Positions 1-64,000 of a DNA stretch of 64,000 nucleotides are shown here, one piece after another (within the stretch, counting starts at the first letter, position 1; each line of letters begins with the position of its first letter). The notes under the pieces are model-generated. The model was not told the origin of the DNA and searched no databases. It saw only the letters and a list, made by a program, of their open reading frames with translations. Location of the stretch: NCBI GenBank assembly GCA_002070095.1, contig MWCR01000005.1, positions 5,463 to 69,462 of the forward strand, given 5' to 3'. This DNA comes from Parcubacteria group bacterium ADurb.Bin192 (lineage in GTDB: Bacteria > Patescibacteriota > Patescibacteriia > 2-12-FULL-60-25). The position numbers and the translations under genes are program-made.

Positions 1-675
1 AGTAAATTGACTGAACATGCGTTCAACTTCCCGCGGGTTGAAATACCTGACCGGACCGTTTTTATCTTGTTTGCCCAGCAATTTCAACAGCCAAAGATAA
101 GCATTGCCCTCCAAGCCCAACAGGCTGTTGGCATTGGGGAAATTACTGAAAATAAAAATCTTTCCGCCCGGCTTCATCACCCGGTAGACCTCTTCCAAGG
201 ATTTTTTGGTGTACTCCTTGGGGTTATGCAAAAACACGGCGGACACGATCACATTGTCGACCACGGCGTCTTTAAGGGGTATTTGATTGATATCCGAATT
301 GATCAAAAACAAGGGAGTTCTTTGTTCGTCGGGTTCGGCTGAATAGCGCCGGTTAAAAATATCCAACATGTTGGCCGAACTATCGAGGCCGATCCAGCCG
401 TTAAACACCCGCTGTTTTAAAACATATTTTTCCAACCGCCCGTAACCGCAACCCAAATCCAAGATATAACCGTTTTCAAGCTCCTTAATCAGCTTATCAA
501 CCGCGTATTCGGATTTCTTGGCTTCCGAAGTTTCGTCCTTGGCCGAAACGGCCGCGTGCATATGGTTCTCGGCCGAAAGCGCGTCCCAATTTTTTATGGG
601 GCTGATGTAATCTTCTCTTTTGTAAAAAAAACCTTCTTTTTTAACGCCTTCGGACAATAATTCCTCTAATTGCAT
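1..675 (-). CDS. class I SAM-dependent methyltransferase (3' end cut by window edge)
   Basis: Not in the ORF track because there is no stop inside the window. My minus-strand translation from the ATG at 675-673 reads MQLEELLSEGVKKEGFFYKRED...LENGYILDLGCGYGRLEKYV (SAM motif I)...VYRVMKPGGKIFIF. The listed + ORF 7..342 is its antisense shadow. Confidence 0.75.
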   Translation of the reverse strand, partial: MQLEELLSEGVKKEGFFYKREDYISPIKNWDALSAENHMHAAVSAKDETSEAKKSEYAVDKLIKELENGYILDLGCGYGRLEKYVLKQRVFNGWIGLDSSANMLDIFNRRYSAEPDEQRTPLFLINSDINQIPLKDAVVDNVIVSAVFLHNPKEYTKKSLEEVYRVMKPGGKIFIFSNFPNANSLLGLEGNAYLWLLKLLGKQDKNGPVRYFNPREVERMFSQFT

Positions 676-760
676 AATTATTCAGTTTAATTAATTGGAC
701 CAAGCTTCCGTTGTAACAACAAAATTATATACACATTCCTCAAAAACACAATGGCCGGGC

Positions 761-1474
761 ATGATGAGCTTCAAGACAGCCTTACATAAACCGCCGTCCC
801 TGGGCCGCAAATACTTGTATAATGGGCGCCAAAATGGGTATGATGGGTGGGTTATGCCACTATCACCCTGGGAAGATTTTTTTAGGGCTAAAATAACCAA
901 AATTTTCACGGACAGTAAAAACGTGTTGGATATAGGCGGGGGTTTGCGGATTGCCAAAGACAAAAACAACCGTTATTCAGCTAAAAACGAATGGATAATA
1001 CCCTTGCTGGCCAAGGTGGATTACAAAGTTCTGGACCCGGTCGCTGACTACCACCCGGACATTGTGGGCGATATCCATAATCTGCCCATGGCGGATAACT
1101 CGCTGGATGCCATTACCTGCATCGCGGTTTTGGAACATGTTAAAAATCCATTCAAGGCGGTTGAAGAAATGCACCGCGTACTTAAACCCGGCGAATATTG
1201 TTACATCTTTGTCCCCTTCCTCTACTACTACCACCCCATGAAAGGCTATTATAATGACTATTGGAGATTTACCAGCGATGGCATAGACGAACTATTCAAA
1301 CAATTTTCGAGCCTGGAAAAACAAAACGTCCGAGGCGCCATTGAAACTTGGATCCATCTATCCCCTCTGGCCAAATATAAAATACCAAATTATCTGGCAG
1401 GCATCCTGGACCGGGTGTTTAACAAATTAACCTCTAACCAAACCAGTGGTTTTAATGTATTTTTAGTTAAATAA
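761..1474 (+). CDS. class I SAM-dependent methyltransferase (Methyltransf_11/23-like)
   Basis: ORF 695..1474 begins with TTG; the first in-frame ATG is at 761 (MMSFKT). Motifs VLDIGGG and DAITCIAVLEHVKNPFKAVEEMHRVLKPGEYCYIFVP. Confidence 0.8.
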   Translation: MMSFKTALHKPPSLGRKYLYNGRQNGYDGWVMPLSPWEDFFRAKITKIFTDSKNVLDIGGGLRIAKDKNNRYSAKNEWIIPLLAKVDYKVLDPVADYHPDIVGDIHNLPMADNSLDAITCIAVLEHVKNPFKAVEEMHRVLKPGEYCYIFVPFLYYYHPMKGYYNDYWRFTSDGIDELFKQFSSLEKQNVRGAIETWIHLSPLAKYKIPNYLAGILDRVFNKLTSNQTSGFNVFLVK

Positions 1475-1476
1475 AT

Positions 1477-2166
1477 ATGAACCACTTACGGCAACTGATG
1501 ATCCATGAGCCAAATTTGGATAAAATGAAAGCAGTAGATATTGGCGCGGGCAAAGGCAGTTTCATGCTACAAGCTTTGGAAGCCGGAATGGATATTTATG
1601 GATTGGAAAAAAATGAGGACAATATTAAAATCGCTCAACAAAAAATGGCCGAAAAGGGTTACGAACAAAATCGTATTATCCAAGGCTTAGTGGAATCTTT
1701 GCCGTGGCCGGATGCTAATTTTGATTTTGCCAATGCTTCGGAAGTGTTGGAACATGTGGAAGAACCCGATAAAATGCTAAACGAAATGCATCGTGTTTTA
1801 AAAACAGGCGGTCAGGCCTATGTCAGTATCCCCAATCGCTTTGGTTTTTGGGATCCTCACTTCCATTTGTATTTTATTAATTGGATGCCGAGAAATTGGG
1901 CCATGAAAATTTTAAGTGCCTTGAATAAACACAAAGATTACAATACTGATTCCGGTTATCAAAGTTTAACTCAAATGCATTATCATACTTATAAAAGTGC
2001 CCTTAAATTATTATCAAACCATGGATTTGATGCCATTGATACACGCCGTAAAAAAGTATTAAATCTTTCAAATAACAGTCTGCTAAAAAAATTGCTGTCC
2101 TTGACCTATAAATTAACCGCTCCCTGGACTCTTTCAACTTTCCATTTTTGGTTGGTAAAAAAATAG
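1477..2166 (+). CDS. class I SAM-dependent methyltransferase
   Basis: ATG start 3 nt after the previous stop. Motifs AVDIGAGKGSF and ASEVLEHVEEPDKMLNEMHRVLKTGGQAYVSIPN. Confidence 0.85.
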   Translation: MNHLRQLMIHEPNLDKMKAVDIGAGKGSFMLQALEAGMDIYGLEKNEDNIKIAQQKMAEKGYEQNRIIQGLVESLPWPDANFDFANASEVLEHVEEPDKMLNEMHRVLKTGGQAYVSIPNRFGFWDPHFHLYFINWMPRNWAMKILSALNKHKDYNTDSGYQSLTQMHYHTYKSALKLLSNHGFDAIDTRRKKVLNLSNNSLLKKLLSLTYKLTAPWTLSTFHFWLVKK

Positions 2167-2169
2167 AAC

Positions 2170-3300
2170 ATGAACATCACTTACATCCACAACTGCAGAA
2201 TGCCAACCGAAAAAGCGCATGGCTATCAAATAGTTAAAATGTGCGAGGCTTTTGCGGATAACGGGGTGGTTATTGAACTGATTGTACCCAAGAGACGCAA
2301 TCATATTAAAGATGACGTTTTCACCTATTACCATACCAGAAATAATTTTACCTTTCGTTATCTAAAATTTATTGATTTTTTTTCTTGGTCATGGCTGAAT
2401 CATAAAATCGGTTTTACCTTAAATATTTTGGAGTTTTTATTGCTTTCTCTGTCTTTAAAAATTGATAAACAAAACATTATTTACACGCGCAGTCCGGAAA
2501 TAGCTTGGCTGTTTGGAGTGCGCGGTTATAAAACTTTTTATGAATGTCATCAGTTGCCGGAAAAAAAATCAAAATTATTTGGTTATTTCATAAAAAAAAT
2601 TCACGGCATTGTAACCATAACCAATGGTTTAAAACAAGATCTTGTTGCCGATTACACCTATTCTGCCGATAAGATATCGACCGCGCCCGATGGAGTTGAT
2701 TTGGAAACATTTGATATAAAAATAACACGCCAAGAGGCACGCGAGCAATTAGGCTTACCTGGTAATAAAAAAATTATTTTATATACAGGTCATCTTTATA
2801 CGTGGAAAGGCGTTGATACCTTAGCCGATGCATCCAAAAATTTACCGGTTGATATTTTAATTTATACTGTAGGCGGTGACGCGCAAGAAATAGACGCATT
2901 TTATCAAAGGAATCCGAATCATAAAACTATTAACATCCCCGCCGTTACTAGAGAAAAAGTAGCCATTTGGCTTAAAGCCGCCGATTTACTAATCCTGCCG
3001 AATAGCGCCAAAGAAAAAATTTCAGCAAAATACACTTCACCGCTCAAATTATTTGAATACTTGGCCAGCGGCACGCCGATAATTGCCAGTGATTTGCCGA
3101 GCGTGAATGAAATTCTTGATCAAAACGATTGTGCCTTCTTCACGGCTGATGATGCATCAAGTTTAGCATCAACAATCCTTAAATCATTAAGCGATGAATT
3201 ATTGTTAAACGATTTAACTTCAAAGATGAAAAAAATAGCACTTCAATATTCATGGCAACAAAGAAGCGCCCTCATACTCTCAAAAATAATAAAGCAGTAG
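2170..3300 (+). CDS. glycosyltransferase family 4 (GT-B)
   Basis: 376 aa. N-terminal MNITYIHNCRMPTEKAHGYQIVKMCEAF, C-terminal half ILYTGHLYTWKGVDTL ... SPLKLFEYLASGTPIIASDLPS, typical of GT4/GT1. Confidence 0.85.
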   Translation: MNITYIHNCRMPTEKAHGYQIVKMCEAFADNGVVIELIVPKRRNHIKDDVFTYYHTRNNFTFRYLKFIDFFSWSWLNHKIGFTLNILEFLLLSLSLKIDKQNIIYTRSPEIAWLFGVRGYKTFYECHQLPEKKSKLFGYFIKKIHGIVTITNGLKQDLVADYTYSADKISTAPDGVDLETFDIKITRQEAREQLGLPGNKKIILYTGHLYTWKGVDTLADASKNLPVDILIYTVGGDAQEIDAFYQRNPNHKTINIPAVTREKVAIWLKAADLLILPNSAKEKISAKYTSPLKLFEYLASGTPIIASDLPSVNEILDQNDCAFFTADDASSLASTILKSLSDELLLNDLTSKMKKIALQYSWQQRSALILSKIIKQ

Positions 3301-3305
3301 CCCTA

Positions 3306-4007
3306 TTATTTTTTCAAAAATTTAATTATTTGTAATTTTATTGAATACAACACATTCCCCATGGCATTGGATCCGGCATAATTCGTATAGCCATCATAGG
3401 TTTTGACATTGGAAACCTGTTGTACATTAAGTGGTATTTTTTCGAGCCATTTTTCCGGTTGCTTGCTGGCAATAGAAAAGGTGTACACAGAAGCACCGGC
3501 CTGATCGTTAAAGCTTAAATATAACAGCTTGTATCCATTTTTAATAAATAATTTCTCAATGGCCAAAGGCGTCATTCTCCAGTAATCTCCATAATCCGTA
3601 TGCATCTGCTGTAGAAACGGCATGACCAAGATAACAATATCCTTGCTCATCAAACAAAGGTTTTTAAAAGCTTGTTCGATCTCGAATATATGCTCCAAAA
3701 CAGTGTGATTAAAAACCACGTCAAACTTACCTGCCAGCTCATCAGGTAATTCTTTTTCCAGATCCAAAAAAATTTCACCTTCCGTACCCTGAAAACCCAT
3801 GGCCTCGGTTTTATAATTTGTGATGGTGTAACTTTTTTTATTCTTAAAGTAATTTTTATATTCATCGCCTTCCTTATCCTTGTCCTGCCAACCGCTAACA
3901 TTAACAATGTCACCTTCAAATAAAGGGGCAAATTTTTTTAATTCATTGTTTGACCAAATTCTTGGCAATCTGAATTTACGATCCATGAATAGCATAATTT
4001 GTTTCAC
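3306..4007 (-). CDS. class I SAM-dependent methyltransferase
   Basis: FDVVFNHTVLEHIFEIEQAFKNLCLMSKDIVILVMPF. Start uncertain (GTG 4007, ATG 3995 or 3986); it overlaps the stop of the upstream flippase gene. Confidence 0.75.
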   Translation of the reverse strand: MKQIMLFMDRKFRLPRIWSNNELKKFAPLFEGDIVNVSGWQDKDKEGDEYKNYFKNKKSYTITNYKTEAMGFQGTEGEIFLDLEKELPDELAGKFDVVFNHTVLEHIFEIEQAFKNLCLMSKDIVILVMPFLQQMHTDYGDYWRMTPLAIEKLFIKNGYKLLYLSFNDQAGASVYTFSIASKQPEKWLEKIPLNVQQVSNVKTYDGYTNYAGSNAMGNVLYSIKLQIIKFLKK

Positions 4008-5241
4008 TACGATAAATAATAATCATTAGAATAGTTTCAAAGAATCTGGTAAAAACCTTTGCCAACACCGCTCCCAATAAACCGAAGTAATATACCCCAA
4101 TAAAAACTAATACTAATTGAATTAAGGCAACCGCAGTATTCCATTGATATAATTTTTTTATTTTTTGCTGGGCTTGCAATGCGGTTAACGGCAAGATCGA
4201 CACCATTACTACTAATGATATAGCCAAGATCTGTGTGTATATCACCGACTCTTTATATGCCGGGAATAAGATGGAATACAAATAAGGTGCGGCGACAATA
4301 TACAGAAGACAAACAGATAGCACGACCAAGCCAAATTTAAACATTTTTTTATACATCGCACCAGCCGGAATATCGTGTTTTTGCTCGGCAAATTTTGGAA
4401 AGGCTAATGGGCCAATCATTTTAAAAAGACCCTTAAGCTGTTCAGTGGGTGCCAAGGCTATGTTATATATGGCCATGTTAACGGCACCCAAAAAATGAAA
4501 GACCAGTATTTGATCAATCAAAGCCGCGCCCATGTTTAAAATGTTTAAAACACTAAGATTTTTACCATAACTAACAACCTCATGGTCTTGGACATCATTC
4601 AAGCTTATGGTCTTTTTGGTTAAATAAAGCCATACTTTCTGCAACCATGAATTAACAAACAAATACGGGATTATCAGAATCCAAACTTGTTGAGTCAGCA
4701 AGATGATCGGTAAAACGAGGATGAAATTAGTTATTTGCGTAAAAATTTCAAATCTGACTAAAAGATCAAACCGTTTTTTGCCTTGCAGTACGGAGGCATA
4801 CAGATTATAAACATTAAAAAAAGGAACAAAAATACTCACAATTCCAAAAGACCACGATAAAATCAGGTTACCGTTCCACCAATAATATATGGCCAAAAGC
4901 GCGGAAAGCAGGCCTCCTAAAAGGCCCCATTTAATCTCTGTTTTGATGGCCAAATCCAAAGAGCCATCTTTCCCCTGAGCCGAGGATCTAGCCATAGCTG
5001 TACCCATGCCGGACAAAGTAAAAAGAGACAACAAACTTATGGCTGATATGACATATTTATAATTACCATAAACTTCTTTGGGTAATAAATTGGCAAACGC
5101 GATAGATAGCAAAAACGCGCAGGTCATGGATACAGCCTTGCCCAAAGACAACCACCCTCCACCCTTAGCCAAATACACCATATCCGTTTTAGTATATTTT
5201 TCAGATTTGCGGAGGAGGTTGTAGAGTTTATTTTTTAGCAT
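3976..5241 (-). CDS. polysaccharide flippase (Wzx/MOP-type polytopic membrane protein)
   Basis: 421 aa, hydrophobic helices throughout, cytoplasmic basic N-terminus (LLRKSEKYTKTD). Sits inside a GT/methyltransferase operon. Family assignment rests on architecture and context. Confidence 0.6.
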   Translation of the reverse strand: MLKNKLYNLLRKSEKYTKTDMVYLAKGGGWLSLGKAVSMTCAFLLSIAFANLLPKEVYGNYKYVISAISLLSLFTLSGMGTAMARSSAQGKDGSLDLAIKTEIKWGLLGGLLSALLAIYYWWNGNLILSWSFGIVSIFVPFFNVYNLYASVLQGKKRFDLLVRFEIFTQITNFILVLPIILLTQQVWILIIPYLFVNSWLQKVWLYLTKKTISLNDVQDHEVVSYGKNLSVLNILNMGAALIDQILVFHFLGAVNMAIYNIALAPTEQLKGLFKMIGPLAFPKFAEQKHDIPAGAMYKKMFKFGLVVLSVCLLYIVAAPYLYSILFPAYKESVIYTQILAISLVVMVSILPLTALQAQQKIKKLYQWNTAVALIQLVLVFIGVYYFGLLGAVLAKVFTRFFETILMIIIYRSETNYAIHGS

Positions 5242-5833
5242 ATACTACAAAACCCAATGGGCATCTGGTATTCATAAAATGAATTCTGGCAATAATTGGG
5301 TTGAATATATTCAAAATAACTCTTGCCCAACTCAACGTCATAAAAAACCATATACACTGCAAACGATTGTCATGGTGGTGCACTTCGACTTGGGAAAAGT
5401 TCTTAAATAAATCACGTAGTGCATCCCAAGAAAAACGATAATAATCTTGTGGATCCGGATGATAAGGCATTATAAAGCGGGTTGATAGAATGCAAACGCC
5501 ACCCGGCTTTAAAATACGATGCATTTCAGAAACAGCTTTACGCGGTTCCTGCACGTGCTCCAAAACTTCACTGGCAATAACCGTATCAAAATAATTATCT
5601 TCCATGGGAATTGCATGTATATCTCCGCAAATATCAGGGTTGGATTTCGGATCAATGTCGAGTCTTAAATATTTAGTTGCCGGTATTTGATTTCTGTAAG
5701 GCGATTTTTTAGAACCCACATCTAAAACCAAGCCCGCATTCAGCCTTTTAAACTGTTTCGCCAGCTCAATATTCAAGCTCATTCTATTAACAGTACTAAT
5801 TTTAGTTGTAAAGATATACTTTTTAAAATTCAT
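5228..5833 (-). CDS. class I SAM-dependent methyltransferase
   Basis: ORF 5228..5839 starts with TTG; ATG at 5833 (MNFKKY). Motifs VLDVGSKKS and DTVIASEVLEHVQEPRKAVSEMHRILKPGGVCILS. Confidence 0.8.
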   Translation of the reverse strand: MNFKKYIFTTKISTVNRMSLNIELAKQFKRLNAGLVLDVGSKKSPYRNQIPATKYLRLDIDPKSNPDICGDIHAIPMEDNYFDTVIASEVLEHVQEPRKAVSEMHRILKPGGVCILSTRFIMPYHPDPQDYYRFSWDALRDLFKNFSQVEVHHHDNRLQCIWFFMTLSWARVILNIFNPIIARIHFMNTRCPLGFVVYAKK

Positions 5834-5842
5834 AACCAATAA

Positions 5843-7423
5843 TCAGCGGTTTTTATAACATTTCATGATGCATAACGTATAAGGCATCACTCTGGTCCAA
5901 CCCTTTATAACATGTACTTCCACATTATTAAAATATTTACGCGCCAACCCTTCATAACCTTGTGCATCTCGGACATGCTGACCGCGATCTTTGGAAATGA
6001 TGAAGCGAGAGATGGGGTTTTGACCTTTGTGATAAACAGGATCTAATGTAACGAGATAACCGTTAGTTTTTAGCTTGTTGTAAGATATCCTAAAAAGATT
6101 TTCTGCCTCGGAATCCTCCAAATGATGTAAAAGTGCGGTTGATAAAACTATTTCATATTTTGATTGTTCGTCAATATTCATTTCGTTTACACGCTTGCAA
6201 TAAAATTGACCCCTATCCATATATTTCTTTTTCGCAAATTCAATATATTTGGAGTTAATATCATAACCTTCGTAAAAAATATCTTCCGGAAGATAATTCA
6301 AAATCGTTCCCGGTCCGCAACCGATATCTAAAATATGACATTTTTTTGTCGGCTGAACGTGCTTTTTAACATAAAAATTACCAAGCGAATTTCCGCCTAG
6401 GTAACTTTGCAAATAACCATATATATAAGGCAATGATAAAAAAGAATATAAAGTCTTTTCCTGATTTCTTTCACCATAATTATTAATTTGTAAATTCACA
6501 CCACTTGCTTTATTAGACGGGTAAAAAAGAGTGACGAACCAGCATATAAAACCGTAGCCTACATTAGTAATTAGTATTAGTTCAGATATCAGTATTGCGC
6601 TACTAGCCGATAGACCCGAAAATGCAAAAATGCTAATGAATGCACCTTCTCGAACTCCTATACCAGCAATTGTAATTGGTAAAATGCTTATTATAGAAGC
6701 TATCGAGAAGGCGATGATTACAGTATAGAAATTATCTATATGCAATCCTAGGGCTAAGAAACTTAATCCGGCAAAAATAGATAAAATATTTAAAAAACCA
6801 TACAACACCAAAAGCCAAAAATTTTTCTTTTTTGGACTAAAAACACTTCGTAAGGTATCAATTTTTTTAATTAAATTATTTTTTGCTAGAAGGTTTGGCG
6901 CGGGAAATGTAAAAGCAAAGAAAATTAAAATTATGCTCAAAGCACAAAATAACAGTATTGATACTACGAGATTAATTGGCAATTCGTGAATCATCAATGT
7001 CGCTATTGGAGCTAGTATCAATAAAGGTAAAATTCCAAATAGTTTATCTATCAAGAATGATGCACCTAATACCACCTTGTTTTCTTTGATTGCACTAATA
7101 TGTAATAATTTTAACGATTCTCCAAGAATTTGACCGGGCAGTATCATGCTGTATAAAAAGGCATAACCGTTAGCGACAATCACATCTTTCATTGGTGTGT
7201 GTATGCCTAAAATCTCTAAAGCAGTCTTCCAGCGTTTACCGGCAAACCAAATACCACTTATAGTGAATATTGTGTATGGAACTAAATAGAATGGATTTGC
7301 ATTTTTAACATCAAACAAAAAACTCTCCAATGGAACTCGCCTGATAAAAAACAGTAGAATACCAAATCCAAATGCTATCTTAATTAAGACTATCAGTTGA
7401 GGCTTCCATTGTTTCATAACCAT
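5843..7423 (-). CDS. fusion: flippase-like/LPG-synthase-TM-type membrane domain + C-terminal SAM methyltransferase
   Basis: The N-terminal ~310 aa is polytopic with ILPITIAGIGVREGAFISIF, a signature I associate with PF03706-type domains. The C-terminal part has ILDIGCGPGTILNYL ... ALLHHLEDSEAENLFRISYNKLKTNGYLVTLDP. Its ATG overlaps the upstream stop (TAATG). Confidence 0.7.
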   Translation of the reverse strand: MVMKQWKPQLIVLIKIAFGFGILLFFIRRVPLESFLFDVKNANPFYLVPYTIFTISGIWFAGKRWKTALEILGIHTPMKDVIVANGYAFLYSMILPGQILGESLKLLHISAIKENKVVLGASFLIDKLFGILPLLILAPIATLMIHELPINLVVSILLFCALSIILIFFAFTFPAPNLLAKNNLIKKIDTLRSVFSPKKKNFWLLVLYGFLNILSIFAGLSFLALGLHIDNFYTVIIAFSIASIISILPITIAGIGVREGAFISIFAFSGLSASSAILISELILITNVGYGFICWFVTLFYPSNKASGVNLQINNYGERNQEKTLYSFLSLPYIYGYLQSYLGGNSLGNFYVKKHVQPTKKCHILDIGCGPGTILNYLPEDIFYEGYDINSKYIEFAKKKYMDRGQFYCKRVNEMNIDEQSKYEIVLSTALLHHLEDSEAENLFRISYNKLKTNGYLVTLDPVYHKGQNPISRFIISKDRGQHVRDAQGYEGLARKYFNNVEVHVIKGWTRVMPYTLCIMKCYKNR

Positions 7424-8400
7424 TATTCTCTCTCAAACCAATAATAATGCGCAAAATCTCCTTTTGGCCAACCACCCGCATCATATTCTAATAGCTTAAA
7501 ACCTAAGGATTCAACCATTTTTTGCATCTCATCTTTAAAATAAAATTTGGCTATTGGGGTTGTGAAAAAATCATTAAATTGCTCCCAAGACTCTTTAATT
7601 GGTGGAAATTGGTATTTTTTTTGTATAAATATTAAAACAAACCAAATCGCTAAATGATAGAATGGAAAAATGGTTATCATTATCAATATATCACCCAACT
7701 TTTTTCCAAAAATTTTTCTATATGCCGCACAAACACAATTCATAAACCAGTACAGCCTTCTATAAAAATTTTCCCAATTATATACTGCCAAAATCAATTT
7801 ACCACCTGTCTTGATTACTCGAGAAAATTCAACTAAACACAACATTGGGTTGGGTGTGTGATGAATAACCCCATGTGAGATAATAATATCTACGCATTTA
7901 TCCTTTATGGGCAATGCCAAGTTTGAGCCTAAAATCGCGGAAGGCGCTTCTACCGGTGGGCGTTTAACATGCCTCAATGAACCTAAAGCCTGGTCAATAC
8001 AGATAGGAGTGATTCCTCGATACTTTTTCCAGATTTCTGCAATTGCACCTTTTCCAGACCCAACCTCAATTACAACATCCTTGTTTGTAAACAGATAATC
8101 ATACTTTGAATCTCTTAAATATTTACCCCACGGGACATTGTTTATATCCATGTAATTGTGGCATGGACGCTCATCATAATGTTTACGAACTTTGTCGCCT
8201 GCATTGTAGTTTTTCGCCCTTTCAAGAGCACCTTCTTTACTATTAGATCCGGCATCAGGCAAAAGATCCGGTATACCGTCTATAACCGGATAATAGCTTT
8301 GTTCATCATTTGTACAGAGCTGTCCACTATCTAATAAGCGTAAATCTTTATGCGTTATGGGATCGCATAAGATATCGAAAGGTATAGTACTATCATTCAT
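7423..8400 (-). CDS. Trm112-like zinc-ribbon + SAM methyltransferase + C-terminal membrane segment
   Basis: N-terminus FDILCDPITHKDLRL...YPVIDGIPDLLPD (Trm112-like). Methyltransferase core VIEVGSGKGAIAEIW ... IISHGVIHHTPNPMLCLVEFSRVIKTGGKLILAVYN. Hydrophobic stretch ILIMITIFPFYHLAIWFVLIFI. Confidence 0.75.
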   Translation of the reverse strand: MNDSTIPFDILCDPITHKDLRLLDSGQLCTNDEQSYYPVIDGIPDLLPDAGSNSKEGALERAKNYNAGDKVRKHYDERPCHNYMDINNVPWGKYLRDSKYDYLFTNKDVVIEVGSGKGAIAEIWKKYRGITPICIDQALGSLRHVKRPPVEAPSAILGSNLALPIKDKCVDIIISHGVIHHTPNPMLCLVEFSRVIKTGGKLILAVYNWENFYRRLYWFMNCVCAAYRKIFGKKLGDILIMITIFPFYHLAIWFVLIFIQKKYQFPPIKESWEQFNDFFTTPIAKFYFKDEMQKMVESLGFKLLEYDAGGWPKGDFAHYYWFERE

Positions 8401-8440
8401 ATCGCTTAATAATAATTAACAAACATCGATTCGTCTATGT

Positions 8441-10792
8441 TTAACAATCTTTTACACATTGAGGGGAACATTTTGCCAAATCTTCAGCATATATCAAACC
8501 TGGTTCCATTTTCTGAATGATCAATTTACGATAGTTATATGACTCTATAATAGATTGTATAAATTTTTCCACATACTCGGTTTGAATGATTTTTTCCACA
8601 TCAAAAACTACATCCGCACTATTTAAACGTTCAAAATAGGATCTTCCTTTTTGGGTATAGCATACATGAACTGACGGTACGCGTTGGTGTGTAGCGATAA
8701 TTGTAGAATGAAGTCGCATGCCAATCATAAACTCTAAATTGGACATCATGGCGGCAAATTGCCTTGGGCTTTCCGTGCCATGGTAAACAAAGGCACTATC
8801 TTTATTAGTCATCAAATTCCGCATTTCATCCGCGATCGCACCATCATCCTCCCACCATTCGGGCTGGTCGGGATACATTGGTATAAATAAAACATCTACA
8901 TTATAAGTATCTATTAATTTATCTGCGGTTTGTGATATAAGTCTCATGAGTGAATTCATCTCATTAATTCCTTTTACTGAATTGGGAGCATATTTTTTTC
9001 TATACTCATAAGGTAGCCAATCTGATGAATGATGAAACCAACGCCTAATAGATATGCCTACCACAGGCCTCTCCAAAGAAAGCCCTGTCTTCTGGAGGAT
9101 CTTAACACCAATCTCTGTCGGATCTGGTATTTCAGCGAGTGCTGCATCTGCAGAAACATGGACTTCTTGAGTCACCTTGCATTTTATTAAAATATTTTTC
9201 GAGTCTTCATCGCGTACTATTATCTTACTTACCAGTGTACAAACACGTCTAACCCACCACGAACCCCAATTTGAAACTATGGGACCCATACCCTGAGCAT
9301 ATATTATTATCTTGCATTTAAAGATCCTAAAAATTAGAAATTTAATGAAAACGTAGGGTATTTTAATTTTACTTGTATCGTCCTGAAGATCTACGCCGCC
9401 CGACCAAATGAGATAATCAGAACTCAACATAGCAATCATAGCGGATGGATGTGGGATTATATCTTTAATCCAACCCAATTTAACCGGTTCGATATTATAA
9501 TATTTGGTATCTTTTTGTGGTTCAACCGAGAGCATATAAATTTTTGAATTTGGAAATATTTTTCTAAACGCATCCAACGCGCCAGCTCTACTAGCCAAGT
9601 CTCCACGGTTATATGTGATTAGTCTTCCAAAATAAAAAGTGGGACCAACTTCAATAAACTTTTGAAAAGTTTCCAGGTATTGATCTGCGATAATACTCCA
9701 CGAATATCTGGATATTACATTATCTCTTCCTTTGTTTCCTATTTCTTTTCTTAACTCTTTATCAGTTAAAGCTTTTAATAATGCCTCTTTTAAAGCAACC
9801 GAATCGCCGACCGCAACAAGTAAACCATTAACATTGTTATCAATAATTTCCGTCGTCCCTTCTGCGGCAGTTGCTACAATGGGCAAACCTACTGACATCG
9901 CCTGCAGAAGCACTATTGGCATTCCCTCCTTGACCGAGGAGAGTGAAAAAATATCACTACTTTGCATTTGTTTCAAAATCTCCTCCCTATCGACCCAACC
10001 TAAAAAATCAACGCTGTCACCAAGTAGATTATTCGCCTCCATTTTCCAAGCTTCCATCATAGGCCCATCACCCGCGATCTTTAATCTCCATGGTAAATTG
10101 GGGTTTTCTTTCTTTAGTGAACTCAAGGCTTTGAGCAATGTGCTTAAATCTTTTTGTTTATTTAGGCGACCTGCAAATAAGATTGTTATTTTATTGTTGT
10201 CTTTATAGATGGTTGGCGGTTTGAAATAATCAACATCAACTCCATTTGGGATGAATTTGGCATTGGTCTTAGGATACGCGGTGTTAATTAAATCGGTTAA
10301 AGCGCTACTAACACCAAAAACACCCGAAGCACCATTCCAAAGAGGTTTGCTAAAAATGTAAAAAATTTTAAAAAGAAAATTAGTTTGCTCCGGTAATGCA
10401 CCGGGCACATCCCCGAGGTGACCTGTTATTATGTAAGGAACTTTATAAATCTTTTTGCTTAACCAGCCCAAAAAACCTGTCGGAACACCAAAATGCACAT
10501 GCACAATATCTGGTTTGAATTTCTTTACCAATTTTAGATATGGCCACCAGCCAAAAAATAAAAACATAGCCATAACAAAAAATGAAGAAGTTGCTTTATT
10601 TTTACGAAAACTAAATACACGCATTACCTCAACACCACAATCAATCTCAGTTTTAGGTAAATCTTTGTGCCAAGCTGTAAATACCTTTACTTCATGCCCT
10701 TTGGATGAATATTGCTTTGCTAATTCACGAGATACATCACCGCCACCACCACCCAGTGGCGGATATTCAAAATTTACAACAAGTATTTTCAT
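8441..10792 (-). CDS. fusion: GT4 glycosyltransferase + polysaccharide pyruvyl transferase-like domain
   Basis: ORF 8441..10813; likely ATG at 10792 (MKILVVNFEYPPLGGGGG), 5 nt after the upstream stop. The N-terminal half is GT4 (FAGRLNKQKD ... SVKEGMPIVLLQAMSVGLPIVAT). The C-terminal half has MRLHSTIIATHQRVPSVHVCYTQKGRSYFERL, matching the RxH..I.A...G.P.i.i.Y..K pattern of PS_pyruv_trans as I remember it. Confidence 0.7.
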   Translation of the reverse strand: MKILVVNFEYPPLGGGGGDVSRELAKQYSSKGHEVKVFTAWHKDLPKTEIDCGVEVMRVFSFRKNKATSSFFVMAMFLFFGWWPYLKLVKKFKPDIVHVHFGVPTGFLGWLSKKIYKVPYIITGHLGDVPGALPEQTNFLFKIFYIFSKPLWNGASGVFGVSSALTDLINTAYPKTNAKFIPNGVDVDYFKPPTIYKDNNKITILFAGRLNKQKDLSTLLKALSSLKKENPNLPWRLKIAGDGPMMEAWKMEANNLLGDSVDFLGWVDREEILKQMQSSDIFSLSSVKEGMPIVLLQAMSVGLPIVATAAEGTTEIIDNNVNGLLVAVGDSVALKEALLKALTDKELRKEIGNKGRDNVISRYSWSIIADQYLETFQKFIEVGPTFYFGRLITYNRGDLASRAGALDAFRKIFPNSKIYMLSVEPQKDTKYYNIEPVKLGWIKDIIPHPSAMIAMLSSDYLIWSGGVDLQDDTSKIKIPYVFIKFLIFRIFKCKIIIYAQGMGPIVSNWGSWWVRRVCTLVSKIIVRDEDSKNILIKCKVTQEVHVSADAALAEIPDPTEIGVKILQKTGLSLERPVVGISIRRWFHHSSDWLPYEYRKKYAPNSVKGINEMNSLMRLISQTADKLIDTYNVDVLFIPMYPDQPEWWEDDGAIADEMRNLMTNKDSAFVYHGTESPRQFAAMMSNLEFMIGMRLHSTIIATHQRVPSVHVCYTQKGRSYFERLNSADVVFDVEKIIQTEYVEKFIQSIIESYNYRKLIIQKMEPGLIYAEDLAKCSPQCVKDC

Positions 10793-10796
10793 AAAC

Positions 10797-11687
10797 CTAC
10801 TTTTTCTTAGCAATTAATACCAGAGGTGTAAATGTTTTTGTTGAATATAAAAACCATGTCACCAAACTCATTAAACCAAGTCTATCAAGCACACCTATCA
10901 ATTTTTGAATTTTCCCCAGTCCAGCCCAATTGCCGACATTTTTATTTTGCATTCTTTCAAAAAACAAGGATTCGCCATAAGTCATGGGTTTTAAGATCAA
11001 GCTATGATCCTTTACCCATTTTTTTATTTTTAAGTACGTAACAAATTGCAGTGTATCAATAAATGAAGGGTCACGTCCCCAAAGCCTAACATAAATGCGG
11101 GCCAACATTTTTGGTAGATATGGAATCCAGTAGAGCACATAATGCCCTTCATAAAAAGAACCATAGTTGGGCACTGTCATATGTAAATAGCCTCCCGGTT
11201 TTACAACTCTGACCATTTCAGAAAATACTTTTTTTGGATCTTTGACATGCTCCATTACATTGGAAGAATATACAATATCAAATTCATTATCTTTAAATGG
11301 CAAATCTTCAGCCCATGCATTTACAACTCTTCCATCAGGAACACCCATTTGAGATGCAAATACTTTGCTAGTATCAAATGTTTCACCGTAGAAACCATCC
11401 GATGATGGCTCAATACCGTAAACGTCACCCCCGCGATTATAAACTTCTACCATGAATTGCCCATAGCCACTCCCTATTTCTAATATTTTTTGATTTTTTA
11501 AAGGACCAATTTCCGATTCCAAACGGTCCACTTGCTCCCGAATACGTTCCATATTAAAAACATCCTCGACGATTTTTACAGGGTCGATGGGGGATATTGA
11601 TTCGTATTCCTTTTGTATACGTTTAAAAATGTTGGCTTTTAAATCAACTAGCCACTTTTCATCTTTGTTATTAGTGTATTGCTCCAT
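10797..11687 (-). CDS. class I SAM-dependent methyltransferase
   Basis: ORF 10797..11705 starts with TTG; ATG at 11687 (MEQYTNN). Motifs ILEIGSGYGQF and DIVYSSNVMEHVKDPKKVFSEMVRVVKPGGYLHMTVPN. Confidence 0.8.
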   Translation of the reverse strand: MEQYTNNKDEKWLVDLKANIFKRIQKEYESISPIDPVKIVEDVFNMERIREQVDRLESEIGPLKNQKILEIGSGYGQFMVEVYNRGGDVYGIEPSSDGFYGETFDTSKVFASQMGVPDGRVVNAWAEDLPFKDNEFDIVYSSNVMEHVKDPKKVFSEMVRVVKPGGYLHMTVPNYGSFYEGHYVLYWIPYLPKMLARIYVRLWGRDPSFIDTLQFVTYLKIKKWVKDHSLILKPMTYGESLFFERMQNKNVGNWAGLGKIQKLIGVLDRLGLMSLVTWFLYSTKTFTPLVLIAKKK

Positions 11688-13446
11688 ATTTAGATTCTTT
11701 TTCAATAAAAATTCTATGCCACAAATCGAATAACACTAAAAAGTAAATCGTTTTTTGCTTTTTTGCTTTTTGATAGTATGAAGGTGTCGGTCTTTTTAGA
11801 AGTTTATGAATTTGCTCCGCGTCAAAATAACCCAATTCATTTATTCTAGTAATGCTAAGTGAATTTTTGATTAATCCGTGTATGACATTATCAAAAAAAT
11901 ATTGAGTTATTCCCTGTGTTCCCTTTTTGCCATATTTGGGTCTATTAATTATTTTTTCAGGCAATGCCTTTTTAAAAGCCTCGCGCAAAATAATTTTTGT
12001 CTGGTTTCCTCTTCTTTTTTGTCCCGAAGGTATTTGCAGAGCCATTTCAACGACTTTATGATCTAAAAATGGAACGCGCGCCTCAATGCCGTGCGCCATT
12101 GTCAATCTATCAATTCTAGCCAGCTGACTCTGAACCAGTTCATAAGAAATATCAAATTTAAGCGCTGAATCCAAATTATTCGGCATTGTATTAAAATCAA
12201 CTTTTTTTATCGTTGGTTTAAGTAATGCCCCAGATAATGAAATCCATTCTTCTTTTGAAGGAAAAAGATAAGATTTTTCCATTGCCCAAGACTTCAGTGT
12301 CGGTGGAAAAAATCTCCAAGGGCCAGTAAAGGGTATATATGTCGGATAACCCGCAAACAATTCATCCGAACCTTCTCCGATCAAGACTACTTTTGTATAT
12401 TTATTGGTTTTGTTCGCCAGAAAAAAACTTGTTACCGCAGTTATATTCGGCAGGGGTTCCTCAAGATGCCAAATCAAATCTTCGAGAATATTCTTCGCCT
12501 GTGACAAATCTTGATTAAAAAGATGCCAATTTACACCGGCCTCCTCAGCCATATGTTTTGCATAAGGGGTTTCATCATTGTCCAAACCATACGCCAAAGT
12601 AAACGCAGTTCGGGATTCGGGAGGTATTTGGTTTTTTACGCAACTCAAGATTATACTCGAATCGAGCCCTCCAGAAAGCCAGAATCCTAAAGGGACATCA
12701 CTAATCAGGTGCGAGATCGATGCTTTATTCAGAGCATCTCGTAGATTATGCGCATTGTCCTCTATCGTAAGCTTATTTGCAAAAAAACTCTCTTTGTCCC
12801 AATATTTATTCAAAACTAGTTTTTCGTAACCCAATTTGTACCTCATCCAACTAGCAGGAGGTAATTCCATAACTCCAGAAAAAAGTGTTTCGGGCGCTGT
12901 TCTAAAACCAAGTTGCAAATAGTTCGCTAAAGCACCCAGATTTAATTCTCTTACACCCCCCAATAAAGCCTTCATCTCTGATGCAAAAGCAAGTCCGTTA
13001 TAGGTCAATCTATAAAACAGAGGTTTGATTCCGATACGATCCCTAGCAATGAACAATTCTTTTTTACTCGTATCCCAAATTGCGAAAGCAAACATCCCCT
13101 GTAGCTTATTCAATATCTCAGTATCATATTCTGAATAACCCAGCAAAATTACTTCCGTATCCGAGTTACTATAAAATACATGCCCCGCTTTTTCCAATTC
13201 TTGTTTTAATGTTTTGTAATTATATATTTCACCGTTAAAGATTATTACAAAACGTCCATCATGGGTTATCATCGGTTGCTTGCCTTGCTCCGGATCAATA
13301 ATTGCTAGACGCCGGTGAGCTAGAGATATTGAATCCGTTTCATCAACGAACAAACCAGACCCGTCTGGTCCGCGATGAGCGATTAAATCACTCATTTTAT
13401 TTATATCAAGATCGGTTGTTCCGAGCATTCCAGCAATGCCACACAT
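11671..13446 (-). CDS. asnB: asparagine synthase (glutamine-hydrolysing) family amidotransferase
   Basis: Starts MCGIAG (N-terminal Cys nucleophile of class II glutamine amidotransferases). Synthetase-domain PP-loop-like SGGLDSS. 591 aa. Confidence 0.85.
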   Translation of the reverse strand: MCGIAGMLGTTDLDINKMSDLIAHRGPDGSGLFVDETDSISLAHRRLAIIDPEQGKQPMITHDGRFVIIFNGEIYNYKTLKQELEKAGHVFYSNSDTEVILLGYSEYDTEILNKLQGMFAFAIWDTSKKELFIARDRIGIKPLFYRLTYNGLAFASEMKALLGGVRELNLGALANYLQLGFRTAPETLFSGVMELPPASWMRYKLGYEKLVLNKYWDKESFFANKLTIEDNAHNLRDALNKASISHLISDVPLGFWLSGGLDSSIILSCVKNQIPPESRTAFTLAYGLDNDETPYAKHMAEEAGVNWHLFNQDLSQAKNILEDLIWHLEEPLPNITAVTSFFLANKTNKYTKVVLIGEGSDELFAGYPTYIPFTGPWRFFPPTLKSWAMEKSYLFPSKEEWISLSGALLKPTIKKVDFNTMPNNLDSALKFDISYELVQSQLARIDRLTMAHGIEARVPFLDHKVVEMALQIPSGQKRRGNQTKIILREAFKKALPEKIINRPKYGKKGTQGITQYFFDNVIHGLIKNSLSITRINELGYFDAEQIHKLLKRPTPSYYQKAKKQKTIYFLVLFDLWHRIFIEKESKYGAIH

Positions 13447-13447
13447 A

Positions 13448-14146
13448 TCAGCTATTTTTTTTATTCAATACAGATATTGTCATTCCGTAAAATGACCTTT
13501 TCATAAAGTCTGGCTCAAAAGAACAAACAAACGCAATGAACTTAGTTAAATATGGTATTAAGAATTTTAAATGTACCATGAAAAGTGTTAACGAAAATAC
13601 AGATGCAAACAGACTTAAGAATGAGCAAATAAGACCGCCTGTCTTTATAAATTCTACTATATTCAAGTCAGCCTCTTCGGCCAACTCTTTGATCCCATTA
13701 GTCGTAAAACGAAAATAATCATACGGCATTCCATGTTCATAGAACAAAAAAGGGGTGGCTAAAACAATATACCCATTATCAGCCAAGACTTTATGAAAAT
13801 TTTTCAATACCAGTATAGGCTTTTTTGTATGCTCGAGTACAGATATATTGACAATCGTATCAAATTCTTTTTCCTTAAATGGCATTTCGCCAGTTAAATC
13901 ACAAACGTAATCAATATCAGGATGAAAGCGCTCTACATCGCAACTGATGTATTTTTCTGAAAATTTATTTAATAGTTTTTTTCTTGATAGATAACCCGCT
14001 CCCGCATCCAAAATTTTTCCTCGCGAAAATTTTTGTAGAATCAATGTTAATTCTTTTGTAAATAAATAATTTTCAGCAGTTAAAAGCTCAAGCTGACCCT
14101 CGTTGCCATATATTTCTTGCATTTTATTCCAAGTATTCCTGAACAT
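13448..14146 (-). CDS. class I SAM-dependent methyltransferase with C-terminal hydrophobic tail
   Basis: ILDAGAGYLS and DTIVNISVLEHTKKPILVLKNFHKVLADNGYIVLATP. Tail GGLICSFLSLFASVFSLTLFMV. Confidence 0.8.
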   Translation of the reverse strand: MFRNTWNKMQEIYGNEGQLELLTAENYLFTKELTLILQKFSRGKILDAGAGYLSRKKLLNKFSEKYISCDVERFHPDIDYVCDLTGEMPFKEKEFDTIVNISVLEHTKKPILVLKNFHKVLADNGYIVLATPFLFYEHGMPYDYFRFTTNGIKELAEEADLNIVEFIKTGGLICSFLSLFASVFSLTLFMVHLKFLIPYLTKFIAFVCSFEPDFMKRSFYGMTISVLNKKNS

Positions 14147-14149
14147 ACT

Positions 14150-15112
14150 TTATATATTTATTTTTTCCTTAATACTGTACGGCATGCGGCTCTGATCCGA
14201 ATAATAAGTGCGCATTAACACCTCTGCCAGCAAGCCCGACATGATTAATTGAACACCAACGATGACAAACATCGCCCCGACAATTGGCAGTGGTGTTTGA
14301 ATGAGGCTGACTCCCAAAATAAACTTATAATAAAGTGCGCCAAGTTCAGCCAAACCACCGAGGCCAAGTGAGATAAATCCAACCGCTCCAAAAAAATGCA
14401 TCGGCTTGTTAAAATACTTCATCAAGAATTTAACCACAATCAGATCCAGTATGACTTTAAAAACACGCGAGATGCCATATTTAGAAACACCGGCGACGCG
14501 CGCTCTGTGATTGACGACTATTTCAGTAACTTTAGCTCCGGACCAGGCTGCATAAGCCGGGATAAAACGATGCATTTCGCCAAAGAGTTCTACGTCTTGG
14601 ATTATGTCGCGGTGATAGGCTTTTAAACTGCAACCGTAATCGTGCAAATGCACACCGGTCATGATGGAGATTATGGTGTTCGCCGCCCAAGATGGGATTT
14701 TTCGTAATATCAATTTATCTTTGCGATCTTTACGCCATCCGGAAACGCAAGAAAATCCCTGATAGATTTTTTCTAAAAATTTGGGAATGTCCGCCGGGTC
14801 ATTTTGCCTGTCTGCATCCATGGGAATAATGATGTCGCCCGATGCTAATTTGATACCGCAACTCATGGCCGCGGTCTGACCGCTATTGCGGCGGAATATT
14901 ACGGTTTTTACTCGACTATCTCGTATCGACAAATCTTTTAGTATCTGCGGGCTATTATCTTTGGAACCATCATCCACAAATATCATCTCAAAAAAATATT
15001 GTGGCATTTTCTCTGTCGTTTGGCAGATTTCTTCATAAAGCCCTTGCAGATTTTCCTCTTCATTATAAACAGGAATCACGAGAGAAATTGATTTTGCGCT
15101 GTTTTCAATCAT
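14150..15112 (-). CDS. GT2 glycosyltransferase, polyprenyl-phosphate glycosyltransferase-like (GtrB/ArnC type)
   Basis: ISLVIPVYNEEENL, DDGSKDNS, PMDADRQNDP, plus two C-terminal TM helices. I prefer the ATG at 15112 (MIENSAK), which overlaps the upstream AsnB stop as ATGATTGA; the ORF track extends to 15196. Confidence 0.8.
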   Translation of the reverse strand: MIENSAKSISLVIPVYNEEENLQGLYEEICQTTEKMPQYFFEMIFVDDGSKDNSPQILKDLSIRDSRVKTVIFRRNSGQTAAMSCGIKLASGDIIIPMDADRQNDPADIPKFLEKIYQGFSCVSGWRKDRKDKLILRKIPSWAANTIISIMTGVHLHDYGCSLKAYHRDIIQDVELFGEMHRFIPAYAAWSGAKVTEIVVNHRARVAGVSKYGISRVFKVILDLIVVKFLMKYFNKPMHFFGAVGFISLGLGGLAELGALYYKFILGVSLIQTPLPIVGAMFVIVGVQLIMSGLLAEVLMRTYYSDQSRMPYSIKEKINI

Positions 15113-17009
15113 ATTTATATGCCCCAGCATCATACCACAATTGAAACATGAAAAAAGCCCATAATTCCTTACGCCTGTCAATCTTACCGCTTGCATGCTC
15201 GACTATCATGTCTTGAACTGATTTTGGGTTAAAAACACCCTGATTTTGCAATCTTTCTTTAGAGGATAACCCGGCAAGGCGATCTTTAAGAGGTCCGTTT
15301 AACCAGGCACCAACCGGGGCGGCAAAACCGTGTTTAGGGTGGCTTAAAACACCTTCCGGAACTTTACCGCGCAGAAGTTCTTTGAATAGCCGCTTGCCTT
15401 TATAAGCTCCGAGCTTATATTTATTCGGTACATTTAACAAATATTCAACAACTCGGGTATCCAAAAACGGAGCACGCGCCTCGAGTGCATACCACATGGT
15501 AGCTCGATCGACTTTAACAAGGACTTCGTCCATCAAAAAGGTGCGGAGGTAGGCATAAGACCAGCGGGGCCAGAAACTATCGTACTTCGTACATCGTACA
15601 TCGTACAATAATTCGGAGGCGCGGGAGCGGAGAGATTGTTCGGCGTAGTTTGTATCTATTTGGGACGCGAATTCGGGTTGGAGGAGGTTTTGGAGATAAT
15701 TCCCTGTCATTGCCCCGCGCCAGCGCACATCACGCGCCCAAGCATCAGGCGCACCCAATCCCCTAGCCATACGTTGAGCCTTGAAACCAAGGCTAAAATA
15801 ACCATCGCCCGCAGGAACAGAATTTAACATCCTTGCCAATAGACGTGGGACGTAGGACGAGCGACGTGGGACGATATTGAGTAGCTGATGAGCGGGAACA
15901 TGTTGATAGCCGAGTAGAAGTTCATCACCGCCATCCCCCGAAAGAGCAACTGTAACGTGTTGGCGAGTGAATTTTGACACTAGTAGTTGCGGTAAAATTG
16001 ATGCATCAGCCAAAGGCTCGTCCAATAATTGTTGAGCTTGATCGATCATTTGCAATGCGTCGCTGGCAGATAAAATCTCGAGATAGTGATCTAATCCCAA
16101 AGCTTCTGCAGTCTGTTTTGCATAAATACTTTCATCGTGGCTTTTGTCGTCAAAACCTATGGTAAAAGCCTGCAAACGACGATTAGCCTGACGGGATGCA
16201 CTTTCAGCAATCACAGCCGAATCAAGCCCGCCCGAGAGGAATAAACCCAAAGGAACATCCGCAACCAAGCGCTCGCGGACTGCGATATCGATAAGTTCTT
16301 GCAGGCCTTGAAGAACTTGCTTAGCACCCCGATCCTCCTGCTTTATGATTTCAGGTTGCCAAAATTTCCATTGACTTTGAATTTGACCGCCTTGCCAGGA
16401 CATGGCCGTGGCCGGTTCGAGTTTAAAGACATTTTTAAAAATTGTGTGCGGAGTGGGAACAGCATCAGTTTGAAAGTAGCAGGCCAAAGACAAGGGGTCG
16501 ATTTCACGTTTGACAACTCCGGAAGCAACTAGCGATTTCAATTCCGAGGCGAACCAAAGAGTTTGGTTGTGGATCGTCCAATAAAGTGGTTTTTTACCCA
16601 ACCTATCCCGTGCGATGATCAAACGTTTTTTGCGCACATCCCAGATTGCGATGGCGAACATGCCATTGAGATACTTGAAGCAATCATCTCCCCATTGCTC
16701 GTAAGCGTGTGCGATTACTTCCGTGTCACTTTTTGTATGAAATACATGATCGGAGGCCTCAAGCTCCGCACGGACGCTTTGGTAGCCGTAGATCTCGCCA
16801 TTCATGATTACCCAGACAGTGCCATCCTCATTGGATAATGGTTGATGCCCTCCGGATACGTCGATAATGCTTAGGCGACGGAAGCCCATACCGATGCCAT
16901 CAGCAACATAAAAACCCTCGTCATCAGGCCCACGATGCTTGATGACGTTCGTCATTCTCTGCAATTGTTCTTTGCTCCCCGCTCCGGCAAAGCCAGCGAT
17001 TCCGCACAT
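15105..17009 (-). CDS. asnB: asparagine synthase (glutamine-hydrolysing) family amidotransferase, paralog 2
   Basis: The ATG at 17009 gives MCGIAGFAG; the track start 17015 is TTG. SGGLDSA PP-loop. Carries two in-frame heptamer-repeat-derived segments (LYDVRCTKYDS and IVPRRSSYVPR). Confidence 0.85.
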   Translation of the reverse strand: MCGIAGFAGAGSKEQLQRMTNVIKHRGPDDEGFYVADGIGMGFRRLSIIDVSGGHQPLSNEDGTVWVIMNGEIYGYQSVRAELEASDHVFHTKSDTEVIAHAYEQWGDDCFKYLNGMFAIAIWDVRKKRLIIARDRLGKKPLYWTIHNQTLWFASELKSLVASGVVKREIDPLSLACYFQTDAVPTPHTIFKNVFKLEPATAMSWQGGQIQSQWKFWQPEIIKQEDRGAKQVLQGLQELIDIAVRERLVADVPLGLFLSGGLDSAVIAESASRQANRRLQAFTIGFDDKSHDESIYAKQTAEALGLDHYLEILSASDALQMIDQAQQLLDEPLADASILPQLLVSKFTRQHVTVALSGDGGDELLLGYQHVPAHQLLNIVPRRSSYVPRLLARMLNSVPAGDGYFSLGFKAQRMARGLGAPDAWARDVRWRGAMTGNYLQNLLQPEFASQIDTNYAEQSLRSRASELLYDVRCTKYDSFWPRWSYAYLRTFLMDEVLVKVDRATMWYALEARAPFLDTRVVEYLLNVPNKYKLGAYKGKRLFKELLRGKVPEGVLSHPKHGFAAPVGAWLNGPLKDRLAGLSSKERLQNQGVFNPKSVQDMIVEHASGKIDRRKELWAFFMFQLWYDAGAYKYD

Positions 17010-17011
17010 AA

Positions 17012-18634
17012 TCAAGGCTTAACTTCTGCTAATGCGTAATTTTTGTTTTGGAAAATAATTTGTGTGTCTGAAAGCTTTGAATGATCAATTTGTTCAGAGG
17101 GATATAGGATGTGTGTGGCGTGTGTTTCTTCCGCGATAATTTGCAGTTCGGCCATATCTTTATTTTTGTATGCTTCTTTAATTCTTTCAGTTAACGCAAA
17201 ACCACGTTGCCTCGCCTCGTAACCTTGAGTCAAGCCGCCTTTGTCTTTATCAGCGATTACGATGCTTCTTAATGCAAATCCTCTAATTTCCATTGAAATA
17301 CCACTTACCGGCGATAAAATTTTACTATCAATCGGTGTTTGATTTTTGATATAACGATAGAGCTCCACACGATTCTGAAAACGCTCACTGTTCTTAAGCC
17401 AATCAGCCTGATGACGGATGGTATAAATTATATTTGATGCACCTACTAAAATAAAAATGTACAGTGCAAAGCCTAATATAATTTTTCCCTTTTTACCTAT
17501 TGAAATTTCTGTATCCAAGAATTTGATAACAACAAGATAAAATAGAGCTAAGAACAAAAACTGTGAAAATCCGCTGGCGCCCTGGAACATGAAAAAGAAA
17601 TATGAATAATTCTCAAGTAAAATCGCAACAAATGTAAGAATCGCAGAAATTATTATTATTTTCATTAAAGTATTTTCGAATTGTTCATAATTTCCTATTT
17701 TTTTAAATACTTGGTTACTCTTAAGTTTTGCTTGAAAAAACCAAAAAGCAAAAAGTAGTACAATAGGTACTAAAAATCGACGGGCGCTGGCGATAAAATA
17801 TTGAGGACTCTCTAGTGAAATATAAGGTGTTAGTACTTTTGTATCCGGATCTGTAAGTAAACCCGTACCATGTATTCGTAATACTTCAAAAAATGGCAAT
17901 GGCATCAACAATATACAAACCACACACAATACCAACAAGTTTTTTAATTTCAATGTTTTTTGCCAAGCGACACACAAGGTCATTATTACCAGCAGGTGCG
18001 TAAACACGACTGCGTATATATTTACCAGTAACGCTGTTACGATAAAGACACTATATATCCATTTTTCATTTTTATTATTTACAGCCTTTAAAAACGCACC
18101 AAATATAACAAAACCCAGCGCAATAGCGATACTATGCGTATTGTATCCTCCAATAAAACCTCCAAGCCAAATACCGGCAAATATCTGGAAACCAAAAATA
18201 AAAAGTGTTGAAAATATAAAACTCCAAAATTTATTTTTAGTCCGGTCCCAAAGTGTCAAGAATACGGCAAAGACTATTATTATATTTAAAATTAATCCGA
18301 TTAGTCCTGATGATACAATCACGTCGAGATGTATGAGTTGTGATAGTTTTGCCAGTGTTGGATAGATAAACTCTCGTTCACTGAATAACCTTAACTCACC
18401 GTTAAAATGCACATCTTGCACAAAACACTCCGGACAAATTTCATACTGGATTCCTGTCACCTGCAGTGGCACGTCTGTATTTAAGTATAAATACCCAAAA
18501 GGAATTTGACCAAAAATATTTGGCCAAAGATAAAAACCGATCACTGTAAACAATAAGCCCAAATAGAGCCACGGTGAATTGCTCGCTTTTTTCTCCGTTT
18601 TTCCAATGTTTGACGATGTAATATCGGAATTCAT
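17012..18634 (-). CDS. polytopic membrane protein (possible glycan polymerase or GT-C-like; function from context only)
   Basis: 540 aa. At least 10 hydrophobic helices followed by a ~120-aa soluble C-terminus. Very low GC. No motif I can name. Confidence 0.55.
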   Translation of the reverse strand: MNSDITSSNIGKTEKKASNSPWLYLGLLFTVIGFYLWPNIFGQIPFGYLYLNTDVPLQVTGIQYEICPECFVQDVHFNGELRLFSEREFIYPTLAKLSQLIHLDVIVSSGLIGLILNIIIVFAVFLTLWDRTKNKFWSFIFSTLFIFGFQIFAGIWLGGFIGGYNTHSIAIALGFVIFGAFLKAVNNKNEKWIYSVFIVTALLVNIYAVVFTHLLVIMTLCVAWQKTLKLKNLLVLCVVCILLMPLPFFEVLRIHGTGLLTDPDTKVLTPYISLESPQYFIASARRFLVPIVLLFAFWFFQAKLKSNQVFKKIGNYEQFENTLMKIIIISAILTFVAILLENYSYFFFMFQGASGFSQFLFLALFYLVVIKFLDTEISIGKKGKIILGFALYIFILVGASNIIYTIRHQADWLKNSERFQNRVELYRYIKNQTPIDSKILSPVSGISMEIRGFALRSIVIADKDKGGLTQGYEARQRGFALTERIKEAYKNKDMAELQIIAEETHATHILYPSEQIDHSKLSDTQIIFQNKNYALAEVKP

Positions 18635-18713
18635 GAGGTCATGATATTTTAAAAAGCGTGTTATGTAAAGAGTAAAAAAGTAGTAAATTTTTAAAATATG
18701 TCTTATATCAACT

Positions 18714-19733
18714 TCAAGTAATTTTGTTTAAAATTACTTTTACCAACCTACATAAAGAATGCTTTTCTTCTACCTCAAGTTTTCCAACGTGATGAGTAGC
18801 TACTGTAAACAAGATGTCATGCATCTTTGAAAAATCATCTAGAATAAACTCGTAACTGATCACACCCTTTATTTGTTGGTAACCTTCGCCTCTGGCGATA
18901 ACCGGCACTCCGCAGGCTAAAGCCTCTAAAACCACTTTATCAATACTCCCTGTTTGACTGGTACTCAAAAAAAGTTTAGCGCGTTGATAAACGTCCGGCA
19001 ACCGCTCATATTCCATGGCCGGTAAAATACGAAATCTTTCCGCCAAGCCCAATTGTTCAGCTTTTTGGTTTAATGATTGGACATAGTCTTCGTGCCCTAA
19101 TGACGGTCCGATAATTTCATAAACCCATTGATCTTCCGGATATTTTTCTTTGTATTTTGCCAAAAATTCCAAAGAATCTTCATATTTTTTTGCGGGTGTA
19201 ATTCGTGAAACCGTAATTATTATATTCTCTTTTTTTACTTCCGAATCAGGCTTGAATAATGCCGTATCTATCCCCTGCCCCACAAATCTAGCTTTAGGCG
19301 TAGGCAAACGCAAACCTGTTTCCGAACTTGCAAAAATCAATTTAACCAATGGTTCGGCTAATTTTAACGCTAAAGGGATAGCGCCGTGCGCATACCAAAG
19401 ATAAATGGGTTTGCGTAATACAAACCAAATCGGCCAGCCGGCAAGCACCACTTCAGGCGACATATGAACAAAAACCGCGTCATATTTTTTTCTGTGCTTA
19501 AACGCAGAATGCCAAATTTTTAAAACCCGAGGCAGCCAAGCTTTACCAAGAGCAACCCCGATGGATCCGGCTGGCACATCGCTTTCATCAACATACCGGC
19601 TGATTAAAACCAAAGGACCCGCTTGTTTGGCAAATTCAGCCATCCAATTAACAGAAAACCCAAATACCGGGTCGTCATGTTTCAATGTCGGCGTATATAT
19701 TAATAATCTTTTTGAATTGTGACTATTTTCCAT
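18714..19733 (-). CDS. glycosyltransferase family 1/4
   Basis: 339 aa. IITVSRITPAKKYEDSL ... SQTGSIDKVVLEALACGVPVIA, a GT-B C-terminal signature. Confidence 0.75.
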   Translation of the reverse strand: MENSHNSKRLLIYTPTLKHDDPVFGFSVNWMAEFAKQAGPLVLISRYVDESDVPAGSIGVALGKAWLPRVLKIWHSAFKHRKKYDAVFVHMSPEVVLAGWPIWFVLRKPIYLWYAHGAIPLALKLAEPLVKLIFASSETGLRLPTPKARFVGQGIDTALFKPDSEVKKENIIITVSRITPAKKYEDSLEFLAKYKEKYPEDQWVYEIIGPSLGHEDYVQSLNQKAEQLGLAERFRILPAMEYERLPDVYQRAKLFLSTSQTGSIDKVVLEALACGVPVIARGEGYQQIKGVISYEFILDDFSKMHDILFTVATHHVGKLEVEEKHSLCRLVKVILNKIT

Positions 19734-22209
19734 ATGACCTTAATCTCAAGTCATGATTTTCAATCGCCTTTTCAACAAACTCCCCAAAAGTATTATTTCC
19801 TTTCAATCCAGACGCAGCTAAAGACTGAACGGTTAAACGATTTTGGAGCATGGCGAGCATGGCCTGACTCAAACCATGCACATCTCCCACAGGCACAACA
19901 TAACCGTTTTCACCGTTTTTAACCACCTCACCGGCACAACCCACATTGGTCATAATAACAGGCGTGTGACACATTAGCGACTCCACAGCCGTCATGCCAA
20001 AACCCTCTCCGTCCGAGGTGATGAGCGTGGCTACTGCTCCTTGATATAGTTCAGTCAAATTATCGGTCCAAGGGATGATCTCGACTCCAGCTTGTAATTC
20101 AAAATCAGCTATCCACTGCTTAACCTGACCCTCCAACGGCCCAGCCCCCACGATTTTAAGCTTAATATCAGGATCTTGCTTAACAACAAGACTGAAGGCA
20201 TGGATGGCGAGGTCTATGCGTTTAATGGGAACGAACCTGCAAACCAAGAGGAAATATCGTCCTACGTCGCACGTCCCGCGTCCCACGTCAACCGACGTAT
20301 TCCCGATAATTGATGATTGGTTATTGATTATTGGTAATTGGTTATTGGTAATTAAATTCAGCGGGAAACGGACCATCTTCTCTCGCGAGATACCAAGATT
20401 AGCAAGTGCATCTTCGGTTCTTTGACTGACAACTCGGATGGCATCCGCGCGTTTTACCAGCCACTTGGCCAACCAATATCTGAAATGATTTAAAAACGAC
20501 TCTTGATAATAATACTTTCCATGAAAATGATAGCCGTGATCCTGAACCGCTAAGGCTGAATTGCACAATCTGGCTGATATGGCGCCCACCAAACCTGTCT
20601 CTACGGGATCTTGCGTGATAACGACTTTAATATCCGTGTTTCTGATTTTCCAGGCCTGCACCAAGGCATCCCAGACATAAAAAAACTTATGCCAAGAATG
20701 AGTGGAGATGACGCGCACATTGGGCGCGATTTGCTCATCAAACTTTTGCTTGGCAAAAACGATGATGACAGCCTCGAAATCTTTTAACTGATCAACAATT
20801 CTATCCCGCACTTTTCCGGGCTCAAAGAGTTTACGCTCAAGGCTGATAGACAGGATGCGCTGACGCTGGTCATGATTTGAATCACGCCCCTGGATTCCCG
20901 TTTTCACGGGAATGACAATGGGGGTGACGTGGGACCCGCCTTCGCCGAAGCTTCGGTGGGCAGGCGCGGGACGCGGGACAGCTTGCCCCGTCGATACGGG
21001 GTGCGACGATAAAATCGAGAACGTTTCATTTATCATCCTCTCAAAACCAAGCTTATCCGGCAACCCAACGCGGGACGTGGGACGAGCGACGAGCGACGAT
21101 GCGATGGCTTCAACCCATGCTTGTTTATTTAAATACTCGGCCACCGTTACCAAGCCCGGAAAAAGTTCAGCGATTTCCGGATTCCCGCCTTTGTCGCTGA
21201 CAATGCAAGGCAGACCCGTGGAAGCGGCTTCAACGACCACATGCGGAAAACCTTCATAGCCCGTGGCGAGCACGAATAAATGAGCCTTATGATACCACTC
21301 GGTTAATTCAGCCCGTGACAACCGGCCCAGCCACATAACGCGATCCGCCACGCCTATTTCTTGTGCGTGCTTTTTCCAATTCTCCAACTCCGGCCCATCA
21401 CCCGCCACCGCCAAAACATATTCTTCCGGCAAATCTTTGATAACATCACACAAAAAATCCCCACCCTTCCAAGGCACAGCTCGTACGGCCGTCAAGATCA
21501 CTTTTCGTCGCTCGTCGCTCGTCCCACGTAAATCTGACGCGAGACGTGGAAGCGACGAAATAGAATTATAAACAACGTTTATCTTATCAGCCGGGATACC
21601 CCACTTAGTAACGATTGTTTTAAGATACTTGGACGGCACAATAATCTGCTTAGCCCGCGACGCCACCCACCTCTCAACCGCCTCCATCAACCAAATCTTC
21701 CCCTCATGCCGACGCGTCACAAACTCATCCAGCAATTCAAACCCTCGTCGCTCGTCGCTCGTCCCAATCGTCCCGCGTACTTCTGACGTGGGACGCAGGA
21801 CGTGCGACGCGGGACGTTGCTGGTATTGTTCCCACGCATAATCCCCCACTACTTTTAGAACAAGAGGTTTACGAGCAAAAATTGACGCCAAGGTAGCCGG
21901 CAACCCCTCTGACACCGGCCCTTGCGCATAAACCACATCCGCCTGGCGCGCAAGTTTGTAAGCATTCCAAAAATACATCCAGTATCTTTGTACGATGGCA
22001 CGCGTGTTCGCGAACGCCGTGCCGATGTACGATGTACGATGTACGACCGTAACTTTATAATTTTCACCAATCTCTGTTTTCTCGTCCCCGTATGTGATGA
22101 CAGCCACCTCATGACCTTGCCTCGCGAGTTCAGTCGCGACACCCTTAACATACCCGGCCGGTCCGCCGATTTCGGGAGGGTATATTCCAGTGGCTATTAA
22201 TAACTTCAT
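19723..22209 (-). CDS. tandem double GT4 glycosyltransferase (two GT-B units joined by a repeat-derived linker; several in-frame repeat insertions)
   Basis: Unit 1 is MKLLIATGIYPPEIGGPAGYV...ATGYEGFPHVVVEAASTGLPCIVSD. Unit 2 is RILSISLERKLFEPGKVRD...SDGEGFGMTAVESLMCHTPVIMT and has no start codon of its own. The linker HPVSTGQAVPRPAPAHRSFGEGGSHVTPIVIPVKTGIQG is encoded by hairpin modules. Confidence 0.75.
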   Translation of the reverse strand: MKLLIATGIYPPEIGGPAGYVKGVATELARQGHEVAVITYGDEKTEIGENYKVTVVHRTSYIGTAFANTRAIVQRYWMYFWNAYKLARQADVVYAQGPVSEGLPATLASIFARKPLVLKVVGDYAWEQYQQRPASHVLRPTSEVRGTIGTSDERRGFELLDEFVTRRHEGKIWLMEAVERWVASRAKQIIVPSKYLKTIVTKWGIPADKINVVYNSISSLPRLASDLRGTSDERRKVILTAVRAVPWKGGDFLCDVIKDLPEEYVLAVAGDGPELENWKKHAQEIGVADRVMWLGRLSRAELTEWYHKAHLFVLATGYEGFPHVVVEAASTGLPCIVSDKGGNPEIAELFPGLVTVAEYLNKQAWVEAIASSLVARPTSRVGLPDKLGFERMINETFSILSSHPVSTGQAVPRPAPAHRSFGEGGSHVTPIVIPVKTGIQGRDSNHDQRQRILSISLERKLFEPGKVRDRIVDQLKDFEAVIIVFAKQKFDEQIAPNVRVISTHSWHKFFYVWDALVQAWKIRNTDIKVVITQDPVETGLVGAISARLCNSALAVQDHGYHFHGKYYYQESFLNHFRYWLAKWLVKRADAIRVVSQRTEDALANLGISREKMVRFPLNLITNNQLPIINNQSSIIGNTSVDVGRGTCDVGRYFLLVCRFVPIKRIDLAIHAFSLVVKQDPDIKLKIVGAGPLEGQVKQWIADFELQAGVEIIPWTDNLTELYQGAVATLITSDGEGFGMTAVESLMCHTPVIMTNVGCAGEVVKNGENGYVVPVGDVHGLSQAMLAMLQNRLTVQSLAASGLKGNNTFGEFVEKAIENHDLRLRSYGK

Positions 22210-22217
22210 AAACCAAC

Positions 22218-22870
22218 GTCTAGACCTTGATTAACTTGATTACGCTCAGATTATCCTTGATTACTTAATGACAGACCAAATTCAACTTAATGATGCTCAG
22301 ATTATCCCTGATTACTTAATGAGCTGAATTATGATTAACATAATTACTTTGGGTTAACAACTTATCACTGCCTGATTTAAATTTGTTGTTGTATATTCTT
22401 TTAAATTCTAAACTTTTTGCGCCAAAATTAATTAATAGCCCGATTTCAACATTATAAGCCTCAAGATAATTCATGGCTTGCGCCAAATGAGCATTATCCA
22501 ATTCAGTTGCCGCCTTAAGCTCAAGCATAACACAATTCTCAACGAAAAAATCCACTCTGCGCGTTCCTATATCAAAACCTTCATAATAAATCTTCATTTC
22601 TTTTTCCCTCTCAAATTCCAATCCTTGCATCTGCATCTCAATTTTTAAAGCACGCTGATATATAACCTCTTGAAAACCATTCTTCAAAACCCCATGAACT
22701 TTCATCGCGCATCCAATAATTTTATGGGTAATTTCATAAGTGTCCATATATACAGTCGCCATTTCAATAAATAATCCCGGAAAAATTTAAGCGTCATCGC
22801 GTTAAATTTGGTTTTGTCATTTAGTAATCAAGGTTAATCTGAGCGTAATCAAGTTAATCAAGGTCTAGAC
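22218..22870. mobile_element. TIR-bounded cassette carrying a GxxExxY gene (56-bp terminal inverted repeats)
   Basis: IR-L at 22218-22273 (gtctagaccttgattaacttgattacgctcagattatccttgattacttaatgaca) matches the reverse complement of IR-R at 22815-22870 at 54/56 positions, by manual alignment. Confidence 0.6.
22316..22762 (-). CDS. GxxExxY family protein (PD-(D/E)XK nuclease-like fold)
   Basis: NGFQEVIYQRAL contains G-x-x-E-x-x-Y. Also RVDFFVENCVMLELKA and AQAMNYL..LLINFG, typical of the family as I remember it (TIGR04256). Confidence 0.8.
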   Translation of the reverse strand: MATVYMDTYEITHKIIGCAMKVHGVLKNGFQEVIYQRALKIEMQMQGLEFEREKEMKIYYEGFDIGTRRVDFFVENCVMLELKAATELDNAHLAQAMNYLEAYNVEIGLLINFGAKSLEFKRIYNNKFKSGSDKLLTQSNYVNHNSAH

Positions 22871-24000
22871 AATGAGCTGAAAACCCCTCCCATCCTCTCC
22901 GCTATACTAACCCAATTATACTGATTAACCGCCAAATCTTTGCCTTGACGTATCAGTTTATCGCGCAATCCGGGCTCTGTTTGAATACGCACAGCCGCTT
23001 CTGCGATAGTCTCGGGTTTACCGGGTTCACAAAACAAGCCGGTCTCACCGTCGGTCAGAAAATCAGGAATACCTCCCACGGGCGTGCCTATGATGGGGAT
23101 GCCCGAAGCCATGGCTTCCAAAAACGAATTGCCCAAACCTTCGGACAAGGATGGCCGGCAAAAAATATCGGATGACTGCAACAAACCCGGCAGTTCAGCG
23201 TGTCCGCGCAGGCCTAAAAATACCACTCTGTTATCCAATTTATTTTGTGCCACCAATTCTTTTAACTTGGCCATATCTTCGCCGTCGCCCACCACCAAGA
23301 CTTTATAATTATCCGGCAAATGAGTTAAAGACAAGATCAGATGGTCGGTCGCGTTTTTAAGTACCAAGCGCGAGGCCGTGACCAAGACCACGTCGTCCGG
23401 TGCAAAACCCATGGCCTGACGCAAGGCCTGCCTTTCATCCGGAGTTATGGATTGTGTAAAACGCGTCACATCCACGCCATTGGGAATGATAACCGGCTCG
23501 CCTTTAAAACCCATATTCTTGCCCCAATCGGCCAGAAACTTGCTGATAGCCTGTATTTGATTGGCGCGGGTAAATATCTTTTTGAAAACCCAGCCTAAAG
23601 GCCTGACACGTTTTAAAATATATTCCGGCGGATCGCCCTCTTGCAGAGTCAACAACATCTTGGTTTTAGGACGCAGCCACGTATAAAACAAGGCCGCGAA
23701 ACCCCCAAAACTGGCCATCATGGACCAGATGCCGGCCACTTCGTCCTGTTTGGCCAAACGCCAAGCTTTGAAAGCACCTAAAAAGGGCAGCAAATATTTA
23801 TCCACAGGCTTGCCCAAACCGCAACGATAAACCTCCACCTTCCCCACTCTCTCGTGATCCGGCAGTCCGGCCTGAATTTTGGCGGTCACCATCACAAAAT
23901 CATAATCATTGATTCTGTCCGTGATTTCTTTAATGGCAACTTCAGCCCCGCCCACCAAAGGAAAATAGGCCGTGGAGAAGATAATGATTTTTTTAGACAT
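22858..24000 (-). CDS. glycosyltransferase family 4
   Basis: MSKKIIIFSTAYFPLVGGAEVA...VTASRLVLKNATDHL...SLSEGLGNSFLEAMASGIPIIGT. The last three codons and the stop lie inside IR-R of the neighbouring cassette. Confidence 0.85.
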   Translation of the reverse strand: MSKKIIIFSTAYFPLVGGAEVAIKEITDRINDYDFVMVTAKIQAGLPDHERVGKVEVYRCGLGKPVDKYLLPFLGAFKAWRLAKQDEVAGIWSMMASFGGFAALFYTWLRPKTKMLLTLQEGDPPEYILKRVRPLGWVFKKIFTRANQIQAISKFLADWGKNMGFKGEPVIIPNGVDVTRFTQSITPDERQALRQAMGFAPDDVVLVTASRLVLKNATDHLILSLTHLPDNYKVLVVGDGEDMAKLKELVAQNKLDNRVVFLGLRGHAELPGLLQSSDIFCRPSLSEGLGNSFLEAMASGIPIIGTPVGGIPDFLTDGETGLFCEPGKPETIAEAAVRIQTEPGLRDKLIRQGKDLAVNQYNWVSIAERMGGVFSSLSRP

Positions 24001-24001
24001 A

Positions 24002-25456
24002 TTATTGAGAAATATCTTTTAAAATGGCGTTATAAACAAAACGAATTTGATTGGCGAACACATCGCCCGTGCGATTGGAGGCTGTCAGACGGGCGGACGA
24101 AGCCACATTGGCCGCATAATGCAGTTGATGCCCCGAAGAAGCAGAGATCTGATCCGCGTTCTTCAGAATAGTGTTTAACAACAAACGCAAATGCCAGGGG
24201 ACTTTTTCTAATTTTTGATCAGCCAACGAAATCAACAACGGCATGTGTGATTGACGGCGAAACACAATACCGGCCAAAGCCGCGTAACTGGCCATGATGG
24301 ACCAGGTGAACAAATATTGATGGCGAGCCATTAATTCTTTGGCTTTACGCGGTCCGTACCAAGGCAAAAAATATTTATCTGTTTTTTTGCCCCGGCCGAT
24401 TTTATGCACTGTTACATTGGACAAGGGCGACCCGGCCCGCAAAGCATCGGCCGAAAAAGCCGAAGTAATCACGTCAAAATGCACATCTTTCATCAACTCC
24501 ATGAGTTTTAACAAAGCCTGTTCCGCCAAGCCCTGCACCGGATAAAAAGTGGTGGAAAAAACCAGAACCCTTTTATCCTCTCCGGCCAAGCGTTCGGTTT
24601 TAGCGATAAAATCACGAATGTATTCGTCCAATCTATGCTTCTGCTCCCAGCCCAAAGCCCGCGCTCTGGAGGTATCAGCTTGGGAAGTCAAGCGATTGCC
24701 CCGCCGTTCCGGGAGCATGACTACGGGCGCGCCAAACATTTTGGCTACGTCCATAACCGAAAAAGCCTGTTCCGCGCCCAAGCCGAACTCATCACCTTCT
24801 CCCTTATCGCCCACCAAAATCAAACCATCCACGATATCATCCACGTGCGTGAAATTTCTGGCTTGCGTGCCGGGTGCTGTGACGGTTAAGGGCTGACCCT
24901 GCCTGAATTCCTCGCTGAAAATGCCGATCAAAGTGGAATACGGACCGTGACTGATTTCGCCCGGACCGTAAACATTATAAAAATAAGTGATGGCAAAAGG
25001 CAGGCCGTACCACTGTCCATAATTTTTAACCAGCTCCGTGTTGGAGGCTTTCATCCAGGTATAAGGCGTGAGATCGCGCCCCAAACCGCCGTCCGAAAAT
25101 TTGGTAGATGAACCCGCGTACACGATTTTACAATTTTTCTTACGGCAAAATTCCAACACCGCAAAAGTGCCCGCCTTATTCAAATCCCAAACCAATTCCG
25201 GCGGATCCTCCAAACTTTTTTCCACGCGCGAATACTCACCCAGATGAAAAACCAAATCCGGAGTTTCGCTGACCAATTTTTCGATTTCTTTGCTGTGCCC
25301 CTCTCTGTATTCCACCCCCGGCACATGATTGTCACGCGAACCCGTAAAATAATTATCCAGGCTGATTACTTTGTGCCCCAAAGACACCAACCGCCGGCAA
25401 AGATTGGAGCCCACAAAACCCGCGCCTCCGGTCACCAGGATTAATTTTGAGTCCAT
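24002..25456 (-). CDS. NAD-dependent sugar-nucleotide epimerase/dehydratase fused to a GT-B N-terminal-half-like domain
   Basis: N-terminus ILVTGGAGFVGSNL with a YxxxK-type SDR fold (~290 aa). The C-terminal ~190 aa (RVLVFSTTFYPVQGLAEQA...DKYFLPWYG...WSIMASYAALAG) is paralogous to the N-half of the adjacent GT4. Confidence 0.75.
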   Translation of the reverse strand: MDSKLILVTGGAGFVGSNLCRRLVSLGHKVISLDNYFTGSRDNHVPGVEYREGHSKEIEKLVSETPDLVFHLGEYSRVEKSLEDPPELVWDLNKAGTFAVLEFCRKKNCKIVYAGSSTKFSDGGLGRDLTPYTWMKASNTELVKNYGQWYGLPFAITYFYNVYGPGEISHGPYSTLIGIFSEEFRQGQPLTVTAPGTQARNFTHVDDIVDGLILVGDKGEGDEFGLGAEQAFSVMDVAKMFGAPVVMLPERRGNRLTSQADTSRARALGWEQKHRLDEYIRDFIAKTERLAGEDKRVLVFSTTFYPVQGLAEQALLKLMELMKDVHFDVITSAFSADALRAGSPLSNVTVHKIGRGKKTDKYFLPWYGPRKAKELMARHQYLFTWSIMASYAALAGIVFRRQSHMPLLISLADQKLEKVPWHLRLLLNTILKNADQISASSGHQLHYAANVASSARLTASNRTGDVFANQIRFVYNAILKDISQ

Positions 25457-25528
25457 AATACAGCCAATTTAGCTTAATTAGGCGCAAAAAGCAATGACCC
25501 CACTTCGCACCCGGTGCTTCGCGGGGTA

Positions 25529-25760
25529 CAGCTCCGTGGATTCCCGTTTCCCCCACCTACGCTTCACTAACAAAGCTCTGGTGGGCACAGCACGGGAATG
25601 ACAAAATGACGGTCATGTCATTGCGAGGAATGAGTCCGACGAATGCCACGGCACGGCGTTCGCGAACTCCGTGCCGTGGCAATCTGCTTAGAGTATCAGG
25701 CTGATTAGCGAGATTGCCGCGCTCCGCTCGCAATGACAATGTTAGTTTTGACGCAGGACG
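25529..25760 (+). repeat. composite hairpin repeat, copy 1 (ggattcccg...cgggaatgac module + gtcattgcgag...ctcgcaatgac long hairpin)
   Basis: The first ~100 nt are nearly identical to 27322-27420 (one indel); the remainder is similar in module order. The long hairpin spans 25617-25737 with a nested ggcacggcgttcgcgaac(t)ccgtgcc stem. Confidence 0.85.
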
Positions 25761-25938
25761 CGGGACGAGCGACGCAGGACGTTAGGTACGTGAGAGGACG
25801 TTATGTACGCTAAGTACGTGGCACGTTGTTACATGCTACATGCTATGTGCTATATGCTACATGCTATGTGCTACATGCTACATGCTACATGCTATGTGCT
25901 ATATGCTACATGCTATGTGCTACATGCTACATGCTACA
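25750..25938 (+). repeat. 7-bp-periodic array: GACGNNN units grading into 16 x TGCTAYR units with a 49-bp higher-order duplication
   Basis: gacgcag gacgcgg gacgagc gacgcag gacgtta at 25750-25784, then 25827-25938 = 16 consecutive heptamers. 25841-25889 and 25890-25938 are identical 49-mers. Confidence 0.9.
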
Positions 25939-25973
25939 TGAAAATGGACGTTATTCACGATCCGTTGTAATTT

Positions 25974-27251
25974 ATGCTTATGAGCCAAGTTAAGCCGATT
26001 CTGCTCATGGTTACCAGCCAAGACTGGGGCGGAGCCCAAGCCTATGTTTTTAATTTGGCGCTTGAAATGAAATCACAAGGCCTACCCGTCATCATCTGCG
26101 CCGGCTCTGCCCCGACGCGGGACGACTCTTTGGGCCAAAAATGCCATTCCGCAGGCATTGACTTCATCGAAATAAAACACCTGGCGCGCAATATAAATCC
26201 GATAGATAATTTTTTAGCTCTGATTGAACTGATAAAATTATTCAGACGCGTCCAACCCCGGGCCATTCAACTCAATAGCTCCATGATGGGCGCCGTCGGT
26301 TCTTTAGCCGGGTATCTGACAAAAGTGCCCAAGATAGTTTACACGGCTCATGGCTGGGTTTTTAATGAACAATTGCCGAACTGGAAAAAAACTTTATATA
26401 TTTGGATAGAAAAAATATCAGCTCGCTTAAAGCACGTGATTATTTGCTTGCATGATCAAGATTTGGAGCTGGCTAAAAAACACGGAATTAAACCACGACA
26501 AAAAATCACCGTTATTCCTAACGGGATTGATGCTATAACTTTTGAAAAAAACCTTGCCGGACGGGAAGAGGCTTGTAAGACATTAAGCGAGATTGCCGCG
26601 CTCGTCGGACTCCCTCGCAATGACAATGTTAGTTTTGACGTAGGACGCGGGGTCCTTCCTTTCGCGAAAGGAGGGAGGACATTGGGTTTTTTGTTACATG
26701 CTACATGTTACATGTTTTGTGACGAGCGACGTGGGACGTTAGTCGGCACGGTGGCCAACGCCTATCCGCCCAAAAACCTGCTTTGGTATTTGGAGGTGTG
26801 CCAAGCTGTGCACGCTAAGGATCCTGATATCCGTTTTGTGATTGCGGGCGATGGTCCGCAAATGGAAGAATTAAAAGCCAAACACCGGGCACTTGAGCAA
26901 GAAGAATATGTTTTACTGACCGGCAGATTAGACCCGGCCGGTATTTATCAAGCTTTTGATATTTTTGTTTTGCCCTCGAGCAAAGAAGGCATGCCCATCA
27001 CTATCTTAGAGGCCATGGCCGCCAAACTGCCGATTATCGCCACGGATGTGGGCGCCTGCCGCCTGATGCTCGAGCCGGACGCGGGCCTGATTGTCCCGCC
27101 CAATGATTTATCAACCTTGACTCAAACCATTCTGGATTTGACGGATGACGCGGATAAACGCCAAAAACTGGGCCAACAAGCCTACCAAAAAGTTACTCAA
27201 AATTTTACCTGGCAAAATACCGCTGATCAGACCATAAAAGAACTCCTCTAA
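25974..27251 (+). CDS. glycosyltransferase family 4 with ~51-aa in-frame repeat-derived insertion
   Basis: ILLMVTSQDWGGAQAYV...VIPNGIDAITF...[SEIAALVGLPRNDNVSFDVGRGVLPFAKGGRTLGFLLHATCYMFCDERRGT]LVGTVANAYPPKNL...SSKEGMPITILEAMAAKLPIIATDVG. Confidence 0.8.
   Translation: MLMSQVKPILLMVTSQDWGGAQAYVFNLALEMKSQGLPVIICAGSAPTRDDSLGQKCHSAGIDFIEIKHLARNINPIDNFLALIELIKLFRRVQPRAIQLNSSMMGAVGSLAGYLTKVPKIVYTAHGWVFNEQLPNWKKTLYIWIEKISARLKHVIICLHDQDLELAKKHGIKPRQKITVIPNGIDAITFEKNLAGREEACKTLSEIAALVGLPRNDNVSFDVGRGVLPFAKGGRTLGFLLHATCYMFCDERRGTLVGTVANAYPPKNLLWYLEVCQAVHAKDPDIRFVIAGDGPQMEELKAKHRALEQEEYVLLTGRLDPAGIYQAFDIFVLPSSKEGMPITILEAMAAKLPIIATDVGACRLMLEPDAGLIVPPNDLSTLTQTILDLTDDADKRQKLGQQAYQKVTQNFTWQNTADQTIKELL
26587..26741 (+). 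repeat. intragenic copy of the composite repeat (half long-hairpin + GACGNNN + TTACATG heptamers)
   Basis: gcgagattgccgcgctcgtcggactccctcgcaatgacaatgttagttttgacgtaggacgcgg closely matches intergenic 25708-25765. Followed by ttacatg ctacatg ttacatg and gacgagc gacgtgg gacgtta. Confidence 0.85.
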
Positions 27252-27321
27252 ACCTACCCTCTCCCGGAACCGGGAGAGGACCTCCTCGCAGTTCTGCGAG
27301 GAGGGGTGAGGGTGCCGCCCC

Positions 27322-27546
27322 CAGCTCCGTGGATTCCCGTTTCCCCACCTACGCTTCACTAACAAAGCTCTGGTGGGCACAGCACGGGAATGACAAAATG
27401 ACGGTCATGTCATTGCGAGGAGTCCGACGACGCGACACGGCGTTCGCGAACGCCGTGTCGCGGCAATCTGCTTAGACAGCTAACTCATAAGCGAGATTGC
27501 CACGCTCCGCTCGCAATGACAATATTGGTTTAGACGTGCGACGTTA
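27322..27546 (+). repeat. composite hairpin repeat, copy 2 (direct repeat of 25529-25760)
   Basis: Same module order and orientation as copy 1. Ends in gacgtgc gacgtta immediately before the stop codon (27553) of the next minus-strand gene. Confidence 0.85.
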
Positions 27547-27552
27547 ATCAGC

Positions 27553-29937
27553 TCACCTCCTCGGTCCCTTATACTCACCTTCAGTTGTAGTAACCGTATT
27601 AGTCACTGCGGGCGGAGTCACGGCCGGTGTGGCACTGGCAGTCGACATTTCCAGGGACTGCTCTATGGTAGTCGCTCTGCCGTCGATTAAAGGTTGTAAT
27701 TGAGCTTTGGATTTGGGATCCATTTGCACCACGGCTCCCAAAATCAAATTTCTTTCTTCCATCAAACCATGCGTTTCCATAATTTGAGCAATCTGCAGAT
27801 AAGTGGCGGCCGGAGCAGCCGGCAAGGTAGGCAAAATTTCAATCAGTGATTTTAACCCGTCTTTATCCCCTTTCAGACCATAAGCTTGAGCCACCATCAT
27901 AGCATCTTGCGCGCCGCGCATAATATACGGCCGGCTGACGCGCATGGACTTAATAAGGCTGTCCGCGCCGTTTTCAATGTCCCTGACGTCATACCATTGG
28001 CTGATACCCAAATACCACCAAGCTTCTCCAATTTCTTCGTCAAAAGACACAGCCCGCCTGAATTGCTCCACAGCTTCTTGCGGCCGGCCCATTTCGGTCA
28101 GCAGACGGCCGTAGCTGAAAAATAATTGCTGGCGCTTGGGACTTTCTTTAATGGCTTCCAAAAACTGATCCTCGGCCTGCTTTTGGATGTCCGGATCTTT
28201 AACCGCGCGCCCCACAGACTGCAGTAAATTGGCGTAGATAAAACGCGGATGCGCGTTGATGCCGTGCGTCACCAAATGCCTGTCCGATACTTCCCGGGCC
28301 AGATCAAACATGGCGCGCCACTCTGGCCATTGAGTTAAACGTCCGCTGTCCGCCAAACTGATTAAATTTCTGGAATGCAAGAAAGTCTGTTCATCCAGAT
28401 AAGGCGTCTGAATGGCGGCCGCTTTTTTGGAATAATTCAACCATTCGCTTAAATTGCCGGCTCCAAAATAAGTATTGCCCTTGATGACCAAATAAGAAGC
28501 ATAAGCCGGCATAACCGAAGTCAACCAAATAAGCAAGATAAACACGGCCTGCAATAAACCGTAAGCCACCCAAGGCACGGGGTTGGTGGGGGCCGGCTTC
28601 TCATCTTTAACCTGAAGTTCTTCTTTGCCCGCGAACACCGGAAACCCGATGCAAATGACCAGCGCGTACAACAGATAGCTCATACTGAAAGCCGCCGGGT
28701 GATCGAACACAAAAATATTTTGCAAAAAATAACCGGCCGGCAAGCCCATGAGCACGGCCGTAGTGGGAATATCTATGTGCTTTTTGAGGCGGGCCTTGAT
28801 AATGGTGACATACAACATGATCCACAGGCCCAAAAAAGTCACAAAACCCACAATGCCCGTCATGCTGAACACATCCATGACCGTGTTATGCGCGCGGTCA
28901 AACCAAGTTTCATAATAGCCGGCCCGCAAAGACTCGGGATTGTACTTGCGGTTAAACAGGATGTGAAAATCATCCAAACCCCAGCCCGTGAGCGGGCGCT
29001 CTAAAAATCCTTGCCAGGCGATGTCCCAGGCAATAAAGCGCCCGGCCGTGCCCGTCTGCAAAGAAAAGATGCGGCTGGCCGTGGGAAAAGATTTGGCAAA
29101 AGATTCAAAGGCCGGGGTTTTGACGCCCACGGTCACTATACCGATATACAAAAAGGCGCAGGCCAAAATCGCGCCGATAATGCCAATCCTGATTTTTTTG
29201 CTGTGATGCAATAAACCGACCGTGGCGGCCGAGATGACCATGGCAAAAATCAGGCCCATAAACGGACCGCGCGAACCGGCCGCGAACAAAGCGGTTAATG
29301 AGGTGATAAAAGCGATCACATACCAAGTTTTCCAGCCGTTGCTTTTGGTTTTAAACCATAAGAGCGCGATAAAAAACAAAATAAACAACTGATAGGCCCC
29401 TGAATAAATCGGATTATCCAGCAACCCGCCCACGCGCGGACCGGCCGGGAACATCAACAATTTGGGGAAAGGTTTTTGCAATAAAGCCACGCAAGCCATG
29501 AACACGCCCAAGATAATTTGATAATTCAACAAGGTTTTCCATTGATCCCAGGTTTTGATGAGCGAGGTGGTCATGGTCAGCCACATCAGAAAATGCAGCA
29601 GTGTAAACAAACCGTTCATGCGCTCCTGATTGCCCCACCAGGCCCGGATAGGATCCACCGCGAAGATGACGGACAACAGCAAAGCTACAAAATACGCGCC
29701 TATGGCCAAATACAGATAAGACCAGCGGGGCCGATATTTGGGTTCGATCCAGGCCAAGACCGCGTAAGCCGGAAAGGTCAGACCGATCAGAATTTGAAAA
29801 AAAATCAGCTTGGAAAAGACAAAAGGAAAAATAACTACGGGTACGAACATGAGAGGCATGAGCAGGCCTCCGTAGATGCCTCCATAAACAATGGTTTTGA
29901 GTATTTTAATGGCGGTTTGACGTTGCATATGCCCCAT
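27553..29937 (-). CDS. O-antigen ligase/polymerase-like (Wzy_C-type) membrane protein with C-terminal TPR repeats
   Basis: Polytopic, with AAGSRGPFMGLIFAMV and PLTGWGLDDFHILFNR. C-terminus TPR-like (EAIKESPKRQQLFFSYGRLLTEMGRPQEAVEQFRRAVSFDEEIGEAWWYLG). I prefer the ATG at 29937 or 29928, because the track N-terminus (..FAKASGGFGLDE) is repeat-derived. Confidence 0.7.
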   Translation of the reverse strand: MGHMQRQTAIKILKTIVYGGIYGGLLMPLMFVPVVIFPFVFSKLIFFQILIGLTFPAYAVLAWIEPKYRPRWSYLYLAIGAYFVALLLSVIFAVDPIRAWWGNQERMNGLFTLLHFLMWLTMTTSLIKTWDQWKTLLNYQIILGVFMACVALLQKPFPKLLMFPAGPRVGGLLDNPIYSGAYQLFILFFIALLWFKTKSNGWKTWYVIAFITSLTALFAAGSRGPFMGLIFAMVISAATVGLLHHSKKIRIGIIGAILACAFLYIGIVTVGVKTPAFESFAKSFPTASRIFSLQTGTAGRFIAWDIAWQGFLERPLTGWGLDDFHILFNRKYNPESLRAGYYETWFDRAHNTVMDVFSMTGIVGFVTFLGLWIMLYVTIIKARLKKHIDIPTTAVLMGLPAGYFLQNIFVFDHPAAFSMSYLLYALVICIGFPVFAGKEELQVKDEKPAPTNPVPWVAYGLLQAVFILLIWLTSVMPAYASYLVIKGNTYFGAGNLSEWLNYSKKAAAIQTPYLDEQTFLHSRNLISLADSGRLTQWPEWRAMFDLAREVSDRHLVTHGINAHPRFIYANLLQSVGRAVKDPDIQKQAEDQFLEAIKESPKRQQLFFSYGRLLTEMGRPQEAVEQFRRAVSFDEEIGEAWWYLGISQWYDVRDIENGADSLIKSMRVSRPYIMRGAQDAMMVAQAYGLKGDKDGLKSLIEILPTLPAAPAATYLQIAQIMETHGLMEERNLILGAVVQMDPKSKAQLQPLIDGRATTIEQSLEMSTASATPAVTPPAVTNTVTTTEGEYKGPRR

Positions 29938-30195
29938 AGAATAGCACAAACGCTCATCCAAACCAAAACCCCCCGAAGCTTTAGCGAAGGGGGGTTGGCA
30001 CCGGACCATGGGTCCGATGATTTAACCTTGATATTTCAAGATTAGCTTTCAGTCCAAAGGCACGAAGCTTTTGGAGATTGCTCCAGACTAATCCGGAGCA
30101 CCGAACGTCCGATTCTTTCTTCAGCCCATCCCCTCTCCCCATGCGGGGAGAGGGGCGCTTTCAGCCAAAGCCGAAAGCCGGGTCTGAAGTCCGAA

Positions 30196-33100
30196 TTAGT
30201 TGCTCACTGAAGAGGTCTGAGTCAGATCCTCGACTAACAAGTCATTTGTCCAGTCGAATGAAGTCTGATCAGCTGACGAGTGGTTGATTTCCGAGTTATC
30301 GGACCACAGGAAGGTACCCAAGTAATCAGCCGTGCCATCCGGGGCGCCATTAACGGCACCTGTATCCAAGTTCCAAACATTGGCATTGGACACAAAGGTT
30401 GTACCGCCGGAAGTCACAGGTGAGCTGTTCTTGAGGTACGCGCGAGCCACAACCGTCGGGGTCGGATCGCGGAAGAACGACGTGGTTACGTTGTTGCCCG
30501 AACCGGAGGTTGAGCTGACCGTCGCGCGCAGCGAGTAGGTGTTGCCCGAACCGGCGATTGAGCTCTCTTGCGAGTTGGAGGTCGTAAAGGCTACGGCAAC
30601 TCTAACTGAAGAGGTGGCGGCCGGAACGCCGGTGGTCTTTAAGTCCGCACCGGTTTCCGCATTGTAAACAGTGTAGTCAGCAGCCGTGATCTCTGAAGCG
30701 TTGCGGTACACCTTGAAGCCGCTCAAAGACACATTGGCTGATTTGGATACATTGAAGACAATCTGTTTCAGGGCAACAGTGCCGGCTGAATCAGCGCCGA
30801 TCTGCACGCGGTACAGTTCTTGTTCACTGCCCGAGTTGAAGACCGTGTTGGTCAAGCTCTGTCTGGTAACAACCGGTTTGCTCTTGCGGAGCACCATGTT
30901 GTTAGCATCCAAGTCGCCTGAAGTGAAGTAAACACGTTCGCCGGAAGCGGCACCCGTGGTGCGGATGTTGATCTTGCCGGTGTAGTTGGCGTCCCAATCA
31001 CCAGTGGTGGTGACGGTGCTGACCAAACCTAAGCCCGGTTGATGACCCGTGCGGGTCACGCCGGTCAAAGCTCCGTTAACAGTGGAAGAAGCTTCGATGT
31101 TGCTCATCTTAGCCCACAATTCAAAGGAGGCACTGCCATCCTTGGGAACCGTGATTTCACTGCCTGTGAGTTGAACGTCTTTTTCACCCGTGGCACCGGA
31201 CTCAAATTGAGCCGTACCCTTAACATCGCCGTTTTGAGCGATGGCTACCATGCGGAAGTTGGCGTTGTCGCCACCAGCCAAGGAGTGGACGCGAACCAAA
31301 TCAATGTTCATGTCCTCGAATTGAGCCGTTACCTTATATTTGGCAAACGGTACCCAAACGTCCTTTTCCAAACCGCGGGCAATCACGATGGCTTGAGCCG
31401 GATGACCTTCAGCCGCAACCGTGATGGAACCGGAGTTCAAAATCACATGATAAACCGAAGGCGTGGTGCCAAATTGTTGGCCCGCCGCTGTTCCGGTTAA
31501 TTTAGCGTCGATGGTCGGAGTGATGGTATTAGCATCCTCGTCTTGAGCTGTTACACCATTGGTCGAAGCCAAGCCCACAGCCAGTTTGTCCTGGTGAGTG
31601 GTGGAGGCGGCCGAACTCAAGGTGGCCTTGACCGTCAAATTCTTGGTCGTGCCCTTGGCAATCTTGAGGTTCATGTTGGTGATGGAAGCTTCACCCGTTT
31701 TGGTGTCAGGCACGCGAGCCAAACCGACTTGCGTGTCACCGTCCCAAACGGACAATGAAGTCACACGCTCGTCGCAGTTGACCAAAGCGTTATCTGAACC
31801 GAAATCATCAGCACCGATATCGGCCTGACATTTCAGCAACAAGTTGGTGATGGTCACATCTGATTGTGAACCGGCAGTTAAGGTAAGACCGGTGACGGGC
31901 TTATCTTGAGCCTTTTTCACCAAAGTGCCGGAATACGGGGTGGAAGACAAACCAACTTCCAAGCTGGAAGCTTTGACAGTCATGTTGTTACCGTTGGTAA
32001 CAGCATTCGGCACGATCTTGGTGGTGATATCCAAGTTCTCGCCAGTGTCAACTATCTTGACATCGCCCAACTCAAAACGCTGGAAGATACCGCGATATTG
32101 TTTGTCGATGTACAAAGCGTCATCCGAGTTGGCCAAGTCAGCGACTAAAGCCAAGTCCATGGTCTCGCCGGCCTTGATGTTGAAGGTCTCGTTGAACACG
32201 AGGTCTTGCAACGTGGTATTGCCGGAGGTCGAGAGTTCCTTAGGACCGACCAAAGTCTTATCATTGGCCAAGTTGACTACTTTGAGGTTGCGGAAGAACA
32301 AGGTTGAACCGTTGTACAATTGACCGCTGACAGCCTGCAATTGCATGCGCAAGTTGCGGATTTCCAAATCATTGTCAGGTGAGGTGAGCGAGAACTTGTA
32401 CAGAACTGTGCCCAATCTGCCCTTGGCAATGTTGGAAGCTGCCGGACCATTGTACGCAAAGGTCAATTGACCGCCTTGCGTGGTAACTTCGATGTAGTTG
32501 GAACCCGAGTTGTCGAAGTTGGCGATGGTCACAGCCGCGCCTGAATTGTAAACAGTGTCAACCGCGTAGATGTCCGTGGCATATTCCACATAGGTGCGGA
32601 TCTTGCGTCCGGCGCGTCCGGCCACATCGGCGCGGAGCGAGAACACGCGGGTTACACCATTGGGAAGCAGATACGGGGTGTCGAAATTCAACACGATTTG
32701 ACCCTTGGAGCTAACCGCGGCGGACGAAGCCACCTTGGTTGTGCCTTGATATAAGGCGAAGTTCTTGAGATCAGCGTTGTTGATGTCGCCGCCTTGGTAC
32801 AAGGTTACGCGATGAATGCGCAAATCATTGGTGCTGGCCGTGAGCTTGAAGCTGGAAATTTCAGCATCCTTGGCGCCAATGTTCGGGTTGGCGGGTTGAG
32901 GACCCTTTTGGATGTCAACCGCGCCGGCCAAAGCCGTACCCTTGACAAACACGTTGCCGCGGACCGGGAAAGAACCGCTGACCGTGCCCGTGCCGGAAAG
33001 CACTACACTGGCCGCGTCACCCAATTCGAAAGCATGGTTGCCTCCGGTATCACCAGCTGAATTAAAATCAGCATAGATGTAATAGGACTTGGTGGTGTTG

Positions 33101-34098
33101 GCCGGAATGGAGATGTTCAAAGAATTGAACTCAACCTTGTTGGTGGTGGCGTTGACCGAGCGGCCCGTGGTTAAACGGTTGCCGGCTGAATCATACAAGT
33201 AGACGTTGGCGAAATCCGACGTCACACCCACACCCACGCGATGGAAGTGCAAACCACTTACATTGGCGCCGGTGCTGCCAGCGGTTAAGTTGACTTTGAT
33301 CATCGGAACTGACATGGCGTTCTTAGGCACCGTGGCGCCGGCTGGCGTATCGGAAGCCAAAGAAACAGTCACATCACCGCCTACAACCGGGGCGGCGCCG
33401 CCGCAAGCCACTGTCCAGAAATTATCCGGTTCAGCGGTCGTAACGTCCGTGCCGTTGGTGTAAGCGATTTCGGTCATGACCATGTTGGTCATGTTCCATT
33501 TGTTGGCCGCAAAAGCCGCATCACCCGCGATCTTGCGCTTCAAACCATCCCAGACAACATACTTTTCAGTGTCGCCGGAATAAGAAATCAGCTGACCGTT
33601 CGGATGAACGTTGCTGGCAATGGAAGCGCCCACCGTGTAGTCGCCGAAATAAGCATCCGGCACGTCCACGACGCGCGTGTTCCAAGCATCACCGTAAAGG
33701 GCCTTGGCAATGGCTTCGGATTCGATCCAGTGCAAAGTACCGCATTTGGTGACCGCATAAGTCTGGGGATCCGTGGTGATTTTGACCAGGTTGGTACCCG
33801 GGCGCATGGTCACGTTCTTTCCAAGAGAGATGGCTGCGAGTTCTGCATCCGTAATGGTCTTAACGGATGAGAAATCTGAGAACCATGAGAAAAAGGTTTT
33901 CTCGTTCGGGAATACATAGCGCATTCCGTCGTTGGCGTAAAAGTAAACAGCCGGGCCGGAGGCCTTGATCAAATCGCCGGCATTAAGCGTGGCGGCTTGA
34001 GCTGTTACCGGGAAAGCCAAAGCACCGACGCCCACGGAACCAAAAATGGTTACAAAAGCGACGAATGAAGAGAAAGCTTTCTTTAAGTAATTACCCAT
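30196..34098 (-). CDS. large secreted surface protein (1300 aa, beta-rich repetitive)
   Basis: Signal peptide MGNYLKKAFSSFVAFVTIFGSVGVGALAFPVTAQA|A. Thr/Ser/Asn/Gly/Val-rich with repeated ~130-aa segments. No enzymatic motif recognised. Confidence 0.8.
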   Translation of the reverse strand: MGNYLKKAFSSFVAFVTIFGSVGVGALAFPVTAQAATLNAGDLIKASGPAVYFYANDGMRYVFPNEKTFFSWFSDFSSVKTITDAELAAISLGKNVTMRPGTNLVKITTDPQTYAVTKCGTLHWIESEAIAKALYGDAWNTRVVDVPDAYFGDYTVGASIASNVHPNGQLISYSGDTEKYVVWDGLKRKIAGDAAFAANKWNMTNMVMTEIAYTNGTDVTTAEPDNFWTVACGGAAPVVGGDVTVSLASDTPAGATVPKNAMSVPMIKVNLTAGSTGANVSGLHFHRVGVGVTSDFANVYLYDSAGNRLTTGRSVNATTNKVEFNSLNISIPANTTKSYYIYADFNSAGDTGGNHAFELGDAASVVLSGTGTVSGSFPVRGNVFVKGTALAGAVDIQKGPQPANPNIGAKDAEISSFKLTASTNDLRIHRVTLYQGGDINNADLKNFALYQGTTKVASSAAVSSKGQIVLNFDTPYLLPNGVTRVFSLRADVAGRAGRKIRTYVEYATDIYAVDTVYNSGAAVTIANFDNSGSNYIEVTTQGGQLTFAYNGPAASNIAKGRLGTVLYKFSLTSPDNDLEIRNLRMQLQAVSGQLYNGSTLFFRNLKVVNLANDKTLVGPKELSTSGNTTLQDLVFNETFNIKAGETMDLALVADLANSDDALYIDKQYRGIFQRFELGDVKIVDTGENLDITTKIVPNAVTNGNNMTVKASSLEVGLSSTPYSGTLVKKAQDKPVTGLTLTAGSQSDVTITNLLLKCQADIGADDFGSDNALVNCDERVTSLSVWDGDTQVGLARVPDTKTGEASITNMNLKIAKGTTKNLTVKATLSSAASTTHQDKLAVGLASTNGVTAQDEDANTITPTIDAKLTGTAAGQQFGTTPSVYHVILNSGSITVAAEGHPAQAIVIARGLEKDVWVPFAKYKVTAQFEDMNIDLVRVHSLAGGDNANFRMVAIAQNGDVKGTAQFESGATGEKDVQLTGSEITVPKDGSASFELWAKMSNIEASSTVNGALTGVTRTGHQPGLGLVSTVTTTGDWDANYTGKINIRTTGAASGERVYFTSGDLDANNMVLRKSKPVVTRQSLTNTVFNSGSEQELYRVQIGADSAGTVALKQIVFNVSKSANVSLSGFKVYRNASEITAADYTVYNAETGADLKTTGVPAATSSVRVAVAFTTSNSQESSIAGSGNTYSLRATVSSTSGSGNNVTTSFFRDPTPTVVARAYLKNSSPVTSGGTTFVSNANVWNLDTGAVNGAPDGTADYLGTFLWSDNSEINHSSADQTSFDWTNDLLVEDLTQTSSVSN

Positions 34099-34379
34099 AG
34101 ATTAACTATTGGATTGTTATCGAGTGTCTTGCGACACACGATTCTGTGCGAGGGGCATCCTTTTGGAATGCTGACCCCGCGATAAGATTGTTATGAATGA
34201 GGTGATCACTCTTACCGGCTGGCGCCGGCATCGACCTTGATTAGAGGATCTTGGCGAGGATTTTACATTTCGGGCGCTGGAGTTCGAGATCCCATGGGAA
34301 CCGGCGCATGATACATGTAGCTTGTAACAAGTAACATGCAACATTTTTCGTATCATTTTTCAGGCCTCACTTTGACATG

Positions 34380-34404
34380 AGACATGAAACTGATTCGGGG
34401 TTCC
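34380..34404 (-). promoter_or_regulatory. candidate ECF-type promoter upstream of the 1300-aa gene
   Basis: The minus strand reads GGAAC-cccgaatcagtttcat(16 nt)-GTCTCA. This resembles the GGAAC-N16/17-(C)GTC pattern of many ECF sigma regulons. It lies ~280 nt upstream of the ATG at 34098. Confidence 0.3.
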
Positions 34405-34475
34405 CCCGCCCGTCAGGACATCCCTCTATATAAAGACAGATGCCCTGTTCAGCGTGAGAGGCCAAAAACCGGCCG

Positions 34476-35663
34476 TCATCCTCCCTGGCCCGTATCAACC
34501 TCCGAACTCTCAAGAGTTGAAGTTGAAGCGTCTGGCGTAGTAGTGGTGTTTTGAACCGGTTCCGTGGAGCTGGCGCTCGGCAAAGCCGGTTCATTAATTA
34601 CCGCCGTACCTGTTGTCGGTGCTTGTTGTTCTAAAGTTTTTTGCGCATCAAAAGCCTGTTGAGTTCCCACTTTCAACTTGGCAATAGCTTCATCCATCTT
34701 ATTCTCATCAGCCAATTGATCGACTTCGGATAAAGATTTTTGCGCTTCCGTCACTTTTTGCAAATTGGATGAAGTAGTGGTCGTCATGGCCGTTCCGCTG
34801 GCCGAACCTAAAGTAGTAGAACTGGCCGCGTCTATCGCGGGCATCGAACCAAAAGACTGGGACATGGTTTTGGACACCATCTCACCGTGCGTTTTTAAAA
34901 CGTCGGCCACATCTTGTTGCGAAACCACATCTCCGTCTGTCTTATGCGTATCAGCTAAAATCTCAATCGCCTTAACCGACGCACTGGAAGCCGCTTCTTG
35001 AGCTTCCGTGATCTTGGCTTTTTCTTCAGGCGACATTTCCAGCTTGGAATCCTGCAGAGCCTGCACCACGGCGCTGGTCTTTTGATCGATCATTTTGGCC
35101 GTGTCTTTTATATCTTGAGCGCCGGCCTTGCCCTGCATATCTCCCAACTGTTGTTTAATGGTATCCATGTCGCGCTTCAAAACCTCGGCCGTTTGGATAA
35201 CCTTTTCTTTTTTATTGGCATCGGGCGCGGCTATCACCTTTTTCATTTCATCCACTCTGCGTTCCGTAAATTCGGTTTTCAGTTTGACTTTATCTTTCGA
35301 ATCTTTGGCCATGGCCAAACGCGCCTGTTCGGTGGCCAGTTTAACACTGTATAAAAAATCTCCGGGCAAAGACTGTTCGGCCGCGGACACGGAAAACAAA
35401 GATCCGCCGAACAAGGTGACAATCACGGCCAACCCGGCAAAAACCGGTTTGCGAATCATTTTTGAAAAATTAAAAAACGGTGATACGAATTTATATAATT
35501 CACCGGCCACTTCTTTTTTACGAGGCGCTTCCACGGGCAGAGTATTTTTCACCTGCATGAGCAAGGTTGAGCGCGTGGATAATAACCAAACCGGATCCGG
35601 CTTGGATCGCTGAACTATAGCTTTGATCTTACGAATCTTTTTTAACAGCTGATAATAGCTCAT
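34476..35663 (-). CDS. single-pass membrane protein, DUF5667-like (putative anti-sigma factor)
   Basis: Cytoplasmic N-terminus of ~75 aa, TM VFAGLAVIVTLFGGSLFSV, then LPGDFLYSVKLATEQARLAMA and a long helical Lys/Glu-rich region. Lies directly downstream of the ECF sigma gene. Confidence 0.65.
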   Translation of the reverse strand: MSYYQLLKKIRKIKAIVQRSKPDPVWLLSTRSTLLMQVKNTLPVEAPRKKEVAGELYKFVSPFFNFSKMIRKPVFAGLAVIVTLFGGSLFSVSAAEQSLPGDFLYSVKLATEQARLAMAKDSKDKVKLKTEFTERRVDEMKKVIAAPDANKKEKVIQTAEVLKRDMDTIKQQLGDMQGKAGAQDIKDTAKMIDQKTSAVVQALQDSKLEMSPEEKAKITEAQEAASSASVKAIEILADTHKTDGDVVSQQDVADVLKTHGEMVSKTMSQSFGSMPAIDAASSTTLGSASGTAMTTTTSSNLQKVTEAQKSLSEVDQLADENKMDEAIAKLKVGTQQAFDAQKTLEQQAPTTGTAVINEPALPSASSTEPVQNTTTTPDASTSTLESSEVDTGQGG

Positions 35664-35670
35664 GGTTTGA

Positions 35671-36231
35671 TTAATTCAGATCTTTGATGGCCTTTAAAGC
35701 GCGATGGTAGATAACTCTGACATGTCCCACGTCTTTGTTTAAGATGGTGGCGATGTCTGAAAATTTCAGCCCATCTATCAGCCTCAAAGCCAGCACATCC
35801 CGGAAATCGTCTTTCAGCTTGTCCACCTGCTTAAGCACCAAGGCCAGCTCGGTACGGGCCTCGATCTGATCTTTGCCCCGGCCCATGTCCGTCTGTGTTA
35901 CATTAGACGTTAAATCCAGGCCAAACGTTACATCTTCAGTCTGCGCTTCGGATATAACATCTCTGTTGCGATAAAAATCCGCCACCAAATTACGCGCGAT
36001 TTGGTACAAAAAAGCTCTAAGATTGGTAATCTCTTTTTGATTCTGCAGATGTTGCCACAAGCGGGTAAAAGTCTCAGCCGTAATATCCTGCGCGTCTTCT
36101 TTACGCGGTAATTTGATAATTACAAAACGATAGATAGATTCAATATGTCTATCATATATCTTGGCAAAAGCATCCGGATCTCTTTTGATCTTCAGTCGGT
36201 AGAGTAGGTAGCGATCAATCAATTGCGTCAT
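35671..36231 (-). CDS. ECF-type RNA polymerase sigma-70 family factor
   Basis: Region 2 is FAKIYDRHIESIYRFVIIKLPRKEDAQDITAETFTRLW. Region 4 is DVLALRLIDGLKFSDIATILNKDVGHVRVIYHRALKAIKDL. Confidence 0.85.
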   Translation of the reverse strand: MTQLIDRYLLYRLKIKRDPDAFAKIYDRHIESIYRFVIIKLPRKEDAQDITAETFTRLWQHLQNQKEITNLRAFLYQIARNLVADFYRNRDVISEAQTEDVTFGLDLTSNVTQTDMGRGKDQIEARTELALVLKQVDKLKDDFRDVLALRLIDGLKFSDIATILNKDVGHVRVIYHRALKAIKDLN

Positions 36232-36390
36232 GAATTGGGGCTAAGTTAACCTAACAAACGCAAAATACAGGTGACTGGTAGCTTGCCACAAATGCGTAAA
36301 AATAACAATTATTCAACCCGGTTTTCCGGCCCCGCCAACCCCGGGAGAGAGCTGTGACTTGGTGTATTCCCATATTTGTCCAATATAGTG

Positions 36391-36419
36391 TTGACAAAAG
36401 TCTATTTTAAAGCTATAAA
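36391..36419 (+). promoter_or_regulatory. sigma70-like promoter for the small HTH gene
   Basis: TTGACA (36391-36396), 17-nt spacer, TATAAA (36414-36419), 12 nt before the ATG at 36431. Confidence 0.55.
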
Positions 36420-36430
36420 TCATACATAAT

Positions 36431-36709
36431 ATGGATACCCAAGACCTTAGATTAAGCGTTTCGCAAGCCGCCAAACTTTTCGGAGTTTCTGATCGCACCA
36501 TCCGCCGGGCCCTGGCCCTAAAACAAATCCGATATATCGTGGTGCGCAACCGCTACCAATTGAATTTCGAATCTGTGCTCAACTGGTCACAGTACAATCC
36601 CCAAGTGGCCAAAAAAAGAGATGCTAAAGGCTTGGGTCAATGGGTGGAAAAATGGAAAATCAAAAACCCCAAATTCGCCCCCCGCCCGCCCGAGCCGCCA
36701 AAGGTTTAG
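36431..36709 (+). CDS. small helix-turn-helix DNA-binding protein (excisionase/MerR-like HTH)
   Basis: LSVSQAAKLFGVSDRTIRRALALKQIRYIVVRNRYQ; 92 aa with a basic, Pro-rich tail. Confidence 0.65.
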   Translation: MDTQDLRLSVSQAAKLFGVSDRTIRRALALKQIRYIVVRNRYQLNFESVLNWSQYNPQVAKKRDAKGLGQWVEKWKIKNPKFAPRPPEPPKV

Positions 36710-36712
36710 CTT

Positions 36713-37040
36713 TGTGGATTCCCGTTTTCATAAGAAAACAACAATCATGTCATTGCGAGGAATGTAATCATGACGTGGCAATCTGCTTAGACGACTAGCC
36801 AATAAGCGAGATTGCCGCGTCGTCGGACTCCTCGCAATGACATGGTGGCATTTTAATGATTTAGTGATGACGTCCCTCTTTTTGTCATCCTCGCGTAGGC
36901 GGGGATCCAGTTTATAAACTCACCCTAACCCTCTCTTAAGATTAAGAGAGGGAAAGTAAGCTCGAAAGTGGAGCACAGCTCTGTCGTAGGACGACTGGGA
37001 CGTGCGACGTAGGACGTGCGACGAGCGACGTTAAATACGC
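36713..37040 (+). repeat. intergenic cluster of hairpin modules ending in a GACGNNN heptamer array
   Basis: gtggattcccg; long hairpin gtcattgcgagg...cctcgcaatgac (36749-36841); gtcatcctcgcgtaggcggggatcc; ccctctcttaagattaagagaggg; then heptamers gacgact..gacgtgc gacgtag gacgtgc gacgagc gacgtta (about 36983-37035) running into the stop of the next gene. Confidence 0.85.
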
Positions 37041-38257
37041 TAATAATTTCCGTAAATCCGTTCCAACCCGGCCAAATGTTTTTCCCAAGTATGTTTTTGA
37101 TTAACCAACTCCCGGCCCGCATCACCCATTTCCAATCTTTGTTCCGGACTAAAAGTTTCCATTTGATTAATCGCCTCGATCAAAGATTCTATCTTGCCGG
37201 GGTCAACCAAAAAACCATTGATACCATCCTGCGCGAGTTCCGGAATGCCTCCCAAGTTGGAAGCTATCACGGGCGTACCCAAAGCCATGGCTTCCAAAAT
37301 AGACAAGGAAGAATTTTCGTACATCAAAGTCGGCTGAATCAAAGCCTTGGCCTTGGATACCTGCTCCGCGACCAAAGCGCTGTCCAAAAAACCCAAAAAC
37401 TCAACTTTATCCGAACCTGATTGCTCAACCAATTTATGCAATTCATGTTTTTGCGGCCCGTCACCGATAATCAACAGCCTGCTTTGTGTATTGGCGCGCA
37501 AAAAAGCCCTGATCAAAATCTCCGGGCCTTTTTCAGCTGACAACCGGCCCACATACACATAATCACCCGTGCCGCGTTCCGCGGATAACTGCTTGACTTG
37601 CTCAACCGGATTGGGCAGATAAACCAATTTTCCGGGCGGCTCTCCCCAGTCTTCCATTTTTCGGCGCATGAATTCCGAAGGACAAATAAAACGCGTGACC
37701 GCTTTTTCATAGCTCTGAAAAAACTTGGTCATGTACATTTCGGAAGAGGCCAGCAAGCTGGGCCAAAATCCACCCAAACAGCCATGGCAAACAGCGTTGT
37801 AATACTTACCGCCCCGGCACCGCTCGCATGGCCGTCCGCCGACAAACATTTTATAGTTGGGACAAGCCAGTTTGTAATCGTGTAAAGTTTGAAAACAGGG
37901 GATAGAGTGCCGGTTAATCACCCTCAAGAGGCTGGTGGATAAGTGATGATAAATATTATGCAAATGCACCACGTCCGGCTTCAGATCGGAAATCTGTCTT
38001 TCAAAAGATTTTTCAGCTTCCGTATTCCACACAAAATTTTTAGCCTTTTTCAAATCCAAAACCGCGCCTTCCGCTTTATCGTACGCGTAACGAGTGACAA
38101 AATAATTTTTATCCACAGTTGGCAAATTGCGCTCTGACCGGGTTGAAAAAGCGTGCACCTCATGCCCCGCCTCCTGTTGTTTTTTAATCAAGGAATGCAA
38201 ATAAACTTCAGCTCCCCCATTCAAATCAAAAAATTTATTAACGTGCAAAATCTTCAT
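37040..38257 (-). CDS. glycosyltransferase family 4
   Basis: MKILHVNKFFDLNGGAEVYLHSL...YVGRLSAEKGPEILI...MYENSSLSILEAMALGTPVIASNLGGIPE. Confidence 0.85.
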   Translation of the reverse strand: MKILHVNKFFDLNGGAEVYLHSLIKKQQEAGHEVHAFSTRSERNLPTVDKNYFVTRYAYDKAEGAVLDLKKAKNFVWNTEAEKSFERQISDLKPDVVHLHNIYHHLSTSLLRVINRHSIPCFQTLHDYKLACPNYKMFVGGRPCERCRGGKYYNAVCHGCLGGFWPSLLASSEMYMTKFFQSYEKAVTRFICPSEFMRRKMEDWGEPPGKLVYLPNPVEQVKQLSAERGTGDYVYVGRLSAEKGPEILIRAFLRANTQSRLLIIGDGPQKHELHKLVEQSGSDKVEFLGFLDSALVAEQVSKAKALIQPTLMYENSSLSILEAMALGTPVIASNLGGIPELAQDGINGFLVDPGKIESLIEAINQMETFSPEQRLEMGDAGRELVNQKHTWEKHLAGLERIYGNY

Positions 38258-40140
38258 ACGGCTTTGGATTTTAAACCTTCAGCCAAAACCTCTTGATACA
38301 ACTCCGCGTAAGCGGCCGCCATGTTCCGCTGTTCAAATTTTTGCCAATCAGACTCCGCGGCGCGCCGGGCTTTTTCCGTATAAGGCGCAGGATCTATCAA
38401 AACGCTTCTAACAGCCTGGCTCCAGGCCTGAATATCATCCGAAGGCACAAAAGTAACCTGCGAATCATCCAGCAATTCTCTTAAAACCGGTAAGTCGCTG
38501 CACAAAACCGGAATACCGGCGGCCGCGGCTTCGATCACCGCCAAACCAAAACCCTCCCATTTGGACGGAAAACAAAACAAATCATGATCAGCCAGCAAAT
38601 CAGGCACATCTTCTCTGACCCCCAAAAAACTGACCCGGGGCGCGAGGCGCAGTTCATAAGCCAAGTTGCACAATTTTTGCCGCAAACTGCCGTCCCCCAC
38701 CACGGTCAATTGCCAAGGCTGTTTGATATAAGACAAAGCGCGCAATAACAGCTCGGGATTTTTTTGCTCTTCCAAGCGCCCCACATAAATTATGCGGGGA
38801 ATATCGTGCAACAACGTACCTGATCTTTTTTTTATTTTGGACAGATCCAAACCATTGTAAATCAAACGTATTTTTGTTTGAGGCACGCCTACCCGGTCTT
38901 GCAGATAAACACTTACCATCTTGGAGATGGCCGCGTACTTAACCGAAAAGCCGGCCATCAAACGCAAAACCAAAGACCGTGTCCGGCTGTAATCAGGATT
39001 GACGTTGTGCTCCGTAGTGACGATGTTTTTCAGCCCGGCCAAGCGCGCGGCCAGCCGCCCCCAAGTATCACCGCCAAAAAGATGCGTATGCACCACCTCA
39101 GGCCTAACATCCATCAGCCACTGGCGCATGTTCCAAAAAGATTTCCAACGCCCCAAAAATCCCCGCCTTTCCATGACCGTGCACGGCACATGTTTGCTCT
39201 TTAAAATCTTATGTAATTGACCTGTTCTGACATGCGCCAAAACCGCCACGCTAAACCCTCGTTCCGGCAACAATTCGGCCAATTGAGTGACAATGATCTC
39301 GGCTCCTCCCAGTTCCAGCGTGGGAATGATTTGCACGGCCAAGGGCTGGGCTTGAGACAACCGGGTTTCCAACAGCCAGCCGTCAGCCGTTTTTCTGGGC
39401 CAATAATCACTCATGACATTGTCCCAAGCATCCAGCACATGAAAACACCGGCTCCCGCGCCGCATCCAGATCCGGCCCATGAGATAAAAAAATTCTTTAA
39501 ACCAAACCGACGCGTTATCCGAAAACACCACCATGAAACCCGCGTCTTTGAGTTGCTTGATCAGCCGGCGGTAAGAATAAAACTGTTTGTGCGGATCCTG
39601 CGCCAAACTCTGGATGGTGGAAATGCCAATCAGACGCTTGATAATCTTTTTAACCCAGCGCCCGCCCTGATTCCTGTCCAACAAACGGCGGATACGCTCT
39701 TCCAAGCTTTGTCCATTGGGCAATGAGAATAAAACCAGACCATGAGGCGTGAGCTTTTTCTTGATGGTTTGTAAAAATACTTCGGGCCGGCTTTGATGTT
39801 CCAAAACTTCGGAGCAAATTATGATATCAAAACTGTTATCCGGCACCGCGGTTTCATCACCCACCACAAAAGTGGCCATCACTCCGGCTTCTTCCGCGGC
39901 TTGCGCGGCCGCTTTAACGGCCGCGTCCGAAAAATCCATGCCCACCACCTGAAAACCCATGGCCGCCAAAGGTATGGAAATATTGCCGTTGCCGCAACCT
40001 ATATCCAATATCTTATATTCAGCCGGATCATCATCTCCGGCAAAAGCTTGAACTCGGTCCATGAAAAAATCCAAACGGCGCAGACCTCCTGGTTCGCGAT
40101 GATAAGCGGTAACCGCGTGATAGGGACGCGAAGGACGCAT
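38254..40140 (-). CDS. fusion: SAM methyltransferase + GT4 glycosyltransferase
   Basis: N-terminus ILDIGCGNGNISIPLA...DIIICSEVLEHQSRPEVFLQTIKKKLTPHGLVLFSLPN. C-terminus IQIIPTLELGGAEIIV...YVGRLEEQKNPELLL...SKWEGFGLAVIEAAAAGIPVLCSD. The ATG at 40140 (MRPSRP) sits just after the upstream stop; the track start 40179 overlaps the upstream gene. Confidence 0.75.
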   Translation of the reverse strand: MRPSRPYHAVTAYHREPGGLRRLDFFMDRVQAFAGDDDPAEYKILDIGCGNGNISIPLAAMGFQVVGMDFSDAAVKAAAQAAEEAGVMATFVVGDETAVPDNSFDIIICSEVLEHQSRPEVFLQTIKKKLTPHGLVLFSLPNGQSLEERIRRLLDRNQGGRWVKKIIKRLIGISTIQSLAQDPHKQFYSYRRLIKQLKDAGFMVVFSDNASVWFKEFFYLMGRIWMRRGSRCFHVLDAWDNVMSDYWPRKTADGWLLETRLSQAQPLAVQIIPTLELGGAEIIVTQLAELLPERGFSVAVLAHVRTGQLHKILKSKHVPCTVMERRGFLGRWKSFWNMRQWLMDVRPEVVHTHLFGGDTWGRLAARLAGLKNIVTTEHNVNPDYSRTRSLVLRLMAGFSVKYAAISKMVSVYLQDRVGVPQTKIRLIYNGLDLSKIKKRSGTLLHDIPRIIYVGRLEEQKNPELLLRALSYIKQPWQLTVVGDGSLRQKLCNLAYELRLAPRVSFLGVREDVPDLLADHDLFCFPSKWEGFGLAVIEAAAAGIPVLCSDLPVLRELLDDSQVTFVPSDDIQAWSQAVRSVLIDPAPYTEKARRAAESDWQKFEQRNMAAAYAELYQEVLAEGLKSKAV

Positions 40141-40141
40141 G

Positions 40142-41605
40142 TTAAATAAGTGAAGGCGGTTCAAGCTCACGATCCGCATGCCGCAAAATGGAAATACCGG
40201 CCAGCATAATACCCACGGGCAGCCACATGTGAGCCGTCCAATAAGCGGTGTTCAGGAATTGATACAAGATCGCGCCGCCCGCCGAACAGACCAGGGCATA
40301 GGCCGCCAACTGTTTGTTTTTGGGTATGAATTTCAGCGTATGCCTGATCATTTCAACTCCGGCCAGCAATAACCACGCATAGGTCAATATACCCAATAAT
40401 CCGGTTTCTGTCATGAGCTTCTGCCAAAAGCCGTGCGCGTCCAAAGGATCGCCGAATTCTTGAATAAAAACTTGGGCACTGCCCACCCGCCACACATAGG
40501 TTCCGGCCCCGCTGCCGATAATGGGGTGCTCTAAAAAAGCTTGGTAAGCAATGTCGGTCAGCATCCAACGCGTGGAATTGGAACTTTGGGCCACGTGCGA
40601 AAAACTGAATTGAATCTGAATTAAAGCCAAAGGTATCAGCAAGATAATTAAAAACAACAATTCACTGATATATTTTTTGACCATGGGCCGCCAAACCGTG
40701 GCCAGCATAAACACGGCCTGCGCGAAAAACACAATCCAAGCCGTGCGCGCGAAAGTCATCAAAGCCACCAACAGCTGTAACCCGGCCAGGCCGAACAAAA
40801 GACTTTTCCAACGATCTTTCTTGGCCAACACAGCCAAAGCCATGGACAAGGGCCCGGTCATTAAAAGCAGTTCGGCCAATACGTTATGATTTTCCCCGAT
40901 CGGGCTCAAACCGAACAAAGCTATGGGATGCGCCCGCCTCACAAACGAACCGATTGATTCAACACTGGCCAAAGACAATAGTCCGTTCAAAGAGGCCAGC
41001 ACGCCCACCACGGTCAAAATACCCAAAACCGCTTTCAGCCGGCGGCGCGAACGGATCAAGTTAACGGGCATGACCACAAAAGCCACGTAGCAAAACAAAA
41101 CGGGTCGTAAAACAAATTTCAAAACCATCACCGGATCGGGTGCGTACGAACTGAAAACCGATATCAAATGAGCTCCGGTCAAAGCCAAATATGGTTGCCA
41201 CAAAGGCAAGATCGGCTGCCAATTACTGTCCCGCCGCTTATACCAAAGATAAAAAATCTTGATGGCCCAGGCCCCCAGCACAAACAGCAAGATGGTCTCC
41301 CCTAAAAACAAGTCTATGGATCCGCCAAAAGCTCTCTCTCCGAACTTAAGACTGCCGGTGGGAATGGAGACGGTAAAACCCAAAAAAGGCAAGAAAAAAA
41401 TGGCTAAATAAAGCGTAAAATACGTAAAACGCCAGGCGAATAAGATACCGATTAAACATGTGACTAAAAAAAATGGGGCTAAGTTGAGCCCAAAAGCCAC
41501 CAATAAACTGCCTAAAAACAAGACTAAAAATATCACCCAAAACAAACTCCGCCAGTTATTGGAAAGGCTGTTTTTAGCTTTATTTTGGCCATTTTCATCC
41601 TCCAT
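40142..41605 (-). CDS. O-antigen ligase family (Wzy/WaaL-like) membrane protein
   Basis: 487 aa, polytopic. FARTAWIVFFAQAVFML and HPIIGSGAGTYVW are typical of the Wzy_C loop region. Confidence 0.7.
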   Translation of the reverse strand: MEDENGQNKAKNSLSNNWRSLFWVIFLVLFLGSLLVAFGLNLAPFFLVTCLIGILFAWRFTYFTLYLAIFFLPFLGFTVSIPTGSLKFGERAFGGSIDLFLGETILLFVLGAWAIKIFYLWYKRRDSNWQPILPLWQPYLALTGAHLISVFSSYAPDPVMVLKFVLRPVLFCYVAFVVMPVNLIRSRRRLKAVLGILTVVGVLASLNGLLSLASVESIGSFVRRAHPIALFGLSPIGENHNVLAELLLMTGPLSMALAVLAKKDRWKSLLFGLAGLQLLVALMTFARTAWIVFFAQAVFMLATVWRPMVKKYISELLFLIILLIPLALIQIQFSFSHVAQSSNSTRWMLTDIAYQAFLEHPIIGSGAGTYVWRVGSAQVFIQEFGDPLDAHGFWQKLMTETGLLGILTYAWLLLAGVEMIRHTLKFIPKNKQLAAYALVCSAGGAILYQFLNTAYWTAHMWLPVGIMLAGISILRHADRELEPPSLI

Positions 41606-41777
41606 TGACGGTCATTATATCATATCCATATTATATCCGCGTTACAGGTTCTGAATGCTTAAGGCTGAACAACTCTGCTCAAGCACCCGCGGGGCTTGAC
41701 AAAAACCCAATTTTAGCCTTAAGTGTCAACACATTTCGTACCTCGACATCGAGGACAACAACGAGGAGGAGCCCATC

Positions 41778-43364
41778 ATGGGAACGAACCGAATGAAGAT
41801 GGTCAAGGCAGTGAGCTTGCTCGGAAGCGTTGGCGGTGCGGCAGTGCTCGGCGGATTCATGATCCAGACGAGCGCCTGCGGCAACTTGGACACGCTCGAG
41901 CCCACAGGCTCGCAGAAGGAAGCCATCGAGCGCGGCGAGTACGGCTGCACCTGCGAGGAGAACGGGAAGTTCATCCAGACGGACAGCGGCGCGACCGCGG
42001 TCTGCGTGGACCGGCTGGCCGTGGAAGATGTCCTGGCCGCCGCGGCCACCCTGTACAACCCGAATTTCGTGTACAAGAACTGCCCGGAGCTGAACGGTCA
42101 GGATGCTGGCACGGGCGGAACCGGAGGCACGGGCGGGACTGGAGGAATGGGCGGCACCGGAGGCACGGGCGGAGCTGACGCAGGACTTCCCTGCGACGGG
42201 CTGTGCGGTACAGGAACCCACTGCGACCAAGCCACCAACAAGTGCGTGGCTGACGAGCAGGACGCAGGCACCGGAGGCACGGGCGGTACTGGTGGAACAG
42301 GTGGTACCGGAGGCACGGGCGGAGCTGACGCAGGACTTCCCTGCGACGGATTGTGTTCGATCGGAACCAAGTGCGACGAAACCACCAACAAGTGCGTGCC
42401 CAACGACTGCGACGGGCTCTGTTCGACCGGAACCAAGTGCGACCCGGTCACCAACACCTGCGTGCCCGATGGCACCGGTGGAACCGGAGGCACAGGCGGA
42501 ACGACCGTCGACGCCGGACTCCCCTGCGACGGCCTCTGCGGGCCGGGCACCTACTGCGATCCGGTCACGGACAAGTGCCTGCCATCGGAGCCCTGCAACG
42601 GCATGTGCGGACCCGGAACCGTGTGCAACGAGCAGACCAACCTTTGCGAGTACTATCCGCCCGATGGCGGCGTGGGTGGTACGGGCGGAACCGGAGGCAC
42701 AGGCGGAACGGGCGGAACCGGTGGAACCGGAGGCACGGACGCGGGTACGGTCAACGAGTGCCATCCGGGCGAGCTCTGCTCGCTCTACGGCTGGCAGGAG
42801 TGCCACTACTGCCAATCCGGCGGTGTGGAGTACTACTGCCAGGGCGGGATCATGTCCGAAAAGGACGAGGATCTCGGGTGGAACCCCACCTGCTGGAACA
42901 ACACCAGCGGGTGCCCCCAGCTGGGCACGGACAACAAGCTCTCCATCATCGTCCAGACGGGTGAGAACCCGCCCCTCGGCGAGGCGCTCGCCACCTACTC
43001 CAGAGTCGAATACCCGCTCGACACGGACGAGACGTGGTACGTGAACCACGGCGCGGTCAACGTCAGCCAGATGGCGGCCGTGCTCAAGGACGTGGACGGC
43101 GACGACGCCGTCTACGCCAAGGACGCGGTGATCACGTTCACCGTGGGCTTCGCGCCCACCACGGACAACAACGTCATGGGCTGGGACCTGCGTTGCGGGC
43201 AGACCGGCGGCTGCGACGCGACGGACAAGTACATCCTGTGCGACGGCAAGAAGAACACTCCTCTAGCGGTCTTCGAAGACGGAGCGTTCACCACCGGCGG
43301 CACGTACTGCTTCGACAACTACCCCGATGATTGGGGGCTGAACGTCCGCTGCACGCTCCCCTAG
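41778..43364 (+). CDS. secreted cysteine-rich repeat protein, probable lipoprotein (high-GC gene A)
   Basis: GGAGG lies 8-9 nt before the ATG. Signal and lipobox-like sequence ..GGFMIQTSAC. At least 5 units of C-x3-C-x2-GT-x-C-x5-6-C (CDGLCGTGTHCDQATNKC) separated by GTGGTGGTGG linkers, then a unique ~200-aa C-terminal domain. Confidence 0.8.
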   Translation: MGTNRMKMVKAVSLLGSVGGAAVLGGFMIQTSACGNLDTLEPTGSQKEAIERGEYGCTCEENGKFIQTDSGATAVCVDRLAVEDVLAAAATLYNPNFVYKNCPELNGQDAGTGGTGGTGGTGGMGGTGGTGGADAGLPCDGLCGTGTHCDQATNKCVADEQDAGTGGTGGTGGTGGTGGTGGADAGLPCDGLCSIGTKCDETTNKCVPNDCDGLCSTGTKCDPVTNTCVPDGTGGTGGTGGTTVDAGLPCDGLCGPGTYCDPVTDKCLPSEPCNGMCGPGTVCNEQTNLCEYYPPDGGVGGTGGTGGTGGTGGTGGTGGTDAGTVNECHPGELCSLYGWQECHYCQSGGVEYYCQGGIMSEKDEDLGWNPTCWNNTSGCPQLGTDNKLSIIVQTGENPPLGEALATYSRVEYPLDTDETWYVNHGAVNVSQMAAVLKDVDGDDAVYAKDAVITFTVGFAPTTDNNVMGWDLRCGQTGGCDATDKYILCDGKKNTPLAVFEDGAFTTGGTYCFDNYPDDWGLNVRCTLP

Positions 43365-43383
43365 TCCTCGACAACCTCAACAC

Positions 43384-43405
43384 GGGGTGCTCACGTGAGC
43401 ACCCC
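43384..43405 (+). terminator. 22-nt perfect GC-rich palindrome downstream of gene A (possible terminator hairpin, no T-run)
   Basis: ggggtgctcac|gtgagcacccc, 20 nt after the stop codon. Confidence 0.35.
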
Positions 43406-43794
43406 GCTCAACCTCTAGGCCCCTGTATCGATCGCATTCTCGCGACTCGGTGCAGGCGGCCTATTATTTTTGTATAAACTGCCGATGCCTTTATTAACAA
43501 AGCCGTAATCCTATAAACTCTTCGTCATCCTGACTTCCGGTTGTCATCCTGAACCTCCAGTCGTCATCCTGACCACCAAATCGTCATCCTGAACTTGTTT
43601 CAGGATCTCTGAACTCAATAACCACTGTTATTCAGTATGATTAGGAGTTAGATCCTGAACTGAATTCAGGATGACAGAAGGAGAAACAGGATAATAGGAG
43701 TGAGATGCTGAACTGAATTCAGCATGACGGAAGAAGGAATCAGCCCCCAATCGTCATCACACGCCACCCACGGTCATCCCGAACTCCCAAATCG

Positions 43795-44109
43795 TCATCC
43801 TGAACTTGTTTCAGGATCTCCAACCAATCCACCAAACAAATCTTCAAAACAAGGATTGTCTTTTAAGACTAAATTAATCTTCCAATCTCTGTGCCATCTT
43901 TTCAGTTGTTTTTCTCTTTCAATGGCCACGATAGGACTATTGGCGATTTCATAATAAACCAATTTAGTAATGTTATATTTCTTGGTGAAACCTTGGACTA
44001 AACCTCTTTTATGTTCGTCTACCCTTCTCAACAAATCATTAGTTACCCCGATATAAAATACGGTATTGACTGAATTAGTCATGATGTAAACATACATGTT
44101 TTTTGGCAT
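43795..44109 (-). CDS. GIY-YIG nuclease family protein (URI domain, UPF0213-like), copy 1
   Basis: YVYIMTNSVNTVFYIGVTNDLLRRVDEH...EREKQLKRWHRDWKINLV..NPCFEDL. The last residues DPETSSG and the stop are encoded by the hairpin gatcctgaaacaagttcaggatga. Confidence 0.85.
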   Translation of the reverse strand: MPKNMYVYIMTNSVNTVFYIGVTNDLLRRVDEHKRGLVQGFTKKYNITKLVYYEIANSPIVAIEREKQLKRWHRDWKINLVLKDNPCFEDLFGGLVGDPETSSG

Positions 44110-44490
44110 GATAAAAGTATAACAGATTATGATGCTGATGGTGATTTGGTGAAGAGATCCTGAAACAAGTTCAGGATGACGAAAGGAGAAACAGGATAAT
44201 AGGAGTGAGATGCTGAACTGAATTCAGCATGACGGAAGAATAAATCTAACCCCCTATCGTCATCACATGCCACCCACGGTCATCCTGAACTTGTTTCAGG
44301 ATCTCTAAACTCAATAACCACTGTTATTCAGTATGATTAGGAGTTAGATCCTGAACTGAATTCAGGATGACAGAAGGAGAAACAGGATAATAGGAGTGAG
44401 ATGCTGAACTGAATTCAGCATGACGGAAGAAGGAATCAGCCCCCAATCGTCATCACACGCCACCCACGGTCATCCCGAACTCCCAAATCG

Positions 44491-44805
44491 TCATCCTGAA
44501 CTTGTTTCAGGATCTCCAACCAATCCACCAAACAAATCTTCAAAACAAGGATTGTCTTTTAAGACTAAATTAATCTTCCAATCTCTGTGCCATCTTTTCA
44601 GTTGTTTTTCTCTTTCAATGGCCACGATAGGACTATTGGCGATTTCATAATAAACCAATTTAGTAATGTTATATTTCTTGGTGAAACCTTGGACTAAACC
44701 TCTTTTATGTTCGTCTACCCTTCTCAACAAATCATTAGTTACCCCGATATAAAATACGGTATTGACTGAATTAGTCATGATGTAAACATACATGTTTTTT
44801 GGCAT
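44491..44805 (-). CDS. GIY-YIG nuclease family protein, copy 2 (identical)
   Basis: Identical 104-aa translation, 696 bp from copy 1. Confidence 0.85.
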   Translation of the reverse strand: MPKNMYVYIMTNSVNTVFYIGVTNDLLRRVDEHKRGLVQGFTKKYNITKLVYYEIANSPIVAIEREKQLKRWHRDWKINLVLKDNPCFEDLFGGLVGDPETSSG

Positions 44806-45029
44806 GATAAAAGTATAACAGATTATGATGCTGATGGTGATTTGGTGAAGAGATCCTGAAACAAGTTCAGGATGACGAAAGGAGAAACAGGATAATAGGA
44901 GTGAGATGCTGAACCCCCACTATGTCTTACGACTTCGAGGGGCACGTAAATTCAGCATGACGGAAGAAGCAGGATGGCTGATAGGTTCAGGATGACGAAA
45001 TAGCTTAGCGTAACAATTTGGTTGTTCCT

Positions 45030-45066
45030 ATAAAAAAATAGAGGCGGCTTGTAGTAAGCCGCCTCG
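45030..45066 (-). terminator. intrinsic terminator for gene B (minus strand)
   Basis: The minus strand reads gaggcggctt-actac-aagccgcctc followed by tattttttta. 10-bp GC-rich stem plus T-run. Confidence 0.7.
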
Positions 45067-45175
45067 AGTCACCTCCTTGTCCCGCAATACCGCGGGACGT
45101 TTGAGTTGAGTTCAACTGCGCGATTGTCCCCCATCCCTACGCAGGACGCGGGACGTGCGACGAGCGACGTGGACC

Positions 45176-47065
45176 CTATTGGTTGTAAGGATCCCACACC
45201 CGCCGGCAACCCTCGCTGTAGGGGTTGGTCGGCAAAGTCACGGCGACTGGCTGGCTGGTGGACGTCTCGCCGTACACGTTGTACTGGGGCGAGCAGACCC
45301 CGTTGACCTGTCGGCAGTCGTAGCACATGCCTTGATAGCAAGCGCCAACCGTGCCCGTGTACTCCACGAGGAACTTGACCGGCATCTGACTGGGGGGCAA
45401 AAGTGCCGTGACCCAGCCGCCTTCGGCCGAGCTGTACGTCATGGGAACGGTCTTGTCCCAATCCGTGACGTGGACGTCTGACCCGATGCCAGAGGGCGCG
45501 TCCATGATGATGCGAACCTTCTTGAGGTCGCCCTTGTAGCAATCGTTGTCGATGCCGTCCTCCACGACTTCGACGTTGCCCGGGCGACGCAGGTAATCTG
45601 CATCATTGCAGTCCGTGCCCACCAACGATCCGTCGCCATCCGCGTCGTTGGCCGAGGTTTCAGCCCACTTGGCGGTGAAGTAGAGATCGCATCCGCCGTC
45701 GTTGTTGGTGTGGAGCTTAGCCTCGGGCCAGGCCGCATGCTTCTTCTGGCCGTCCTTGGTCACCCAGCACTCGTACTTGAGCGCCGGAGCCAAAGGATCG
45801 GACGTGCAGCCCGAGTTTTTCCAGAAGTTCCCAGGCTCAGGATTCACGGCCGTGTTGATCTTGATGTAAGATCCCCATTCGGACGTGAACGTGATGTGCT
45901 GAGTCACGGCCGTGGCGGTGTACGGTTGACCGTTTGCGCCCCACTGCTCCCAGTCGGTGAGCAAGTGGTAGTAGCCATTGGCCCCGTCAGGAATCCCCTC
46001 GTCCGAGATGTACGTGTAGTACTTCGCGGACTGGTTATCCGGGTGAGTGATTTGACACTCGACCGTGACGGGCTGGGCTTGAACGCCCGAGTCACTGCCG
46101 CCCGTGCCAGCCGTACCGCCAGAACCACCAGCTCCCGAGCTTCCGCCCGTGCCGCCCGTTCCGGCGTCGACCGTGTCGAGGACGCAAACACCAGCTTCGC
46201 AGTGGGTGTCGGTCCCGCACATGTTGTTGCAGGGGTCGGCCGCATCTGCGTCGGTTCCGGTGTCAGCATCCATGCCGGCATCCTGCTCGTCGAGCTTGCA
46301 GGTCCCCGACTGCTCATCGCAGTGGGTGCCTTCGCCGCACATGCCGTTGCAGGGGTCGGTGTTGGCATCCGTGCCGGCGTCGCTGCCAGCCGAACCACCG
46401 GTACCCGCATCGGCTTCGTTGAGCTTGCAGGTTCCGGTCGCCTCGTCGCAGTGGGTTCCTTCGCCACAGTGGTTGCCACAGGAATCGGTGCCGGCGTCGT
46501 TGGTCGTGCCACCCGTACCGGCCGCACCGGCTTCACCGGCGCATCCGGCCGAACCGCCCGTACCCGAGCTTCCGCCAGTGCCGCCAGTCCCCTGCTCGGC
46601 CACGCACTGTCCGTTGATGCAGGACGTGCCCGTGGCGCACTTGCCGCCGCACGGCTCGTCGGCCACACACTGGTCGGTATTGGCGTCGCAGTGCGTGCCC
46701 GTAGCGCAAGCGCCGCCGCAAGGCTCGGTCGTGTTACCACCCGAACCTGCCGTGCCAGCCGAGCCCGCCGTTCCGCTGGCGCCAGAAGATCCGCCCGTGT
46801 TGGACGAACCACCGGAACCAGCGACTCCACCGCTGCCCGAACTTCCGCCGGTGCCAGCCGTGTTGTTGGTGCCGCCGGTACCGCTGGGCGGATTGGTGGT
46901 CGAACCACCCGTTCCGCCTGTGCCACTAGCAACGCACTGCCCGTCGACACACGAGGTGCCAGACGAGCAACGCCCTTCGCAGTCGTTGGCCGGCGGGTTC
47001 GTGGTCATGGTGTTGCCGTACATCGTCACCACAAACAGGACCGCCAACATCTTGATGCTTTTCAT
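45176..47065 (-). CDS. secreted cysteine-rich repeat protein with MopE-like metal-binding motif (high-GC gene B)
   Basis: I prefer the ATG at 47065 (MKSIKMLAVLFVV), preceded by AAGGAGA; the track start is 47155. About 8 Cys units (CGGACATGTHCDANTDQC, CGNHCGEGTHCDEATGTC ...), with GTGG/GSGG linkers. C-terminal domain with DADGDGSLVGTDCNDADYLRRPGNVEVVEDGIDNDC. Confidence 0.8.
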   Translation of the reverse strand: MKSIKMLAVLFVVTMYGNTMTTNPPANDCEGRCSSGTSCVDGQCVASGTGGTGGSTTNPPSGTGGTNNTAGTGGSSGSGGVAGSGGSSNTGGSSGASGTAGSAGTAGSGGNTTEPCGGACATGTHCDANTDQCVADEPCGGKCATGTSCINGQCVAEQGTGGTGGSSGTGGSAGCAGEAGAAGTGGTTNDAGTDSCGNHCGEGTHCDEATGTCKLNEADAGTGGSAGSDAGTDANTDPCNGMCGEGTHCDEQSGTCKLDEQDAGMDADTGTDADAADPCNNMCGTDTHCEAGVCVLDTVDAGTGGTGGSSGAGGSGGTAGTGGSDSGVQAQPVTVECQITHPDNQSAKYYTYISDEGIPDGANGYYHLLTDWEQWGANGQPYTATAVTQHITFTSEWGSYIKINTAVNPEPGNFWKNSGCTSDPLAPALKYECWVTKDGQKKHAAWPEAKLHTNNDGGCDLYFTAKWAETSANDADGDGSLVGTDCNDADYLRRPGNVEVVEDGIDNDCYKGDLKKVRIIMDAPSGIGSDVHVTDWDKTVPMTYSSAEGGWVTALLPPSQMPVKFLVEYTGTVGACYQGMCYDCRQVNGVCSPQYNVYGETSTSQPVAVTLPTNPYSEGCRRVWDPYNQ

Positions 47066-47145
47066 CGGTATCTCCTTGAACTTACGCGGTCTGAACCATC
47101 TTGGCCAGCCGCCTTGTTGCGCTGTTGTTGAGCCGCGAACGGGGG

Positions 47146-47253
47146 CTAAAAGCACCCCAACGAACGGAAGCGAAACACCGCCATTGCAATAAATATCGCT
47201 ACCGCCAAAATCAAAACCATCAACTCAAACCCGCGCAAACCCTTCTGATTCAT
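47146..47253 (-). CDS. possible 35-aa hydrophobic peptide upstream of gene B
   Basis: My translation is MNQKGLRGFELMVLILAVAIFIAMAVFRFRSLGCF, preceded by GGAGGATTTT. Below the ORF-track length cutoff, with no homology evidence. Confidence 0.3.
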   Translation of the reverse strand: MNQKGLRGFELMVLILAVAIFIAMAVFRFRSLGCF

Positions 47254-47394
47254 AAAATCCTCCCAAATATTACGCAGAGCTCCTGATGAGGCACCGCTTG
47301 TTAGTTGAACTCAATTTTCAAGGTGCGCCGTTAAGGTGCACCTTCTCGGGTAACCGGCCTTATCCAGGCGGTTTTCACCCGAAAAGAACCAACA

Positions 47395-47423
47395 AATATA
47401 GCATAAAAAAGCGTTTTTGTCAA
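47395..47423 (-). promoter_or_regulatory. near-consensus sigma70 promoter driving the small ORF / gene B
   Basis: Minus strand: TTGACA (47423-47418), 17-nt spacer, TATATT (47400-47395). Confidence 0.6.
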
Positions 47424-47516
47424 CCGTAGCAAGACAAAAAAACATCATCTTGTTAATCGGCTGACAAAAATATCAATATTTAGCCTAAAATTAGGTCAAT
47501 TAGTTGTCTCGGACGG

Positions 47517-47544
47517 TTGACAAATGCTTCAAAAATGGTATAGT
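47517..47544 (+). promoter_or_regulatory. near-consensus extended -10 sigma70 promoter with no obvious gene
   Basis: TTGACA (47517-47522), 16-nt spacer ending in TGg, TATAGT (47539-47544). Confidence 0.6.
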
Positions 47545-47550
47545 CAATTT

Positions 47551-48069
47551 GCTCCCAAAAAGACACCAAAAAACGGGGGTACGGCCTCAAGGCTCCGGCA
47601 TTGCAGGCGACACCACCAGGGAAGGCCTCTGCGCGATCAAGAAACAACCGTTCGTACCAACGAACGGCTACGCAAAACGGCCTTAGAAAGGGAACTTTCT
47701 AAAAGACCTGGCTGGAGAAAGAGGCTGACATGATCCATCCGGTGGCCCATACGATACGTTGTTTCGGAAGCCAGCTCGGTTACCTTGGAGGTGAGTCATG
47801 CTGATCTTGGCACTACTCACCACCCTGGCCATGTTTCTACTCTGGTTGTATTCACAACTCCAATCGTCCGGCAGAACTTCCAACAGTCTGCCTTGGCCCG
47901 ATATCAACATCGGATTCCAGCCTACGATTTTACTCTACCTGCCCGCCTCACCCATCAACCAACGCTGGGGCCTGCGCCCGGTAGCCAACTGCATGGAAGG
48001 CGGCATACGCCTTCCCGGCCGACAATTTCAACCCTCCCCGCGACCCCAACTAAAGGGGCGCTTATTTTT
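47551..48069 (+). ncRNA. candidate structured non-coding RNA or very long leader (unclassified)
   Basis: Downstream of the orphan promoter, with GC visibly above its flanks. Several perfect local hairpins: ccgttcg-taccaa-cgaacgg, agaaag-GGAA-ctttct, ggtgagt..actcacc, ggaaggcg-gcata-cgccttcc. Ends at a T-run at 48063-48070. No conserved motif of RNase P, tmRNA or SRP recognised. Confidence 0.3.
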
Positions 48070-48834
48070 TTACTCAGCTTCCGGTGTAGCCGTTTCCCAG
48101 ACAGCTTCAAACATAGCTTTAAGCATGTTGTACATTTCCTGGCTTTCAATCAAAAACACGTAGGGAATATCTTTCATGAAAAAAATAAAAATCTTGCCGT
48201 CCACAAACACCATGTCGCCGGTAAAAGTATATTTATCGTAAGGAATGGTTCTTTTTTGCCACATGTTTTTATCATACGGCGGGTCAGGCATGCCCGGCTT
48301 GATGGCTACGATGGCCCGGCCATGCGCCCGGCTGGTCAAATTCACTCTTTCTTGTTCGTTAACCTTGGACAGTTTAACCGTGCCTTCGTCGCGCGCCACA
48401 AAATTCAAAACCTCACCCTTGGCCTCACCGATCATGGCACGGCAAGTGCTCACGCCTTCCGCACCTTCAAAAAACTTAACCATGGGCTTGCTGCTGCCGG
48501 CCGAATTAAACAAGGCCATAAACAAAGGCAGAGCCTCCTGCAATCTGTTTTCTTTTTCCTGAATAGCTTTTTTCTCTTGATCGGTCAGTTTTTTCAGCAC
48601 ATCCGGGGACTCGGCCACAAACATGGTCTTTTTGCCTTTTTCAAACGTAGCCATCAAACCCCGGCGCTTTAAAGCCTCAATCATAACATAGGTGGTGGCG
48701 CGGTTGACTCCGGCTTTTTTGGCGATATCCTGCACACTGGCCGGCCCCAGTTCCAGCATGGCTAAATAAACCAAAGACTCCTTGTCAGACAAGCCATATT
48801 CAGCTAAACGTTCAATTAATTCTTTCATAACCAT
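48070..48834 (-). CDS. TrmB-family transcriptional regulator
   Basis: N-terminal wHTH LAEYGLSDKESLVYLAMLELGPASVQDIAKKAGVNRATTYVMIEALKRRGLM, followed by a ~170-aa effector-like domain. Confidence 0.75.
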   Translation of the reverse strand: MVMKELIERLAEYGLSDKESLVYLAMLELGPASVQDIAKKAGVNRATTYVMIEALKRRGLMATFEKGKKTMFVAESPDVLKKLTDQEKKAIQEKENRLQEALPLFMALFNSAGSSKPMVKFFEGAEGVSTCRAMIGEAKGEVLNFVARDEGTVKLSKVNEQERVNLTSRAHGRAIVAIKPGMPDPPYDKNMWQKRTIPYDKYTFTGDMVFVDGKIFIFFMKDIPYVFLIESQEMYNMLKAMFEAVWETATPEAE

Positions 48835-48874
48835 CTAAAATTAAATATCAATTAACAAATCTTCAAATCAGTCA

Positions 48875-50002
48875 TCACCATTGCGTTAAAACCGGCAAGG
48901 TCTTTTGAGCCGTCACCTTCCAGGTGTATTTGGAAGCGCGGGCAATACCGGCCATACGCAATTTTTGCGCCAAGCCAGGTTCATCGATCAAGCGATTCAT
49001 GGCCACTACCATGGCTTCGGGTTCGGCGGGCGGGAAAAAGACAGCTGATTCAGGACCGATAACTTCCACCAAAGCTCCCACATTGGAAGATAAAACCGGA
49101 CAACCGCAGGCCATGGCCTGCACGGGCGGAATACCAAAACCCTCATACCAAGCCGGATGGATCAAAGCTTGAGCCGCGTTAATCAGATATGGCATATCGG
49201 CTTCGGGCACATAGCCCAACTGAATAATGGAATCTTTGTATGAAGACGCGGCAATCGCCTTTTTGATTTCCTCATAACCAAAACCCGGGTTACCCACCAA
49301 TACCAAATTATTCGGATCCCCCACTCCGCGCCGGGCTTTAAACAAAGAAAAGGCTTTGATTAAATTAACCGTATTCTTTTTAGCTTCCAAACGGCCGATG
49401 GTTATAAAATAAGGACGGTTAAGACGATAACGGCTCAACCTTTCATCCAAGGCTTGCTGATCGGAAATCGGACGGTAAACATCATGATCCACGCCGTTGG
49501 GAGTGATGGCGATTTTTTCCGGAGGAATGCCGTAGCACTCGGCTATCTCTCGGCCGGAAAATTCGGAGACTGTTGCCACGCGTGAGGCTTTTTTAGCAAT
49601 ATCCTTGGTGCTTATTTCATGAAATTGACGGTCCCGTGCTTTATACAAATGAGGAAAACGATGAAAGCCTACATCATGCACCGTAACCACGGTTTTTTTG
49701 GGGATAACGCGCGGCAAAACATGCGCCGGCACAAATAAAACATCGGACGGACGACGGAGCATCTCCCAGCTTAGACGCAGTTGGGTCCAGCCCTTTTGCA
49801 AAAACCAGCGCGCGCGCACTTCATACCAATTATCAGGCAATTGCTCCAAACCTCCATGCAGCATCTCATTGGTATATAGAATCCAAGAGTTCTGGTCGCC
49901 TTGAGTCATCTTTTTCAGCTCCTGTATCAGATGCCAGGCATACCACTCCACCCCGGTTTTATTCTTTTTATTGGCGCGCGAAGCGTCTATCCCGATAATC
50001 AT
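48875..50002 (-). CDS. glycosyltransferase family 4 (mannosyltransferase-like)
   Basis: MIIGIDASRANKKNKTGVEWYAWHL...TIGRLEAKKNTVNLI...WYEGFGIPPVQAMACGCPVLSSNVGA. Confidence 0.85.
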   Translation of the reverse strand: MIIGIDASRANKKNKTGVEWYAWHLIQELKKMTQGDQNSWILYTNEMLHGGLEQLPDNWYEVRARWFLQKGWTQLRLSWEMLRRPSDVLFVPAHVLPRVIPKKTVVTVHDVGFHRFPHLYKARDRQFHEISTKDIAKKASRVATVSEFSGREIAECYGIPPEKIAITPNGVDHDVYRPISDQQALDERLSRYRLNRPYFITIGRLEAKKNTVNLIKAFSLFKARRGVGDPNNLVLVGNPGFGYEEIKKAIAASSYKDSIIQLGYVPEADMPYLINAAQALIHPAWYEGFGIPPVQAMACGCPVLSSNVGALVEVIGPESAVFFPPAEPEAMVVAMNRLIDEPGLAQKLRMAGIARASKYTWKVTAQKTLPVLTQW

Positions 50003-50009
50003 GTCAACA

Positions 50010-50495
50010 GTATAACATATTCACGAAACATGCAGCACGTAACATGCAACAACACCCTACAACAAAACTAACATTGTCATTGCGAGCGGAGCGTAGGCGG
50101 AGCGCGGCAATCTGCTTAGACAACTGGCTAATTAGCGAGATTGCCACGGTACGGCACTCGCGAGTGCCGTACCACGGTACGGCGTTCGCGAACGCCGTAC
50201 CGTGCTCGTCGGACTCGCTCGCAATGACATGATTGTTGTTTTGTCATTCCTGCGGAGGCAGGAATCCACGGAGCCAGGGAACCCTCTCTTAATCCCTTCG
50301 ACTGCGCTCAGGGCAGACTTAAGAGAGGGCAGGGTGAGTTTATAAACCAAAACCCCGCGTTCCCCACTCCGCTGACCCAACTTCGCATAAAGCTTCGATG
50401 GATTCAGCTTCGTGGGACAAGGCGCGAGGATGACGAAGGTTCGCTAACGCGGGACGATTGGGACGTGCGACGTAGGACGTTATATATGTTACGAG
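50010..50495 (+). repeat. intergenic cluster of hairpin modules and heptamer arrays
   Basis: Heptamers aacatgc/agcacgt (about 50027-50047). Expanded long hairpin gtcattgcgag...ctcgcaatgac (50076-50228) with two nested ggtacgg..ccgtacc stems. gtcattcctgcggaggcaggaatccac (50243-50269). The ccctctcttaa...ttaagagaggg module is in the opposite orientation to the 36.9-kb copy. GACGNNN array at about 50447-50495, overlapping the mreB stop. Confidence 0.85.
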
Positions 50496-51496
50496 TTGCC
50501 CAAAATACTTCGTTTATATGAATCCAAATTCTCCAGCGCCACGCCCGTGCCCTTGGCCACGCAATATTGAGGTTCATCAGCCACAAAAGCCGGAATGCCC
50601 GTGGCTTCGGATATAATCCGATCCAAATTGCGCAACTGCGAACTGCCGCCGGATAAAACTACGCCTTTTTCCATCACATCAGCCGACAGCTCGGGCGGCG
50701 TGTTGCGCAGAACTTCTTTCATGGTATCGATTATGCCGTGCAATTCGTGTTGAATGGCATCCGTTATATCATCCGAACTAATGCCCACAATGCGAGGCAG
50801 ACCGCTGATCATGTCGCGGCCCTTGATTTCCATTTCCAATTTATTCTCCAAATACAAAGCCGAACCAATCCTGATCTTGGCTTCTTCGGCCGTGCGTTCG
50901 CCGATAGCCAAACCGTACTTGCGGCGCACATGCTCTTGAATGGCCAAATCCAGCTTATTGCCTCCGATACGTACGGATGAGGAAGAAACAATCCCTCCCA
51001 AAGAAATAACCGCGATCTCACTCGTACCTCCTCCGATGTCCGTAATCATGTGACCCGAGGGTGATCCAATGGGAATATCCGCTCCGATGGCCGCCACAAT
51101 CGGTTCTTTGATGATATAAGCCGCGCGCGCTCCGGCCGCGATAGTGGCATCGATCACGGCACGCCGTTCCGTGGAAGTAATCCCGCCGGGCACAGCCACC
51201 ATGACTTCGGGTCTGAAAAATCTGATACTGCCCAAAGCTTTGTTTAAAAAATATCGCAACATGGCTTCGGTGGTGTGATAGTCCGCGATTACCCCGTCTT
51301 TTAAGGGCCGGCGCGCCACAATAGTATCCGGAGTGCGTCCGATCATGTCCTTGGCTTCTTTACCCACGGCCAAAACCCTTTTATCCGCCACCGAAACAGC
51401 CACTACGGACGGCTCGTTGATAACAATGCCTTTTTTGGGGATATACACCAAAACAGTGGTCGTGCCCAAATCAATAGCAACTTTTTTTGCCAGCAT
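50489..51496 (-). CDS. mreB: rod shape-determining protein MreB
   Basis: The ATG at 51496 gives MLAKKVAIDLGTTTVLVY. Actin-fold motifs DIGGGTSEIAVISLGG and VLSGGSSQLRNLD. Confidence 0.9.
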   Translation of the reverse strand: MLAKKVAIDLGTTTVLVYIPKKGIVINEPSVVAVSVADKRVLAVGKEAKDMIGRTPDTIVARRPLKDGVIADYHTTEAMLRYFLNKALGSIRFFRPEVMVAVPGGITSTERRAVIDATIAAGARAAYIIKEPIVAAIGADIPIGSPSGHMITDIGGGTSEIAVISLGGIVSSSSVRIGGNKLDLAIQEHVRRKYGLAIGERTAEEAKIRIGSALYLENKLEMEIKGRDMISGLPRIVGISSDDITDAIQHELHGIIDTMKEVLRNTPPELSADVMEKGVVLSGGSSQLRNLDRIISEATGIPAFVADEPQYCVAKGTGVALENLDSYKRSILGNS

Positions 51497-51621
51497 AAAA
51501 CATGAAATTAACAGCTTTGCATCCAAAAATGAACACTAAAGGTATGCAATTTATTAAATAAAACAAAAACAACGTGCCCTCATCTCACCATTCACGCACG
51601 CAAAAGACAAGTCTTGATAAG

Positions 51622-53682
51622 TTAAAATTTCACTTTAAATCTTTGGTCATCTCGGGAGTCGGCTTCCACTTGATAAACCGCGTCTCCCCAGCGCGTATCA
51701 GCTTCGGGCGGATCAGCTTCCAATACCCGGCCCGGCAATAATATCTCCACTTCCATCTGCAGTTGATCCACCCCCGGCTGTTTCAGCCAATCCAAAACAT
51801 ATTCCCCGCGGCTCAAACAAGCCGAAGCTTCGGCCGGCAAAGCATAAGTAAAAGACAGTTCCCCCGTCTTCCCCGGTTCAATGGCCCAAAAAGCACCGAA
51901 AACGGTTTTGCCCAATTCTTTCATGATATCCACTTTGCCGGGCACAAACCGGCCGCCGGTTTGCAATAAGTCGCCCTGCATGGCGCCGGACGAAGACATA
52001 AAAGTACTGCCCTCGGGCACATACACGCGCGTATAACTTCTATATCTGGTATAGCGCCAGTCAATCTTGGACGTGGTATTTTGATACTTCAATTTAAGCG
52101 TGGCCAAAGGTTTGTTAGGATCGCGCGCGTCCAGCTGGTAAACAGCGCTTTTAACCATCTTGCCGTCGGTTTTAAGAGCCGCCAAATTGGCATCCACCAC
52201 CCACAAAAAATCACACACCGTGGGTTTGGCTCGCCCGCTCCAATCACGCTTGTCCACCAAAGACTGCAAAGACGGATCGCGCGCGTAAATCATGATTTGT
52301 TTTTCATCCAAAGCCACGGATACCAAATTGATCAACTTTGGCCATTCGGAACGCGGCAAAGCTTGAATTTTTTGCGATAACTGAATCCCGATTTCATTAA
52401 TCAAAGCTTTGCGGTCTTCAACTTTAATGCCCTGCTGTAAAAAACCGATTTCAACCTCATATTCAATCAGATCCATAAAATTATTATGGTCATATGTCTG
52501 ACCGCCCACGCTGATAGGACCGGTCAGGCGCAAAAGACGCCTGAAAAACTCGGGCTGTAAAGCCACCACTCCCTGGGGATTTTCGTTCAAACCCAACAAA
52601 GCGGTTTCTCTGATAAAAAAATCCAATACCCTGGAAGCTGATTCAACAAAATCCGGCGACCAATTAGCATCCCGCATAAACCAAGCTTTAACTCCCAGAT
52701 GTTTGGCCAAGGGTTCGGGGGGCGTTTCATTCCAGACCCCGGAAACGGGGTTATCTATATTGTAAACATCCGTGAATTGAAAATCCGTGATTTCGCCCGC
52801 GTCAATTTTTATTTTGCCCACATTGCCAATAAATCCTCCGGACGGCCTCATCTCATCTGAATTCTGTAGAACGACCAAATACTCAACCGGCGCCGGATAA
52901 CCGGCCAAAGGAATAGCCGCTTCGAGTAAAGGCACGCTCTGGTCCAAAGCCAGCCTCATAACGGGCAGCAGTTCGGCCACCGGATTCAGAGCCTGCCGCA
53001 TGGACGGCAGCAAGCGATCCTGCGGGATGTCCTGCCATAAAGCCAAAGCCAGATCTATTTTGTCCCTGGCCAACCTGATCTCGGGCAGGGATTTGTCCAA
53101 AGCCGATAGCAAACCGCGTTTTTCTTGAGGTGACAGATCCTGCCAGCTCCGGTCATCAGCGACCCCGACTTCAGGTTTCACGCCCGCGCTCTGCAGAGCA
53201 TCGGACATGGCTACGGCCACGTGCAACAAATCTTCCAAGCTGTCCAATGAATGGACTCCCACCGCGGCCACGTCCTGCAAGGCTCGAACTTGAGTGCCGA
53301 CATAAGGCAGATCCCTGAAGAATCCCACGCCCTGTAAAGAATTTCTGAAAATATCAAGCGCAGCGCGCGCCCGTCCGGCCTCATCTTGCGCGGCCTCGTA
53401 ATCCCCTTGTTCCAAATTGATTTTCAAAGTATCCAAAGCCGTTTTCACGTCTCGTCCGGCCAGCAAAGCCTTGCCAAAGGCGTAAGTCGGAGGAATTAAA
53501 AATATCGCCAGTCCCAATAACGCGAATAAAACGATCATTAAAAATAATTTTATCTTTTTTTTGGGTTTGCCTGCCGGTCCGGCAGGCGGTTTGGATGCAA
53601 CCGAAGAATCCCCGGATTCGCGGGGAGGCGGTAATTCGGCCGCCGCCGGACAGGTGAGAAAATTGGGCGCGGGTTTTTTCAT
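51622..53682 (-). CDS. DUF4012-like membrane-anchored protein
   Basis: N-terminal TM IKLFLMIVLFALLGLAIFLI. Central YLVVLQNSDEMRPSGGFIGNVGKIKIDAGEI matches the QNxxExRxxGGfiG signature I associate with DUF4012. Confidence 0.65.
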   Translation of the reverse strand: MKKPAPNFLTCPAAAELPPPRESGDSSVASKPPAGPAGKPKKKIKLFLMIVLFALLGLAIFLIPPTYAFGKALLAGRDVKTALDTLKINLEQGDYEAAQDEAGRARAALDIFRNSLQGVGFFRDLPYVGTQVRALQDVAAVGVHSLDSLEDLLHVAVAMSDALQSAGVKPEVGVADDRSWQDLSPQEKRGLLSALDKSLPEIRLARDKIDLALALWQDIPQDRLLPSMRQALNPVAELLPVMRLALDQSVPLLEAAIPLAGYPAPVEYLVVLQNSDEMRPSGGFIGNVGKIKIDAGEITDFQFTDVYNIDNPVSGVWNETPPEPLAKHLGVKAWFMRDANWSPDFVESASRVLDFFIRETALLGLNENPQGVVALQPEFFRRLLRLTGPISVGGQTYDHNNFMDLIEYEVEIGFLQQGIKVEDRKALINEIGIQLSQKIQALPRSEWPKLINLVSVALDEKQIMIYARDPSLQSLVDKRDWSGRAKPTVCDFLWVVDANLAALKTDGKMVKSAVYQLDARDPNKPLATLKLKYQNTTSKIDWRYTRYRSYTRVYVPEGSTFMSSSGAMQGDLLQTGGRFVPGKVDIMKELGKTVFGAFWAIEPGKTGELSFTYALPAEASACLSRGEYVLDWLKQPGVDQLQMEVEILLPGRVLEADPPEADTRWGDAVYQVEADSRDDQRFKVKF

Positions 53683-53688
53683 GCTGGC

Positions 53689-54558
53689 TTAAAAAACCGG
53701 GCGTTCGTTGGCATGCGGATTTGGTTTGCCCCAGTACTTACGGAAATAGTATAGCGCACTTACGATATGAGCGCGCGCGGGCCTGTTGGTAATTATTTTC
53801 CAGGGCCACTCCACCTTGCTTTCACGGCGATGATAATGAACCAATCGGCTGTGCGGAAAATACACCACCCGCCACCTCTTCTCCCAAGCCCGCCGGCAAA
53901 TGTCCAGCTCTTCAAAATACATGAAATACTTTTCATCAAACAAACCTATCTCATCCAGAACCGTTTTTTTCATCATGATAGCCGAACCCATCAAAGCATC
54001 GGTTTCAATGGGCTTTTGAACCGGCATAACGTCTCTCATCAAATAACGGGACACCGCTCTACGGCCGCGCGGCAACCGGCCCAAAACAGTCCGACGATAA
54101 AAAGGTATGGTCCAATGAGGAAAACGGTAACAAGAGTCCTGCCTGGTCCCATCCGGGTTATTCAAAGCCGGCCCGCAAAAAGCCACGTCCGGATGTTCAT
54201 CCATGAACTTAACCAATTTTTCCAGTTCACCGGCAAAAACCGTGATATCCGGATTAAGCAGCATAATATATTGACCCAGAGCTTTTTTGATGGCCAGATT
54301 ATTGCCCGCCCCAAAACCGATATTTCTGGGCGCGTCTATCACCTGCACCCAGGGGAAACGCTGTCTGACCATGTCACCCGTGCCGTCGCCCGGAGCATTG
54401 TCCACCAAAAAAAACTCAAAATCAAATTTAAAATCAGAGGCTTCCACGCCTTTCAATAACAGCCTGATCAAACCCGGAGTCTTGTAACAAACTGTCACAA
54501 AACTGACTTTTGGATTCGGTCCAAGCGGCTGACTGATGTTGCTGGGTCTTTCCGGCAT
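53689..54558 (-). CDS. GT2 glycosyltransferase
   Basis: VSFVTVCYKTPGLI...LVDNAPGDGT...NIGFGAGNN...LNPD. GT-A DxD-type family 2. Confidence 0.8.
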   Translation of the reverse strand: MPERPSNISQPLGPNPKVSFVTVCYKTPGLIRLLLKGVEASDFKFDFEFFLVDNAPGDGTGDMVRQRFPWVQVIDAPRNIGFGAGNNLAIKKALGQYIMLLNPDITVFAGELEKLVKFMDEHPDVAFCGPALNNPDGTRQDSCYRFPHWTIPFYRRTVLGRLPRGRRAVSRYLMRDVMPVQKPIETDALMGSAIMMKKTVLDEIGLFDEKYFMYFEELDICRRAWEKRWRVVYFPHSRLVHYHRRESKVEWPWKIITNRPARAHIVSALYYFRKYWGKPNPHANERPVF

Positions 54559-54576
54559 ATCATATCCGAAGCCAAC

Positions 54577-55629
54577 CTAAGTAAACCAAGGAGATTGATT
54601 TTTATAGGTTGTATGCATTACAGACAGCCACTTCTTACGCTTTTTTAGCATTTTTGGCAAGCCTGCCAGAGCCGTCCAGTAGCCCTTAAGCGCGGCCCAA
54701 GAAAATAAAGCGGCCGCTAATTTTGCCAGTTCATAAGGCATCAGCCACAACAGACAATGCCAAAATTCCCGGCCCGTTAAATTTTTGACCAAAACCCAAA
54801 CATGATTCCTGGTGGATAGAAAATTGATAAAAGCCGGTTTGTTGCGCCTCCTGATCCAAGCGGACAGCCAGCCGCTCTTGCCGCTCGAAGGAGCGCCCCG
54901 GTGATGCCAAGCCACGGCCCGGGGCACCAAAGCGGCCCGCATGCCCAAATGACGCATACGCCAGGCCACGTCCACATCTTCCTGATAGGCAAAAAAATCT
55001 TCATCAAAAAATTGCTGATCTTCACTGGCCGCCAGCACAGCGGACGCGCGATACAAAGCACACGCGCCCGTACAGCCGAAAATATCGGTTTTTTCATCGT
55101 ACTGTCCGTGATCTTCCTCTTCGGCTCCGCGGTCATATGGGCGCAAAGATCGGCTTAAAAACAAACCCATGGCATCAATCACCTTGGTTTTGACGGTTTC
55201 TTTTTGATCACTGTCATTATACTTGAGATGGGCACGCCATAGCTTGGGGTTGCAGGCTTGAATTTCCGGATGGCTTTCCAGATAATCATACATATGACGC
55301 AAACAGTCAGGCGCCAGTTCAACGTCAGGATTGCAAACCAAAATATATCTTTTGCTCAAATCCGCTTCTTTCCACCACGATAAAGCCAAGAGTATCGCCT
55401 GATTATGCGCTCTGGCAAAACCGTAATTACGCATGTTGCGCAGAACGCCCACAAAAGGATATTCTCCGCCGAGCCACTGACCGCAGCCGTCAGTGGAAGC
55501 ATTGTCCACCACGGTTACGCGCAAAGGCATATCTTGATCGTCCAAAGAGTTAAATAACGCGGGCAGATAATTCATGGAATTCCAGGCCACGATATTGACG
55601 GCCACCACGGCCTCGGGATTATTTTCCAT
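54577..55629 (-). CDS. GT2 glycosyltransferase
   Basis: The ATG at 55629 (MENNPEAVVAVNIVAWNS) is 2 nt after the upstream stop; the track start is 55677. VVDNASTDG, NYGFARAHN, CNPDVEL. Confidence 0.8.
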   Translation of the reverse strand: MENNPEAVVAVNIVAWNSMNYLPALFNSLDDQDMPLRVTVVDNASTDGCGQWLGGEYPFVGVLRNMRNYGFARAHNQAILLALSWWKEADLSKRYILVCNPDVELAPDCLRHMYDYLESHPEIQACNPKLWRAHLKYNDSDQKETVKTKVIDAMGLFLSRSLRPYDRGAEEEDHGQYDEKTDIFGCTGACALYRASAVLAASEDQQFFDEDFFAYQEDVDVAWRMRHLGMRAALVPRAVAWHHRGAPSSGKSGWLSAWIRRRNKPAFINFLSTRNHVWVLVKNLTGREFWHCLLWLMPYELAKLAAALFSWAALKGYWTALAGLPKMLKKRKKWLSVMHTTYKNQSPWFT

Positions 55630-55630
55630 A

Positions 55631-57139
55631 TTATTTATTTGGTATTTCTTGGCCGGATACGCGTTTGGGCGAAACATTAAAACCCAAACGCCCTTTGCCC
55701 AGCATTAAACGGGTTTGCGCGTCGATGGCCGGGATGGCGCCAAACAACACAAAAGTAACGGGCAAAAGAATCCACTGAAAAACCGTCACCACCAAGGTTT
55801 GCCAGCGGGACACATGAGAAGGCCTGCGGGGCAATAGCGTGGCGGATAAAGTGGCGGACACGAAAACGCCGATCATGGCGAAACGCATCAGCCATTCCAG
55901 AGTAAAAGGCGTATTTTGAAACACGGCGTAACTCCGAAAAGTTTCCGGAGCCAGCCAAAAAGGCAGACGTCCCAATAAAAAGACTAAAATCGGGACCGTA
56001 GCCCAAGTGTACATACCCTCCAATTGCTTCCATAAAAAACTGACTTTGGTCAAAACAGGCATTTTGCGGTCTCTGGCGAAAGCCATGGCCATAAAAGGAA
56101 AGTTCTCCACGCCCCAGGCCCACCTTCTCAATTGTTTATACAAAGCCGATAAAGCCCGTGTATACGAACCTGACATGACCGTGTCCATGGATACCGGCAA
56201 ATAAATGGGTGTCACCCGATAATCTCCATGATAGCGCATCAAGCCCTGCAGAAAAATACGCGAATCTTCGCTCACAATATCTTTTTGCCAAAAATCCACG
56301 TCCACCAGCATGCGCATGCTCATGGAGTGCGAAGAAAAAGTCATCATGCCTTCGGGCCTGGCCAGCTCGGTCATCAGCCAAAAAGTGGTGCCGAACATGG
56401 CCACGCGCACGGGCGCCGGCGATTCCCACAGATTATTGTTATATAAAACCACGGGCTGATAAGAACTTCTGTGCGGATCTTCAATGGTCAGAAAATTATA
56501 AGTGACGCAGGCGAAATACTGCGGATGCGTGACCGTGTCCACGTCAAAAGAGGAAACGATTATTTTATCGATATCCAAACCCAATCTTTGCACTTCATCC
56601 AAAACCCGGTGCCCCATCCAATTTACATTGGAACCTTTGCCCACGATTTCACCGGGTAAATCCTTGGGATGCAGGGTGGTCAGAAAACCGAAAAACTTAT
56701 CCGCGTATTCATGCCTGATAATCTCGGCCTTGGGCTCAAAGGCCTCGCGCGCCCTTTCTTCGCCGCCCAGCACCACTATCATCTTCTCCTTGGGATAGGC
56801 TGACGCCAGCAAAGAATTCAAACAGTCTCTCAATACCACGATATCTTCTTTGACCGTGGGCAATAAAATCACATGATAAACCTCTTCAAAGCCGGTTTGC
56901 GCGCGCGCCATGGCCAGCCAATCTTTTTTGATATGCGTCTTGTACTTGAACCAAGAAATGATGGAAAAAGGCAAAAAATAAGCCACCCTGAACAGCCAGT
57001 ATAAATCGTAGACAATAATGAAATAAACCATCCACAGCGGACGATGATAAGACAAAATCAAACTCAATATGATGGTCGTCCAAACCAGAGCGCCCGGTAT
57101 AATTTCGTAGATTCTTTTTTCCAGCCTAAGCAAATTCAT
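55631..57139 (-). CDS. membrane-embedded processive GT2 (cellulose/chitin-synthase-like beta-glycan synthase)
   Basis: TM helices at both ends. FDVDT (DxD), IVSEDSRIF (TED-like) and YKQLRRWAWG (QxxRW) motifs. Confidence 0.75.
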   Translation of the reverse strand: MNLLRLEKRIYEIIPGALVWTTIILSLILSYHRPLWMVYFIIVYDLYWLFRVAYFLPFSIISWFKYKTHIKKDWLAMARAQTGFEEVYHVILLPTVKEDIVVLRDCLNSLLASAYPKEKMIVVLGGEERAREAFEPKAEIIRHEYADKFFGFLTTLHPKDLPGEIVGKGSNVNWMGHRVLDEVQRLGLDIDKIIVSSFDVDTVTHPQYFACVTYNFLTIEDPHRSSYQPVVLYNNNLWESPAPVRVAMFGTTFWLMTELARPEGMMTFSSHSMSMRMLVDVDFWQKDIVSEDSRIFLQGLMRYHGDYRVTPIYLPVSMDTVMSGSYTRALSALYKQLRRWAWGVENFPFMAMAFARDRKMPVLTKVSFLWKQLEGMYTWATVPILVFLLGRLPFWLAPETFRSYAVFQNTPFTLEWLMRFAMIGVFVSATLSATLLPRRPSHVSRWQTLVVTVFQWILLPVTFVLFGAIPAIDAQTRLMLGKGRLGFNVSPKRVSGQEIPNK

Positions 57140-57143
57140 ACGA

Positions 57144-57527
57144 TCATTTAATGGTTATGTTGGGCTCTTGATCATAAATCGGAGGCGCATAGGCGACCGG
57201 CTTAAGACCTGAAATTAAAACCGGCACTTGAGAGACCTGAAACTTTTCTTGAGCCGTCAAGGCGTACAGAGGCAAAGAACCGAAATCGGCCAAAAGATTA
57301 GCCGCCAAAGCCCCCATTCTGACACTGGAAAAAGATCCCGGACCGCTCACCAAACAAATACCCAGGGCGCCGCGCAAATCATGAAGCTTGATTTTGGCGG
57401 CCAAAGACGACATCAGGCCCGGAGCACCGGGCTTAACCTTCCATAATTTGATATGCCCCGCCGGACTTATCCAACCGAATTCGGCGGAAGCGCGTGTCCG
57501 CGTATCTATATACAGCCAAGACTTCAT
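57144..57527 (-). CDS. tsaB: TsaB (YeaZ)-like t6A biosynthesis protein, short form
   Basis: GPGSFSSVRMGALAANLLA matches the GPGSFTGLRIG signature. Only 127 aa. Confidence 0.65.
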   Translation of the reverse strand: MKSWLYIDTRTRASAEFGWISPAGHIKLWKVKPGAPGLMSSLAAKIKLHDLRGALGICLVSGPGSFSSVRMGALAANLLADFGSLPLYALTAQEKFQVSQVPVLISGLKPVAYAPPIYDQEPNITIK

Positions 57528-58138
57528 AACAGCGTCTCTTTCTTTTCTTTTTCCAAATTCAATTTATCGATGGCCACGCATTTATTGCCGTTAAGAACGG
57601 AAATCAAAAAACGATCCGTAATTTCGCGCCGGTAAGCAAACTCCTGAGGGGACAGACATGTAAAATTAATCTGGGCGTTCATGTCTCTTTCAGCTTTGTT
57701 GATCAACTGTTGCATCTTGTCCCCGTCCAGCGTGCCCACGATAAACAAATCCACCGGATCTTTTTGCCCCAAAAACGTGCCCATAAAAGCCAAATATTCC
57801 ACGTTGCCAATGGAGGCGATTTCGCGATGCAAGGTCTTATCCATTAATAAATGGGACTTGATCATCAAAGATTTGATTTCGAGCAGCAAGGGAAAATTAG
57901 GATTGATCTTATAGTATTTACGCTTCAACCCCGGGCGCTTGGCCTGGCCGCTGTCAGCTTCTTCCATTTCCGTAATCAAACCAAAACGGGACAGGTTTTC
58001 TATCTCCCGTCTGACCGCGTTGATTTGCGTATTGATCCTGCGTGTCAATTCTCTGATAAAAAAAGCCTCTTCCGGTTGATTGAGGAATAACATCATGAGC
58101 TTGACTCGCGTCTTTGACCCAAAAAGGTGTTCAAGCAT
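57524..58138 (-). CDS. winged-helix (ArsR-like) transcriptional regulator with C-terminal domain
   Basis: LFGSKTRVKLMMLFLNQPEEAFFIRELTRRINTQINAVRREIENLSRFGLI. Confidence 0.55.
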   Translation of the reverse strand: MLEHLFGSKTRVKLMMLFLNQPEEAFFIRELTRRINTQINAVRREIENLSRFGLITEMEEADSGQAKRPGLKRKYYKINPNFPLLLEIKSLMIKSHLLMDKTLHREIASIGNVEYLAFMGTFLGQKDPVDLFIVGTLDGDKMQQLINKAERDMNAQINFTCLSPQEFAYRREITDRFLISVLNGNKCVAIDKLNLEKEKKETLL

Positions 58139-58260
58139 AAGGACAACTATATCCTGCCCTTTTTACCCACTCTTGACAAGACCCGCCGGGCGTACCGAAA
58201 ATATGCTAAGAATATAGACGAAACCATGGCTTTTTGCGTATACTTGTTAAAACGCTCAAC

Positions 58261-60375
58261 ATGACTGACACGCACTTCCGCTTTGCCGAAATAGAATACG
58301 GCAACAGTCCGGCCGATGAAAAAATCGTGGGCGTATTTCGCTTCGAACAGCAGAATAACAAACAAGGGCCCCAGCACATTGTGGTGGCCGAAGTCTTTTC
58401 AACTCTCTACGCCTACGAGCGTCTGCTGGATCTGATCAGCACCACCGTGGACCAATCCCGCGCTTTAACGTCCGGCATGACCATCGATGCTTTCGCCCGA
58501 TTTGAAAAACTCATTCAGCGCATCAACGAAGCCGTCCAAAGTTTTGAAGAAAAAGAACCCACACCCATCAACTGGAGCCGGGTCAATATCATGATCGTCG
58601 AATGTTCACAGGGCCAGCTCTGCGTCAGCGGACATGGTTCATTGATGAACATCTATTTGCAGCATAAAGAAGACAAAACTTATCAAGCTTTTGATCTTTG
58701 CGGTTCATTGGAACAGCCGGCCGCCGCAGACTCCAAAAAAATATTTTCTTCGGTTTTGTGCGGGGACATGAAACCGGGCGACTTGTTCTTTTTGGGCTCA
58801 TCCAATTTTGACCGCCTGAAAGAAGAATTGAGCATCAAACAAAAACTGATGACCGAGCCGCCCATTTCCGCGGCCATGGAAATCAAGCAAGGTCTGGAAA
58901 AAGCCGGCATACCGGATGATTTCGCGGGCATTATCATTTCTTGCCACGCGGCCAATCAAGCGGGCAAAAGTCAGCCGGCCGAACAACCCAAAAAAAATCA
59001 GGCGCAAGAATCAATGCGGCAGCTGATTGATAACGAGCTTAACACCAGTCAAACCTTGGCGCCCCTGTTAAACCCCGTAAAAAACAACAAGCCCTCATCC
59101 CTTGCGCCGGCACCCGCCTCCGTTCCCCCCGCAAAAAACGGCTCCGGAAATTCTTGGTTATGGATTTGGCTGGGTAAACTCAAAAAAATTAAAAAAGCTA
59201 AAACTCCGCCCCTCACACCGGCCGCTGAAACAACCATGCGCGGATTGGACGCGGGCCACAAAAACCTGTTTACCACGGGCCGCAAAATCGCCATCGGCGC
59301 CCTGGCAATTTTAATGGCGGTTTCAGTCATCACCTACTCCACGGTCAAACATAATAAAGAAGTGGCTGCCGAACAAACCCAATGGGAAGAGGCTTTCAAC
59401 CAAGCCGCGGATTTCCGCAACCGGGCGGAAAGTTCTCTGATGTACGCGCGAGACAGCCAGACCAAATCAGAAATTAAATCCAGCGAAGAAATAATCGCCG
59501 GGCTGGATCTGTCTACGCCGGACAGGCAGGAAAGAACGGCGAAGCTCCAGAGCGAATTGGATCAAATCAAAGAGAAACTGCGCAAAGCTTACACGGCTTC
59601 GGGCATTATAGAGCTTTACTCTTTGCCGGCGACCGCGCCTGACGGCCAATTATCAGCTCCTGTTTTGACGGAAAAATCAGCCTATATCGCGGACAACACC
59701 AACCGGCTGATCGTTAAAATCGACCTGAACAGCCGAGCCGCCCTAAACATAGCCCTGCCCGAAAAAGCAACCAAAATAGTCAGCGGCGCTATTGGCGACA
59801 AATCCTTGGTCTTCTTGGATGACAGCGGGCAATTTATAGCCCTGAACCTGGAGACGGACGCCATTCAAGCCCTCAACCAATTCAACAAAACCACCTCCAC
59901 CCAAGACCTGGCCATCTATAATCAAAGAGCCTACATCTTGGATGGCGTCCAAGGACAAATTCACAGATTATCAAAAACCGGCGCCGGCTTTGGATCTCCC
60001 GCCAACTACACGGCGGCGGGTGAGAACTCGGCCGTGAACGGCGTCAGCCTGGCCATAGACAGTAATGTTTATGTGGGTAAAAGCGACGGCACCGTGGTCA
60101 AATTATTATCCGGCAAACAAGAACCCTTCTCGCTCGGAACCGTGGATCCGCCCCTCAAATCACTATCCGCCATCTGGACAGAAACGGACGACAGCCGTTT
60201 GCTGGCGACCGATCCGGCCGAAAAAAGACTATTGATATTCGATAAAAACGGTTTATTATCAGCCCAGCTTTCCTCCCCTGAATTCACAGCTTTGCGGGAT
60301 GTTACCGGGCGCTTGGGCGAAAAAAGAGCCCTGGTGGTCAGCGGCAACCGGCTGCTCATCGTGCCTCTGCCATAA
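58261..60375 (+). CDS. hypothetical membrane protein (possible degenerate PP2C-like N-domain, one TM, beta-propeller-like C-terminus)
   Basis: ATG at 58261 (the track start 58234 is TTG). TM IAIGALAILMAVSVITY. The domain guesses come only from sequence feel. Confidence 0.6.
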   Translation: MTDTHFRFAEIEYGNSPADEKIVGVFRFEQQNNKQGPQHIVVAEVFSTLYAYERLLDLISTTVDQSRALTSGMTIDAFARFEKLIQRINEAVQSFEEKEPTPINWSRVNIMIVECSQGQLCVSGHGSLMNIYLQHKEDKTYQAFDLCGSLEQPAAADSKKIFSSVLCGDMKPGDLFFLGSSNFDRLKEELSIKQKLMTEPPISAAMEIKQGLEKAGIPDDFAGIIISCHAANQAGKSQPAEQPKKNQAQESMRQLIDNELNTSQTLAPLLNPVKNNKPSSLAPAPASVPPAKNGSGNSWLWIWLGKLKKIKKAKTPPLTPAAETTMRGLDAGHKNLFTTGRKIAIGALAILMAVSVITYSTVKHNKEVAAEQTQWEEAFNQAADFRNRAESSLMYARDSQTKSEIKSSEEIIAGLDLSTPDRQERTAKLQSELDQIKEKLRKAYTASGIIELYSLPATAPDGQLSAPVLTEKSAYIADNTNRLIVKIDLNSRAALNIALPEKATKIVSGAIGDKSLVFLDDSGQFIALNLETDAIQALNQFNKTTSTQDLAIYNQRAYILDGVQGQIHRLSKTGAGFGSPANYTAAGENSAVNGVSLAIDSNVYVGKSDGTVVKLLSGKQEPFSLGTVDPPLKSLSAIWTETDDSRLLATDPAEKRLLIFDKNGLLSAQLSSPEFTALRDVTGRLGEKRALVVSGNRLLIVPLP

Positions 60376-60406
60376 AAAAATCCGTACCCCGGGGTACGGA
60401 TTTTTT
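60374..60406. terminator. bidirectional intrinsic terminator
   Basis: aaaaaaa-tccgtacccc|ggggtacgga-tttttt, between convergent genes (58261..60375 + and rplL -). Confidence 0.8.
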
Positions 60407-60419
60407 AAACCATCTTGAT

Positions 60420-60821
60420 TTATTTAAGAGTGGCTTTACCGCCGGCCTCTTCAATTTTCTTTTTAATCTCTTCAGCTTCGGCTTTGGGAGCAGCTTCTTT
60501 GATAACCTTGGGAGCGCCGTCAACCATATCCTTGGCTTCTTTCAAGCCCAAACCGGTCACCTCGCGCACCACTTTGATAACTCCGATCTTGTTGGAGCCG
60601 GCCTCTGTCAACTCAACGTTAAAATCAGATTTCTCTTCAGCGGCCGCGCCGGCGGCTCCGGGAGCGGCCATGGCCATCACCGGGGCCGCGGCACTGACTC
60701 CGAATTTTTCTTCCAAAACTTTAACCAGCTCGGACAGATCCAAAACCGATAATTTTTCAACTTGTTCCACGAGGGCCTTGAACTTCTCCGGCACCTCCAC
60801 GACTTTTTGTTCGTCTGACAT
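60420..60821 (-). CDS. rplL: 50S ribosomal protein L7/L12
   Basis: The ATG at 60821 gives [42 protein letters not shown]. Ala-rich hinge, then C-terminus [26 protein letters not shown]. Confidence 0.95.
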
Positions 60822-60864
60822 ATGTATGCAATACAAATTAAATCACGAATTAATAAGAACTGAT

Positions 60865-61368
60865 TTAGGCGGCAGTCTCAACCGCTTCTTTTTGTTGACG
60901 GATAGCATCCAGCGCTCTGACAAAACCGGAGACCGGACCGTTGATCACGCCCACAAACATGCCATACAACTGTTGCTTGGACGGCAAGGTGGATAAATTA
61001 ACCACATAAGCCTGATCAACCGCTTGTTTGCCGTAAATTCCGCCAACCAATTTAAGGGTTGATTCTTTGGACATATCGCCCAAAATCTTAGCCGGCGCCA
61101 CCTCATCTTCACTGCTGAAAGCCACTCCGATCATGCCGGGCAAAGCCTTGGCATCCAACTCAAGACCCGCTTCTTTAGCCGCCAAATTAATGATGCTCTT
61201 TTTAGCCACCACATAATTCAGATTCTGCTCAAACATCTTTTTGCGCAGAACATCGGCCTTGGACACATTCAAGCCCTGATAGTCCGCAAACACTACCGCC
61301 TGACTGTCTTTAAACAGCCGGACCAATTTATCTTTCGCGTCTGACTTTTGTTGCTTGGTTTTTGCCAT
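60865..61368 (-). CDS. rplJ: 50S ribosomal protein L10
   Basis: 167 aa, immediately upstream of rplL. VVFADYQGLNVSKADVLRKKM is typical of L10. Confidence 0.9.
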   Translation of the reverse strand: MAKTKQQKSDAKDKLVRLFKDSQAVVFADYQGLNVSKADVLRKKMFEQNLNYVVAKKSIINLAAKEAGLELDAKALPGMIGVAFSSEDEVAPAKILGDMSKESTLKLVGGIYGKQAVDQAYVVNLSTLPSKQQLYGMFVGVINGPVSGFVRALDAIRQQKEAVETAA

Positions 61369-61624
61369 AATTATTTACTTCAAATTCATTAATTGATTCG
61401 ACCTTTGGCGCGAATAACCAATGTCCAATCTATCCAATAACCAATATTGGCAGTTGAAATTGATTATAAAATACCCACAGCATCCTGTGGGGGTTAAATA
61501 TCCGCTCTAATAAGCGAAATTTATGTCCTCGGTAGGGTGTCCCTCGGTCAAGACCTGCTTGCCTGGGCGTTTAACTCCTTTTTTGGCGGAGCCCTACTGT
61601 CTATGGATGCTTGTGTTGAGCCAA

Positions 61625-61653
61625 AGTATAGGCCGACCCGGAGAGCCTGTCAA
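61625..61653 (-). promoter_or_regulatory. sigma70 promoter of the rplJL operon with ~250-nt leader
   Basis: Minus strand: TTGACA (61653-61648), 17-nt spacer, TATACT (61630-61625). Confidence 0.55.
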
Positions 61654-61706
61654 GATCTTGAACATTGTTAAACCCATCCCAAGCATGAGATACTTAAACT
61701 CACAAT

Positions 61707-62666
61707 ATGGAAACTCAATTCATTCAAGCTCCTTCCGCGGAATTGCGCGTATTGGATCTGGGAGCGCTGCGCCGCATATTCGTTAAAGGAACAGCTGTGC
61801 ATAACGGCCAAAAAACCTCGGCCATTGAAACCATTGACACTCCATATACGCTGGCAACCCTGCGCCTGCTGGTCAAACTCAAAGGCGACTGGTGGCTGGA
61901 CGAACTCGAAAGACGCAGCAACCCCAAGTACATACGCCAAAGGCTGGAAGGTTTAATAAAACGTTTTGGAGATCTGTCAGGCGCCAAAGTACTGGATATT
62001 GGCTCGGGCAGCGGATCTTCAGCCTTGGTTATGTTGGACAGCGGAGCTCAATCCGTGCACGGCGTGGAACCAAACCCTGATTTTGTGGCGCTGGCCAATC
62101 AACGCGCCCAAGAAGAAAATTTGGCGGATAAAACCAACTTCGTTCAAATAACCGATACCTCCAACTTGCCGTTTGATAATCATAAATTCGACCTCATAAC
62201 TTTTAATGCCGTTCTCGAACACATCGAACCTCAAAAAAGACCGGCTATCCTCCAAGAGGCTTGGCGTTGTTTAAAACCAGGCGGCTTGCTGGTAATCACA
62301 GAAACCCCCAACAAAATCTTCCCCTACGACGGGCACACGACTCATCTGCCTTTCCTGCCCTGGCTCCCGCTCAACTGGGCCGTAAGTTTGGCTAAAAAAT
62401 ATTCGCGCAATTCACCGCGCGGCTTAACCAAAGAACAATACATCGCCGAAGGCATAGTCGGCAGTTCTTTTTGGCAAATCAAAAAAGCCCTGCCCGAAGC
62501 GGTTTGCCTCAACCTGCAAGGCGGTGACGCTCGTTGGAAAATATCCTTAAAACCCAACAGAGCCGCTCTCTCCCCTGTTCTTAAATTAAGTGAACTGCTG
62601 TTAAAGACTTTAAAAATCCCCTTGGCCGCTTGTCTGCCGGTTTTGGATTTGGTGTTTAAGAAATAA
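61707..62666 (+). CDS. class I SAM-dependent methyltransferase
   Basis: VLDIGSGSGSSALVM ... DLITFNAVLEHIEPQKRPAILQEAWRCLKPGGLLVITETPN. Confidence 0.8.
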   Translation: METQFIQAPSAELRVLDLGALRRIFVKGTAVHNGQKTSAIETIDTPYTLATLRLLVKLKGDWWLDELERRSNPKYIRQRLEGLIKRFGDLSGAKVLDIGSGSGSSALVMLDSGAQSVHGVEPNPDFVALANQRAQEENLADKTNFVQITDTSNLPFDNHKFDLITFNAVLEHIEPQKRPAILQEAWRCLKPGGLLVITETPNKIFPYDGHTTHLPFLPWLPLNWAVSLAKKYSRNSPRGLTKEQYIAEGIVGSSFWQIKKALPEAVCLNLQGGDARWKISLKPNRAALSPVLKLSELLLKTLKIPLAACLPVLDLVFKK

Positions 62667-63345
62667 CCGTGCCCACAAATTTTTGGCCGTTAAAAATTTT
62701 TTGCAAATTCTTCAGATCCCGGCCATTGGCAATCACAGCTTGCATTCGCCATTTGGAAGCGGCTTTTGAGGCAATGGGATCAAACGGCACGTTCATACCC
62801 GGTATCCATTTAGAACCCACCAATCTACAAAATTCCGTCCATTTAATCTGATTGATGGGCCTGGCATCCGCATGCGCGTTCGGATCTTTATCGTACACCA
62901 CGGATACGTTGCTCAAATTAATCACCTGCCGGGCCGCGAACCTCTTGGCCAATCTCACAGCCACGTAGTCCGTACTCCAACCCGGTTTCCAGCCGGCCGC
63001 GATCAGTAAAGACTTGTTCCAATTAAGCGGTTCACGCGGATCTTTGATAACCCGGTGCAAAGCCTGCTCCCTAAAAACAGAGCGCAATAAATGAGCGTTT
63101 AATCTGGTGGCATGGATGCCCAGCCAATCCACGTCTTCGTCAGCCAGCCGGCCAACCGCCCGGGCGGCACGCTGATAAAAACGGGCCGTCGAACCGCCGC
63201 CGACCACTATCACGAATCTGTCTCCTTTCGTAATACGCGATTTGATTAAACGAGCAAAGCCTTTTAAAAAATCCAGATCTACGCCACCATTGGGCACCAA
63301 AATGGATCCGCCCAGAGATATGACAAATAAATCGCCTTTTTTCAT
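62656..63345 (-). CDS. pyrH: UMP kinase (archaeal-type PyrH)
   Basis: LFVISLGGSILVP, VIVVGGGSTARFY, LGIHATRLNAHLL. 229 aa. Confidence 0.8.
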   Translation of the reverse strand: MKKGDLFVISLGGSILVPNGGVDLDFLKGFARLIKSRITKGDRFVIVVGGGSTARFYQRAARAVGRLADEDVDWLGIHATRLNAHLLRSVFREQALHRVIKDPREPLNWNKSLLIAAGWKPGWSTDYVAVRLAKRFAARQVINLSNVSVVYDKDPNAHADARPINQIKWTEFCRLVGSKWIPGMNVPFDPIASKAASKWRMQAVIANGRDLKNLQKIFNGQKFVGTVIS

Positions 63346-63348
63346 GTT

Positions 63349-63693
63349 TTATTTTTTCTCTTCTCTTAGTAAAGTGTTGGACACCCAAGACACGGCCCAA
63401 AAAATCAAAGCACCGCCAAACGCGGCCCAAAAACCATGCACATCAAAGCCCGGCACCAAGTAGGCGGCCAGCCAGAACATCAGAGCATTGATGACCAAAG
63501 TGAATAAGCCCAAGGTTACAATATTTACCGGCAGGGTCAGCAAAACCACCAAAGGACGAATAATGGCATTGATCAAGCCCATGACCAAGGCCGTAATCAA
63601 AGCCGACCAAAAATTCTGTACATATACGCCGGGCACCAAATAAGCGGCCAGCATAACAGCTAAAGTATTAACTACCCATCTGACTATTAACAT
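63349..63693 (-). CDS. phage holin family 4-like (DUF360/YvlD-type) small membrane protein
   Basis: 114 aa with four hydrophobic helices. Internal repeat AAYLVPGVYV / AAYLVPGFDV. Confidence 0.6.
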   Translation of the reverse strand: MLIVRWVVNTLAVMLAAYLVPGVYVQNFWSALITALVMGLINAIIRPLVVLLTLPVNIVTLGLFTLVINALMFWLAAYLVPGFDVHGFWAAFGGALIFWAVSWVSNTLLREEKK

Positions 63694-63838
63694 ACAAATA
63701 TAAATTATGAATTAATGACCAATAACCAAATCCCAATCACCAATTAAGGCATCGCCATTTATTGTTTATTAATTATTGAATATTGGTTATTAAGTGATTG
63801 ATCATTTGATTATTGGTTATTGGTTATTAAATGATTGG

Positions 63839-64000
63839 TTATTTATTCAGATTTTGTATTTCATTGATTTTATTTTCAGCCTGTTCCAGCTTCAATTGCA
63901 AAGCCTTGGCCAGTTCCATGGCTTGTTCGTATTTTTTCAAACCCAGCTCCAAATCCGTTTCTCCCTTCTCAAACCAAGCGGTGATGGCTTCAAGCTCGGC
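63839..64000 (-). CDS. xseB: exodeoxyribonuclease VII small subunit (5' end outside window)
   Basis: My minus-strand translation is ..AELEAITAWFEKGETDLELGLKKYEQAMELAKALQLKLEQAENKINEIQNLNK*. This is the XseB-like helical hairpin pattern. Confidence 0.65.
   Translation of the reverse strand, partial: AELEAITAWFEKGETDLELGLKKYEQAMELAKALQLKLEQAENKINEIQNLNK

Follow-up and report, generated by a model that had tools for sequence, protein, structure and literature searches.

In-frame heptanucleotide arrays and GC-rich hairpins in a tandem GT4 glycosyltransferase gene of a Parcubacteria bacterium

Described repeat systems and their likeness to the locus

The small dispersed repeats SDR4-6 of Nostoc are reportedly embedded in heptameric tandem repeats, as hairpins of 21-27 nt within heptanucleotide arrays; their mobility has reportedly been inferred by comparing orthologous loci with and without an element, and most are said to be intergenic or in RNA genes. 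The locus analyzed here, within a window of 64,000 nucleotides (the whole stretch of DNA, to whose positions all coordinates refer), resembles them in that both dated hairpin insertions, at site 1 of the window gene and at site 4 of an ortholog (L003), lie inside heptamer arrays, whereas the phylum (Nostoc being cyanobacterial) and the sequences differ, and the window-type elements cluster within a single family of coding genes. An SDR5 insertion in Nostoc (Elhai et al., 2008, Genome Res 18:1484) is mentioned in a citing paper (PMC5861425). In Rickettsia, the palindromic elements known as RPEs (Ogata et al., 2000, Science 290:347) are presented in a later paper as selfish palindromes that occur between genes and in frame in unrelated genes, where they are translated as additional peptide segments at fold-compatible positions (PMC10969869). 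The window modules likewise lie in frame in coding genes at fold-compatible positions and have copies in non-coding DNA; however, RPE units are ∼100-150 bp long, encode a conserved peptide, mostly occur singly in a gene, and belong to an alphaproteobacterium (PMC10969869), whereas in Patescibacteria six sites of one gene hold heptamer arrays and hairpins of 16-30 nt. Given modules of this kind, the locus is no member of the RPE family, although it works in an RPE-like manner, and no sequence relationship is expected.

According to Mrazek et al. (2007; cited in PMC4692102 and PMC4679880), heptameric simple-sequence repeats are over-represented in bacteria, with GGGNATC arrays in Xanthomonas and Nostoc (PMC4692102) and TAACTGA arrays in Beggiatoaceae (PMC4679880). 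The window shares with them a dominant period of 7, variable units on a conserved core ((GGGANTN)n there, (GACGNNN)n here), arrays of 2-6 units, intergenic copies near gene ends, and inverted array pairs; however, inside genes only units of 3n nt are expected, whereas the heptamers here are enriched in a coding gene, in a 21-nt register. Contingency loci of Haemophilus influenzae also carry tandem repeats in surface-glycan glycosyltransferase genes, with a strain-dependent repeat number (PMC2651432), and repeat number differs between strains at the present locus as well. The Haemophilus tracts are typically long and perfect, with 1-5-nt units, one per gene, and frame-shifting strain differences (PMC2651432), whereas the window arrays are short, imperfect, of 7-nt units, at six sites, and, in every assembly seen, in frame. 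The window gene is itself a member of the multi-unit GT4 fusions of Patescibacteria (GT4-GT4, GT4-GT4-GT4, and GT4-GT4-PMT_2), with which it shares domain order, neighborhood, and 33-85% identity, but in its clade the third unit is separate and overlapping, and insert content differs per lineage.

A literature search found no description of RPE- or SDR-like translated repeats in the Candidate Phyla Radiation (CPR), to which the locus extends both phenomena. By analogy with RPEs and the Nostoc repeats, it can be seen as a patescibacterial form of the tolerance of coding DNA for selfish repeats.

The tandem GT4-GT4 gene and its repeat sites

The single 828-codon ORF that a preliminary description of this DNA had read as two fused GT4 glycosyltransferases does encode two complete GT4 units by Pfam. 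Glyco_transf_4 and Glycos_transf_1 were each found twice in the protein (E 2e-62 and 5e-28), with PF00534 at 210 bits and PF13439 at 98.6 bits, each over two stretches and both above the Pfam gathering cut-offs, and both C-terminal domains were matched by GT4 enzymes in the PDB. Each unit has an E-x7-E motif in its C-terminal domain (EGFPHVVVE, aa 319-327; EGFGMTAVE, aa 735-743), and E319, E327, E735, and E743 were invariant among 58 homologs. The earlier claim that selection keeps the frame open also held, since dN/dS indicated purifying selection in the catalytic GT blocks of both units (0.03-0.24), with 0.4-0.75 in the linker. An identical protein was present on three contigs from several sources, and the ORFs of orthologs from independent samples were intact. 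These observations point to a working, selectively maintained tandem GT4-GT4, not a pseudogene; the gene lies among others for cell-envelope polysaccharide in a cluster, and the bacterium is a member of the Parcubacteria (Patescibacteria/CPR). The second unit had been said to start at RILSISL without a start codon of its own; the position stands, but an in-frame GTG (V434) is present 17 codons earlier. The third GT4-like unit is separate here, whereas orthologs of 1100-1280 aa contain it as an in-frame fusion.

Six sites in the gene carry heptanucleotide arrays (GACGNNN, TACATCG, and AACCAAT types) and GC-rich hairpins (Table 1), specifically an N-domain turn (site 1), an N-domain loop (site 2), the unit-1 connector (site 3), the unit-1 end (site 4), the inter-unit linker, and the unit-2 connector (site 6). 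Arrays range from 2.1 to 5.4 units and from 77 to 100% match; the perfect ones have only ∼3 units, and the others match at 77-94%. Most of the modules noticed earlier were recovered: the repeat and hairpin of site 1, the GACGNNN arrays placed near 21745, 21506, and 21069 (sites 2-4), and a linker made of hairpins, three of which were located (20986-21001, 20939-20956, and 20892-20916). The "14-unit run" reported at site 6, however, is really two unrelated arrays of 4.6 and 5.4 units with a spacer between them. The site 1 insertion encodes IGTAFANTRA (aa 62-71); owing to the ATC duplication, its exact position is uncertain by 3 nt. Its hairpin and the TACATCG array jointly encode HRTSYIGTAFANTRA (aa 57-71). 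Site 2 has a folding energy of -42.5 kcal/mol (z = -3.7) and an AlphaFold pLDDT <50.

Table 1. Positions of the tandem GT4 gene, its repeat modules, and their copies in the window.
Feature	Position	Strand	Details
ORF, 828 codons, tandem GT4-GT4 glycosyltransferase	19723..22209	-	ATG start; identical to NCBI OQB19204.1 (Parcubacteria group MAG)
GT4 unit 1, aa 1-400	21010..22209	-	E-x7-E E319-E327 (21229-21255)
GT4 unit 2, aa 451-828	19723..20859	-	begins RILSISL; E-x7-E E735-E743 (19981-20007)
Third GT4-like unit, separate ORF	18714..19733	-	start overlaps stop of 828-aa ORF by 11 nt (ATGGAAAATAG)
Site 1 insertion, 30 nt, only in this genome	21997..22026	-	27-nt hairpin GGCACGGCGTTCGCGAACACGCGTGCC (21997-22023) + 3-nt ATC duplication
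TACATCG array, 3.4 units, 100% match	22023..22046	-	target of site 1 hairpin insertion
Site 2, composite inverted pair	21742..21816	-	(CGTCNNN)x5 - spacer - (GACGNNN)x5; encodes RPASHVLRPTSEVRGTIGTSDERRG (aa 132-156)
Site 3, GACG/CGTC arrays, unit 1 N-/C-terminal domain connector	21505..21549	-	LRGTSDERR, aa 227-235 (21505-21531)
Site 4, CGTC-type array near unit 1 end	21064..21104	-	ARPTSRVG, aa 375-382
Inter-unit linker, aa 404-446	20872..21000	-	three hairpins + CGCGGGA x2 (20965-20979); pLDDT <50
Site 6, unit 2 N-/C-terminal domain connector	20257..20353	-	AACCAAT-type array (20307-20353) + GACG array (20258-20292); aa 622-651
Intergenic repeat island, reference copies of modules	25617..25940	+	MITE-like element + GACGNNN array + TACATGC x16
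Intergenic repeat island	50076..50482	+	hairpins 50177-50200, 50243-50267; GACGNNN array 50462-50482
Intergenic GACGNNN array	36999..37033	+	directly 3' of GT4 gene 37040..38257(-)
Composite in frame inside GT4 gene 25974..27251	26614..26741	+	right terminal inverted repeat, AATGTTAGTTTT, GACG, TACATGY, GACG arrays
Two in-frame heptamer arrays, asparagine synthase gene 15105..17015	15579..15876	-	15579-15607, 15842-15876

In the AlphaFold model (mean pLDDT 85), four blocks of alternating strands and helices with pLDDT >90, as predicted for two GT-B units of two Rossmann-like domains each, are parted by low-confidence insert loops. Values of pLDDT below 50 are confined to aa 136-155, 407-446, and 622-648; together with dips at aa 61-70, 221-230, and 371-380, these segments are the six sites. 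The loops and the inter-unit linker, which had been proposed to be colonized by repeats, are occupied by the dispersed modules of the genome, and all six sites are low-pLDDT loops. Comparison with 57 homologs agreed in part with the view that all are inserts: net insertions were found only at aa 62-71, 135-153, 406-444, and 626-647, whereas sites 3 and 4 are variable loops without a net gain in length.

Dispersed copies, enrichment, and turnover of the modules

The modules in the gene had also been equated with those that fill intergenic DNA, and this was borne out by the recurrence of the hairpin core, GTCATTCC..GGAATCC, and GACGNNN in intergenic islands. The core of the site 1 hairpin recurs at 25650-25675, 27434-27459, and 50177-50200; GTCATTCC..GGAATCC recurs at 50243-50267, identical to the in-gene copy of ortholog L003; and further GACGNNN arrays begin at 25750, 36999, 45145, and 50462. 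In the first island, the MITE-like element (25617-25737) has 11-bp terminal inverted repeats GTCATTGCGAG and contains the hairpin at 25650-25675, with the GACGNNN array at 25750-25784 and the TACATGC units at 25830-25940. Four such elements (93-153 bp), bounded by perfect 11-bp repeats GTCATTGCGAG / CTCGCAATGAC, are candidate MITEs; the window ORFs that were scanned included no enzyme able to mobilize the hairpins. The composite inside the neighboring GT4 gene (25974..27251) has the make-up of the intergenic islands and is read in frame; other genes with in-frame arrays are those for AsnB, another GT4, LeuRS, and TrmD. For annotators, low-complexity stretches of CPR proteins such as GTSDERR, RPTS, NNQLPII, and VIPxxAGIQ are to be read as translated repeats.

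Period 7 is the commonest tandem repeat in the window, with nine arrays where each of the other periods between 4 and 12 has 0-2, and it likewise dominates 12 of 14 related loci; 327 kb of hairpin-carrying metagenome contigs held 58 arrays of period 7 and at most five of any other. Eight of the 12 period-7 arrays in coding DNA of the window lie in the tandem-GT4 gene, which is 4.4% of that DNA (p = 6e-9); array density is 3.2 per kb in this gene, 0.63 per kb in intergenic DNA (p = 0.004), and 0.07 per kb in other coding DNA, and four other GT4 genes of the window with the same fold have none. Across twelve orthologous loci, 40 of 47 period-7 arrays lie inside the ortholog (p = 7e-21), where they recur in the same loops with lineage-specific units. 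The tandem-GT4 gene family is thus a recurrent hotspot, a finding new to this analysis, and tolerance alone does not account for it, because array density in the gene exceeds that of both intergenic and other coding DNA and the four other GT4 genes are array-free. Tandem repeats of non-3n units would be expected to be absent from coding DNA, and here they are enriched, in a 21-nt register, in the gene of a conserved enzyme.

Gain, loss, and replacement of modules are recent and ongoing. The 30-nt insertion in the window gene is a clean one, in a TACATCG array that is uninterrupted in ortholog L001, and in L003 the same hairpin lies at site 4, within a CAACGTG array and with compensatory stem changes; the insertion into TACATCG is found only in the window gene and that into CAACGTG only in L003. 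Among close orthologs, three different modules occupy site 3 although its flanks are 88-100% identical, and linker repeat content varies. In consensus assemblies, four close orthologs differ in length by multiples of 3 or of 21 nt (21, 42, and 63 nt at site 6), and close alleles show mosaic ancestry with breakpoints near array sites.

Origin and persistence of the in-frame repeats

The most probable explanation, in our view, is that a functional tandem GT4 of ancestral fusion has had six flexible segments filled by repeats dispersed throughout the genome, which persist where they are tolerated. The modules are heptanucleotide arrays and 16-27-nt GC-rich hairpins, the building blocks of intergenic islands too, and would be transcribed and translated into low-complexity, disordered peptide loops. 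They may persist where the fold tolerates added residues and, for the GC-rich ones, through near freedom from stop codons in every frame, while events of a length not a multiple of three would be purged by purifying selection, so that heptamer arrays would change in 21-nt (seven-codon) steps. Arrays were presumably generated by replication slippage, hairpins may arrive through template switching or a putative trans-acting enzyme, and homologous recombination could spread both among alleles. If so, the gene would be a clear natural case of selfish micro-repeats creating disordered protein loops.

The preliminary description had instead proposed that two GT4 genes were joined through a repeat-colonized intergenic spacer whose frame selection held open. 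The linker (aa 404-446) is indeed almost entirely repeat hairpins missing in most homologs, and units 1 and 2 are in separate ORFs in L013 and L014 (split as GT0+GT1 and GT2+GT3), but this origin is decidedly unlikely. A single frame spans both units in each of the twelve orthologous loci, which were read as DNA (49-85% identity); the units are also fused in GT4-GT4-PMT_2 proteins of ∼1200 aa (33-38% identity) and are joined in P0032 (38% identity) by a short, repeat-free linker, so that the fusion predates the present repeats; linker repeat content differs among close orthologs, so that the repeats are younger. The two-unit fusion is thus ancestral, the repeats having only lengthened an existing linker, although fusion and fission at unit borders do occur in the family, as in L013 and L014 and in the third unit, which is separate here but fused in many relatives. 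Also raised earlier was an undescribed mechanism of removal or tolerance. Under removal, the inserts would be lost or skipped ahead of the finished protein, for example through excision from the RNA or translational bypass, and their frame would be irrelevant. Their capacity for hairpin folding, as in the energy given for site 2, would suit this; however, 40 of 40 arrays in the twelve orthologs preserve the frame, all inserts there and in the window gene are 3n long and free of in-frame stops, and the GC-rich modules lack stops in 5-6 of 6 frames, in genes and outside alike. Since removal before translation imposes neither a frame nor a stop constraint, that reading is unsupported; the inserts matched no Rfam family, are much too short for group I/II introns or inteins, and we regard their removal as highly improbable. 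A pseudogene or assembly artefact, that is, a chance or chimeric ORF through junk, might be suspected in a metagenome-assembled genome whose repeats misassemble easily, but is extremely unlikely given the dN/dS of both units, the invariant catalytic motifs, the identical protein on three contigs, and the intact ORFs of orthologs from independent samples.

A contingency (phase-variable) locus, in which reversible slippage by 7 nt silences the enzyme or cuts it short behind one unit and so varies the cell-surface glycan within a population, would account for the strength and recurrence of the hotspot (which has 40 of the 47 arrays across twelve loci and eight of 12 coding arrays in the window), for a density above that of intergenic DNA, and for arrays at GT-unit borders (sites 5 and 7), where the family shows fusion and fission; the simple-sequence repeats of Haemophilus glycosyltransferases are a classic device of this kind (PMC2651432). 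We consider it rather unlikely here, as the arrays are short and mostly imperfect with no long, near-perfect tract, all 40 ortholog arrays are in frame, and close orthologs differ by 3n or 21 nt in consensus assemblies, in which minority variants are invisible; moreover, six arrays per gene would be redundant as an on/off switch, and the housekeeping genes for LeuRS, TrmD, and AsnB have arrays as well. A related proposal, likewise improbable, is that the tandem-GT4 family of Patescibacteria is a targeted or positively selected hypervariation hotspot, not a passive dumping ground, with arrays and hairpins at domain connectors and unit borders serving as slippage tracts and recombination breakpoints. 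It fits an in-gene density above the intergenic one, recurrence in the same loops, mosaic alleles, and varying unit partitions; if true, loop cassettes would be swapped rapidly within populations, acceptor-domain segments shuffled between alleles, and fused, split, or truncated GT units switched, giving more diverse cell-surface glycans on episymbiotic cells. The hotspot in a cell-envelope glycosyltransferase is in any case a testable lead on surface-glycan variation in poorly understood bacteria. The site-2 module has 87-89% DNA identity to an ortholog of only 63% protein identity, at least as high as in the best-conserved catalytic blocks, which hints at constraint or exchange and not at neutral junk.

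Repeat modules within the tandem glycosyltransferase gene

An ORF scan identified 19723..22209(-) as one 828-codon ORF with an ATG start, and Pfam searches found the Glyco_transf_4 and Glycos_transf_1 pair twice in the 828-aa protein, well over the gathering scores; both C-terminal domains were also matched by solved GT4 enzymes. The exact protein is OQB19204.1 (NCBI; Parcubacteria group MAG), which is on record on three contigs. Its homologs, all from Patescibacteria, are either two-unit proteins of ~735-835 aa or three-unit proteins of ~1100-1280 aa, in which the third unit is a PMT_2 domain or a homolog of window ORF 18714..19733. The gene content of the window is that of a cell-envelope polysaccharide region, including several GT4 and GT2 genes, Wzy-like genes, epimerases, methyltransferases, and an asparagine synthase. 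Compared as DNA with three close orthologs (L001-L003), the catalytic blocks of both units had dN/dS of 0.03-0.24 and the inter-unit linker 0.4-0.75, and the E-x7-E motifs of both units showed no variation across 58 homologs. Judging from its sequence, the gene is intact and functional.

Every repeat feature listed within this gene in the preliminary description was recovered in or near its place; however, the "14-unit heptamer run" at site 6 proved to be two unrelated arrays with a spacer, and the view that the second unit has no start codon needs qualification, as an in-frame GTG lies 17 codons ahead of RILSISL. In an AlphaFold model based on a 58-sequence alignment (mean pLDDT 85), values under 50 were confined to aa 136-155, 407-446, and 622-648, with dips at aa 61-70, 221-230, and 371-380. 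These stretches coincide exactly with the six repeat sites, placing the inserts in low-confidence loops; site 3 in unit 1 and site 6 in unit 2 are corresponding connectors between the N- and C-terminal domains. Colonization of loops by repeats stands for the location of the modules at all six sites, but net insertions relative to 57 homologs were found at four segments only (aa 62-71, 135-153, 406-444, and 626-647).

Repeat features in the window and in metagenome contigs
Feature	Position	Remark
Site 1 hairpin GGCACGGCGTTCGCGAACACGCGTGCC, 27 nt	21997-22023	abuts TACATCG array
Perfect TACATCG array, x3.4	22023-22046	
GACG/CGTC heptamer arrays	21742-21816, 21505-21549, 21064-21104	
Three small linker hairpins	20986-21001, 20939-20956, 20892-20916	
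Site 6 heptamers	20257-20353	
Hairpin core, extragenic	25650-25675, 27434-27459, 50177-50200	
GTCATTCC..GGAATCC, extragenic	50243-50267	
Intergenic GACGNNN arrays	25750, 27533, 36999, 45145, 50462	
Four MITE-like intergenic elements, 93-153 bp	25617-25737, 27409-27520, 36749-36841, 50076-50228	
Solo right end of MITE-like element, then AATGTTAGTTTT, GACG arrays, TACATGY array	26614-26741	inside GT4 gene 25974..27251(+)
Two in-frame heptamer arrays	15579-15607 (aa 470-479), 15842-15876 (aa 381-392)	asparagine synthase gene 15105..17015(-)
In-frame heptamer arrays, metagenome contigs	L070 5914-6053, L121 6860-7183	leucyl-tRNA synthetase-like ORF (L070) and TrmD-like ORF (L121), conserved motifs by eye

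Among tandem periods of 4 to 12, only period 7 was enriched in the window (nine arrays, versus 0-2 at the other periods), and 8 of the 12 period-7 arrays of the window coding DNA lay in the tandem GT4 gene, which is 4.4% of that DNA (p = 6e-9). A tRNA scan of the window found none, and the array-encoded peptides, run as a 48-aa concatenate against protein databases in search of other host genes, gave no candidates. A 30-aa window segment had 0 hits among 1.84 billion representatives, a result uninformative on absence since the query was probably too short and low-complexity. Whether the GACG arrays might form G-quadruplexes, as GGGNATC repeats suggest, was considered, but the idea was dropped because regular G-tracts are absent.

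Hotspot and turnover among orthologs

Period 7 was dominant among the tandem repeats of 12 of 14 related loci, and of the 47 arrays counted across twelve orthologous loci, 40 lay inside the ortholog, a gene that makes up 21% of the DNA (p = 7e-21). These arrays clustered at seven positions (window aa 55-75, 131-158, 222-230, 369-381, 403-447, 621-652, and after 788, the last being the border of units 2 and 3), and their heptamer units were lineage-dependent (CGAAATA, CGAGATA, TTCCAAG, TACCCAG, ACCAATT, GCTATCC, CGTCNNN, and TACATCG). In the window, the tandem GT4 gene held 3.2 arrays per kb, compared with 0.63 for intergenic sequence and 0.07 for the remaining coding DNA, and four other GT4 genes carried no arrays; therefore, loop tolerance alone is insufficient to explain the hotspot.

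In the proposed comparison with orthologs, DNA alignment revealed at site 1 a clean 30-nt insertion in the window gene, composed of the 27-nt hairpin and a 3-nt ATC duplication, within a TACATCG array that is uninterrupted in L001. The same hairpin is present in L003 at another site (about aa 375), with compensatory stem changes (GACACG...CGTGTC) and also within a heptamer array (CAACGTG). Compensatory stem changes likewise separate the linker hairpin GTCATTCC..GGAATCC from its L003 copy, which is identical to the intergenic copy in the window. Site 2 is a 75-nt composite, (CGTCNNN)5-spacer-(GACGNNN)5, with 87-89% nucleotide identity to its counterpart in an ortholog whose protein is just 63% identical, and holds other content in closer orthologs. 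Three unrelated modules occupy site 3 among four genes with flanks 88-100% identical, and the AACCAAT-type array of site 6 differs by 21, 42, and 63 nt among four genes, that is, in three-unit steps. The repeats in the tandem GT4 gene are recent and turning over. In addition, the four close alleles are mosaics: the nearest neighbor of the window gene among L001, L002, and L003 changes between 60-nt blocks (aa 41-60, for instance, agree with L001, aa 160-179 with L003, and aa 363-403 come nearest to L002). These changes are located near array sites, suggesting that recombination between diverged alleles contributes to module turnover.

Age of the fusion and maintenance of the frame

The idea that repeats created the fusion was contradicted by its distribution. 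Units 1 and 2 occupy a single frame in all twelve orthologs (49-85% identity) and are also fused in GT4-GT4-PMT_2 proteins of 33-38% identity, and in the homolog P0032 (38% identity) the fused units are joined by a repeat-free linker of a few residues. On these comparisons, the fusion is ancient and was not made by the repeats, which lengthened a pre-existing linker. Borders between units do undergo fusion and fission in the family, as in the related loci L013 and L014, partitioned [GT0+GT1][GT2+GT3]. In the window clade the third GT unit is a separate ORF (18714-19733(-)), its ATG and the stop of the 828-aa ORF sharing an 11-nt overlap (19723-19733; ATGGAAAATAG); in many relatives the unit is joined on in frame by a linker with abundant heptamer arrays. 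A slot for small genes directly upstream of the tandem GT4 gene varies in content, holding a small PD-(D/E)XK (PF13366) gene in the window (22316-22762(-)) and in the related locus L015 (9569-9982), a 23S_rRNA_IVP (PF05635) gene in L002 (2603-3004), and no gene in L003; in the window, direct repeats follow (22230-22320) and precede (22825-22862) it. The PF13366 family is one candidate for a nuclease that could mobilize the hairpins.

Selection for an open frame, also proposed previously, was borne out by the catalytic-block dN/dS and by the period-7 arrays within the twelve orthologs, 40 of 40 of which keep the frame. Within genes and outside, 5-6 of the six frames of the GC-rich modules contain no stop codon, so that a module needs only a length divisible by three to survive in the gene, and the filter on length is purifying selection on a needed enzyme. 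Removal of the inserts before translation, the alternative raised at the outset, would leave length and stop content unconstrained; because the arrays keep frame, the modules are stop-free, and an Rfam scan of the window gave no family match, such a mechanism has no support. Phase variation of the heptamer arrays, conceivable by analogy with the glycosyltransferases of Haemophilus (PMC2651432), finds no support in the consensus assemblies and is a less likely reading. A frameshift suspected at an array of the related locus L005 was resolved by a downstream ortholog start, giving a single frame, and candidate phase-off alleles among split or truncated proteins of a related 90% cluster (P0125/126 and P0131/132/134) reflect contig or assembly breaks, located in conserved sequence away from arrays. 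The earlier interpretation is half right: loops were colonized and the frame was selected, but the repeats did not make the fusion, and a special removal mechanism is unneeded.

Nostoc small dispersed repeats, as reportedly described by Elhai et al. in 2008, pair hairpin elements with heptamer arrays, and here a 27-nt hairpin is similarly paired with heptamer arrays. The existence of small dispersed repeats in Nostoc is noted in a published account (PMC5861425). In function the locus resembles Rickettsia palindromic elements (RPEs), selfish palindromes that sit in frame where the protein fold permits (PMC10969869); however, the present modules are far smaller and have no RPE family membership. 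Heptamers are the most abundant class of long simple-sequence repeats in bacteria, reported to lie between genes and to be depleted within them (PMC4692102, PMC4679880), whereas here they are enriched inside a gene, which is the unusual part. In the literature searched, no account of such in-gene repeats in Patescibacteria was found.

Dispersed copies in the window and in metagenomes

As originally noted, the modules in the gene also occur outside genes, with the hairpin core, GTCATTCC..GGAATCC, and GACGNNN arrays all present in intergenic window DNA. All five intergenic GACGNNN arrays have the same orientation, with GACG on the + strand; four of them end in GACGTTA, and four are ≤35 nt from the 3′ end of a minus-strand gene. 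Perfect 11-bp terminal inverted repeats (GTCATTGCGAG/CTCGCAATGAC) bound the MITE-like elements, which form dense "repeat islands" filling the larger intergenic gaps; the ACGGCGTTCGCGAAC hairpin occurs in three of the four, being absent from 36749-36841, and two are directly followed by a GACGNNN array. Within coding sequence, the composite at 26614-26741 lies in the connector between the N- and C-terminal domains of another GT4 enzyme, where it is read in frame as LPRNDNVSFDVGRG...LHATCYMFCDERRG, and the array at 15579-15607 adjoins a 16-residue segment missing in the L015 homolog.

The hairpin core, ACGGCGTTCGCGAAC.C.GT, had at least 118 matches in metagenome contigs; those in contigs of ≥60% GC, within ordinary coding sequence, were discounted as chance. 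Contigs with 44-57% GC have it as an extended hairpin, and the copies there are mostly intergenic, nested in GTCATTGCGAG/CTCGCAATGAC-bounded MITE-like units, or just past tRNA 3′ ends. These contigs (327 kb) contained 58 period-7 arrays versus ≤5 at any other period, most of them intergenic and some in frame in LeuRS-like and TrmD-like ORFs.

Past the gene end at 63345 lies an AT-rich heptamer array (63759-63847; TTATTGA/TTATTGG, ~12 units), a relative of the AACCAAT-type array found in the gene, but with stop codons in six of six frames. Two repeat proteins rich in Gly/Thr/Cys, in which CxxxC..GT.C modules recur, are encoded at 41778-43364(+) and 45176-47155(-), in segments of 60-68% GC (window mean 46%) with 9-, 18-, 66-, and 150-nt tandem repeats. 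GC content differs sharply between the first 15 kb of the window (polysaccharide genes, 32-41%) and 20000-64000 (about 49%), and the low-GC part has just one short period-6/7 tandem array, at 6563-6581.

Follow-up and report, generated by a model that had tools for sequence, protein, structure and literature searches.

The window analyzed here, a stretch of 64,000 nt from the genome of an uncultivated, ultra-small bacterium (Patescibacteria), encodes several GT4 glycosyltransferases. Three GT4 domains, one in gene A and two in gene B, carry repeat DNA in the linker that joins their N- and C-terminal domains, which raises the question of why the same loop has been occupied three times. A sequence-only reading of this DNA had offered two answers, namely that purifying selection leaves insertions only in this permissive loop, or that the DNA encoding the adjacent GRxxxxK(G/N) region is a preferred target.

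Repeat repertoire and its host genes

Both host genes encode proteins of two Rossmann-like domains plus a linker, structurally similar to solved GT4 enzymes. In gene A (P0001), PF13439 (72 bits), PF00534 (103 bits) and PF13692 scored above cut-off, and the AlphaFold model has a pLDDT of 87.9; top Foldseek matches were PglA (8dqd, E = 1.5e-19, TM 0.83 on the target), PimB' and BshA, with MshA also matched. Gene B contains two copies each of PF13439 and PF00534, likewise above cut-off (98.6 and 210 bits), and its orthologues consist of double or triple GT4 units. The E-x7-E motifs (E338/E346 in gene A, E319/E327 and E735/E743 in gene B) are invariant in the orthologue alignments.

Repeats were mapped by self-BLAST, TRF and a period-7 scan, by which the coordinates previously given for gene A, unit 1 and unit 2 proved correct, with repeat-derived DNA at 26584-26741, 21505-21560 and 20253-20355, respectively (Table 1). 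Period 7 dominates the arrays of the window (12 with at least four units, versus 0-1 for periods 5, 6 and 8-12). In the window and two relatives, the heptamer families GACGNNN, TCGTACA, TGCTACA and TTACCAA were found; within this same scope the repeats are multi-copy and dispersed, with both intergenic and intragenic copies, and small palindromic modules likewise occur in intergenic and coding DNA. The usual GACG array is about 32 nt long, with five GACG cores separated by 3-nt spacers from a small set: half of the 18 arrays (nine) are exactly 32 nt, and the spacer triplets are limited to six. In metagenomes, the insert region recruited 10-20 times the contig depth of its flanks.

Gene A lies between two intergenic composites. 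The upstream one includes a GACG array (25750-25781) and a 16-unit TGCTACA array (25826-25945), and the downstream one is 99% identical to 25548-25629 across 82 nt. The insert of gene A itself is built of five pieces: a REP-like module (26584-26634) which, by alignment, is common to the intergenic composites, GACG units (26635-26651), a small hairpin (about 26652-26686), TGTTACA heptamers (26691-26716) and a GACG array (26721-26741) that terminates at C-beta-1.

Intragenic arrays of the window are confined to three glycan-pathway genes; about 40 other genes are array-free, and 6-7 arrays cluster within the 2.5 kb of gene B in all three genomes. In the AsnB-like gene, a TCGTACA-type array (15580-15607, aa 470-479) and a 32-nt GACG-type array (15842-15873, aa 381-392) both fall within aa 371-497, a stretch that is not alignable to solved structures of the asparagine-synthetase type.

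Table 1. Host genes, repeat sites and composites in the window (nucleotide positions).
Feature	Coordinates	Strand	Basis or position
Two in-frame heptamer arrays, AsnB-like gene (15105..17015)	15580..15873	-	period-7 scan
Gene B, 828-aa fusion of two GT4 units (unit 1 aa 1-401; unit 2 aa 451-828)	19723..22209	-	Pfam, AlphaFold
Site f, unit-2 interdomain linker (aa 619-653)	20251..20356	-	TRF, period-7 scan
Site e, inter-unit linker of repeat modules (aa 403-447)	20870..21003	-	AlphaFold, orthologue lengths
Site d, CGTC heptamer array, C-terminal end of unit 1 (aa 369-381)	21066..21105	-	period-7 scan
Site c, unit-1 interdomain linker (aa 218-236)	21502..21560	-	TRF, period-7 scan
Site b, inverted heptamer-array hairpin, unit 1 N-domain loop (aa 131-157)	21740..21820	-	period-7 scan
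Site a, TCGTACA heptamer array, N-domain of unit 1 (aa 54-74)	21988..22050	-	self-BLAST, TRF
Intergenic composite: hairpin modules, then GACG array, then TGCTACA array	25548..25945	.	upstream of gene A
Gene A, 425-aa GT4 glycosyltransferase	25974..27251	+	Pfam, AlphaFold, Foldseek
Composite in-frame repeat insert, gene A interdomain linker (aa 205-255)	26584..26741	+	self-BLAST, TRF
Intergenic composite, second copy	27340..27543	.	downstream of gene A

Position of the repeats in the fold

The three linker sites are topologically homologous, as had been proposed: in the AlphaFold models, all three repeats lie in the coil leading from the last strand of the N-domain to C-beta-1 and stop 0-2 residues ahead of that first C-domain strand (gene A, H197-211, coil 212-255, E256-260; unit 1, E210-212, coil 213-235, E236-241; unit 2, E612-614, coil 615-651, E652-656). 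The pLDDT is below 50 over residues 219-245 of gene A and 619-649 of unit 2. Repeat-derived residues are 85% coil, versus 36% in the remainder of gene B, and the gene A insert and all six gene B sites map to coil or low-pLDDT segments, although the low-pLDDT argument is partly circular because the repeat-encoded peptides lack homologues.

The idea of three insertions into this loop holds only in part. Only gene A shows a large net gain (about 45 aa), an in-frame added peptide in coil with pLDDT below 50 that is absent from orthologues of about 377 aa. In unit 1, by contrast, an ancestral linker has been overwritten: its 21 aa, versus 20 aa of canonical 'EVDSREELRDKHGLGNRK'-type sequence in orthologues, represent zero net gain, and its DNA consists wholly of an inverted CGTC/GACG heptamer-array pair that forms a hairpin (-18 kcal/mol). 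The unit-2 linker comprises a TTACCAA-type array (20305-20355) and then a 32-nt GACG array (20258-20289) in tandem, which form no hairpin. The folding potential of the DNA is mixed, with z = -3.8 for both the unit-1 linker and site b (-25.7 kcal/mol), a moderate -2.8 for the gene A composite and +0.4 for unit 2. Counted from the NG(I/V)D-type anchor to the GRxxxxK(G/N)-type anchor, the linkers measure 70 (gene A), 21 (unit 1) and 36 aa (unit 2), and those of the remaining GT4 domains of the window 30, 15, 28, 19 and 17 aa. These lengths make unit 1 a replacement without net gain, and they do not fully bear out the earlier statement that insert-free GT4 genes have short linkers, since two of them (30 and 28 aa) exceed unit 1.

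Nor is the linker the only loop that holds repeats: it is occupied in three GT4 domains, but four of the six gene B sites lie elsewhere. The N-domain site a holds a nested 30-nt palindrome (GGCACGGCGTTCGCGAACACGCGTGCC), site b has a pLDDT below 50 over aa 135-155, and the inter-unit linker (site e) has a pLDDT of 29-47. As gene B is patched at six sites, the three cases were drawn from at least seven occupied loops. If placement were uniform over residues, at least three of six sites would fall in the linker with a probability of 0.005, and with one of about 0.02 if the 23 coil segments of at least 6 aa are equally likely, so that placement is non-random, though only modestly once restricted to loops. 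The probability rises to 0.05-0.1 if the linker takes 15-20% of the landing probability, which, together with the many off-linker patches, lends something to the view that the linker would merely be the longest GT-B loop, with nothing specific to it, and that three cases were picked from a larger set by selection bias or chance.

Orthologue alignments bear on that view from both sides, with the reservation that the sequences counted are not phylogenetically independent. Of four GT4 families, three have a major indel hot spot in the linker and one does not. In the gene A family it is the top hot spot, accounting for 29 of 57 insert-bearing cases (19 others lie in the loop after beta-2) and about 20 distinct insert sequences; in the family of the gene at 48875, eight of 41 cases occur there, an enrichment of about 2.6-fold; in the 22858 family (120 orthologues), 12 cases fall in an N-domain loop and one of 13 in the linker. 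Among 18 orthologues of gene B, only eight sites are length-variable, including all six repeat sites, and the linkers of units 1 and 2 take nine and eight distinct lengths; site b shows the greatest length variation (5-58 aa), and site e ranges from 19 to 101 aa. Selection bias or chance, which the near absence of linker inserts from the 22858 family would suit, is quite unlikely to be the explanation. Each family has other hot spots besides the linker, and such family-specific hot spots match what local constraint would predict.

The same maps bear on the second of the original answers, that the DNA encoding the GRxxxxK(G/N) region or the N-domain end is itself the preferred target. Although a sense-strand GACG array stops 0-2 codons before C-beta-1 in all three cases, no motif is common to the flanks of the three sites, the paralogues have diverged too far to offer one and the same DNA target, and the genes at 22858, 37040 and 48875 have the same protein motif and were not hit; furthermore, the 22858 family has its single linker insert, and the unit-1 site of relatives holds non-GACG arrays. 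A search for a conserved DNA target beside the insertion points had also been suggested, and comparison of the flanks of 18 GACG arrays revealed nothing in common except a T before and an A/T-rich dinucleotide after the array. This explanation has been largely refuted and is extremely improbable. A site preference of another sort is indicated instead: in close relatives, arrays already present are replaced wholesale or gain nested hairpins.

Turnover in close relatives and its possible causes

In gene B, identity among the window sequence (Q) and its relatives L001 and L002 is 87-90% outside the repeat sites, versus 20-55% within sites a-c and e; at site e, identity to the relatives is 27-50%, versus 72-90% in the flanks. 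In L001 and a metagenome contig, 110 different bases stand in place of the unit-1 linker, and strain-level contigs show 21506-21564 exchanged for 110 nt and 21741-21825 for 25 nt, with unchanged boundaries. L001 and L002 lack the palindrome of site a and carry different heptamer arrays at that place, of canonical length. Site d is identical in Q and L002, whereas L001 differs (26%) and carries CAACGTG arrays in which the site a palindrome is nested, so that one palindrome has been found nested in heptamer arrays at two different sites of two genomes. At site f, the relatives keep the arrays of Q and differ in copy number by 21 and 42 nt, and in gene A the insert has nothing but its proximal module in common with the L001 orthologue. 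Since close relatives (about 90% nucleotide identity in flanks) hold unrelated arrays at the same sites, these appear to be permissive loops that are rewritten time and again after acquiring an array.

The reading that we favor, as the somewhat probable one, is that arrays persist in harmless loops, which then stay hot spots. In this lineage, heptanucleotide arrays and small palindromic modules are scattered over intergenic and coding DNA, and within genes they would survive only in disordered surface loops, where their translation does no harm. The stretch leading into the first beta-strand of the GT-B C-domain would be one such loop and hence be occupied in three GT4 domains. An occupied site would remain a hot spot, at which arrays may change by whole multiples of three units, be swapped for unrelated ones or gain nested palindromes; because occupied sites keep changing, orthologous sites in close relatives would hold unrelated repeat DNA. 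We infer that purifying selection confines the repeats to these loops, in agreement with the first of the original answers, which the coil excess and the coincidence of repeat sites with length-variable sites support, and array instability probably drives the turnover. Pure tolerance leaves the pile-up of arrays in one 2.5-kb gene unexplained, and it accounts for neither the uniform array length nor the constant-length overwriting of the ancestral linker of unit 1.

These last features are what a dedicated, site-directed process would produce, in which a transposase-, recombinase- or reverse-transcriptase-like enzyme homes to arrays or hairpins and installs a unit of about 32 nt, the linker being rehit because it already holds the target. 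Sharp, constant boundaries around unrelated array families drawn from a repertoire common to three genomes, the fixed length and few spacers of GACG arrays, and the twice-nested palindrome also fit such a process. However, neither a target-site duplication nor a conserved end motif longer than 1-2 nt was observed in the array flanks, site f changes slowly and by copy number alone, and old allelic polymorphism combined with homologous recombination could mimic fast replacement; the process is considered unlikely. Its wider form is equally doubtful: in Patescibacteria, and perhaps in many environmental bacteria bearing GACGNNN x5, an undescribed process might install fixed-size (about 32 nt) heptamer arrays, preferentially over existing arrays or hairpins, making loops such as the GT-B hinge heritable 'cassette sites' in which repeat families are exchanged much faster than the rest of the gene diverges. 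If turnover were indeed enzyme-driven, it would represent a new kind of sequence-rewriting system.

It is also conceivable that positive selection keeps the arrays in surface-glycan enzymes, where they would serve either as contingency (phase-variation) switches or as tunable hinge linkers. Their confinement to glycan-pathway genes, the frame shift that one-unit heptamer slippage would cause and the copy-number difference at site f are in line with this. Nevertheless, the units are imperfect, the copy differences preserve the frame, which is open in all 17 aligned orthologues and both relatives, and no 7-nt indels were found in contigs of four metagenomes, which can hide rare variants; adaptive switching or tuning is very unlikely.

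Relation to known repeats and consequences

The closest analogues are Rickettsia palindromic elements (RPEs) and intragenic REPs. RPEs are about 100-150 bp long, encode family-specific conserved peptides and are largely fixed (Ogata et al. 2000/2002, reviewed in PMC10969869). As with RPEs, the repeats described here are short and dispersed and, inserted in frame, add peptide to the products of unrelated genes at positions where fold and function tolerate it. Unlike RPEs, their pieces are heptamer arrays of about 30 nt and palindromes of 26-50 nt, combinatorial and readable in all frames; from one close relative to another they have been exchanged, and in some cases they overwrite host sequence rather than extend it. 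A CGTC REP consists of one stem-loop bearing a single CGTC tag and has no known dedicated transposase (Di Nocera et al. 2013, PMC3733652). The window contains no transposase gene. GTAG- and CGTC-tagged REPs (PMC3733652) resemble the present modules in being small palindromes, often clustered or dimeric, with some intragenic copies. The CGTC tag is also the core of the commonest array here, but CGTC/GACG recurs every 7 nt in tandem, and only some arrays are hairpin-paired.

Heptanucleotide arrays are known from the cyanobacterial STRR repeats, heptameric SSRs being over-represented in bacteria (PMC4692102), and from the TAACTGA repeats of Beggiatoaceae (PMC4679880). The present arrays are STRR-like, with a 7-nt unit and several dispersed families per genome, as in both of these; whereas those repeats were described as intergenic, the arrays here also lie in frame within enzymes, in orthologous loops. 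Borg tandem repeats (PMC9879509), which create intrinsically disordered regions, are likewise fast-evolving, located inside ORFs, in frame and translated as disordered segments, but they are perfect, locally arising and of variable unit length (multiples of three in genes), unlike the imperfect 7-nt arrays from genome-wide families. Haemophilus contingency loci (PMC2651432), with heptanucleotide or tetranucleotide SSRs, similarly place tandem repeats within surface-glycan genes; here, by contrast, no frame-shifting variation in unit number was seen, and the imperfect arrays are kept in frame. With copy differences of 21 and 42 nt and in-frame orthologues, the locus does not behave as an SSR phase-variation locus. 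No account of such heptamer arrays in Patescibacteria was found in the literature.

The pattern is real, and what it mainly marks is the parts of a protein that tolerate junk. Enzymes of genome-reduced bacteria can harbor repeat DNA of selfish or mutational origin, and the same small set of loops, the GT-B hinge among them, takes it up across many lineages. As a consequence, CPR protein annotations and alignments hold repeat-encoded pseudo-insertions, and linker length is of little use as a phylogenetic character for these proteins. In addition, the repeat modules of the inter-unit linkers suggest that adjacent glycosyltransferase genes could fuse via read-through of intergenic repeat arrays.

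Repeat DNA in the linkers of three glycosyltransferase domains

The window covers a locus for glycan biosynthesis in a bacterium of the Patescibacteria (candidate phyla radiation); its best protein matches carry the name 'Patescibacteria group bacterium', and its DNA is also present in activated-sludge and digester metagenomes. Tandem arrays of period 7 are strongly over-represented in it, with 12 arrays (called as a fixed 4-mer at 7-nt spacing with at least four units) compared to 0-1 for periods 5, 6 and 8-12. A sequence-only reading had placed three repeat insertions in the same interdomain loop of three GT4 domains, i.e., the linker that leads from the final N-domain strand to C-beta-1 of the GT-B fold. 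The pattern of repeats in linkers is real and was partly over-read. The coordinates of the three sites were correct, and repeat DNA occupies each of them (Table). Gene A orthologues with a length of about 377 aa are without the insert, which therefore adds about 45 aa net and is an insertion as claimed. In unit 1 of gene B, replacement was found instead, with no length added: the corresponding stretch is 20 residues long in orthologues whose linker is of the canonical '...EVDSREELRDKHGLGNRK...' type, compared to 17 in the window, and the ancestral linker was overwritten by a heptamer hairpin. Nor are the linkers of insert-free GT4 genes uniformly short, as had been stated, since 30 and 28 aa occur among them compared to 21 aa in unit 1.

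Table. Glycosyltransferase genes, linker repeats and 32-nt GACG arrays (linker length, NG(I/V)D-type to GRxxxxK(G/N)-type anchor; H, helix; E, strand)
Feature	Position (nt)	Strand	Linker (aa)	Before / repeat-bearing coil / after (aa)	Description
Gene A	25974..27251	+	70		425 aa, GT4 glycosyltransferase
Gene A insert	26584-26741			H197-211 / 212-255 / E256-260	Composite, five pieces
Gene A insert, piece 1					Module also in intergenic composites either side of gene A (25548-25784, 27340-27543)
Gene A insert, pieces 2-5					Two GACG units; small hairpin; TGTTACA heptamers; GACG array
Gene B	19723..22209	-			828 aa, two GT4 units fused
Gene B unit-1 site	21502-21560		21	E210-212 / 213-235 / E236-241	Inverted CGTC/GACG array pair, hairpin fold (z = -3.8)
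Gene B unit-2 site	20251-20356		36	E612-614 / 615-651 / E652-656	TTACCAA-type array, then 32-nt GACG array; no hairpin (z = +0.4)
Five other GT4 domains of the window			30, 15, 28, 19, 17
32-nt GACG arrays, window	15842-15873, 20258-20289, 21785-21816, 25750-25781, 36999-37030
32-nt GACG arrays, relative L001	11951-11982
32-nt GACG arrays, relative L002	2760-2791, 3187-3218, 5052-5083

Repeat patches are found at six sites of gene B, at about aa 55-71 (site a), 131-157 (b), 218-236 (c), 369-381 (d), 403-447 (e) and 619-653 (f), four of which are not in interdomain linkers. The AsnB-like gene 15105..17015 contains two more in-frame arrays, both within a segment that does not align to solved homologues. 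In the gene 37040 linker, a weak 'ERGTGD' stretch was considered as a decayed fourth array and rejected, as only two ACG units spaced 7 nt apart are present, too few for significance.

Upstream of gene A, a heptamer array of 16 TGCTACA/TGCTATG units, which also shows a 49-nt higher-order repeat (25826-25945), terminates about 30 nt before the start codon, and a short fragment belonging to this family lies inside the insert (26691-26716). In four metagenomes, contig depth over 26576-26747 is 10-20 times that of the flanking coding sequence; the insert modules are therefore highly repeated in these communities, probably in other organisms as well as in the window organism. There is also no evidence that the insert is spliced out: no RNA joint skipping 26584-26741 was found among metatranscriptome contigs, whose coverage is fragmentary. 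A joint from 26644 to 26692 in DNA contigs has sides of only about 30 nt and probably derives from other repeat copies.

In-frame palindromic repeats at tolerated protein positions have been described for Rickettsia RPEs (PMC10969869) and for intragenic copies of GTAG/CGTC REPs (PMC3733652). Cyanobacteria and Beggiatoaceae have heptameric arrays as intergenic repeats (PMC4692102, PMC4679880), and Borgs have disordered regions made of repeats (PMC9879509). The literature searched contained no report of heptamer arrays within genes of Patescibacteria, which does not prove that none exists.

Position in the fold and indel maps of orthologues

AlphaFold models built from orthologue alignments (pLDDT 87.9 for gene A and 78.8 for gene B), whose GT-B/GT4 fold is backed by Foldseek, show that the three sites are homologous in secondary-structure topology, as the sequence-only reading had proposed: all lie in the coil that follows the last strand of the N-domain and precedes C-beta-1, which begins 0-2 residues after the end of each repeat. 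Coil accounts for 85% of repeat-derived residues compared to 36% of the remaining gene B. This fits the suggestion that purifying selection leaves repeats only in tolerant loops; the repeats also coincide with low-pLDDT segments, an argument that is partly circular.

Placement by chance was evaluated under different assumptions. For six repeat sites inside GT4 domains, three or more are expected in the linker, which makes up about 7% of residues, with a probability of 0.005. If 23 coil segments (at least 6 aa, both AlphaFold models) are taken as equally likely, all three linkers fall among the seven occupied with P = 0.02. When 15-20% of the weight is put on the linker, P climbs to 0.05-0.10.

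Stronger evidence for a linker hot spot than these statistics comes from orthologues, the comparison covering four sets of orthologues as well as the window and two syntenic relatives, although insert counts among orthologues are not phylogenetically independent. Among 116 family A members, internal insertions (5 aa or more) were counted in the linker (29, with about 20 different sequences), in the loop after beta-2 (19) and elsewhere (9). Just eight segments of the gene B family (n=18) differ by at least 5 aa in length, and they include the linkers of the two units, with 9 and 8 distinct lengths, and every other repeat site. In family 48875 (140 representatives), 8 of 41 insert cases are in the linker when one subfamily-specific helix is excluded, compared to a single linker case in family 22858 (120 orthologues), where an N-domain loop has 12. 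Judged by these alignments, the linker is thus a frequent indel hot spot, neither universal nor exclusive.

Turnover of arrays and possible mechanisms

Two syntenic relatives, L001 (GCA_041752935.1) and L002 (a Logan contig), share the same array families with the window. Their genes are 87-90% identical outside repeat sites, while identity drops to 20-55% within sites a, b, c and e, which keep their boundaries and hold unrelated array families (GACG, GTACAA, TCGTACA and TTACCAA). At site d the window equals L002 and L001 diverges (26% identity), and at site f the arrays are unchanged in kind and differ by 21 and 42 nt. The gene A insert has only its proximal module in common with the L001 orthologue. 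Similarly, in metagenome contigs of near-identical strains, 21506-21564 is swapped for 110 nt and 21741-21825 for 25 nt, and one 26-nt palindrome is nested in a heptamer array twice, at site a of the window and site d of L001. This turnover among relatives shows more than passive tolerance.

In each genome, 6-7 heptamer arrays are present in the 2.5-kb double-GT4 gene (window 19723-22209, L001 10001-12505, L002 3225-5612), and very few intragenic arrays in the remaining 13-60 kb of the locus. Loop tolerance alone does not explain this pile-up.

It had also been proposed that the DNA encoding the motif region is a preferred target. No host DNA motif is shared across the three sites or across the flanks of 18 GACG arrays, whose regularities are limited to a T before and an A/T-rich dinucleotide after, so that such targeting is not supported. 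The most economical reading is that repeats last only in loops that tolerate them, the GT-B hinge being a prominent one, and that a site holding an array becomes unstable and may be rewritten again and again. Ordinary slippage, template switching or recombination could do the rewriting; a dedicated process might also do so, with a low probability. Phase variation by arrays is unlikely, because the units are imperfect and copy-number changes are frame-preserving; it was rejected for want of frame-shifting variants among orthologues, relatives and metagenome contigs.

GACG arrays and neighboring features

Half of the GACG arrays (9/18) are exactly 32 nt long with five GACG cores. Only six spacer triplets are used (TGG, CGG, CAG, TAG, AGC and TGC), GACGTGG is a frequent start, and (A/T)T(A/G) directly follows the end. 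Scanning genome contigs for GACGNNN x5 gave at least 120 loci (L003-L122) in many phyla. The matches listed, from both MAGs and isolates, include Bacteroidota, Chloroflexota, Verrucomicrobiota, Gemmatimonadota, Acidobacteriota and Streptomyces, with no obvious Patescibacteria; long runs occur, for example, on the chromosome of a Saprospiraceae member and in a Kapaibacterium MAG. Among these matches, 81 of 131 arrays lie within stop-free stretches of at least 200 codons, most of which look like spurious frames of GC-rich DNA, and none has a GT4 profile match.

Many gene B orthologues contain a third GT4 unit equivalent to the adjacent gene 18714..19733, giving proteins of about 1200 aa (P0124-P0137); in the window this is a separate gene with an 11-nt overlap with gene B. 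The linkers between units consist of repeat modules and range in length from 19 to 101 aa, which suggests that fusions and fissions of neighboring GT genes may pass via translated intergenic repeat arrays.

Between two GT4 genes lies a 653-bp cassette (22218-22870) with 63-nt inverted repeats (92% complementary) and a PD-(D/E)XK_3 (PF13366) gene. At the same junction, L002 (2827-3228) carries a different gene, of the PF05635 (23S_rRNA_IVP) family, together with GACG arrays at 2760-2791 and about 3187-3219, and L001 (9998-10001) is empty; the junction resembles a site for exchangeable small-gene cassettes, bordered by the same repeat families. In addition, the NAD-dependent epimerase/dehydratase domain of ORF 24002-25456 (484 aa) is limited to residues 6-246, and its counterparts measure 311 aa in L001 and 470 aa in L002, so the C-terminal extension is variable.

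Follow-up and report, generated by a model that had tools for sequence, protein, structure and literature searches.

Among the closest described systems are the REP/REPIN-RAYT elements, in which a single small gene of nuclease type lies between inverted copies of a short palindromic repeat. The repeat also occurs without the gene, as hairpin doublets of ~100 nt in intergenic positions at gene ends. RAYT proteins belong to the HUH/Y1 enzymes of the IS200/IS605 family, their genes are typically present in a single copy and passed on vertically, and REP sequences are tagged by GTAG/CGTC. Free-standing homing genes, like the phage seg and mob genes or the gene for the PD-(D/E)XK enzyme I-Ssp6803I, are lone nuclease genes wedged between conserved host genes. 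They are patchy at one exact site in close relatives, have mosaic flanks without target-site duplications (TSDs), and form a decay series from the intact gene through remnants to loss. To our knowledge, conserved inverted iteron ends or MITE-like palindromes at many unrelated sites have not been described for them. Insertion sequences (IS) and their MITEs combine terminal inverted repeats, subterminal repeated sites, and a single open reading frame (ORF) with miniature derivatives that share the same ends. Finally, TnsA of Tn7-like transposons is a PD-(D/E)XK nuclease that cuts transposon ends with several repeated protein-binding sites. It acts only in combination with TnsB, a DDE transposase, and 5-bp TSDs result.

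Here, we analyzed a cassette of 31 to 36% GC that is embedded in flanks of ~50% GC within a window of 64,000 nt (the whole stretch of DNA under analysis). The cassette carries a gene of the GxxExxY family and shares the layout features named above with each of the four systems. Nevertheless, we set it apart from REP/REPIN-RAYT, homing genes, IS/MITEs, and TnsA because it lacks at least one defining feature of each. Unlike a RAYT, the encoded protein has a PD-(D/E)XK fold, and GxxExxY genes are multicopy and 60 to 79% identical across phyla; in contrast to the tagged REP sequences, the repeat consists of phased GATT iterons and a 15-nt terminus. No known homing endonuclease was seen to resemble the protein, either by sequence in the PDB or among its top 50 structural matches. 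Differences from IS are the lack of a TSD and of recognized transposase chemistry as well as a strong orientation bias within operons, and differences from TnsA are the lack of a partner gene and, again, of a TSD. Two further comparisons were negative: the GTTRRRY core of integron attC sites is not found at the element terminus, which reads GGTTCAGAC or GGTCTAGAC (GTTCAGA does not fit the core), and the cassette has no short GC-rich stem with a T-run as in an intrinsic terminator.

The outer arms of the cassette were located by a repeat finder at positions 22218 to 22280 and 22808 to 22870; they are 63 nt long, 92% complementary, and 527 nt apart. By direct count, 58/63 positions are complementary over the longer arm and 54/56 over a 56-nt span. 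The latter figure reproduces the terminal repeats described in an earlier, sequence-only reading of this DNA, and shuffled sequences stayed far below the observed repeat: the best inverted-repeat span in the surrounding 2.1-kb region was 66, whereas 200 shuffles gave 23 on average and 34 at most. The length of 56 nt given in that reading did not stand, as the repeats are modular and extend over ~108 nt per arm. A second, weaker tier of inverted repeats pairs positions 22281 to 22323 with 22764 to 22806 (local score, 16; null mean, 7.6; null maximum, 15), and its score was attained by none of 1,000 shuffles. In addition, the left arm has a tandem copy at 22273 to 22322 with 82% identity that contains the stop codon of the cassette gene. 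Taken together, the second tier and the tandem copy indicate that each end consists of two ~51-nt modules in tandem, and the inner modules adjoin the start codon and the stop codon of the nuclease gene.

Read in the orientation of the gene, the cassette begins with the upstream outer module (22808 to 22870). Its terminal 15-mer (22856 to 22870) reads AATCAAGGTCTAGAC on the plus strand and has two mismatches to the family end motif. This module provides the last three codons and the stop codon (22858 to 22860) of a GT4 glycosyltransferase (GT) gene of 380 aa on the minus strand (22858 to 24000), so that the native C-terminal tail and stop of the host protein are replaced by the element end (…SSL, then SRP and the stop). 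The degenerate upstream inner module (22764 to 22806) belongs to the second-tier repeat, pairs in the fold described below, and abuts the start codon of the nuclease gene (22316 to 22762, minus strand). The downstream inner module (22273 to 22323), which is the tandem copy of the left arm described above, is likewise degenerate and contains the stop codon of this gene at 22316 to 22318. The downstream outer module (22218 to 22280) carries the second terminal 15-mer (22218 to 22232), reading GTCTAGACCTTGATT, and has GATT iterons at inner positions 12, 21, 32, and 42. It ends 8 nt before the ATG (at 22209) of a double-GT4 gene of 828 aa (19723 to 22209, minus strand) that follows directly downstream. 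The motif CTTGATTA is present in three copies per arm and in 11 copies in the 64-kb window, against 2.3 expected; the end sequence itself has no further copy within the window. The sequence-only reading had already proposed that the arms enclose a single 148-aa GxxExxY gene, lend the upstream GT its tail and stop, adjoin the start of the double-GT4 gene, donate the stop of the cassette gene through a subrepeat, and hold three copies of a motif each. All of these points were borne out.

The nuclease gene is the only nonartefactual ORF of at least 60 aa in the cassette, the others being antisense artefacts. As the earlier reading had suggested checking, the 148-aa product was compared with the GxxExxY model TIGR04256 and matched it with an E value of 8e-40 and 135.8 bits (cutoff, 35); the match to PF13366 (PDDEXK_3) was of similar quality (8e-37; 126.7 bits; cutoff, 22). 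The eponymous motif reads GFQEVIY. Its glutamate E32 as well as D71, E81, and K83 do not vary among 27 aligned homologues and are intact in the cassette protein. An AlphaFold model had a mean pLDDT of 83, with values of >90 through the core, while the C-terminal 18 residues, which are encoded by the inner end module, were disordered. The best matches among solved structures were PD-(D/E)XK nucleases of the Cas4/RecB type, with TM-scores of only 0.4 to 0.5; they included SSO0001 (4ic1), ACE1, lambda-exonuclease-like enzymes, the nuclease domains of AddB/AdnA, and the R2 endonuclease. A Hjc-like cruciform resolvase was considered as well and rejected, since this search returned Cas4/RecB-type nucleases and no resolvases. 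A sequence search of the PDB gave no match to the cassette protein. In Pfam/NCBIfam, PDDEXK_3/GxxExxY was the sole domain, and no DDE, HUH, serine, or tyrosine transposase was matched. The PADLOC defence models yielded only a weak Cas4b-like match (E = 9.5e-4), consistent with a shared fold, and the match in PHROGs was to a PHROG of unknown function. The conserved residues and the model point to an apparently active, minimal nuclease domain without a close characterized relative. The GxxExxY/PDDEXK_3 family is very large (13,581 clusters at 50% identity in a set of 1.84 billion representatives), many of its database representatives are fragments or truncated, and decayed copies are nonsense mutated and fragmentary.

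A protein identical to that of the cassette is encoded on 11 contigs from anaerobic-digester metagenomes plus a metagenome-assembled genome (MAG). All 11 show the GT-GxxExxY-GT context, and since they share this one context, the window copy shows no sign of recent movement. Homologues with 60 to 79% identity were found in Patescibacteria, Bacteroidota, Chloroflexota, Ignavibacteriota, Chlorobiota, Spirochaetota, and Gammaproteobacteria. We fetched 80 loci (L011 to L090; 670 kb in total) around close homologues, each selected for carrying one. Inverted repeats of at least 30 bits flanked the gene in 24/68 loci compared with 10/68 mismatched controls, and direct repeats of at least 40 bits did so in 20/68 loci compared with 4/68 controls. 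All flanking repeats were of one kind, namely, iterated AATCAAG/GATTA units that terminate in AATCAAGGTTCAGAC, the counterpart of the window terminus given above.

From these loci, the family end can be described as ATT followed by GTCTGAACCTTGATT and then by GATT repeats ~9 nt apart. The terminal consensus is ATT, GTCT(G/A)(A/G)ACCTTGATT, and GATT iterons spaced by about one helical turn. Other copies of the ends, for which the earlier reading had proposed a search, were plentiful across phyla: with up to two mismatches, the 15-mer occurred 201 times in the 670 kb compared with once in shuffles, and it lay at most 300 nt from the gene in 63/80 loci. A profile of 200 distinct ends revealed ATT immediately beyond the 15-mer on its outer side and GATT repeats at inner positions 21 to 24, 30 to 33, and 39 to 42, i.e., with a period of 9 nt and at positions that had not been selected by the 15-mer search. 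Beyond position −3 the profile has background composition, and the terminus is therefore sharply defined. The commonest architecture (<G>; end, gene, end, with the ends inverted) was that of the window and accounted for 22 of 73 gene copies, or 25 including close variants. Ten copies plus variants showed a second architecture (<>G>), in which the gene comes after a complete palindrome and has another right end behind it. The end motif was undetectable in 11 of the 73 copies.

Furthermore, the ends also exist without the gene. The distances from a left end to the next right end are bimodal, with 35 units of 80 to 120 nt and ~25 units of 455 to 720 nt. All of the longer units contain a recognizable GxxExxY ORF except for two, which are probably antisense-ORF artefacts. 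The shorter units are hairpin-forming, gene-less palindromes (−22 to −47 kcal/mol) that occur singly or in arrays (e.g., in L052 and L029). In a related MAG, a gene-bearing element has a second, nearly identical copy at a different site: L012 and L011 share 99.1% identity over 468 nt. Both stem from a binned MAG, so that their origin from the same genome is not certain. The identity stops exactly at the outer right terminus and begins inside the left arm, which is truncated in L012, and an array of half-elements lies upstream of the L012 copy. Another pair of loci, L037 and L044, was examined as a possible filled-versus-empty pair and was discarded, as the extra 600 nt are an unrelated gene.

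Orthologues of the 380-aa GT were examined in their contigs for the state of the insertion site, which lies just after a Leu codon near the end of the GT gene. A gene-bearing element is present at the 3′ end of the GT in the window, L092, and L013; L092 and the window share 86% identity in the GT and 89% in the nuclease. In L093, both ends surround ~170 nt of other sequence without the gene, and in L096, only a solo palindrome of 118 nt is found. At this position, L094 and L095 carry a GIY-YIG gene (98 aa) that is flanked by repeats of its own, L142 has another downstream gene and no element, and L091, L143, and L144 have no element. The empty sites looked for by the sequence-only reading thus exist, including one in the closest relative, L091, and in these relatives, the double-GT4 gene abuts or overlaps the 380-aa GT, whose orthologues end with L-x-x-stop. 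GT orthologues with an …LSEP-stop tail have obtained it from the consensus terminus, TTG TCT GAA CCT TGA. The tail SSLITR… of P0124 was considered as a truncated element end and rejected, since L144 has no element and only a 45-nt tail.

In a neighbor-joining tree of the GT, both the sister of the window (L091) and the sister of L092 (L144) are empty. A sliding-window comparison of the window with L091 showed 88 to 98% identity across the GT and 58 to 59% in the final ~200 nt before the site. This ~200-nt tract of L091 is divergent from all other loci; L091 therefore became element-free when homologous recombination brought in a foreign allele, rather than through clean excision. The earlier reading had named, as the finding that would speak against a mobile unit, a unique palindrome kept in relatives lacking the gene. 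Gene-less ends do occur in L093 and L096. However, the repeat recurs elsewhere and shows no terminator signal, so that these loci read as element decay and not as a terminator. Its main proposal, a selfish or mobile unit bounded by terminal inverted repeats (TIRs) and built around a PD-(D/E)XK protein, is supported by the same ends across phyla, the gene-less derivatives, the second 99%-identical copy, and the empty orthologous site.

The explanation that fits best, and in which our confidence is about evenly balanced, is that the window cassette represents an intact copy of a selfish element that combines a nuclease with palindromes, occurs widely, and spreads in a homing-like manner via nuclease-triggered recombination. 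The homing-like mechanism itself is inferred and would comprise the following steps. The nuclease, probably acting as a multimer on the repeated sites, would recognize the ends with their iterons or the palindromes and cut either at these or at alleles that lack the element. An occupied copy would then serve as the template for repair by homologous recombination, through which the gene is copied together with its ends. Such copies would subsequently decay to gene-less palindromes and finally be lost through allelic replacement. The window copy would be an old resident that is expressed by read-through from the glycosyltransferase operon. Several observations weigh against this scheme. The single well-resolved polymorphism, L091, documents loss by replacement and not gain, and the divergence between the window and L092 is parallel in the cassette protein (89% identity) and the GT (86%). 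At this site, most of the data can be accounted for by vertical descent with decay and require no active homing. Also, simple homing predicts neither the <>G> architectures nor the truncation of the left arm in L012, and it does not by itself explain how gene-less palindromes arrive at new sites.

A wider reading, which we put forward as tentative, is that GxxExxY nucleases are the sole enzyme of an unrecognized class of mobile DNA in many phyla, with iteron ends specific to each subfamily and the ~100-nt palindromes as nonautonomous offspring. Iterated repeats also flank more distant GxxExxY members (31 to 59% identity) but differ in sequence: Bacteroides finegoldii has inverted CAGAGGAC units, Prevotella nigrescens has direct ACAAATMG units, and Persicobacter has AATCC/AATCA units terminating in AATCAAGGCT. 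In this wider reading, the GATT ends of the window and the CAGAGGAC and ACAAATMG ends of Bacteroides and Prevotella, respectively, would be the end types of different subfamilies, a proposal that is as tentative as the reading itself.

The junctions of the elements bear on the question whether they are true TIR transposons, with the GxxExxY nuclease acting as transposase (alone or with host factors) by binding the iterons and cutting the termini, and with the ~100-nt palindromes as its MITEs. No TSD was found in 48 isolated units (k = 2 to 9; offsets, 0 to 4), nor at the junctions of the window, L092, L011, and L093; the earlier reading had likewise seen no clear TSD at the window. A strand-transfer enzyme is lacking too, the sole protein being a PD-(D/E)XK domain of 125 to 150 aa. 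The flanks differ between occupied and empty alleles, and the recent L012 copy has lost its left terminus and is still 99% identical to its counterpart. For these reasons, homing-like copying is favored over transposition. The strong orientation bias relative to host genes is a further point against a transposon, as it would be unexpected for symmetric ends unless imposed by selection. What a transposon would account for are the sharply bounded, conserved inverted termini with phased subterminal repeats, which many transposons have, the bimodal sizes as autonomous and miniature forms, the solo palindromes at numerous unrelated sites, the near-identical second copy with identity stopping at the terminus, and the foreign composition of the cassette. 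On balance, we regard this explanation as fairly unlikely.

The elements are placed exactly at the stop/start junctions of operons. GxxExxY genes were co-oriented with their upstream neighbors in 49/57 and with their downstream neighbors in 56/65 cases (p around 1e-8). Where a flanking ORF (≥120 aa) runs into an end, it stops within the terminal 15-mer in 21/34 cases, 12 of them with a TGA at positions 11 to 13, as in the GT of the window, and nine with a TGA at positions 4 to 6. Similarly, 19/39 ORFs reading away from an end start 2 to 5 nt outside it, a count that includes the GxxExxY ORFs. The AAGG of the right end was considered as a ribosome-binding site for the next gene, which is unsupported here, as it lies 15 nt from the ATG. 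Scans of the cassette for promoters and terminators gave counts equal to those of shuffles, with no terminator-like site and no T-run.

This co-orientation, the exact placement at operon junctions, and the supply of stop codons are what would be expected of a domesticated system, i.e., of REP-like host palindromes with a role in mRNA stability, operon punctuation, or DNA structure and an embedded housekeeping or defence nuclease. Its patchiness would then result from the high recombination typical of surface-polysaccharide loci, and the locus is indeed a glycosyltransferase cluster, a class known for mosaicism. The GC content of the gene partly tracks that of the host (slope, 0.6; r = 0.73), which implies long residence, yet it is lower than that of the host in 55/65 loci, and the gap is large in the window (0.34 versus 0.51). 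At this site, the element also appears to codiverge with the host genes. We nonetheless consider domestication quite unlikely. Identities of 60 to 79% across distant phyla and the near-invariant 15-mer fit horizontal spread better, and nonsense-mutated, fragmentary, and truncated copies, the absence of the element in close relatives, and the lack of a defence-system match or terminator signature all speak against a host function. The association with polysaccharide loci assumed in the earlier reading did not hold, as the element is not specific to them.

Folding of a 681-nt stretch as single-stranded DNA paired the arms over ~108 nt with −103 kcal/mol, compared with −60 ± 4.7 kcal/mol for shuffles (z = −9.2). 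The same pairing in the operon transcript could form a stem around the ORF that is processed, e.g., by RNase III, and thereby regulates the nuclease or separates cistrons, similar to the processed stem of 23S rRNA intervening sequences. The very low folding energy, the co-orientation of the gene with the operon, and an own promoter that does not exceed chance agree with such a function at the RNA level. We judge it highly improbable, however, given that the 20/68 loci with ends as direct repeats cannot form such a stem and that gene-less palindromes exist alone. Rfam 15 covariance models gave only chance-level matches and thus no family for the window region and five related loci, and arm-to-arm covariation was only modest (0.61 within units versus 0.56 between loci, ungapped). 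Patchy presence and cross-phylum spread would also be left unexplained. That the ends are a unique large palindrome, a terminator, or a chance repeat around an unrelated orphan gene, as their single copy in the 64-kb window might suggest, has a negligible probability in view of an inverted repeat far above shuffles, a conserved end profile, the same ends at 63/80 loci and in other phyla, and the absence of a T-run or terminator call.

In a survey of PD-(D/E)XK proteins from 2012, the function of PF13366 is given as “Unknown,” and multiple transfers are noted (PMC3424549). Otherwise, the searchable papers mention GxxExxY only in passing and contain the 15-mer only as coincidental primers. Neither Rfam nor the searchable papers contained a description of the element; a prior description elsewhere is possible. 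We group the cassette with what is already known as selfish nuclease genes, here accompanied by palindromic repeats, and its rank as a distinct class of mobile elements is a possibility that we hold with reserve.

With the homing-like element as the preferred explanation, the GxxExxY family gains a predicted DNA partner, the 15-nt terminus with phased GATT iterons, and a putative life history in which elements invade, decay to palindromes, and disappear through allelic replacement. Its function thereby becomes directly testable by a binding and cleavage assay. Such an element would account for ~100-nt palindromic repeats in Bacteroidota, Chloroflexota, Patescibacteria, and other phyla as well as for small GxxExxY genes that appear as “orphans” within operons. 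If specificity covaries with the iterons, the family may yield compact, sequence-specific nucleases. Should the wider reading of a mobile class be true, a new class of enzymes would stand beside transposases and homing enzymes, making operon-compatible insertions that bring their own stop codons.

Regarding possible carriers, no GxxExxY homologue was found in sequenced phages, and only 8/72,556 plasmid records contained one. In viral contigs, 41 matches to a 16-mer of the end were obtained, and the iteron signature was present in only five contigs; the other matches are due to chance or to conserved phage coding sequence. Phages and plasmids are therefore not obvious carriers. A metagenome scan for the 31-nt end variant of the window gave no match in a collection that does not include the JGI record L002, which contains this string.

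An 11-nt direct repeat, AATGAGCTGAA, was noted at positions 22318 to 22328 and 22871 to 22881 of the window and was not found in L092. The first copy coincides with the end of the ORF and the start of the inner module, and the second consists of host GT codons directly outside the upstream terminus. The repeat may be the mark of a recombination event that added the extra end module of the window.

Comparison with distant members of the GxxExxY family (31-59% identity) showed that their genes are bordered by iterated repeats of other sequences. The gene in Bacteroides finegoldii (L139) is surrounded by inverted CAGAGGAC units, the one in Prevotella nigrescens (L141) by direct ACAAATMG units and the one in Persicobacter (L138) by AATCC/AATCA units, which suggests that the repeat type varies along with the protein subfamily. 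The 31-nt string that represents the window's own end variant occurs twice in L002, a locus from JGI record 3300009780. It had no match in the scanned metagenome contig collection, which lacks some JGI records, among them this known carrier.

At the edges of the cassette itself, an 11-nt direct repeat, AATGAGCTGAA, was found, with one copy where the cassette ORF ends on its 3' side (22318-22328) and the other immediately outside the upstream terminus (22871-22881). By a rough, post hoc estimate, the chance of such a repeat is about 0.01. The repeat is not present in L092, a gene-bearing relative.

The genes also differ in size and integrity. In the representative library, some family members consist of two tandem GxxExxY domains (250-277 aa), and many representatives are fragments of 80-115 aa. 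In L037, one of the loci around GxxExxY homologues, the fourth codon at the gene start is TAG, versus CAG in L044. Just upstream (1240-1500), beside another end motif, lie the decayed remains of an additional GxxExxY gene. The TAG codon and these remains exemplify decay in place.

A second case of a nuclease gene in palindromes is present in the same genome as the cassette. Within window positions 43500-45000, a 696-nt tandem duplication contains two identical 104-aa GIY-YIG ORFs on the reverse strand (43795-44109 and 44491-44805), with weak matches to GIY-YIG homing endonucleases in PHROG. Each ORF is bordered by perfect 29-nt inverted repeats, TCGTCATCCTGAACTTGTTTCAGGATCTC, which are small hairpins in themselves, and more hairpin copies lie near the pair. 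Furthermore, in the relatives L094 (3013-3470) and L095 a 98-aa GIY-YIG gene directly follows the 380-aa glycosyltransferase (GT) orthologue, at the site held by the GxxExxY element in the window, with ~46-nt direct repeats, TCATTTCGAGCGAAGTCTGACGGAGTCGAGAAATCTCACGAAGCTA, on both sides. One operon junction seems to be used by differing small nuclease genes.

Glycosyltransferase ORFs of the window organism and its relatives hold short in-frame tandem repeats of heptamer type (TCGTCGC…, ATGTACG…, CGTCGCA…, CAATTAC…), located at 21505-21526, 21745-21766, 22020-22045 and 25803-25990 in the window, 2950-2997 in L092 and 5740-5773 in L093, the relative with both ends and no gene; these encode low-complexity inserts such as TSDERRG and HATCYMLHA. 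The window's 484-aa epimerase (24002-25456, reverse strand) carries a C-terminal extension of ~170 aa that is missing from the 311-aa orthologue (5069-6004) in the element-free sister L091. In P0127, a 579-aa protein of another relative, this same extension is instead attached to the N terminus of the GT. This domain moves by shuffling between the adjacent epimerase and GT genes.

Follow-up and report, generated by a model that had tools for sequence, protein, structure and literature searches.

A GT4 glycosyltransferase gene in a patescibacterial cell-envelope glycan locus stands between two composite palindromic repeats and carries further repeat DNA, in frame, between the two domains that it encodes. 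Probably, selfish palindromic-repeat mosaics have filled both spacers of this gene as well as its interdomain linker, the gene itself being ancestral and the insert being tolerated; on this account, the direct orientation of the two composites would be incidental and would not be the signature of a switch. The features concerned are listed in Table 1, in coordinates of the window, i.e. the whole stretch of 64,000 nt that was analysed.

Anatomy of the repeats

As the preliminary description had stated, the two composites are direct repeats with the same module order (25529-25753/60 and 27322-27536/46; 88% identity over 225 nt), their first ~100 nt are nearly identical (25/25 nt followed by 81/82 nt with one 1-nt indel, ~107 nt at 99%), and they bracket an open reading frame (ORF) whose GT4 identity is given by Pfam. 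The upstream and downstream copies of the 73-nt A hairpin module share 98.6% identity; on the minus strand the module reads TGTC-ATTCCCG...CGGGAAT-CCA, with a loop enlarged by a nested ~40-nt hairpin. The B module consists of two inverted hairpin arms with their heads outward, the upstream copy containing a nested GC palindrome at 25641-25684, and the right arm by itself obeys the hairpin rule, as checked on the downstream copy. Chance is ruled out as a source of these modules: each module pattern has 4 matches where 0.00-0.02 are expected, and CGTCNNNCGTCNNNCGTC has 23 where 0 are expected. The modules form strong folds (z = -4.6 and -9.2), and Rfam gave nothing meaningful, whether the whole window and ten B-palindrome loci were scanned at gathering thresholds or 25400-27650 by E-value.

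Table 1. Repeat modules, composites and associated genes of the window
Feature	Position	Strand	Remarks
Upstream A module	25529..25603	-	hairpin repeat; pattern match 25537-25603; predicted hairpin fold
Upstream B module	25617..25737	.	121-nt palindrome GTCATTGCGAG...GGCAATC-loop-GATTGCC...CTCGCAATGAC
Upstream composite tail	25738..25826	-	spacer, (CGTCNNN)5 array 25747-25781 on minus strand, irregular heptamers
TACATGC heptamer array	25827..25940	+	15.9 copies; ends 34 nt 5' of GT4 start codon
GT4 glycosyltransferase gene	25974..27251	+	425 aa, GT-B fold; glycan-locus core gene
In-frame insert	26586..26738	+	51 codons, interdomain linker; extent from homologue comparison
Two perfect GC-rich hairpins	27258..27304	+	27258-27279 and 27281-27304, directly 3' of GT4 stop codon
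Downstream A module	27322..27395	-	equivalent of upstream A module
Downstream B module	27409..27520	.	112 nt; nested perfect palindrome 27431-27462
Downstream short tail	27521..27546	-	…GACGTGCGACGTTA; adjoins stop codon of convergent Wzy gene (27553)
Third composite	36708..37035	+	A remnant, B 36749-36841, 27-nt hairpin 36883-36909, GC hairpin, (CGTCNNN)5 array
Two identical GIY-YIG nuclease genes	43792..44878	-	104 aa each, 43795-44109 and 44491-44805; candidate autonomous partner
Fourth composite	50021..50277	-	inverted orientation; B 50076-50228 with duplicated inner palindrome; canonical 27-nt hairpin 50242-50268

The order of A hairpin, B doublet and heptamer tail recurs in at least four composites of the window, the fourth of which adjoins the start of another GT4 gene (48875-50002) with its heptamer tail, and the two flanking composites would be alike because they are copies of this one recurrent order. 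The ingredients of such mosaics are YGTC-head hairpins whose stem starts with AT and whose tail is CCA or CTC, hairpin doublets, GC hairpins and CGTC-head heptamer arrays; a period of 7 is found in 16/54 tandem-repeat rows of the window.

Misassembly is a well-known consequence of repeats, and the sequence comes from a metagenome-assembled genome, but an artefact is the least credible of the explanations considered: a second, independent public assembly from the same population is identical base for base over 19974-29292, including the 16-copy heptamer array, the ORF is intact, and a relative with ~91% identical DNA (L001) shows the same architecture in diverged sequence, with hairpin modules on both sides of GT4 too.

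A further possibility is that selection keeps the composites as functional signals in RNA or DNA, such as terminators, 3'-end stabilisers or promoter spacers, which would be compatible with a selfish origin. The very stable folding of the strands is consistent with this, as are the heptamer array close to the GT4 start codon, which is missing in L001, and the two GC-rich hairpins directly after the stop codon, which are both kept in L001, the second differing between the genomes by a compensatory change (T/A to C/G). REPs elsewhere act post-transcriptionally (PMC3184786, PMC3733652). Against a signalling role, the modules are shuffled, occur in both orientations and lie in some cases inside ORFs, no Rfam family matches them, a scan for promoter and terminator consensus sequences did not rise above the shuffled control, transcription may bypass the upstream composite, which has divergent promoters on its two sides, and repeat-free relatives do with 59 nt. 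We regard selected signals as a rather doubtful explanation.

The in-frame insert and the history of the locus

The gene order epimerase(-)/GT4(+)/Wzy(-) is the same in every relative fetched (L001, L123/L124, L125 and L126/L127). In L126, which is repeat-free, the spacer upstream of GT4 measures 59 nt and the convergent gene ends overlap, compared with 517 nt and 301 nt at the corresponding places of the window. Since gene order is conserved and the repeat-free relative has so short an upstream spacer, the repeats are the newcomers: GT4 is an old, fixed core gene of a cell-envelope glycan locus, and the repeats, which are presumably selfish or neutral, arrived later. The idea of GT4 as a mobile cassette bounded by repeats was also considered and was rejected, its position being conserved in repeat-free relatives.

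In the encoded protein, Pfam places Glyco_transf_4 (PF13439) at residues 18-186 and Glycos_transf_1 (PF00534) at residues 256-405, and all invariant residues of the GT4 family, whose alignment has 72 invariant columns, are aligned. The AF2 model has a mean pLDDT of 85 with both domains confident, and its fold matches GT4 enzymes of ~360-380 aa, namely PglA (the best Foldseek match, E = 1e-18), PimB' and BshA; residues 215-246, between helix 197-211 and strand 256-260, have a pLDDT <50. Most GT4 homologues are 367-395 aa long and are without the insert, and other members of the family have unrelated repeat-like inserts at the same linker and at one other loop; in one of them (L123), the DNA of the insert recurs within a neighbouring gene. 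A protein database search with the 53-aa insert peptide returned no candidates.

This insert had been described as a third copy, repeating the composite's right half. It is indeed a partial repeat that adds 51 codons in frame, but its make-up is less simple: the B right arm (26587-26624) is followed by a tail spacer (26625-26651), a private GC hairpin (26652-26680) and two heptamer arrays, one of TACATG-type heptamers (26692-26716) and the other a minus-strand (CGTCNNN)3 run (26718-26738). Identity is 95% both between 26582-26603 and 25704-25724 and between 26610-26651 and 25722-25764, and the heptamers match 25827-25940 and 25764-25785. The GC hairpin, which is specific to the window, is followed by a T-run and looks weakly terminator-like; it could lower C-domain expression. 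An intein or intron was rejected as the nature of the insert, which is too short, has no such motifs and has no Rfam match. That composite sequence can occur in coding DNA, as had been suggested, is confirmed by this in-frame insert and by further in-frame repeat pieces in a double-GT4 gene (19723-22209) and an asparagine synthase gene (15105-17015). Indels in the double-GT4 gene between the window genome and L001 are multiples of 3 nt, and heptamer arrays within ORFs differ between genomes by frame-keeping steps only, e.g. 42 nt.

In L001, the 5' and 3' junctions of the insert are the same and the inner modules are others; the L001 insert measures 213 nt versus 153 nt in the window (+60 nt), and it is composed of modules present in L001's own flanks. 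Each insert is open only in the frame of the gene, the other five frames being closed; because only two independent lineages carry it, the case for selection on the frame comes from this one comparison. The GT4 gene is under purifying selection, with a dN/dS of 0.22 for the core (N domain 0.24, C domain 0.19; dS 0.21, window versus L001). The internal copy is probably an ancestral partial insertion, translated as an interdomain loop, whose interior was later remodelled from neighbouring copies under selection for the reading frame.

An insert of this size at the GT-B hinge, together with its inner hairpin and T-run, could suggest a pseudogene inactivated by insertion, with a frame that is open by chance. 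This is very unlikely given that the frame has stayed open in two lineages despite differing content and length, that dN/dS is low on either side of the insert and that no invariant family residue is misaligned. The preferred reading is that of a tolerated insertion, in which the model points to a disordered loop between two Rossmann domains; judged by its sequence, the gene still looks functional, and the protein presumably stays active.

Direct repeats and the question of an on/off switch

In the preliminary description, the direct repeats were proposed to mediate deletion or duplication of the whole GT4 gene, which would produce on/off glycan variation. The near-identical ~107 nt are in principle a competent substrate for such a crossover, genes for surface glycans, which this locus makes, commonly vary, and the window genome and L001, for all their ~91% DNA identity, have non-orthologous genes in the place of the epimerase next to GT4, one having replaced the other. 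The flanking copies have, moreover, exchanged sequence: the upstream A copy, so close to its downstream counterpart in the window, shares 94.5% identity with the downstream copy of L001 but ~83-87% with the L001 copy in the matching upstream position, a pattern that is explained by gene conversion in which the downstream A copy overwrote the upstream one in this lineage. Recombination between the flanking hairpin copies therefore does happen.

A switch is nevertheless very improbable, and the data do not support the proposal. GT4 keeps its position in all relatives fetched, so that, as far as the data reach, it is syntenic and fixed; the locus is identical in the second assembly, and the gene is under purifying selection. 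The flanks of GT4 in L001 share just one 74-nt module, at 88%, and the long identical repeat is therefore lineage-specific and recent. The remaining composites of the window do not bracket genes pairwise. The predicted deletion junction had 0 matches in 185,579 species genomes and likewise 0 in the metagenome contigs, a weak test that depends on exact matching and few relatives, and as no such junction was found, the on/off idea is unsupported. Scanning metagenomes for an empty-site allele with a conserved 20-mer beside the insertion site produced four matches, all of them unrelated chance matches. With identical assemblies, no junction and intra-ORF arrays that vary without loss of frame, the locus does not behave, at the level of assemblies, as a phase-variable one.

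Relation to known repeat families and a candidate nuclease partner

Judged by the described features of head, stem, loop and tail, the hairpins of the composites appear to fit the CGTC-tagged REP superfamily, to which Neisseria dRS3 and Rickettsia RPE-4/RPE-6 belong (Di Nocera et al. 2013, PMC3733652). That source gives these REPs a CGTC (often TGTC) head, an 8-9-bp stem starting with AT, a 4-5-nt loop and a tail with the consensus CCA, and has them mainly as inverted dimers; it also describes REP/RPE copies that lie in frame within genes, and arrays of REPs beside exopolysaccharide genes (reviewed in PMC3184786 and PMC10969869). In the window, all five A-type units and the B arms have a TGTC head and the units flanking the GIY-YIG genes have a CGTC head. 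In 95% of 127 B-type units drawn from >100 genomes, C or T precedes GTCATTGCGAG, in both arms, and control heads yield far fewer hairpins. The 27-nt units at 20891, 36883 and 50242 have stem, ~4-nt loop and tail as in CGTC-tagged REPs, e.g. TGTCATTCCTGCGGAGGCAGGAATCCA at 50242-50268, and B, with its two inverted arms, is an inverted dimer. Clusters, intragenic copies and arrays adjoining polysaccharide genes are further points of likeness. Differences lie in the host, Patescibacteria not being among the lineages named in the available part of PMC3733652, in the GT4-flanking units, which keep stem and tail but have loops of ~50 nt enlarged by nested hairpins, in the B arms, whose stem is 5-7 bp and whose tail is CTC, and in the bare-head (CGTCNNN)n arrays that accompany the hairpins.

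Similarly, the RPEs of Rickettsia (Ogata et al. 2000, via PMC10969869 and PMC3184786) are palindromes that lie in frame in functional genes, at sites compatible with the fold, and also between genes; the GT4 insert is likewise in frame at a structurally permissive site of a gene that presumably continues to function. Unlike a single RPE of 100-150 bp, and in another organism, it is a mosaic of several modules and heptamers whose interior has been remodelled between two close lineages with unchanged junctions. B-type palindromes are present in a Rickettsiaceae genome, Ca. Tisiphia (L038, L073). In the BIMEs of E. coli and BOX of pneumococcus (PMC3184786), too, palindromes and other short motifs follow one another in an order that recurs, within intergenic spacers and frequently where genes converge, but their module sequences look unrelated when read against ours, and here there are intragenic copies and heptamer arrays as well. 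Other bacterial loci with the B palindrome, 0.98 Mb in all, contained no (CGTCNNN)n array. Heptanucleotide STRR repeats, which are tandem 7-nt arrays, are reported from heterocystous cyanobacteria (Mazel et al. 1990); these resemble the window arrays in unit length and in their place in spacers, but have other unit sequences, and the window arrays also lie in ORFs, where they vary by frame-keeping steps. As regards a MITE nature, B has 11-nt perfect terminal inverted repeats, and its flanks often extend the palindrome; no target-site duplication is visible at B, and no transposase was found among the ORFs of the window. A literature search on the motif strings returned only primers, and no paper was found that links Patescibacteria with REPs or MITEs.

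According to PMC3733652, CGTC REPs have no dedicated transposase. Hairpins of the type seen in the composites consistently bracket small GIY-YIG nuclease genes, including the two in the window, each of the two lying between perfect 29-nt inverted hairpins (TCGTCATCCTGAACTTGTTTCAGGATCTC). A GIY-YIG profile matched only once (L065) among the ORFs of 859 kb around B-type palindromes; B elements are therefore not usually beside a nuclease gene, and the association is one-way. REPIN/RAYT systems (Bertels and Rainey, PMC3116915, PMC3337134) likewise combine an inverted-hairpin doublet, as in B, with a single small nuclease gene between hairpins of the same kind, but there the enzyme is an IS200-like tyrosine transposase and the tag is GTAG, as opposed to a GIY-YIG nuclease and CGTC in the window, where the cassettes are candidate mobile units. 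As to how the repeats move, a tentative suggestion, on balance to be doubted, is that stand-alone GIY-YIG genes of ~100 aa are the missing autonomous, REPtron-like partners of CGTC-tagged hairpins, that B and the GT4 mosaics are non-autonomous derivatives, and that (CGTCNNN)n arrays are stacked recognition or cleavage tags serving as landing pads. No paper linking GIY-YIG nucleases with REPs was found.

Patescibacteria, which are usually called small and streamlined in genome, can thus hold dense mosaics of REP/RPE-like repeats, which enlarge spacers (from 59 nt to 517 nt at this locus) and add loops to enzymes, presumably without killing them. The GT4 insert is a natural experiment in which the junctions are fixed, the interior is rewritten from neighbouring copies and the frame is kept, and odd low-complexity protein segments in Patescibacteria should be annotated with caution, as they may be repeat-derived. 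The GIY-YIG lead, if true, would make the mover of CGTC-type REPs, including Rickettsia RPEs and Neisseria dRS3, a testable question.

Mosaic repeats around and within the glycosyltransferase gene

The composites on either side of the GT4 gene are direct repeats with 88% identity across 225 nt (repeat search and BLAST), and over the initial ~107 nt they differ by a 1-nt indel and no more than a single mismatch. This bears out the preliminary description of same-orientation copies, nearly identical at their start, bracketing a gene that encodes a GT4 glycosyltransferase (Pfam). The third, partial copy reported inside the gene was also recovered; it repeats the right part of a composite and is followed by heptamers akin to those at 25764-25785 and 25827-25940, and as an in-frame copy it confirms that a composite can land in coding DNA. 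Four matches to the module patterns were observed against 0.00-0.02 expected by chance.

Four kinds of module make up each mosaic composite. On the minus strand, module A is a hairpin of the form TGTC-ATTCCCG...CGGGAAT-CCA with a loop expanded by a nested hairpin; compact 27-nt units also occur. Module B is a palindromic doublet of 93-153 nt, GTCATTGCGAG...GGCAATC-loop-GATTGCC...CTCGCAATGAC, frequently with a nested GC palindrome, of which four copies in the window are complete and a fifth, within GT4, is a half copy. The tail consists of minus-strand CGTCNNN arrays (11 in the window, six of them within ORFs), and a three-unit CGTCNNN pattern has 23 matches in the window versus 0 expected; the upstream composite additionally contains 16 TACATGC units. 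The order A, B, tail is found again at 36.7 kb; at 50.0-50.3 kb it occurs in inverted orientation. Composite strands fold far above shuffled controls (z = -4.6 and -9.2), and an Rfam search matched neither the composites nor the B palindrome to a family. Among tandem repeats of the window a 7-nt period is heavily favoured (16 of 54 TRF rows, several different units, e.g. at 15579, 20305-20353, 22023, 25830 and 63759-63847, some within ORFs), and between genomes these repeats differ by steps that preserve frame.

Positions of the repeat modules and associated genes in the window
Feature	Position	Strand	Remark
Double-GT4 gene	19723-22209		
Compact A unit	20891		inside ORF
PDDEXK_3 segment	22218-22870		gene plus repeats
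PDDEXK_3 (PF13366) gene	22316-22762		148 aa
Epimerase gene	24002-25456	-	484 aa
Upstream composite	25529-25753		
Full B module	25617-25737		
GT4 gene	25974-27251	+	425 aa
GT4 N domain	residues 18-186		Pfam
GT4 C domain	residues 256-405		Pfam
Partial copy in GT4	26582-26651		95% identity
GT4 insert	26586-26738		153 nt
Hairpin in insert plus adjoining stretch	26652-26690		11 pairs
Downstream composite	27322-27536		
Full B module	27409-27520		
Full B module	36749-36841		
Compact A unit	36883		
Collagen-like gene 1	41778-43364	+	
Tandem duplication	43583-44878		696 nt
GIY-YIG gene	43795-44109	-	104 aa
GIY-YIG gene	44491-44805	-	104 aa
Collagen-like gene 2	45176-47155	-	
Full B module	50076-50228		
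Compact A unit	50242		

An old gene with new, probably remodelled repeats

The repeats are recent arrivals around a long-established GT4 gene. Its nearest protein relatives are Patescibacteria throughout, and the window, the close relative L001 (~91% DNA identity) and the more distant L123-L127 (50-58% protein identity) share the gene succession epimerase(-)/GT4(+)/Wzy(-)/~1300-aa protein, followed in order by DUF5667 and a sigma factor wherever the fetched DNA extends (L123/L124, L126/L127). The repeat-free locus of L126 has an upstream spacer of 59 nt, versus 517 nt in the window, and overlapping convergent gene ends, versus 301 nt between them in the window. The adjoining epimerase of L001 (4314-5249, 311 aa) is a different, non-orthologous gene with weak similarity only, between neighbours that align at ~90-93%; L126 again has the 484-aa type, and L123 and L125 have the 311-316-aa type, a pattern that looks like allelic gene replacement inside the glycan locus.

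The majority of GT4 family members, at 367-395 aa, are without the inserted segment, and Foldseek matches are GT4 enzymes of ~360-380 aa, viz. PglA, PimB' and BshA. In the AlphaFold model (mean pLDDT 85, pTM 0.85) both Rossmann-like domains are confident, and residues 215-246, between helix 197-211 and strand 256-260, fall below pLDDT 50. The L001 insert shares identical 5' (..CTAAGTGAGATTGCC) and 3' (ACGTTAATCGG..) junctions with that of the window, its inner modules are unlike the window's, and it measures 213 nt. In each insert the gene's frame is the sole open one, and outside the insert dN/dS between window and L001 comes to 0.22 (0.24 in the N domain, 0.19 in the C domain; dS 0.21). From these junctions, modules, frames and ratio, we read the insert as one ancestral insertion, its interior probably rewritten later under frame-keeping selection. 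The hairpin in the window insert, missing from L001, has GGGTTTTTTG after it on the sense strand and weakly resembles a mid-gene intrinsic terminator. Other family members have, in the same linker and also past strand 2, repeat-like inserts unrelated to this one, and in L123 such insert DNA is found again within a nearby gene.

It had been proposed that the direct composites could delete or duplicate the GT4 gene, giving on/off glycan variation; no comparison available here supports this model, although rare variants of that kind may exist. Gene order is the same in L001 and L123-L127, and a second public assembly of the same population (L002) equals the window base for base over 19974-29292, every heptamer included. 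The predicted deletion junction had zero exact matches in genome and metagenome collections, and no crossover product that would delete GT4 was seen in these collections or the relatives compared. The upstream A copy of the window is 98.6% identical to the downstream copy, 94.5% to the downstream A of L001 and ~83-87% to its positional counterpart there; the window insert matches the window's upstream composite, and the modules of the L001 insert recur in matching order in the flanks of L001. By these sequence comparisons, non-reciprocal exchange across ~1 kb does occur.

The repeat-in-gene phenomenon is general in the ADurb.Bin192 genome. The double-GT4 gene contains in-frame peptides from an inner palindrome (TAFANTR), an A unit (VIPVKTGIQ) and heptamer arrays, and its indels relative to L001 are whole codons, including a change of 14 aa (42 nt) in an ATTGGTT array; compared with L001, its A unit carries paired stem changes, and L001's version is the same as the window's copy at 50242. 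The PDDEXK_3 gene lies between ~105-nt inverted repeats of 9-nt units; L001 lacks this segment entirely, so that in the window it resembles a small mobile cassette. The two collagen-like genes encode large secreted-looking proteins in which GGT-rich, collagen-like runs occur together with repeats of a Cys motif (CDGLC..GT.CD); one protein gives a weak MopE metal-binding match, and the genes have long DNA repeats in common (42107-42578, 46197-46465).

Relation to CGTC-tagged REPs and a candidate mobilising enzyme

CGTC-tagged REPs, as described by Di Nocera et al. 2013 (PMC3733652), have a CGTC or TGTC end, 8-9 bp stems starting with AT, 4-5 nt loops and a CCA tail, and form mostly inverted dimers; they occur in several phyla and include Neisseria dRS3 and Rickettsia RPE-4/-6, with intragenic copies and arrays adjoining exopolysaccharide genes, and are reported to have no transposase dedicated to them. 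The compact A units match this account exactly, the GT4-flanking A units match except for their expanded loops, and the B arms match loosely. A species-genome scan (L003-L122) found the B palindrome, GTCATTGCGAG...GCAATC-loop-GATTGC...CTCGCAATGAC, in many bacterial phyla with conserved arms and variable loops, the matches listed including Bradyrhizobium, Mucilaginibacter, Anaerolineales, Patescibacteria, Ca. Tisiphia, Legionellales and others. Among these listed matches, 95% of 127 B-type units have C or T immediately before GTCATTGCGAG, and 103/127 have the inner GCAATC/GATTGC pair. The palindrome string was quoted by no paper found in a literature search. (CGTCNNN)n arrays occur in the window, L001 and L126/L127, and none was found in 0.98 Mb of other loci carrying the B palindrome.

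The window's ORFs yielded no transposase. At 43.5-45.0 kb, two identical GIY-YIG nuclease genes (Pfam E = 2e-17) lie inside a tandem duplication, each between perfect 29-nt inverted CGTC-headed hairpins, TCGTCATCCTGAACTTGTTTCAGGATCTC, that share the head, stem and tail plan of A and B arms. Homologues number in the thousands. In seven further distinct neighbourhoods from several phyla (groundwater metagenome contigs L132, L135 and L158, Berkelbacteria, Nitrospirae, WOR-3, Nitrospinae, Lacinutrix) a GIY-YIG gene is bracketed by YGTC-headed hairpins, with the loop CTTGT in six of the seven, the exception being Lacinutrix, with B-type hairpins. Typically one hairpin lies 15-45 nt 5' of the start codon, with a second, inverted, across the stop codon. 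In L158 (1-1891), the GIY-YIG gene and two small ORFs lie between two BPD_transp_1 permease gene pieces and may be a cassette that has entered, or come to lie between, ABC permease genes. A strict hairpin rule yields 1.09 hairpins per kb close to these GIY-YIG genes (within 300 nt) and 0.038 per kb across 0.98 Mb of other loci. The association is one-directional: 859 kb around B palindromes contains one GIY-YIG gene. The literature search found no paper linking GIY-YIG with REPs.

Clusters of REPs, REP/RPE inserts in frame, and REP arrays adjoining polysaccharide genes were already known (PMC3733652, PMC3184786, PMC10969869). New here are the host group, the mosaic including arrays of the bare CGTC head, the insert remodelled with fixed junctions and, as a lead, the GIY-YIG nuclease as candidate mobilising enzyme of the hairpin repeats.
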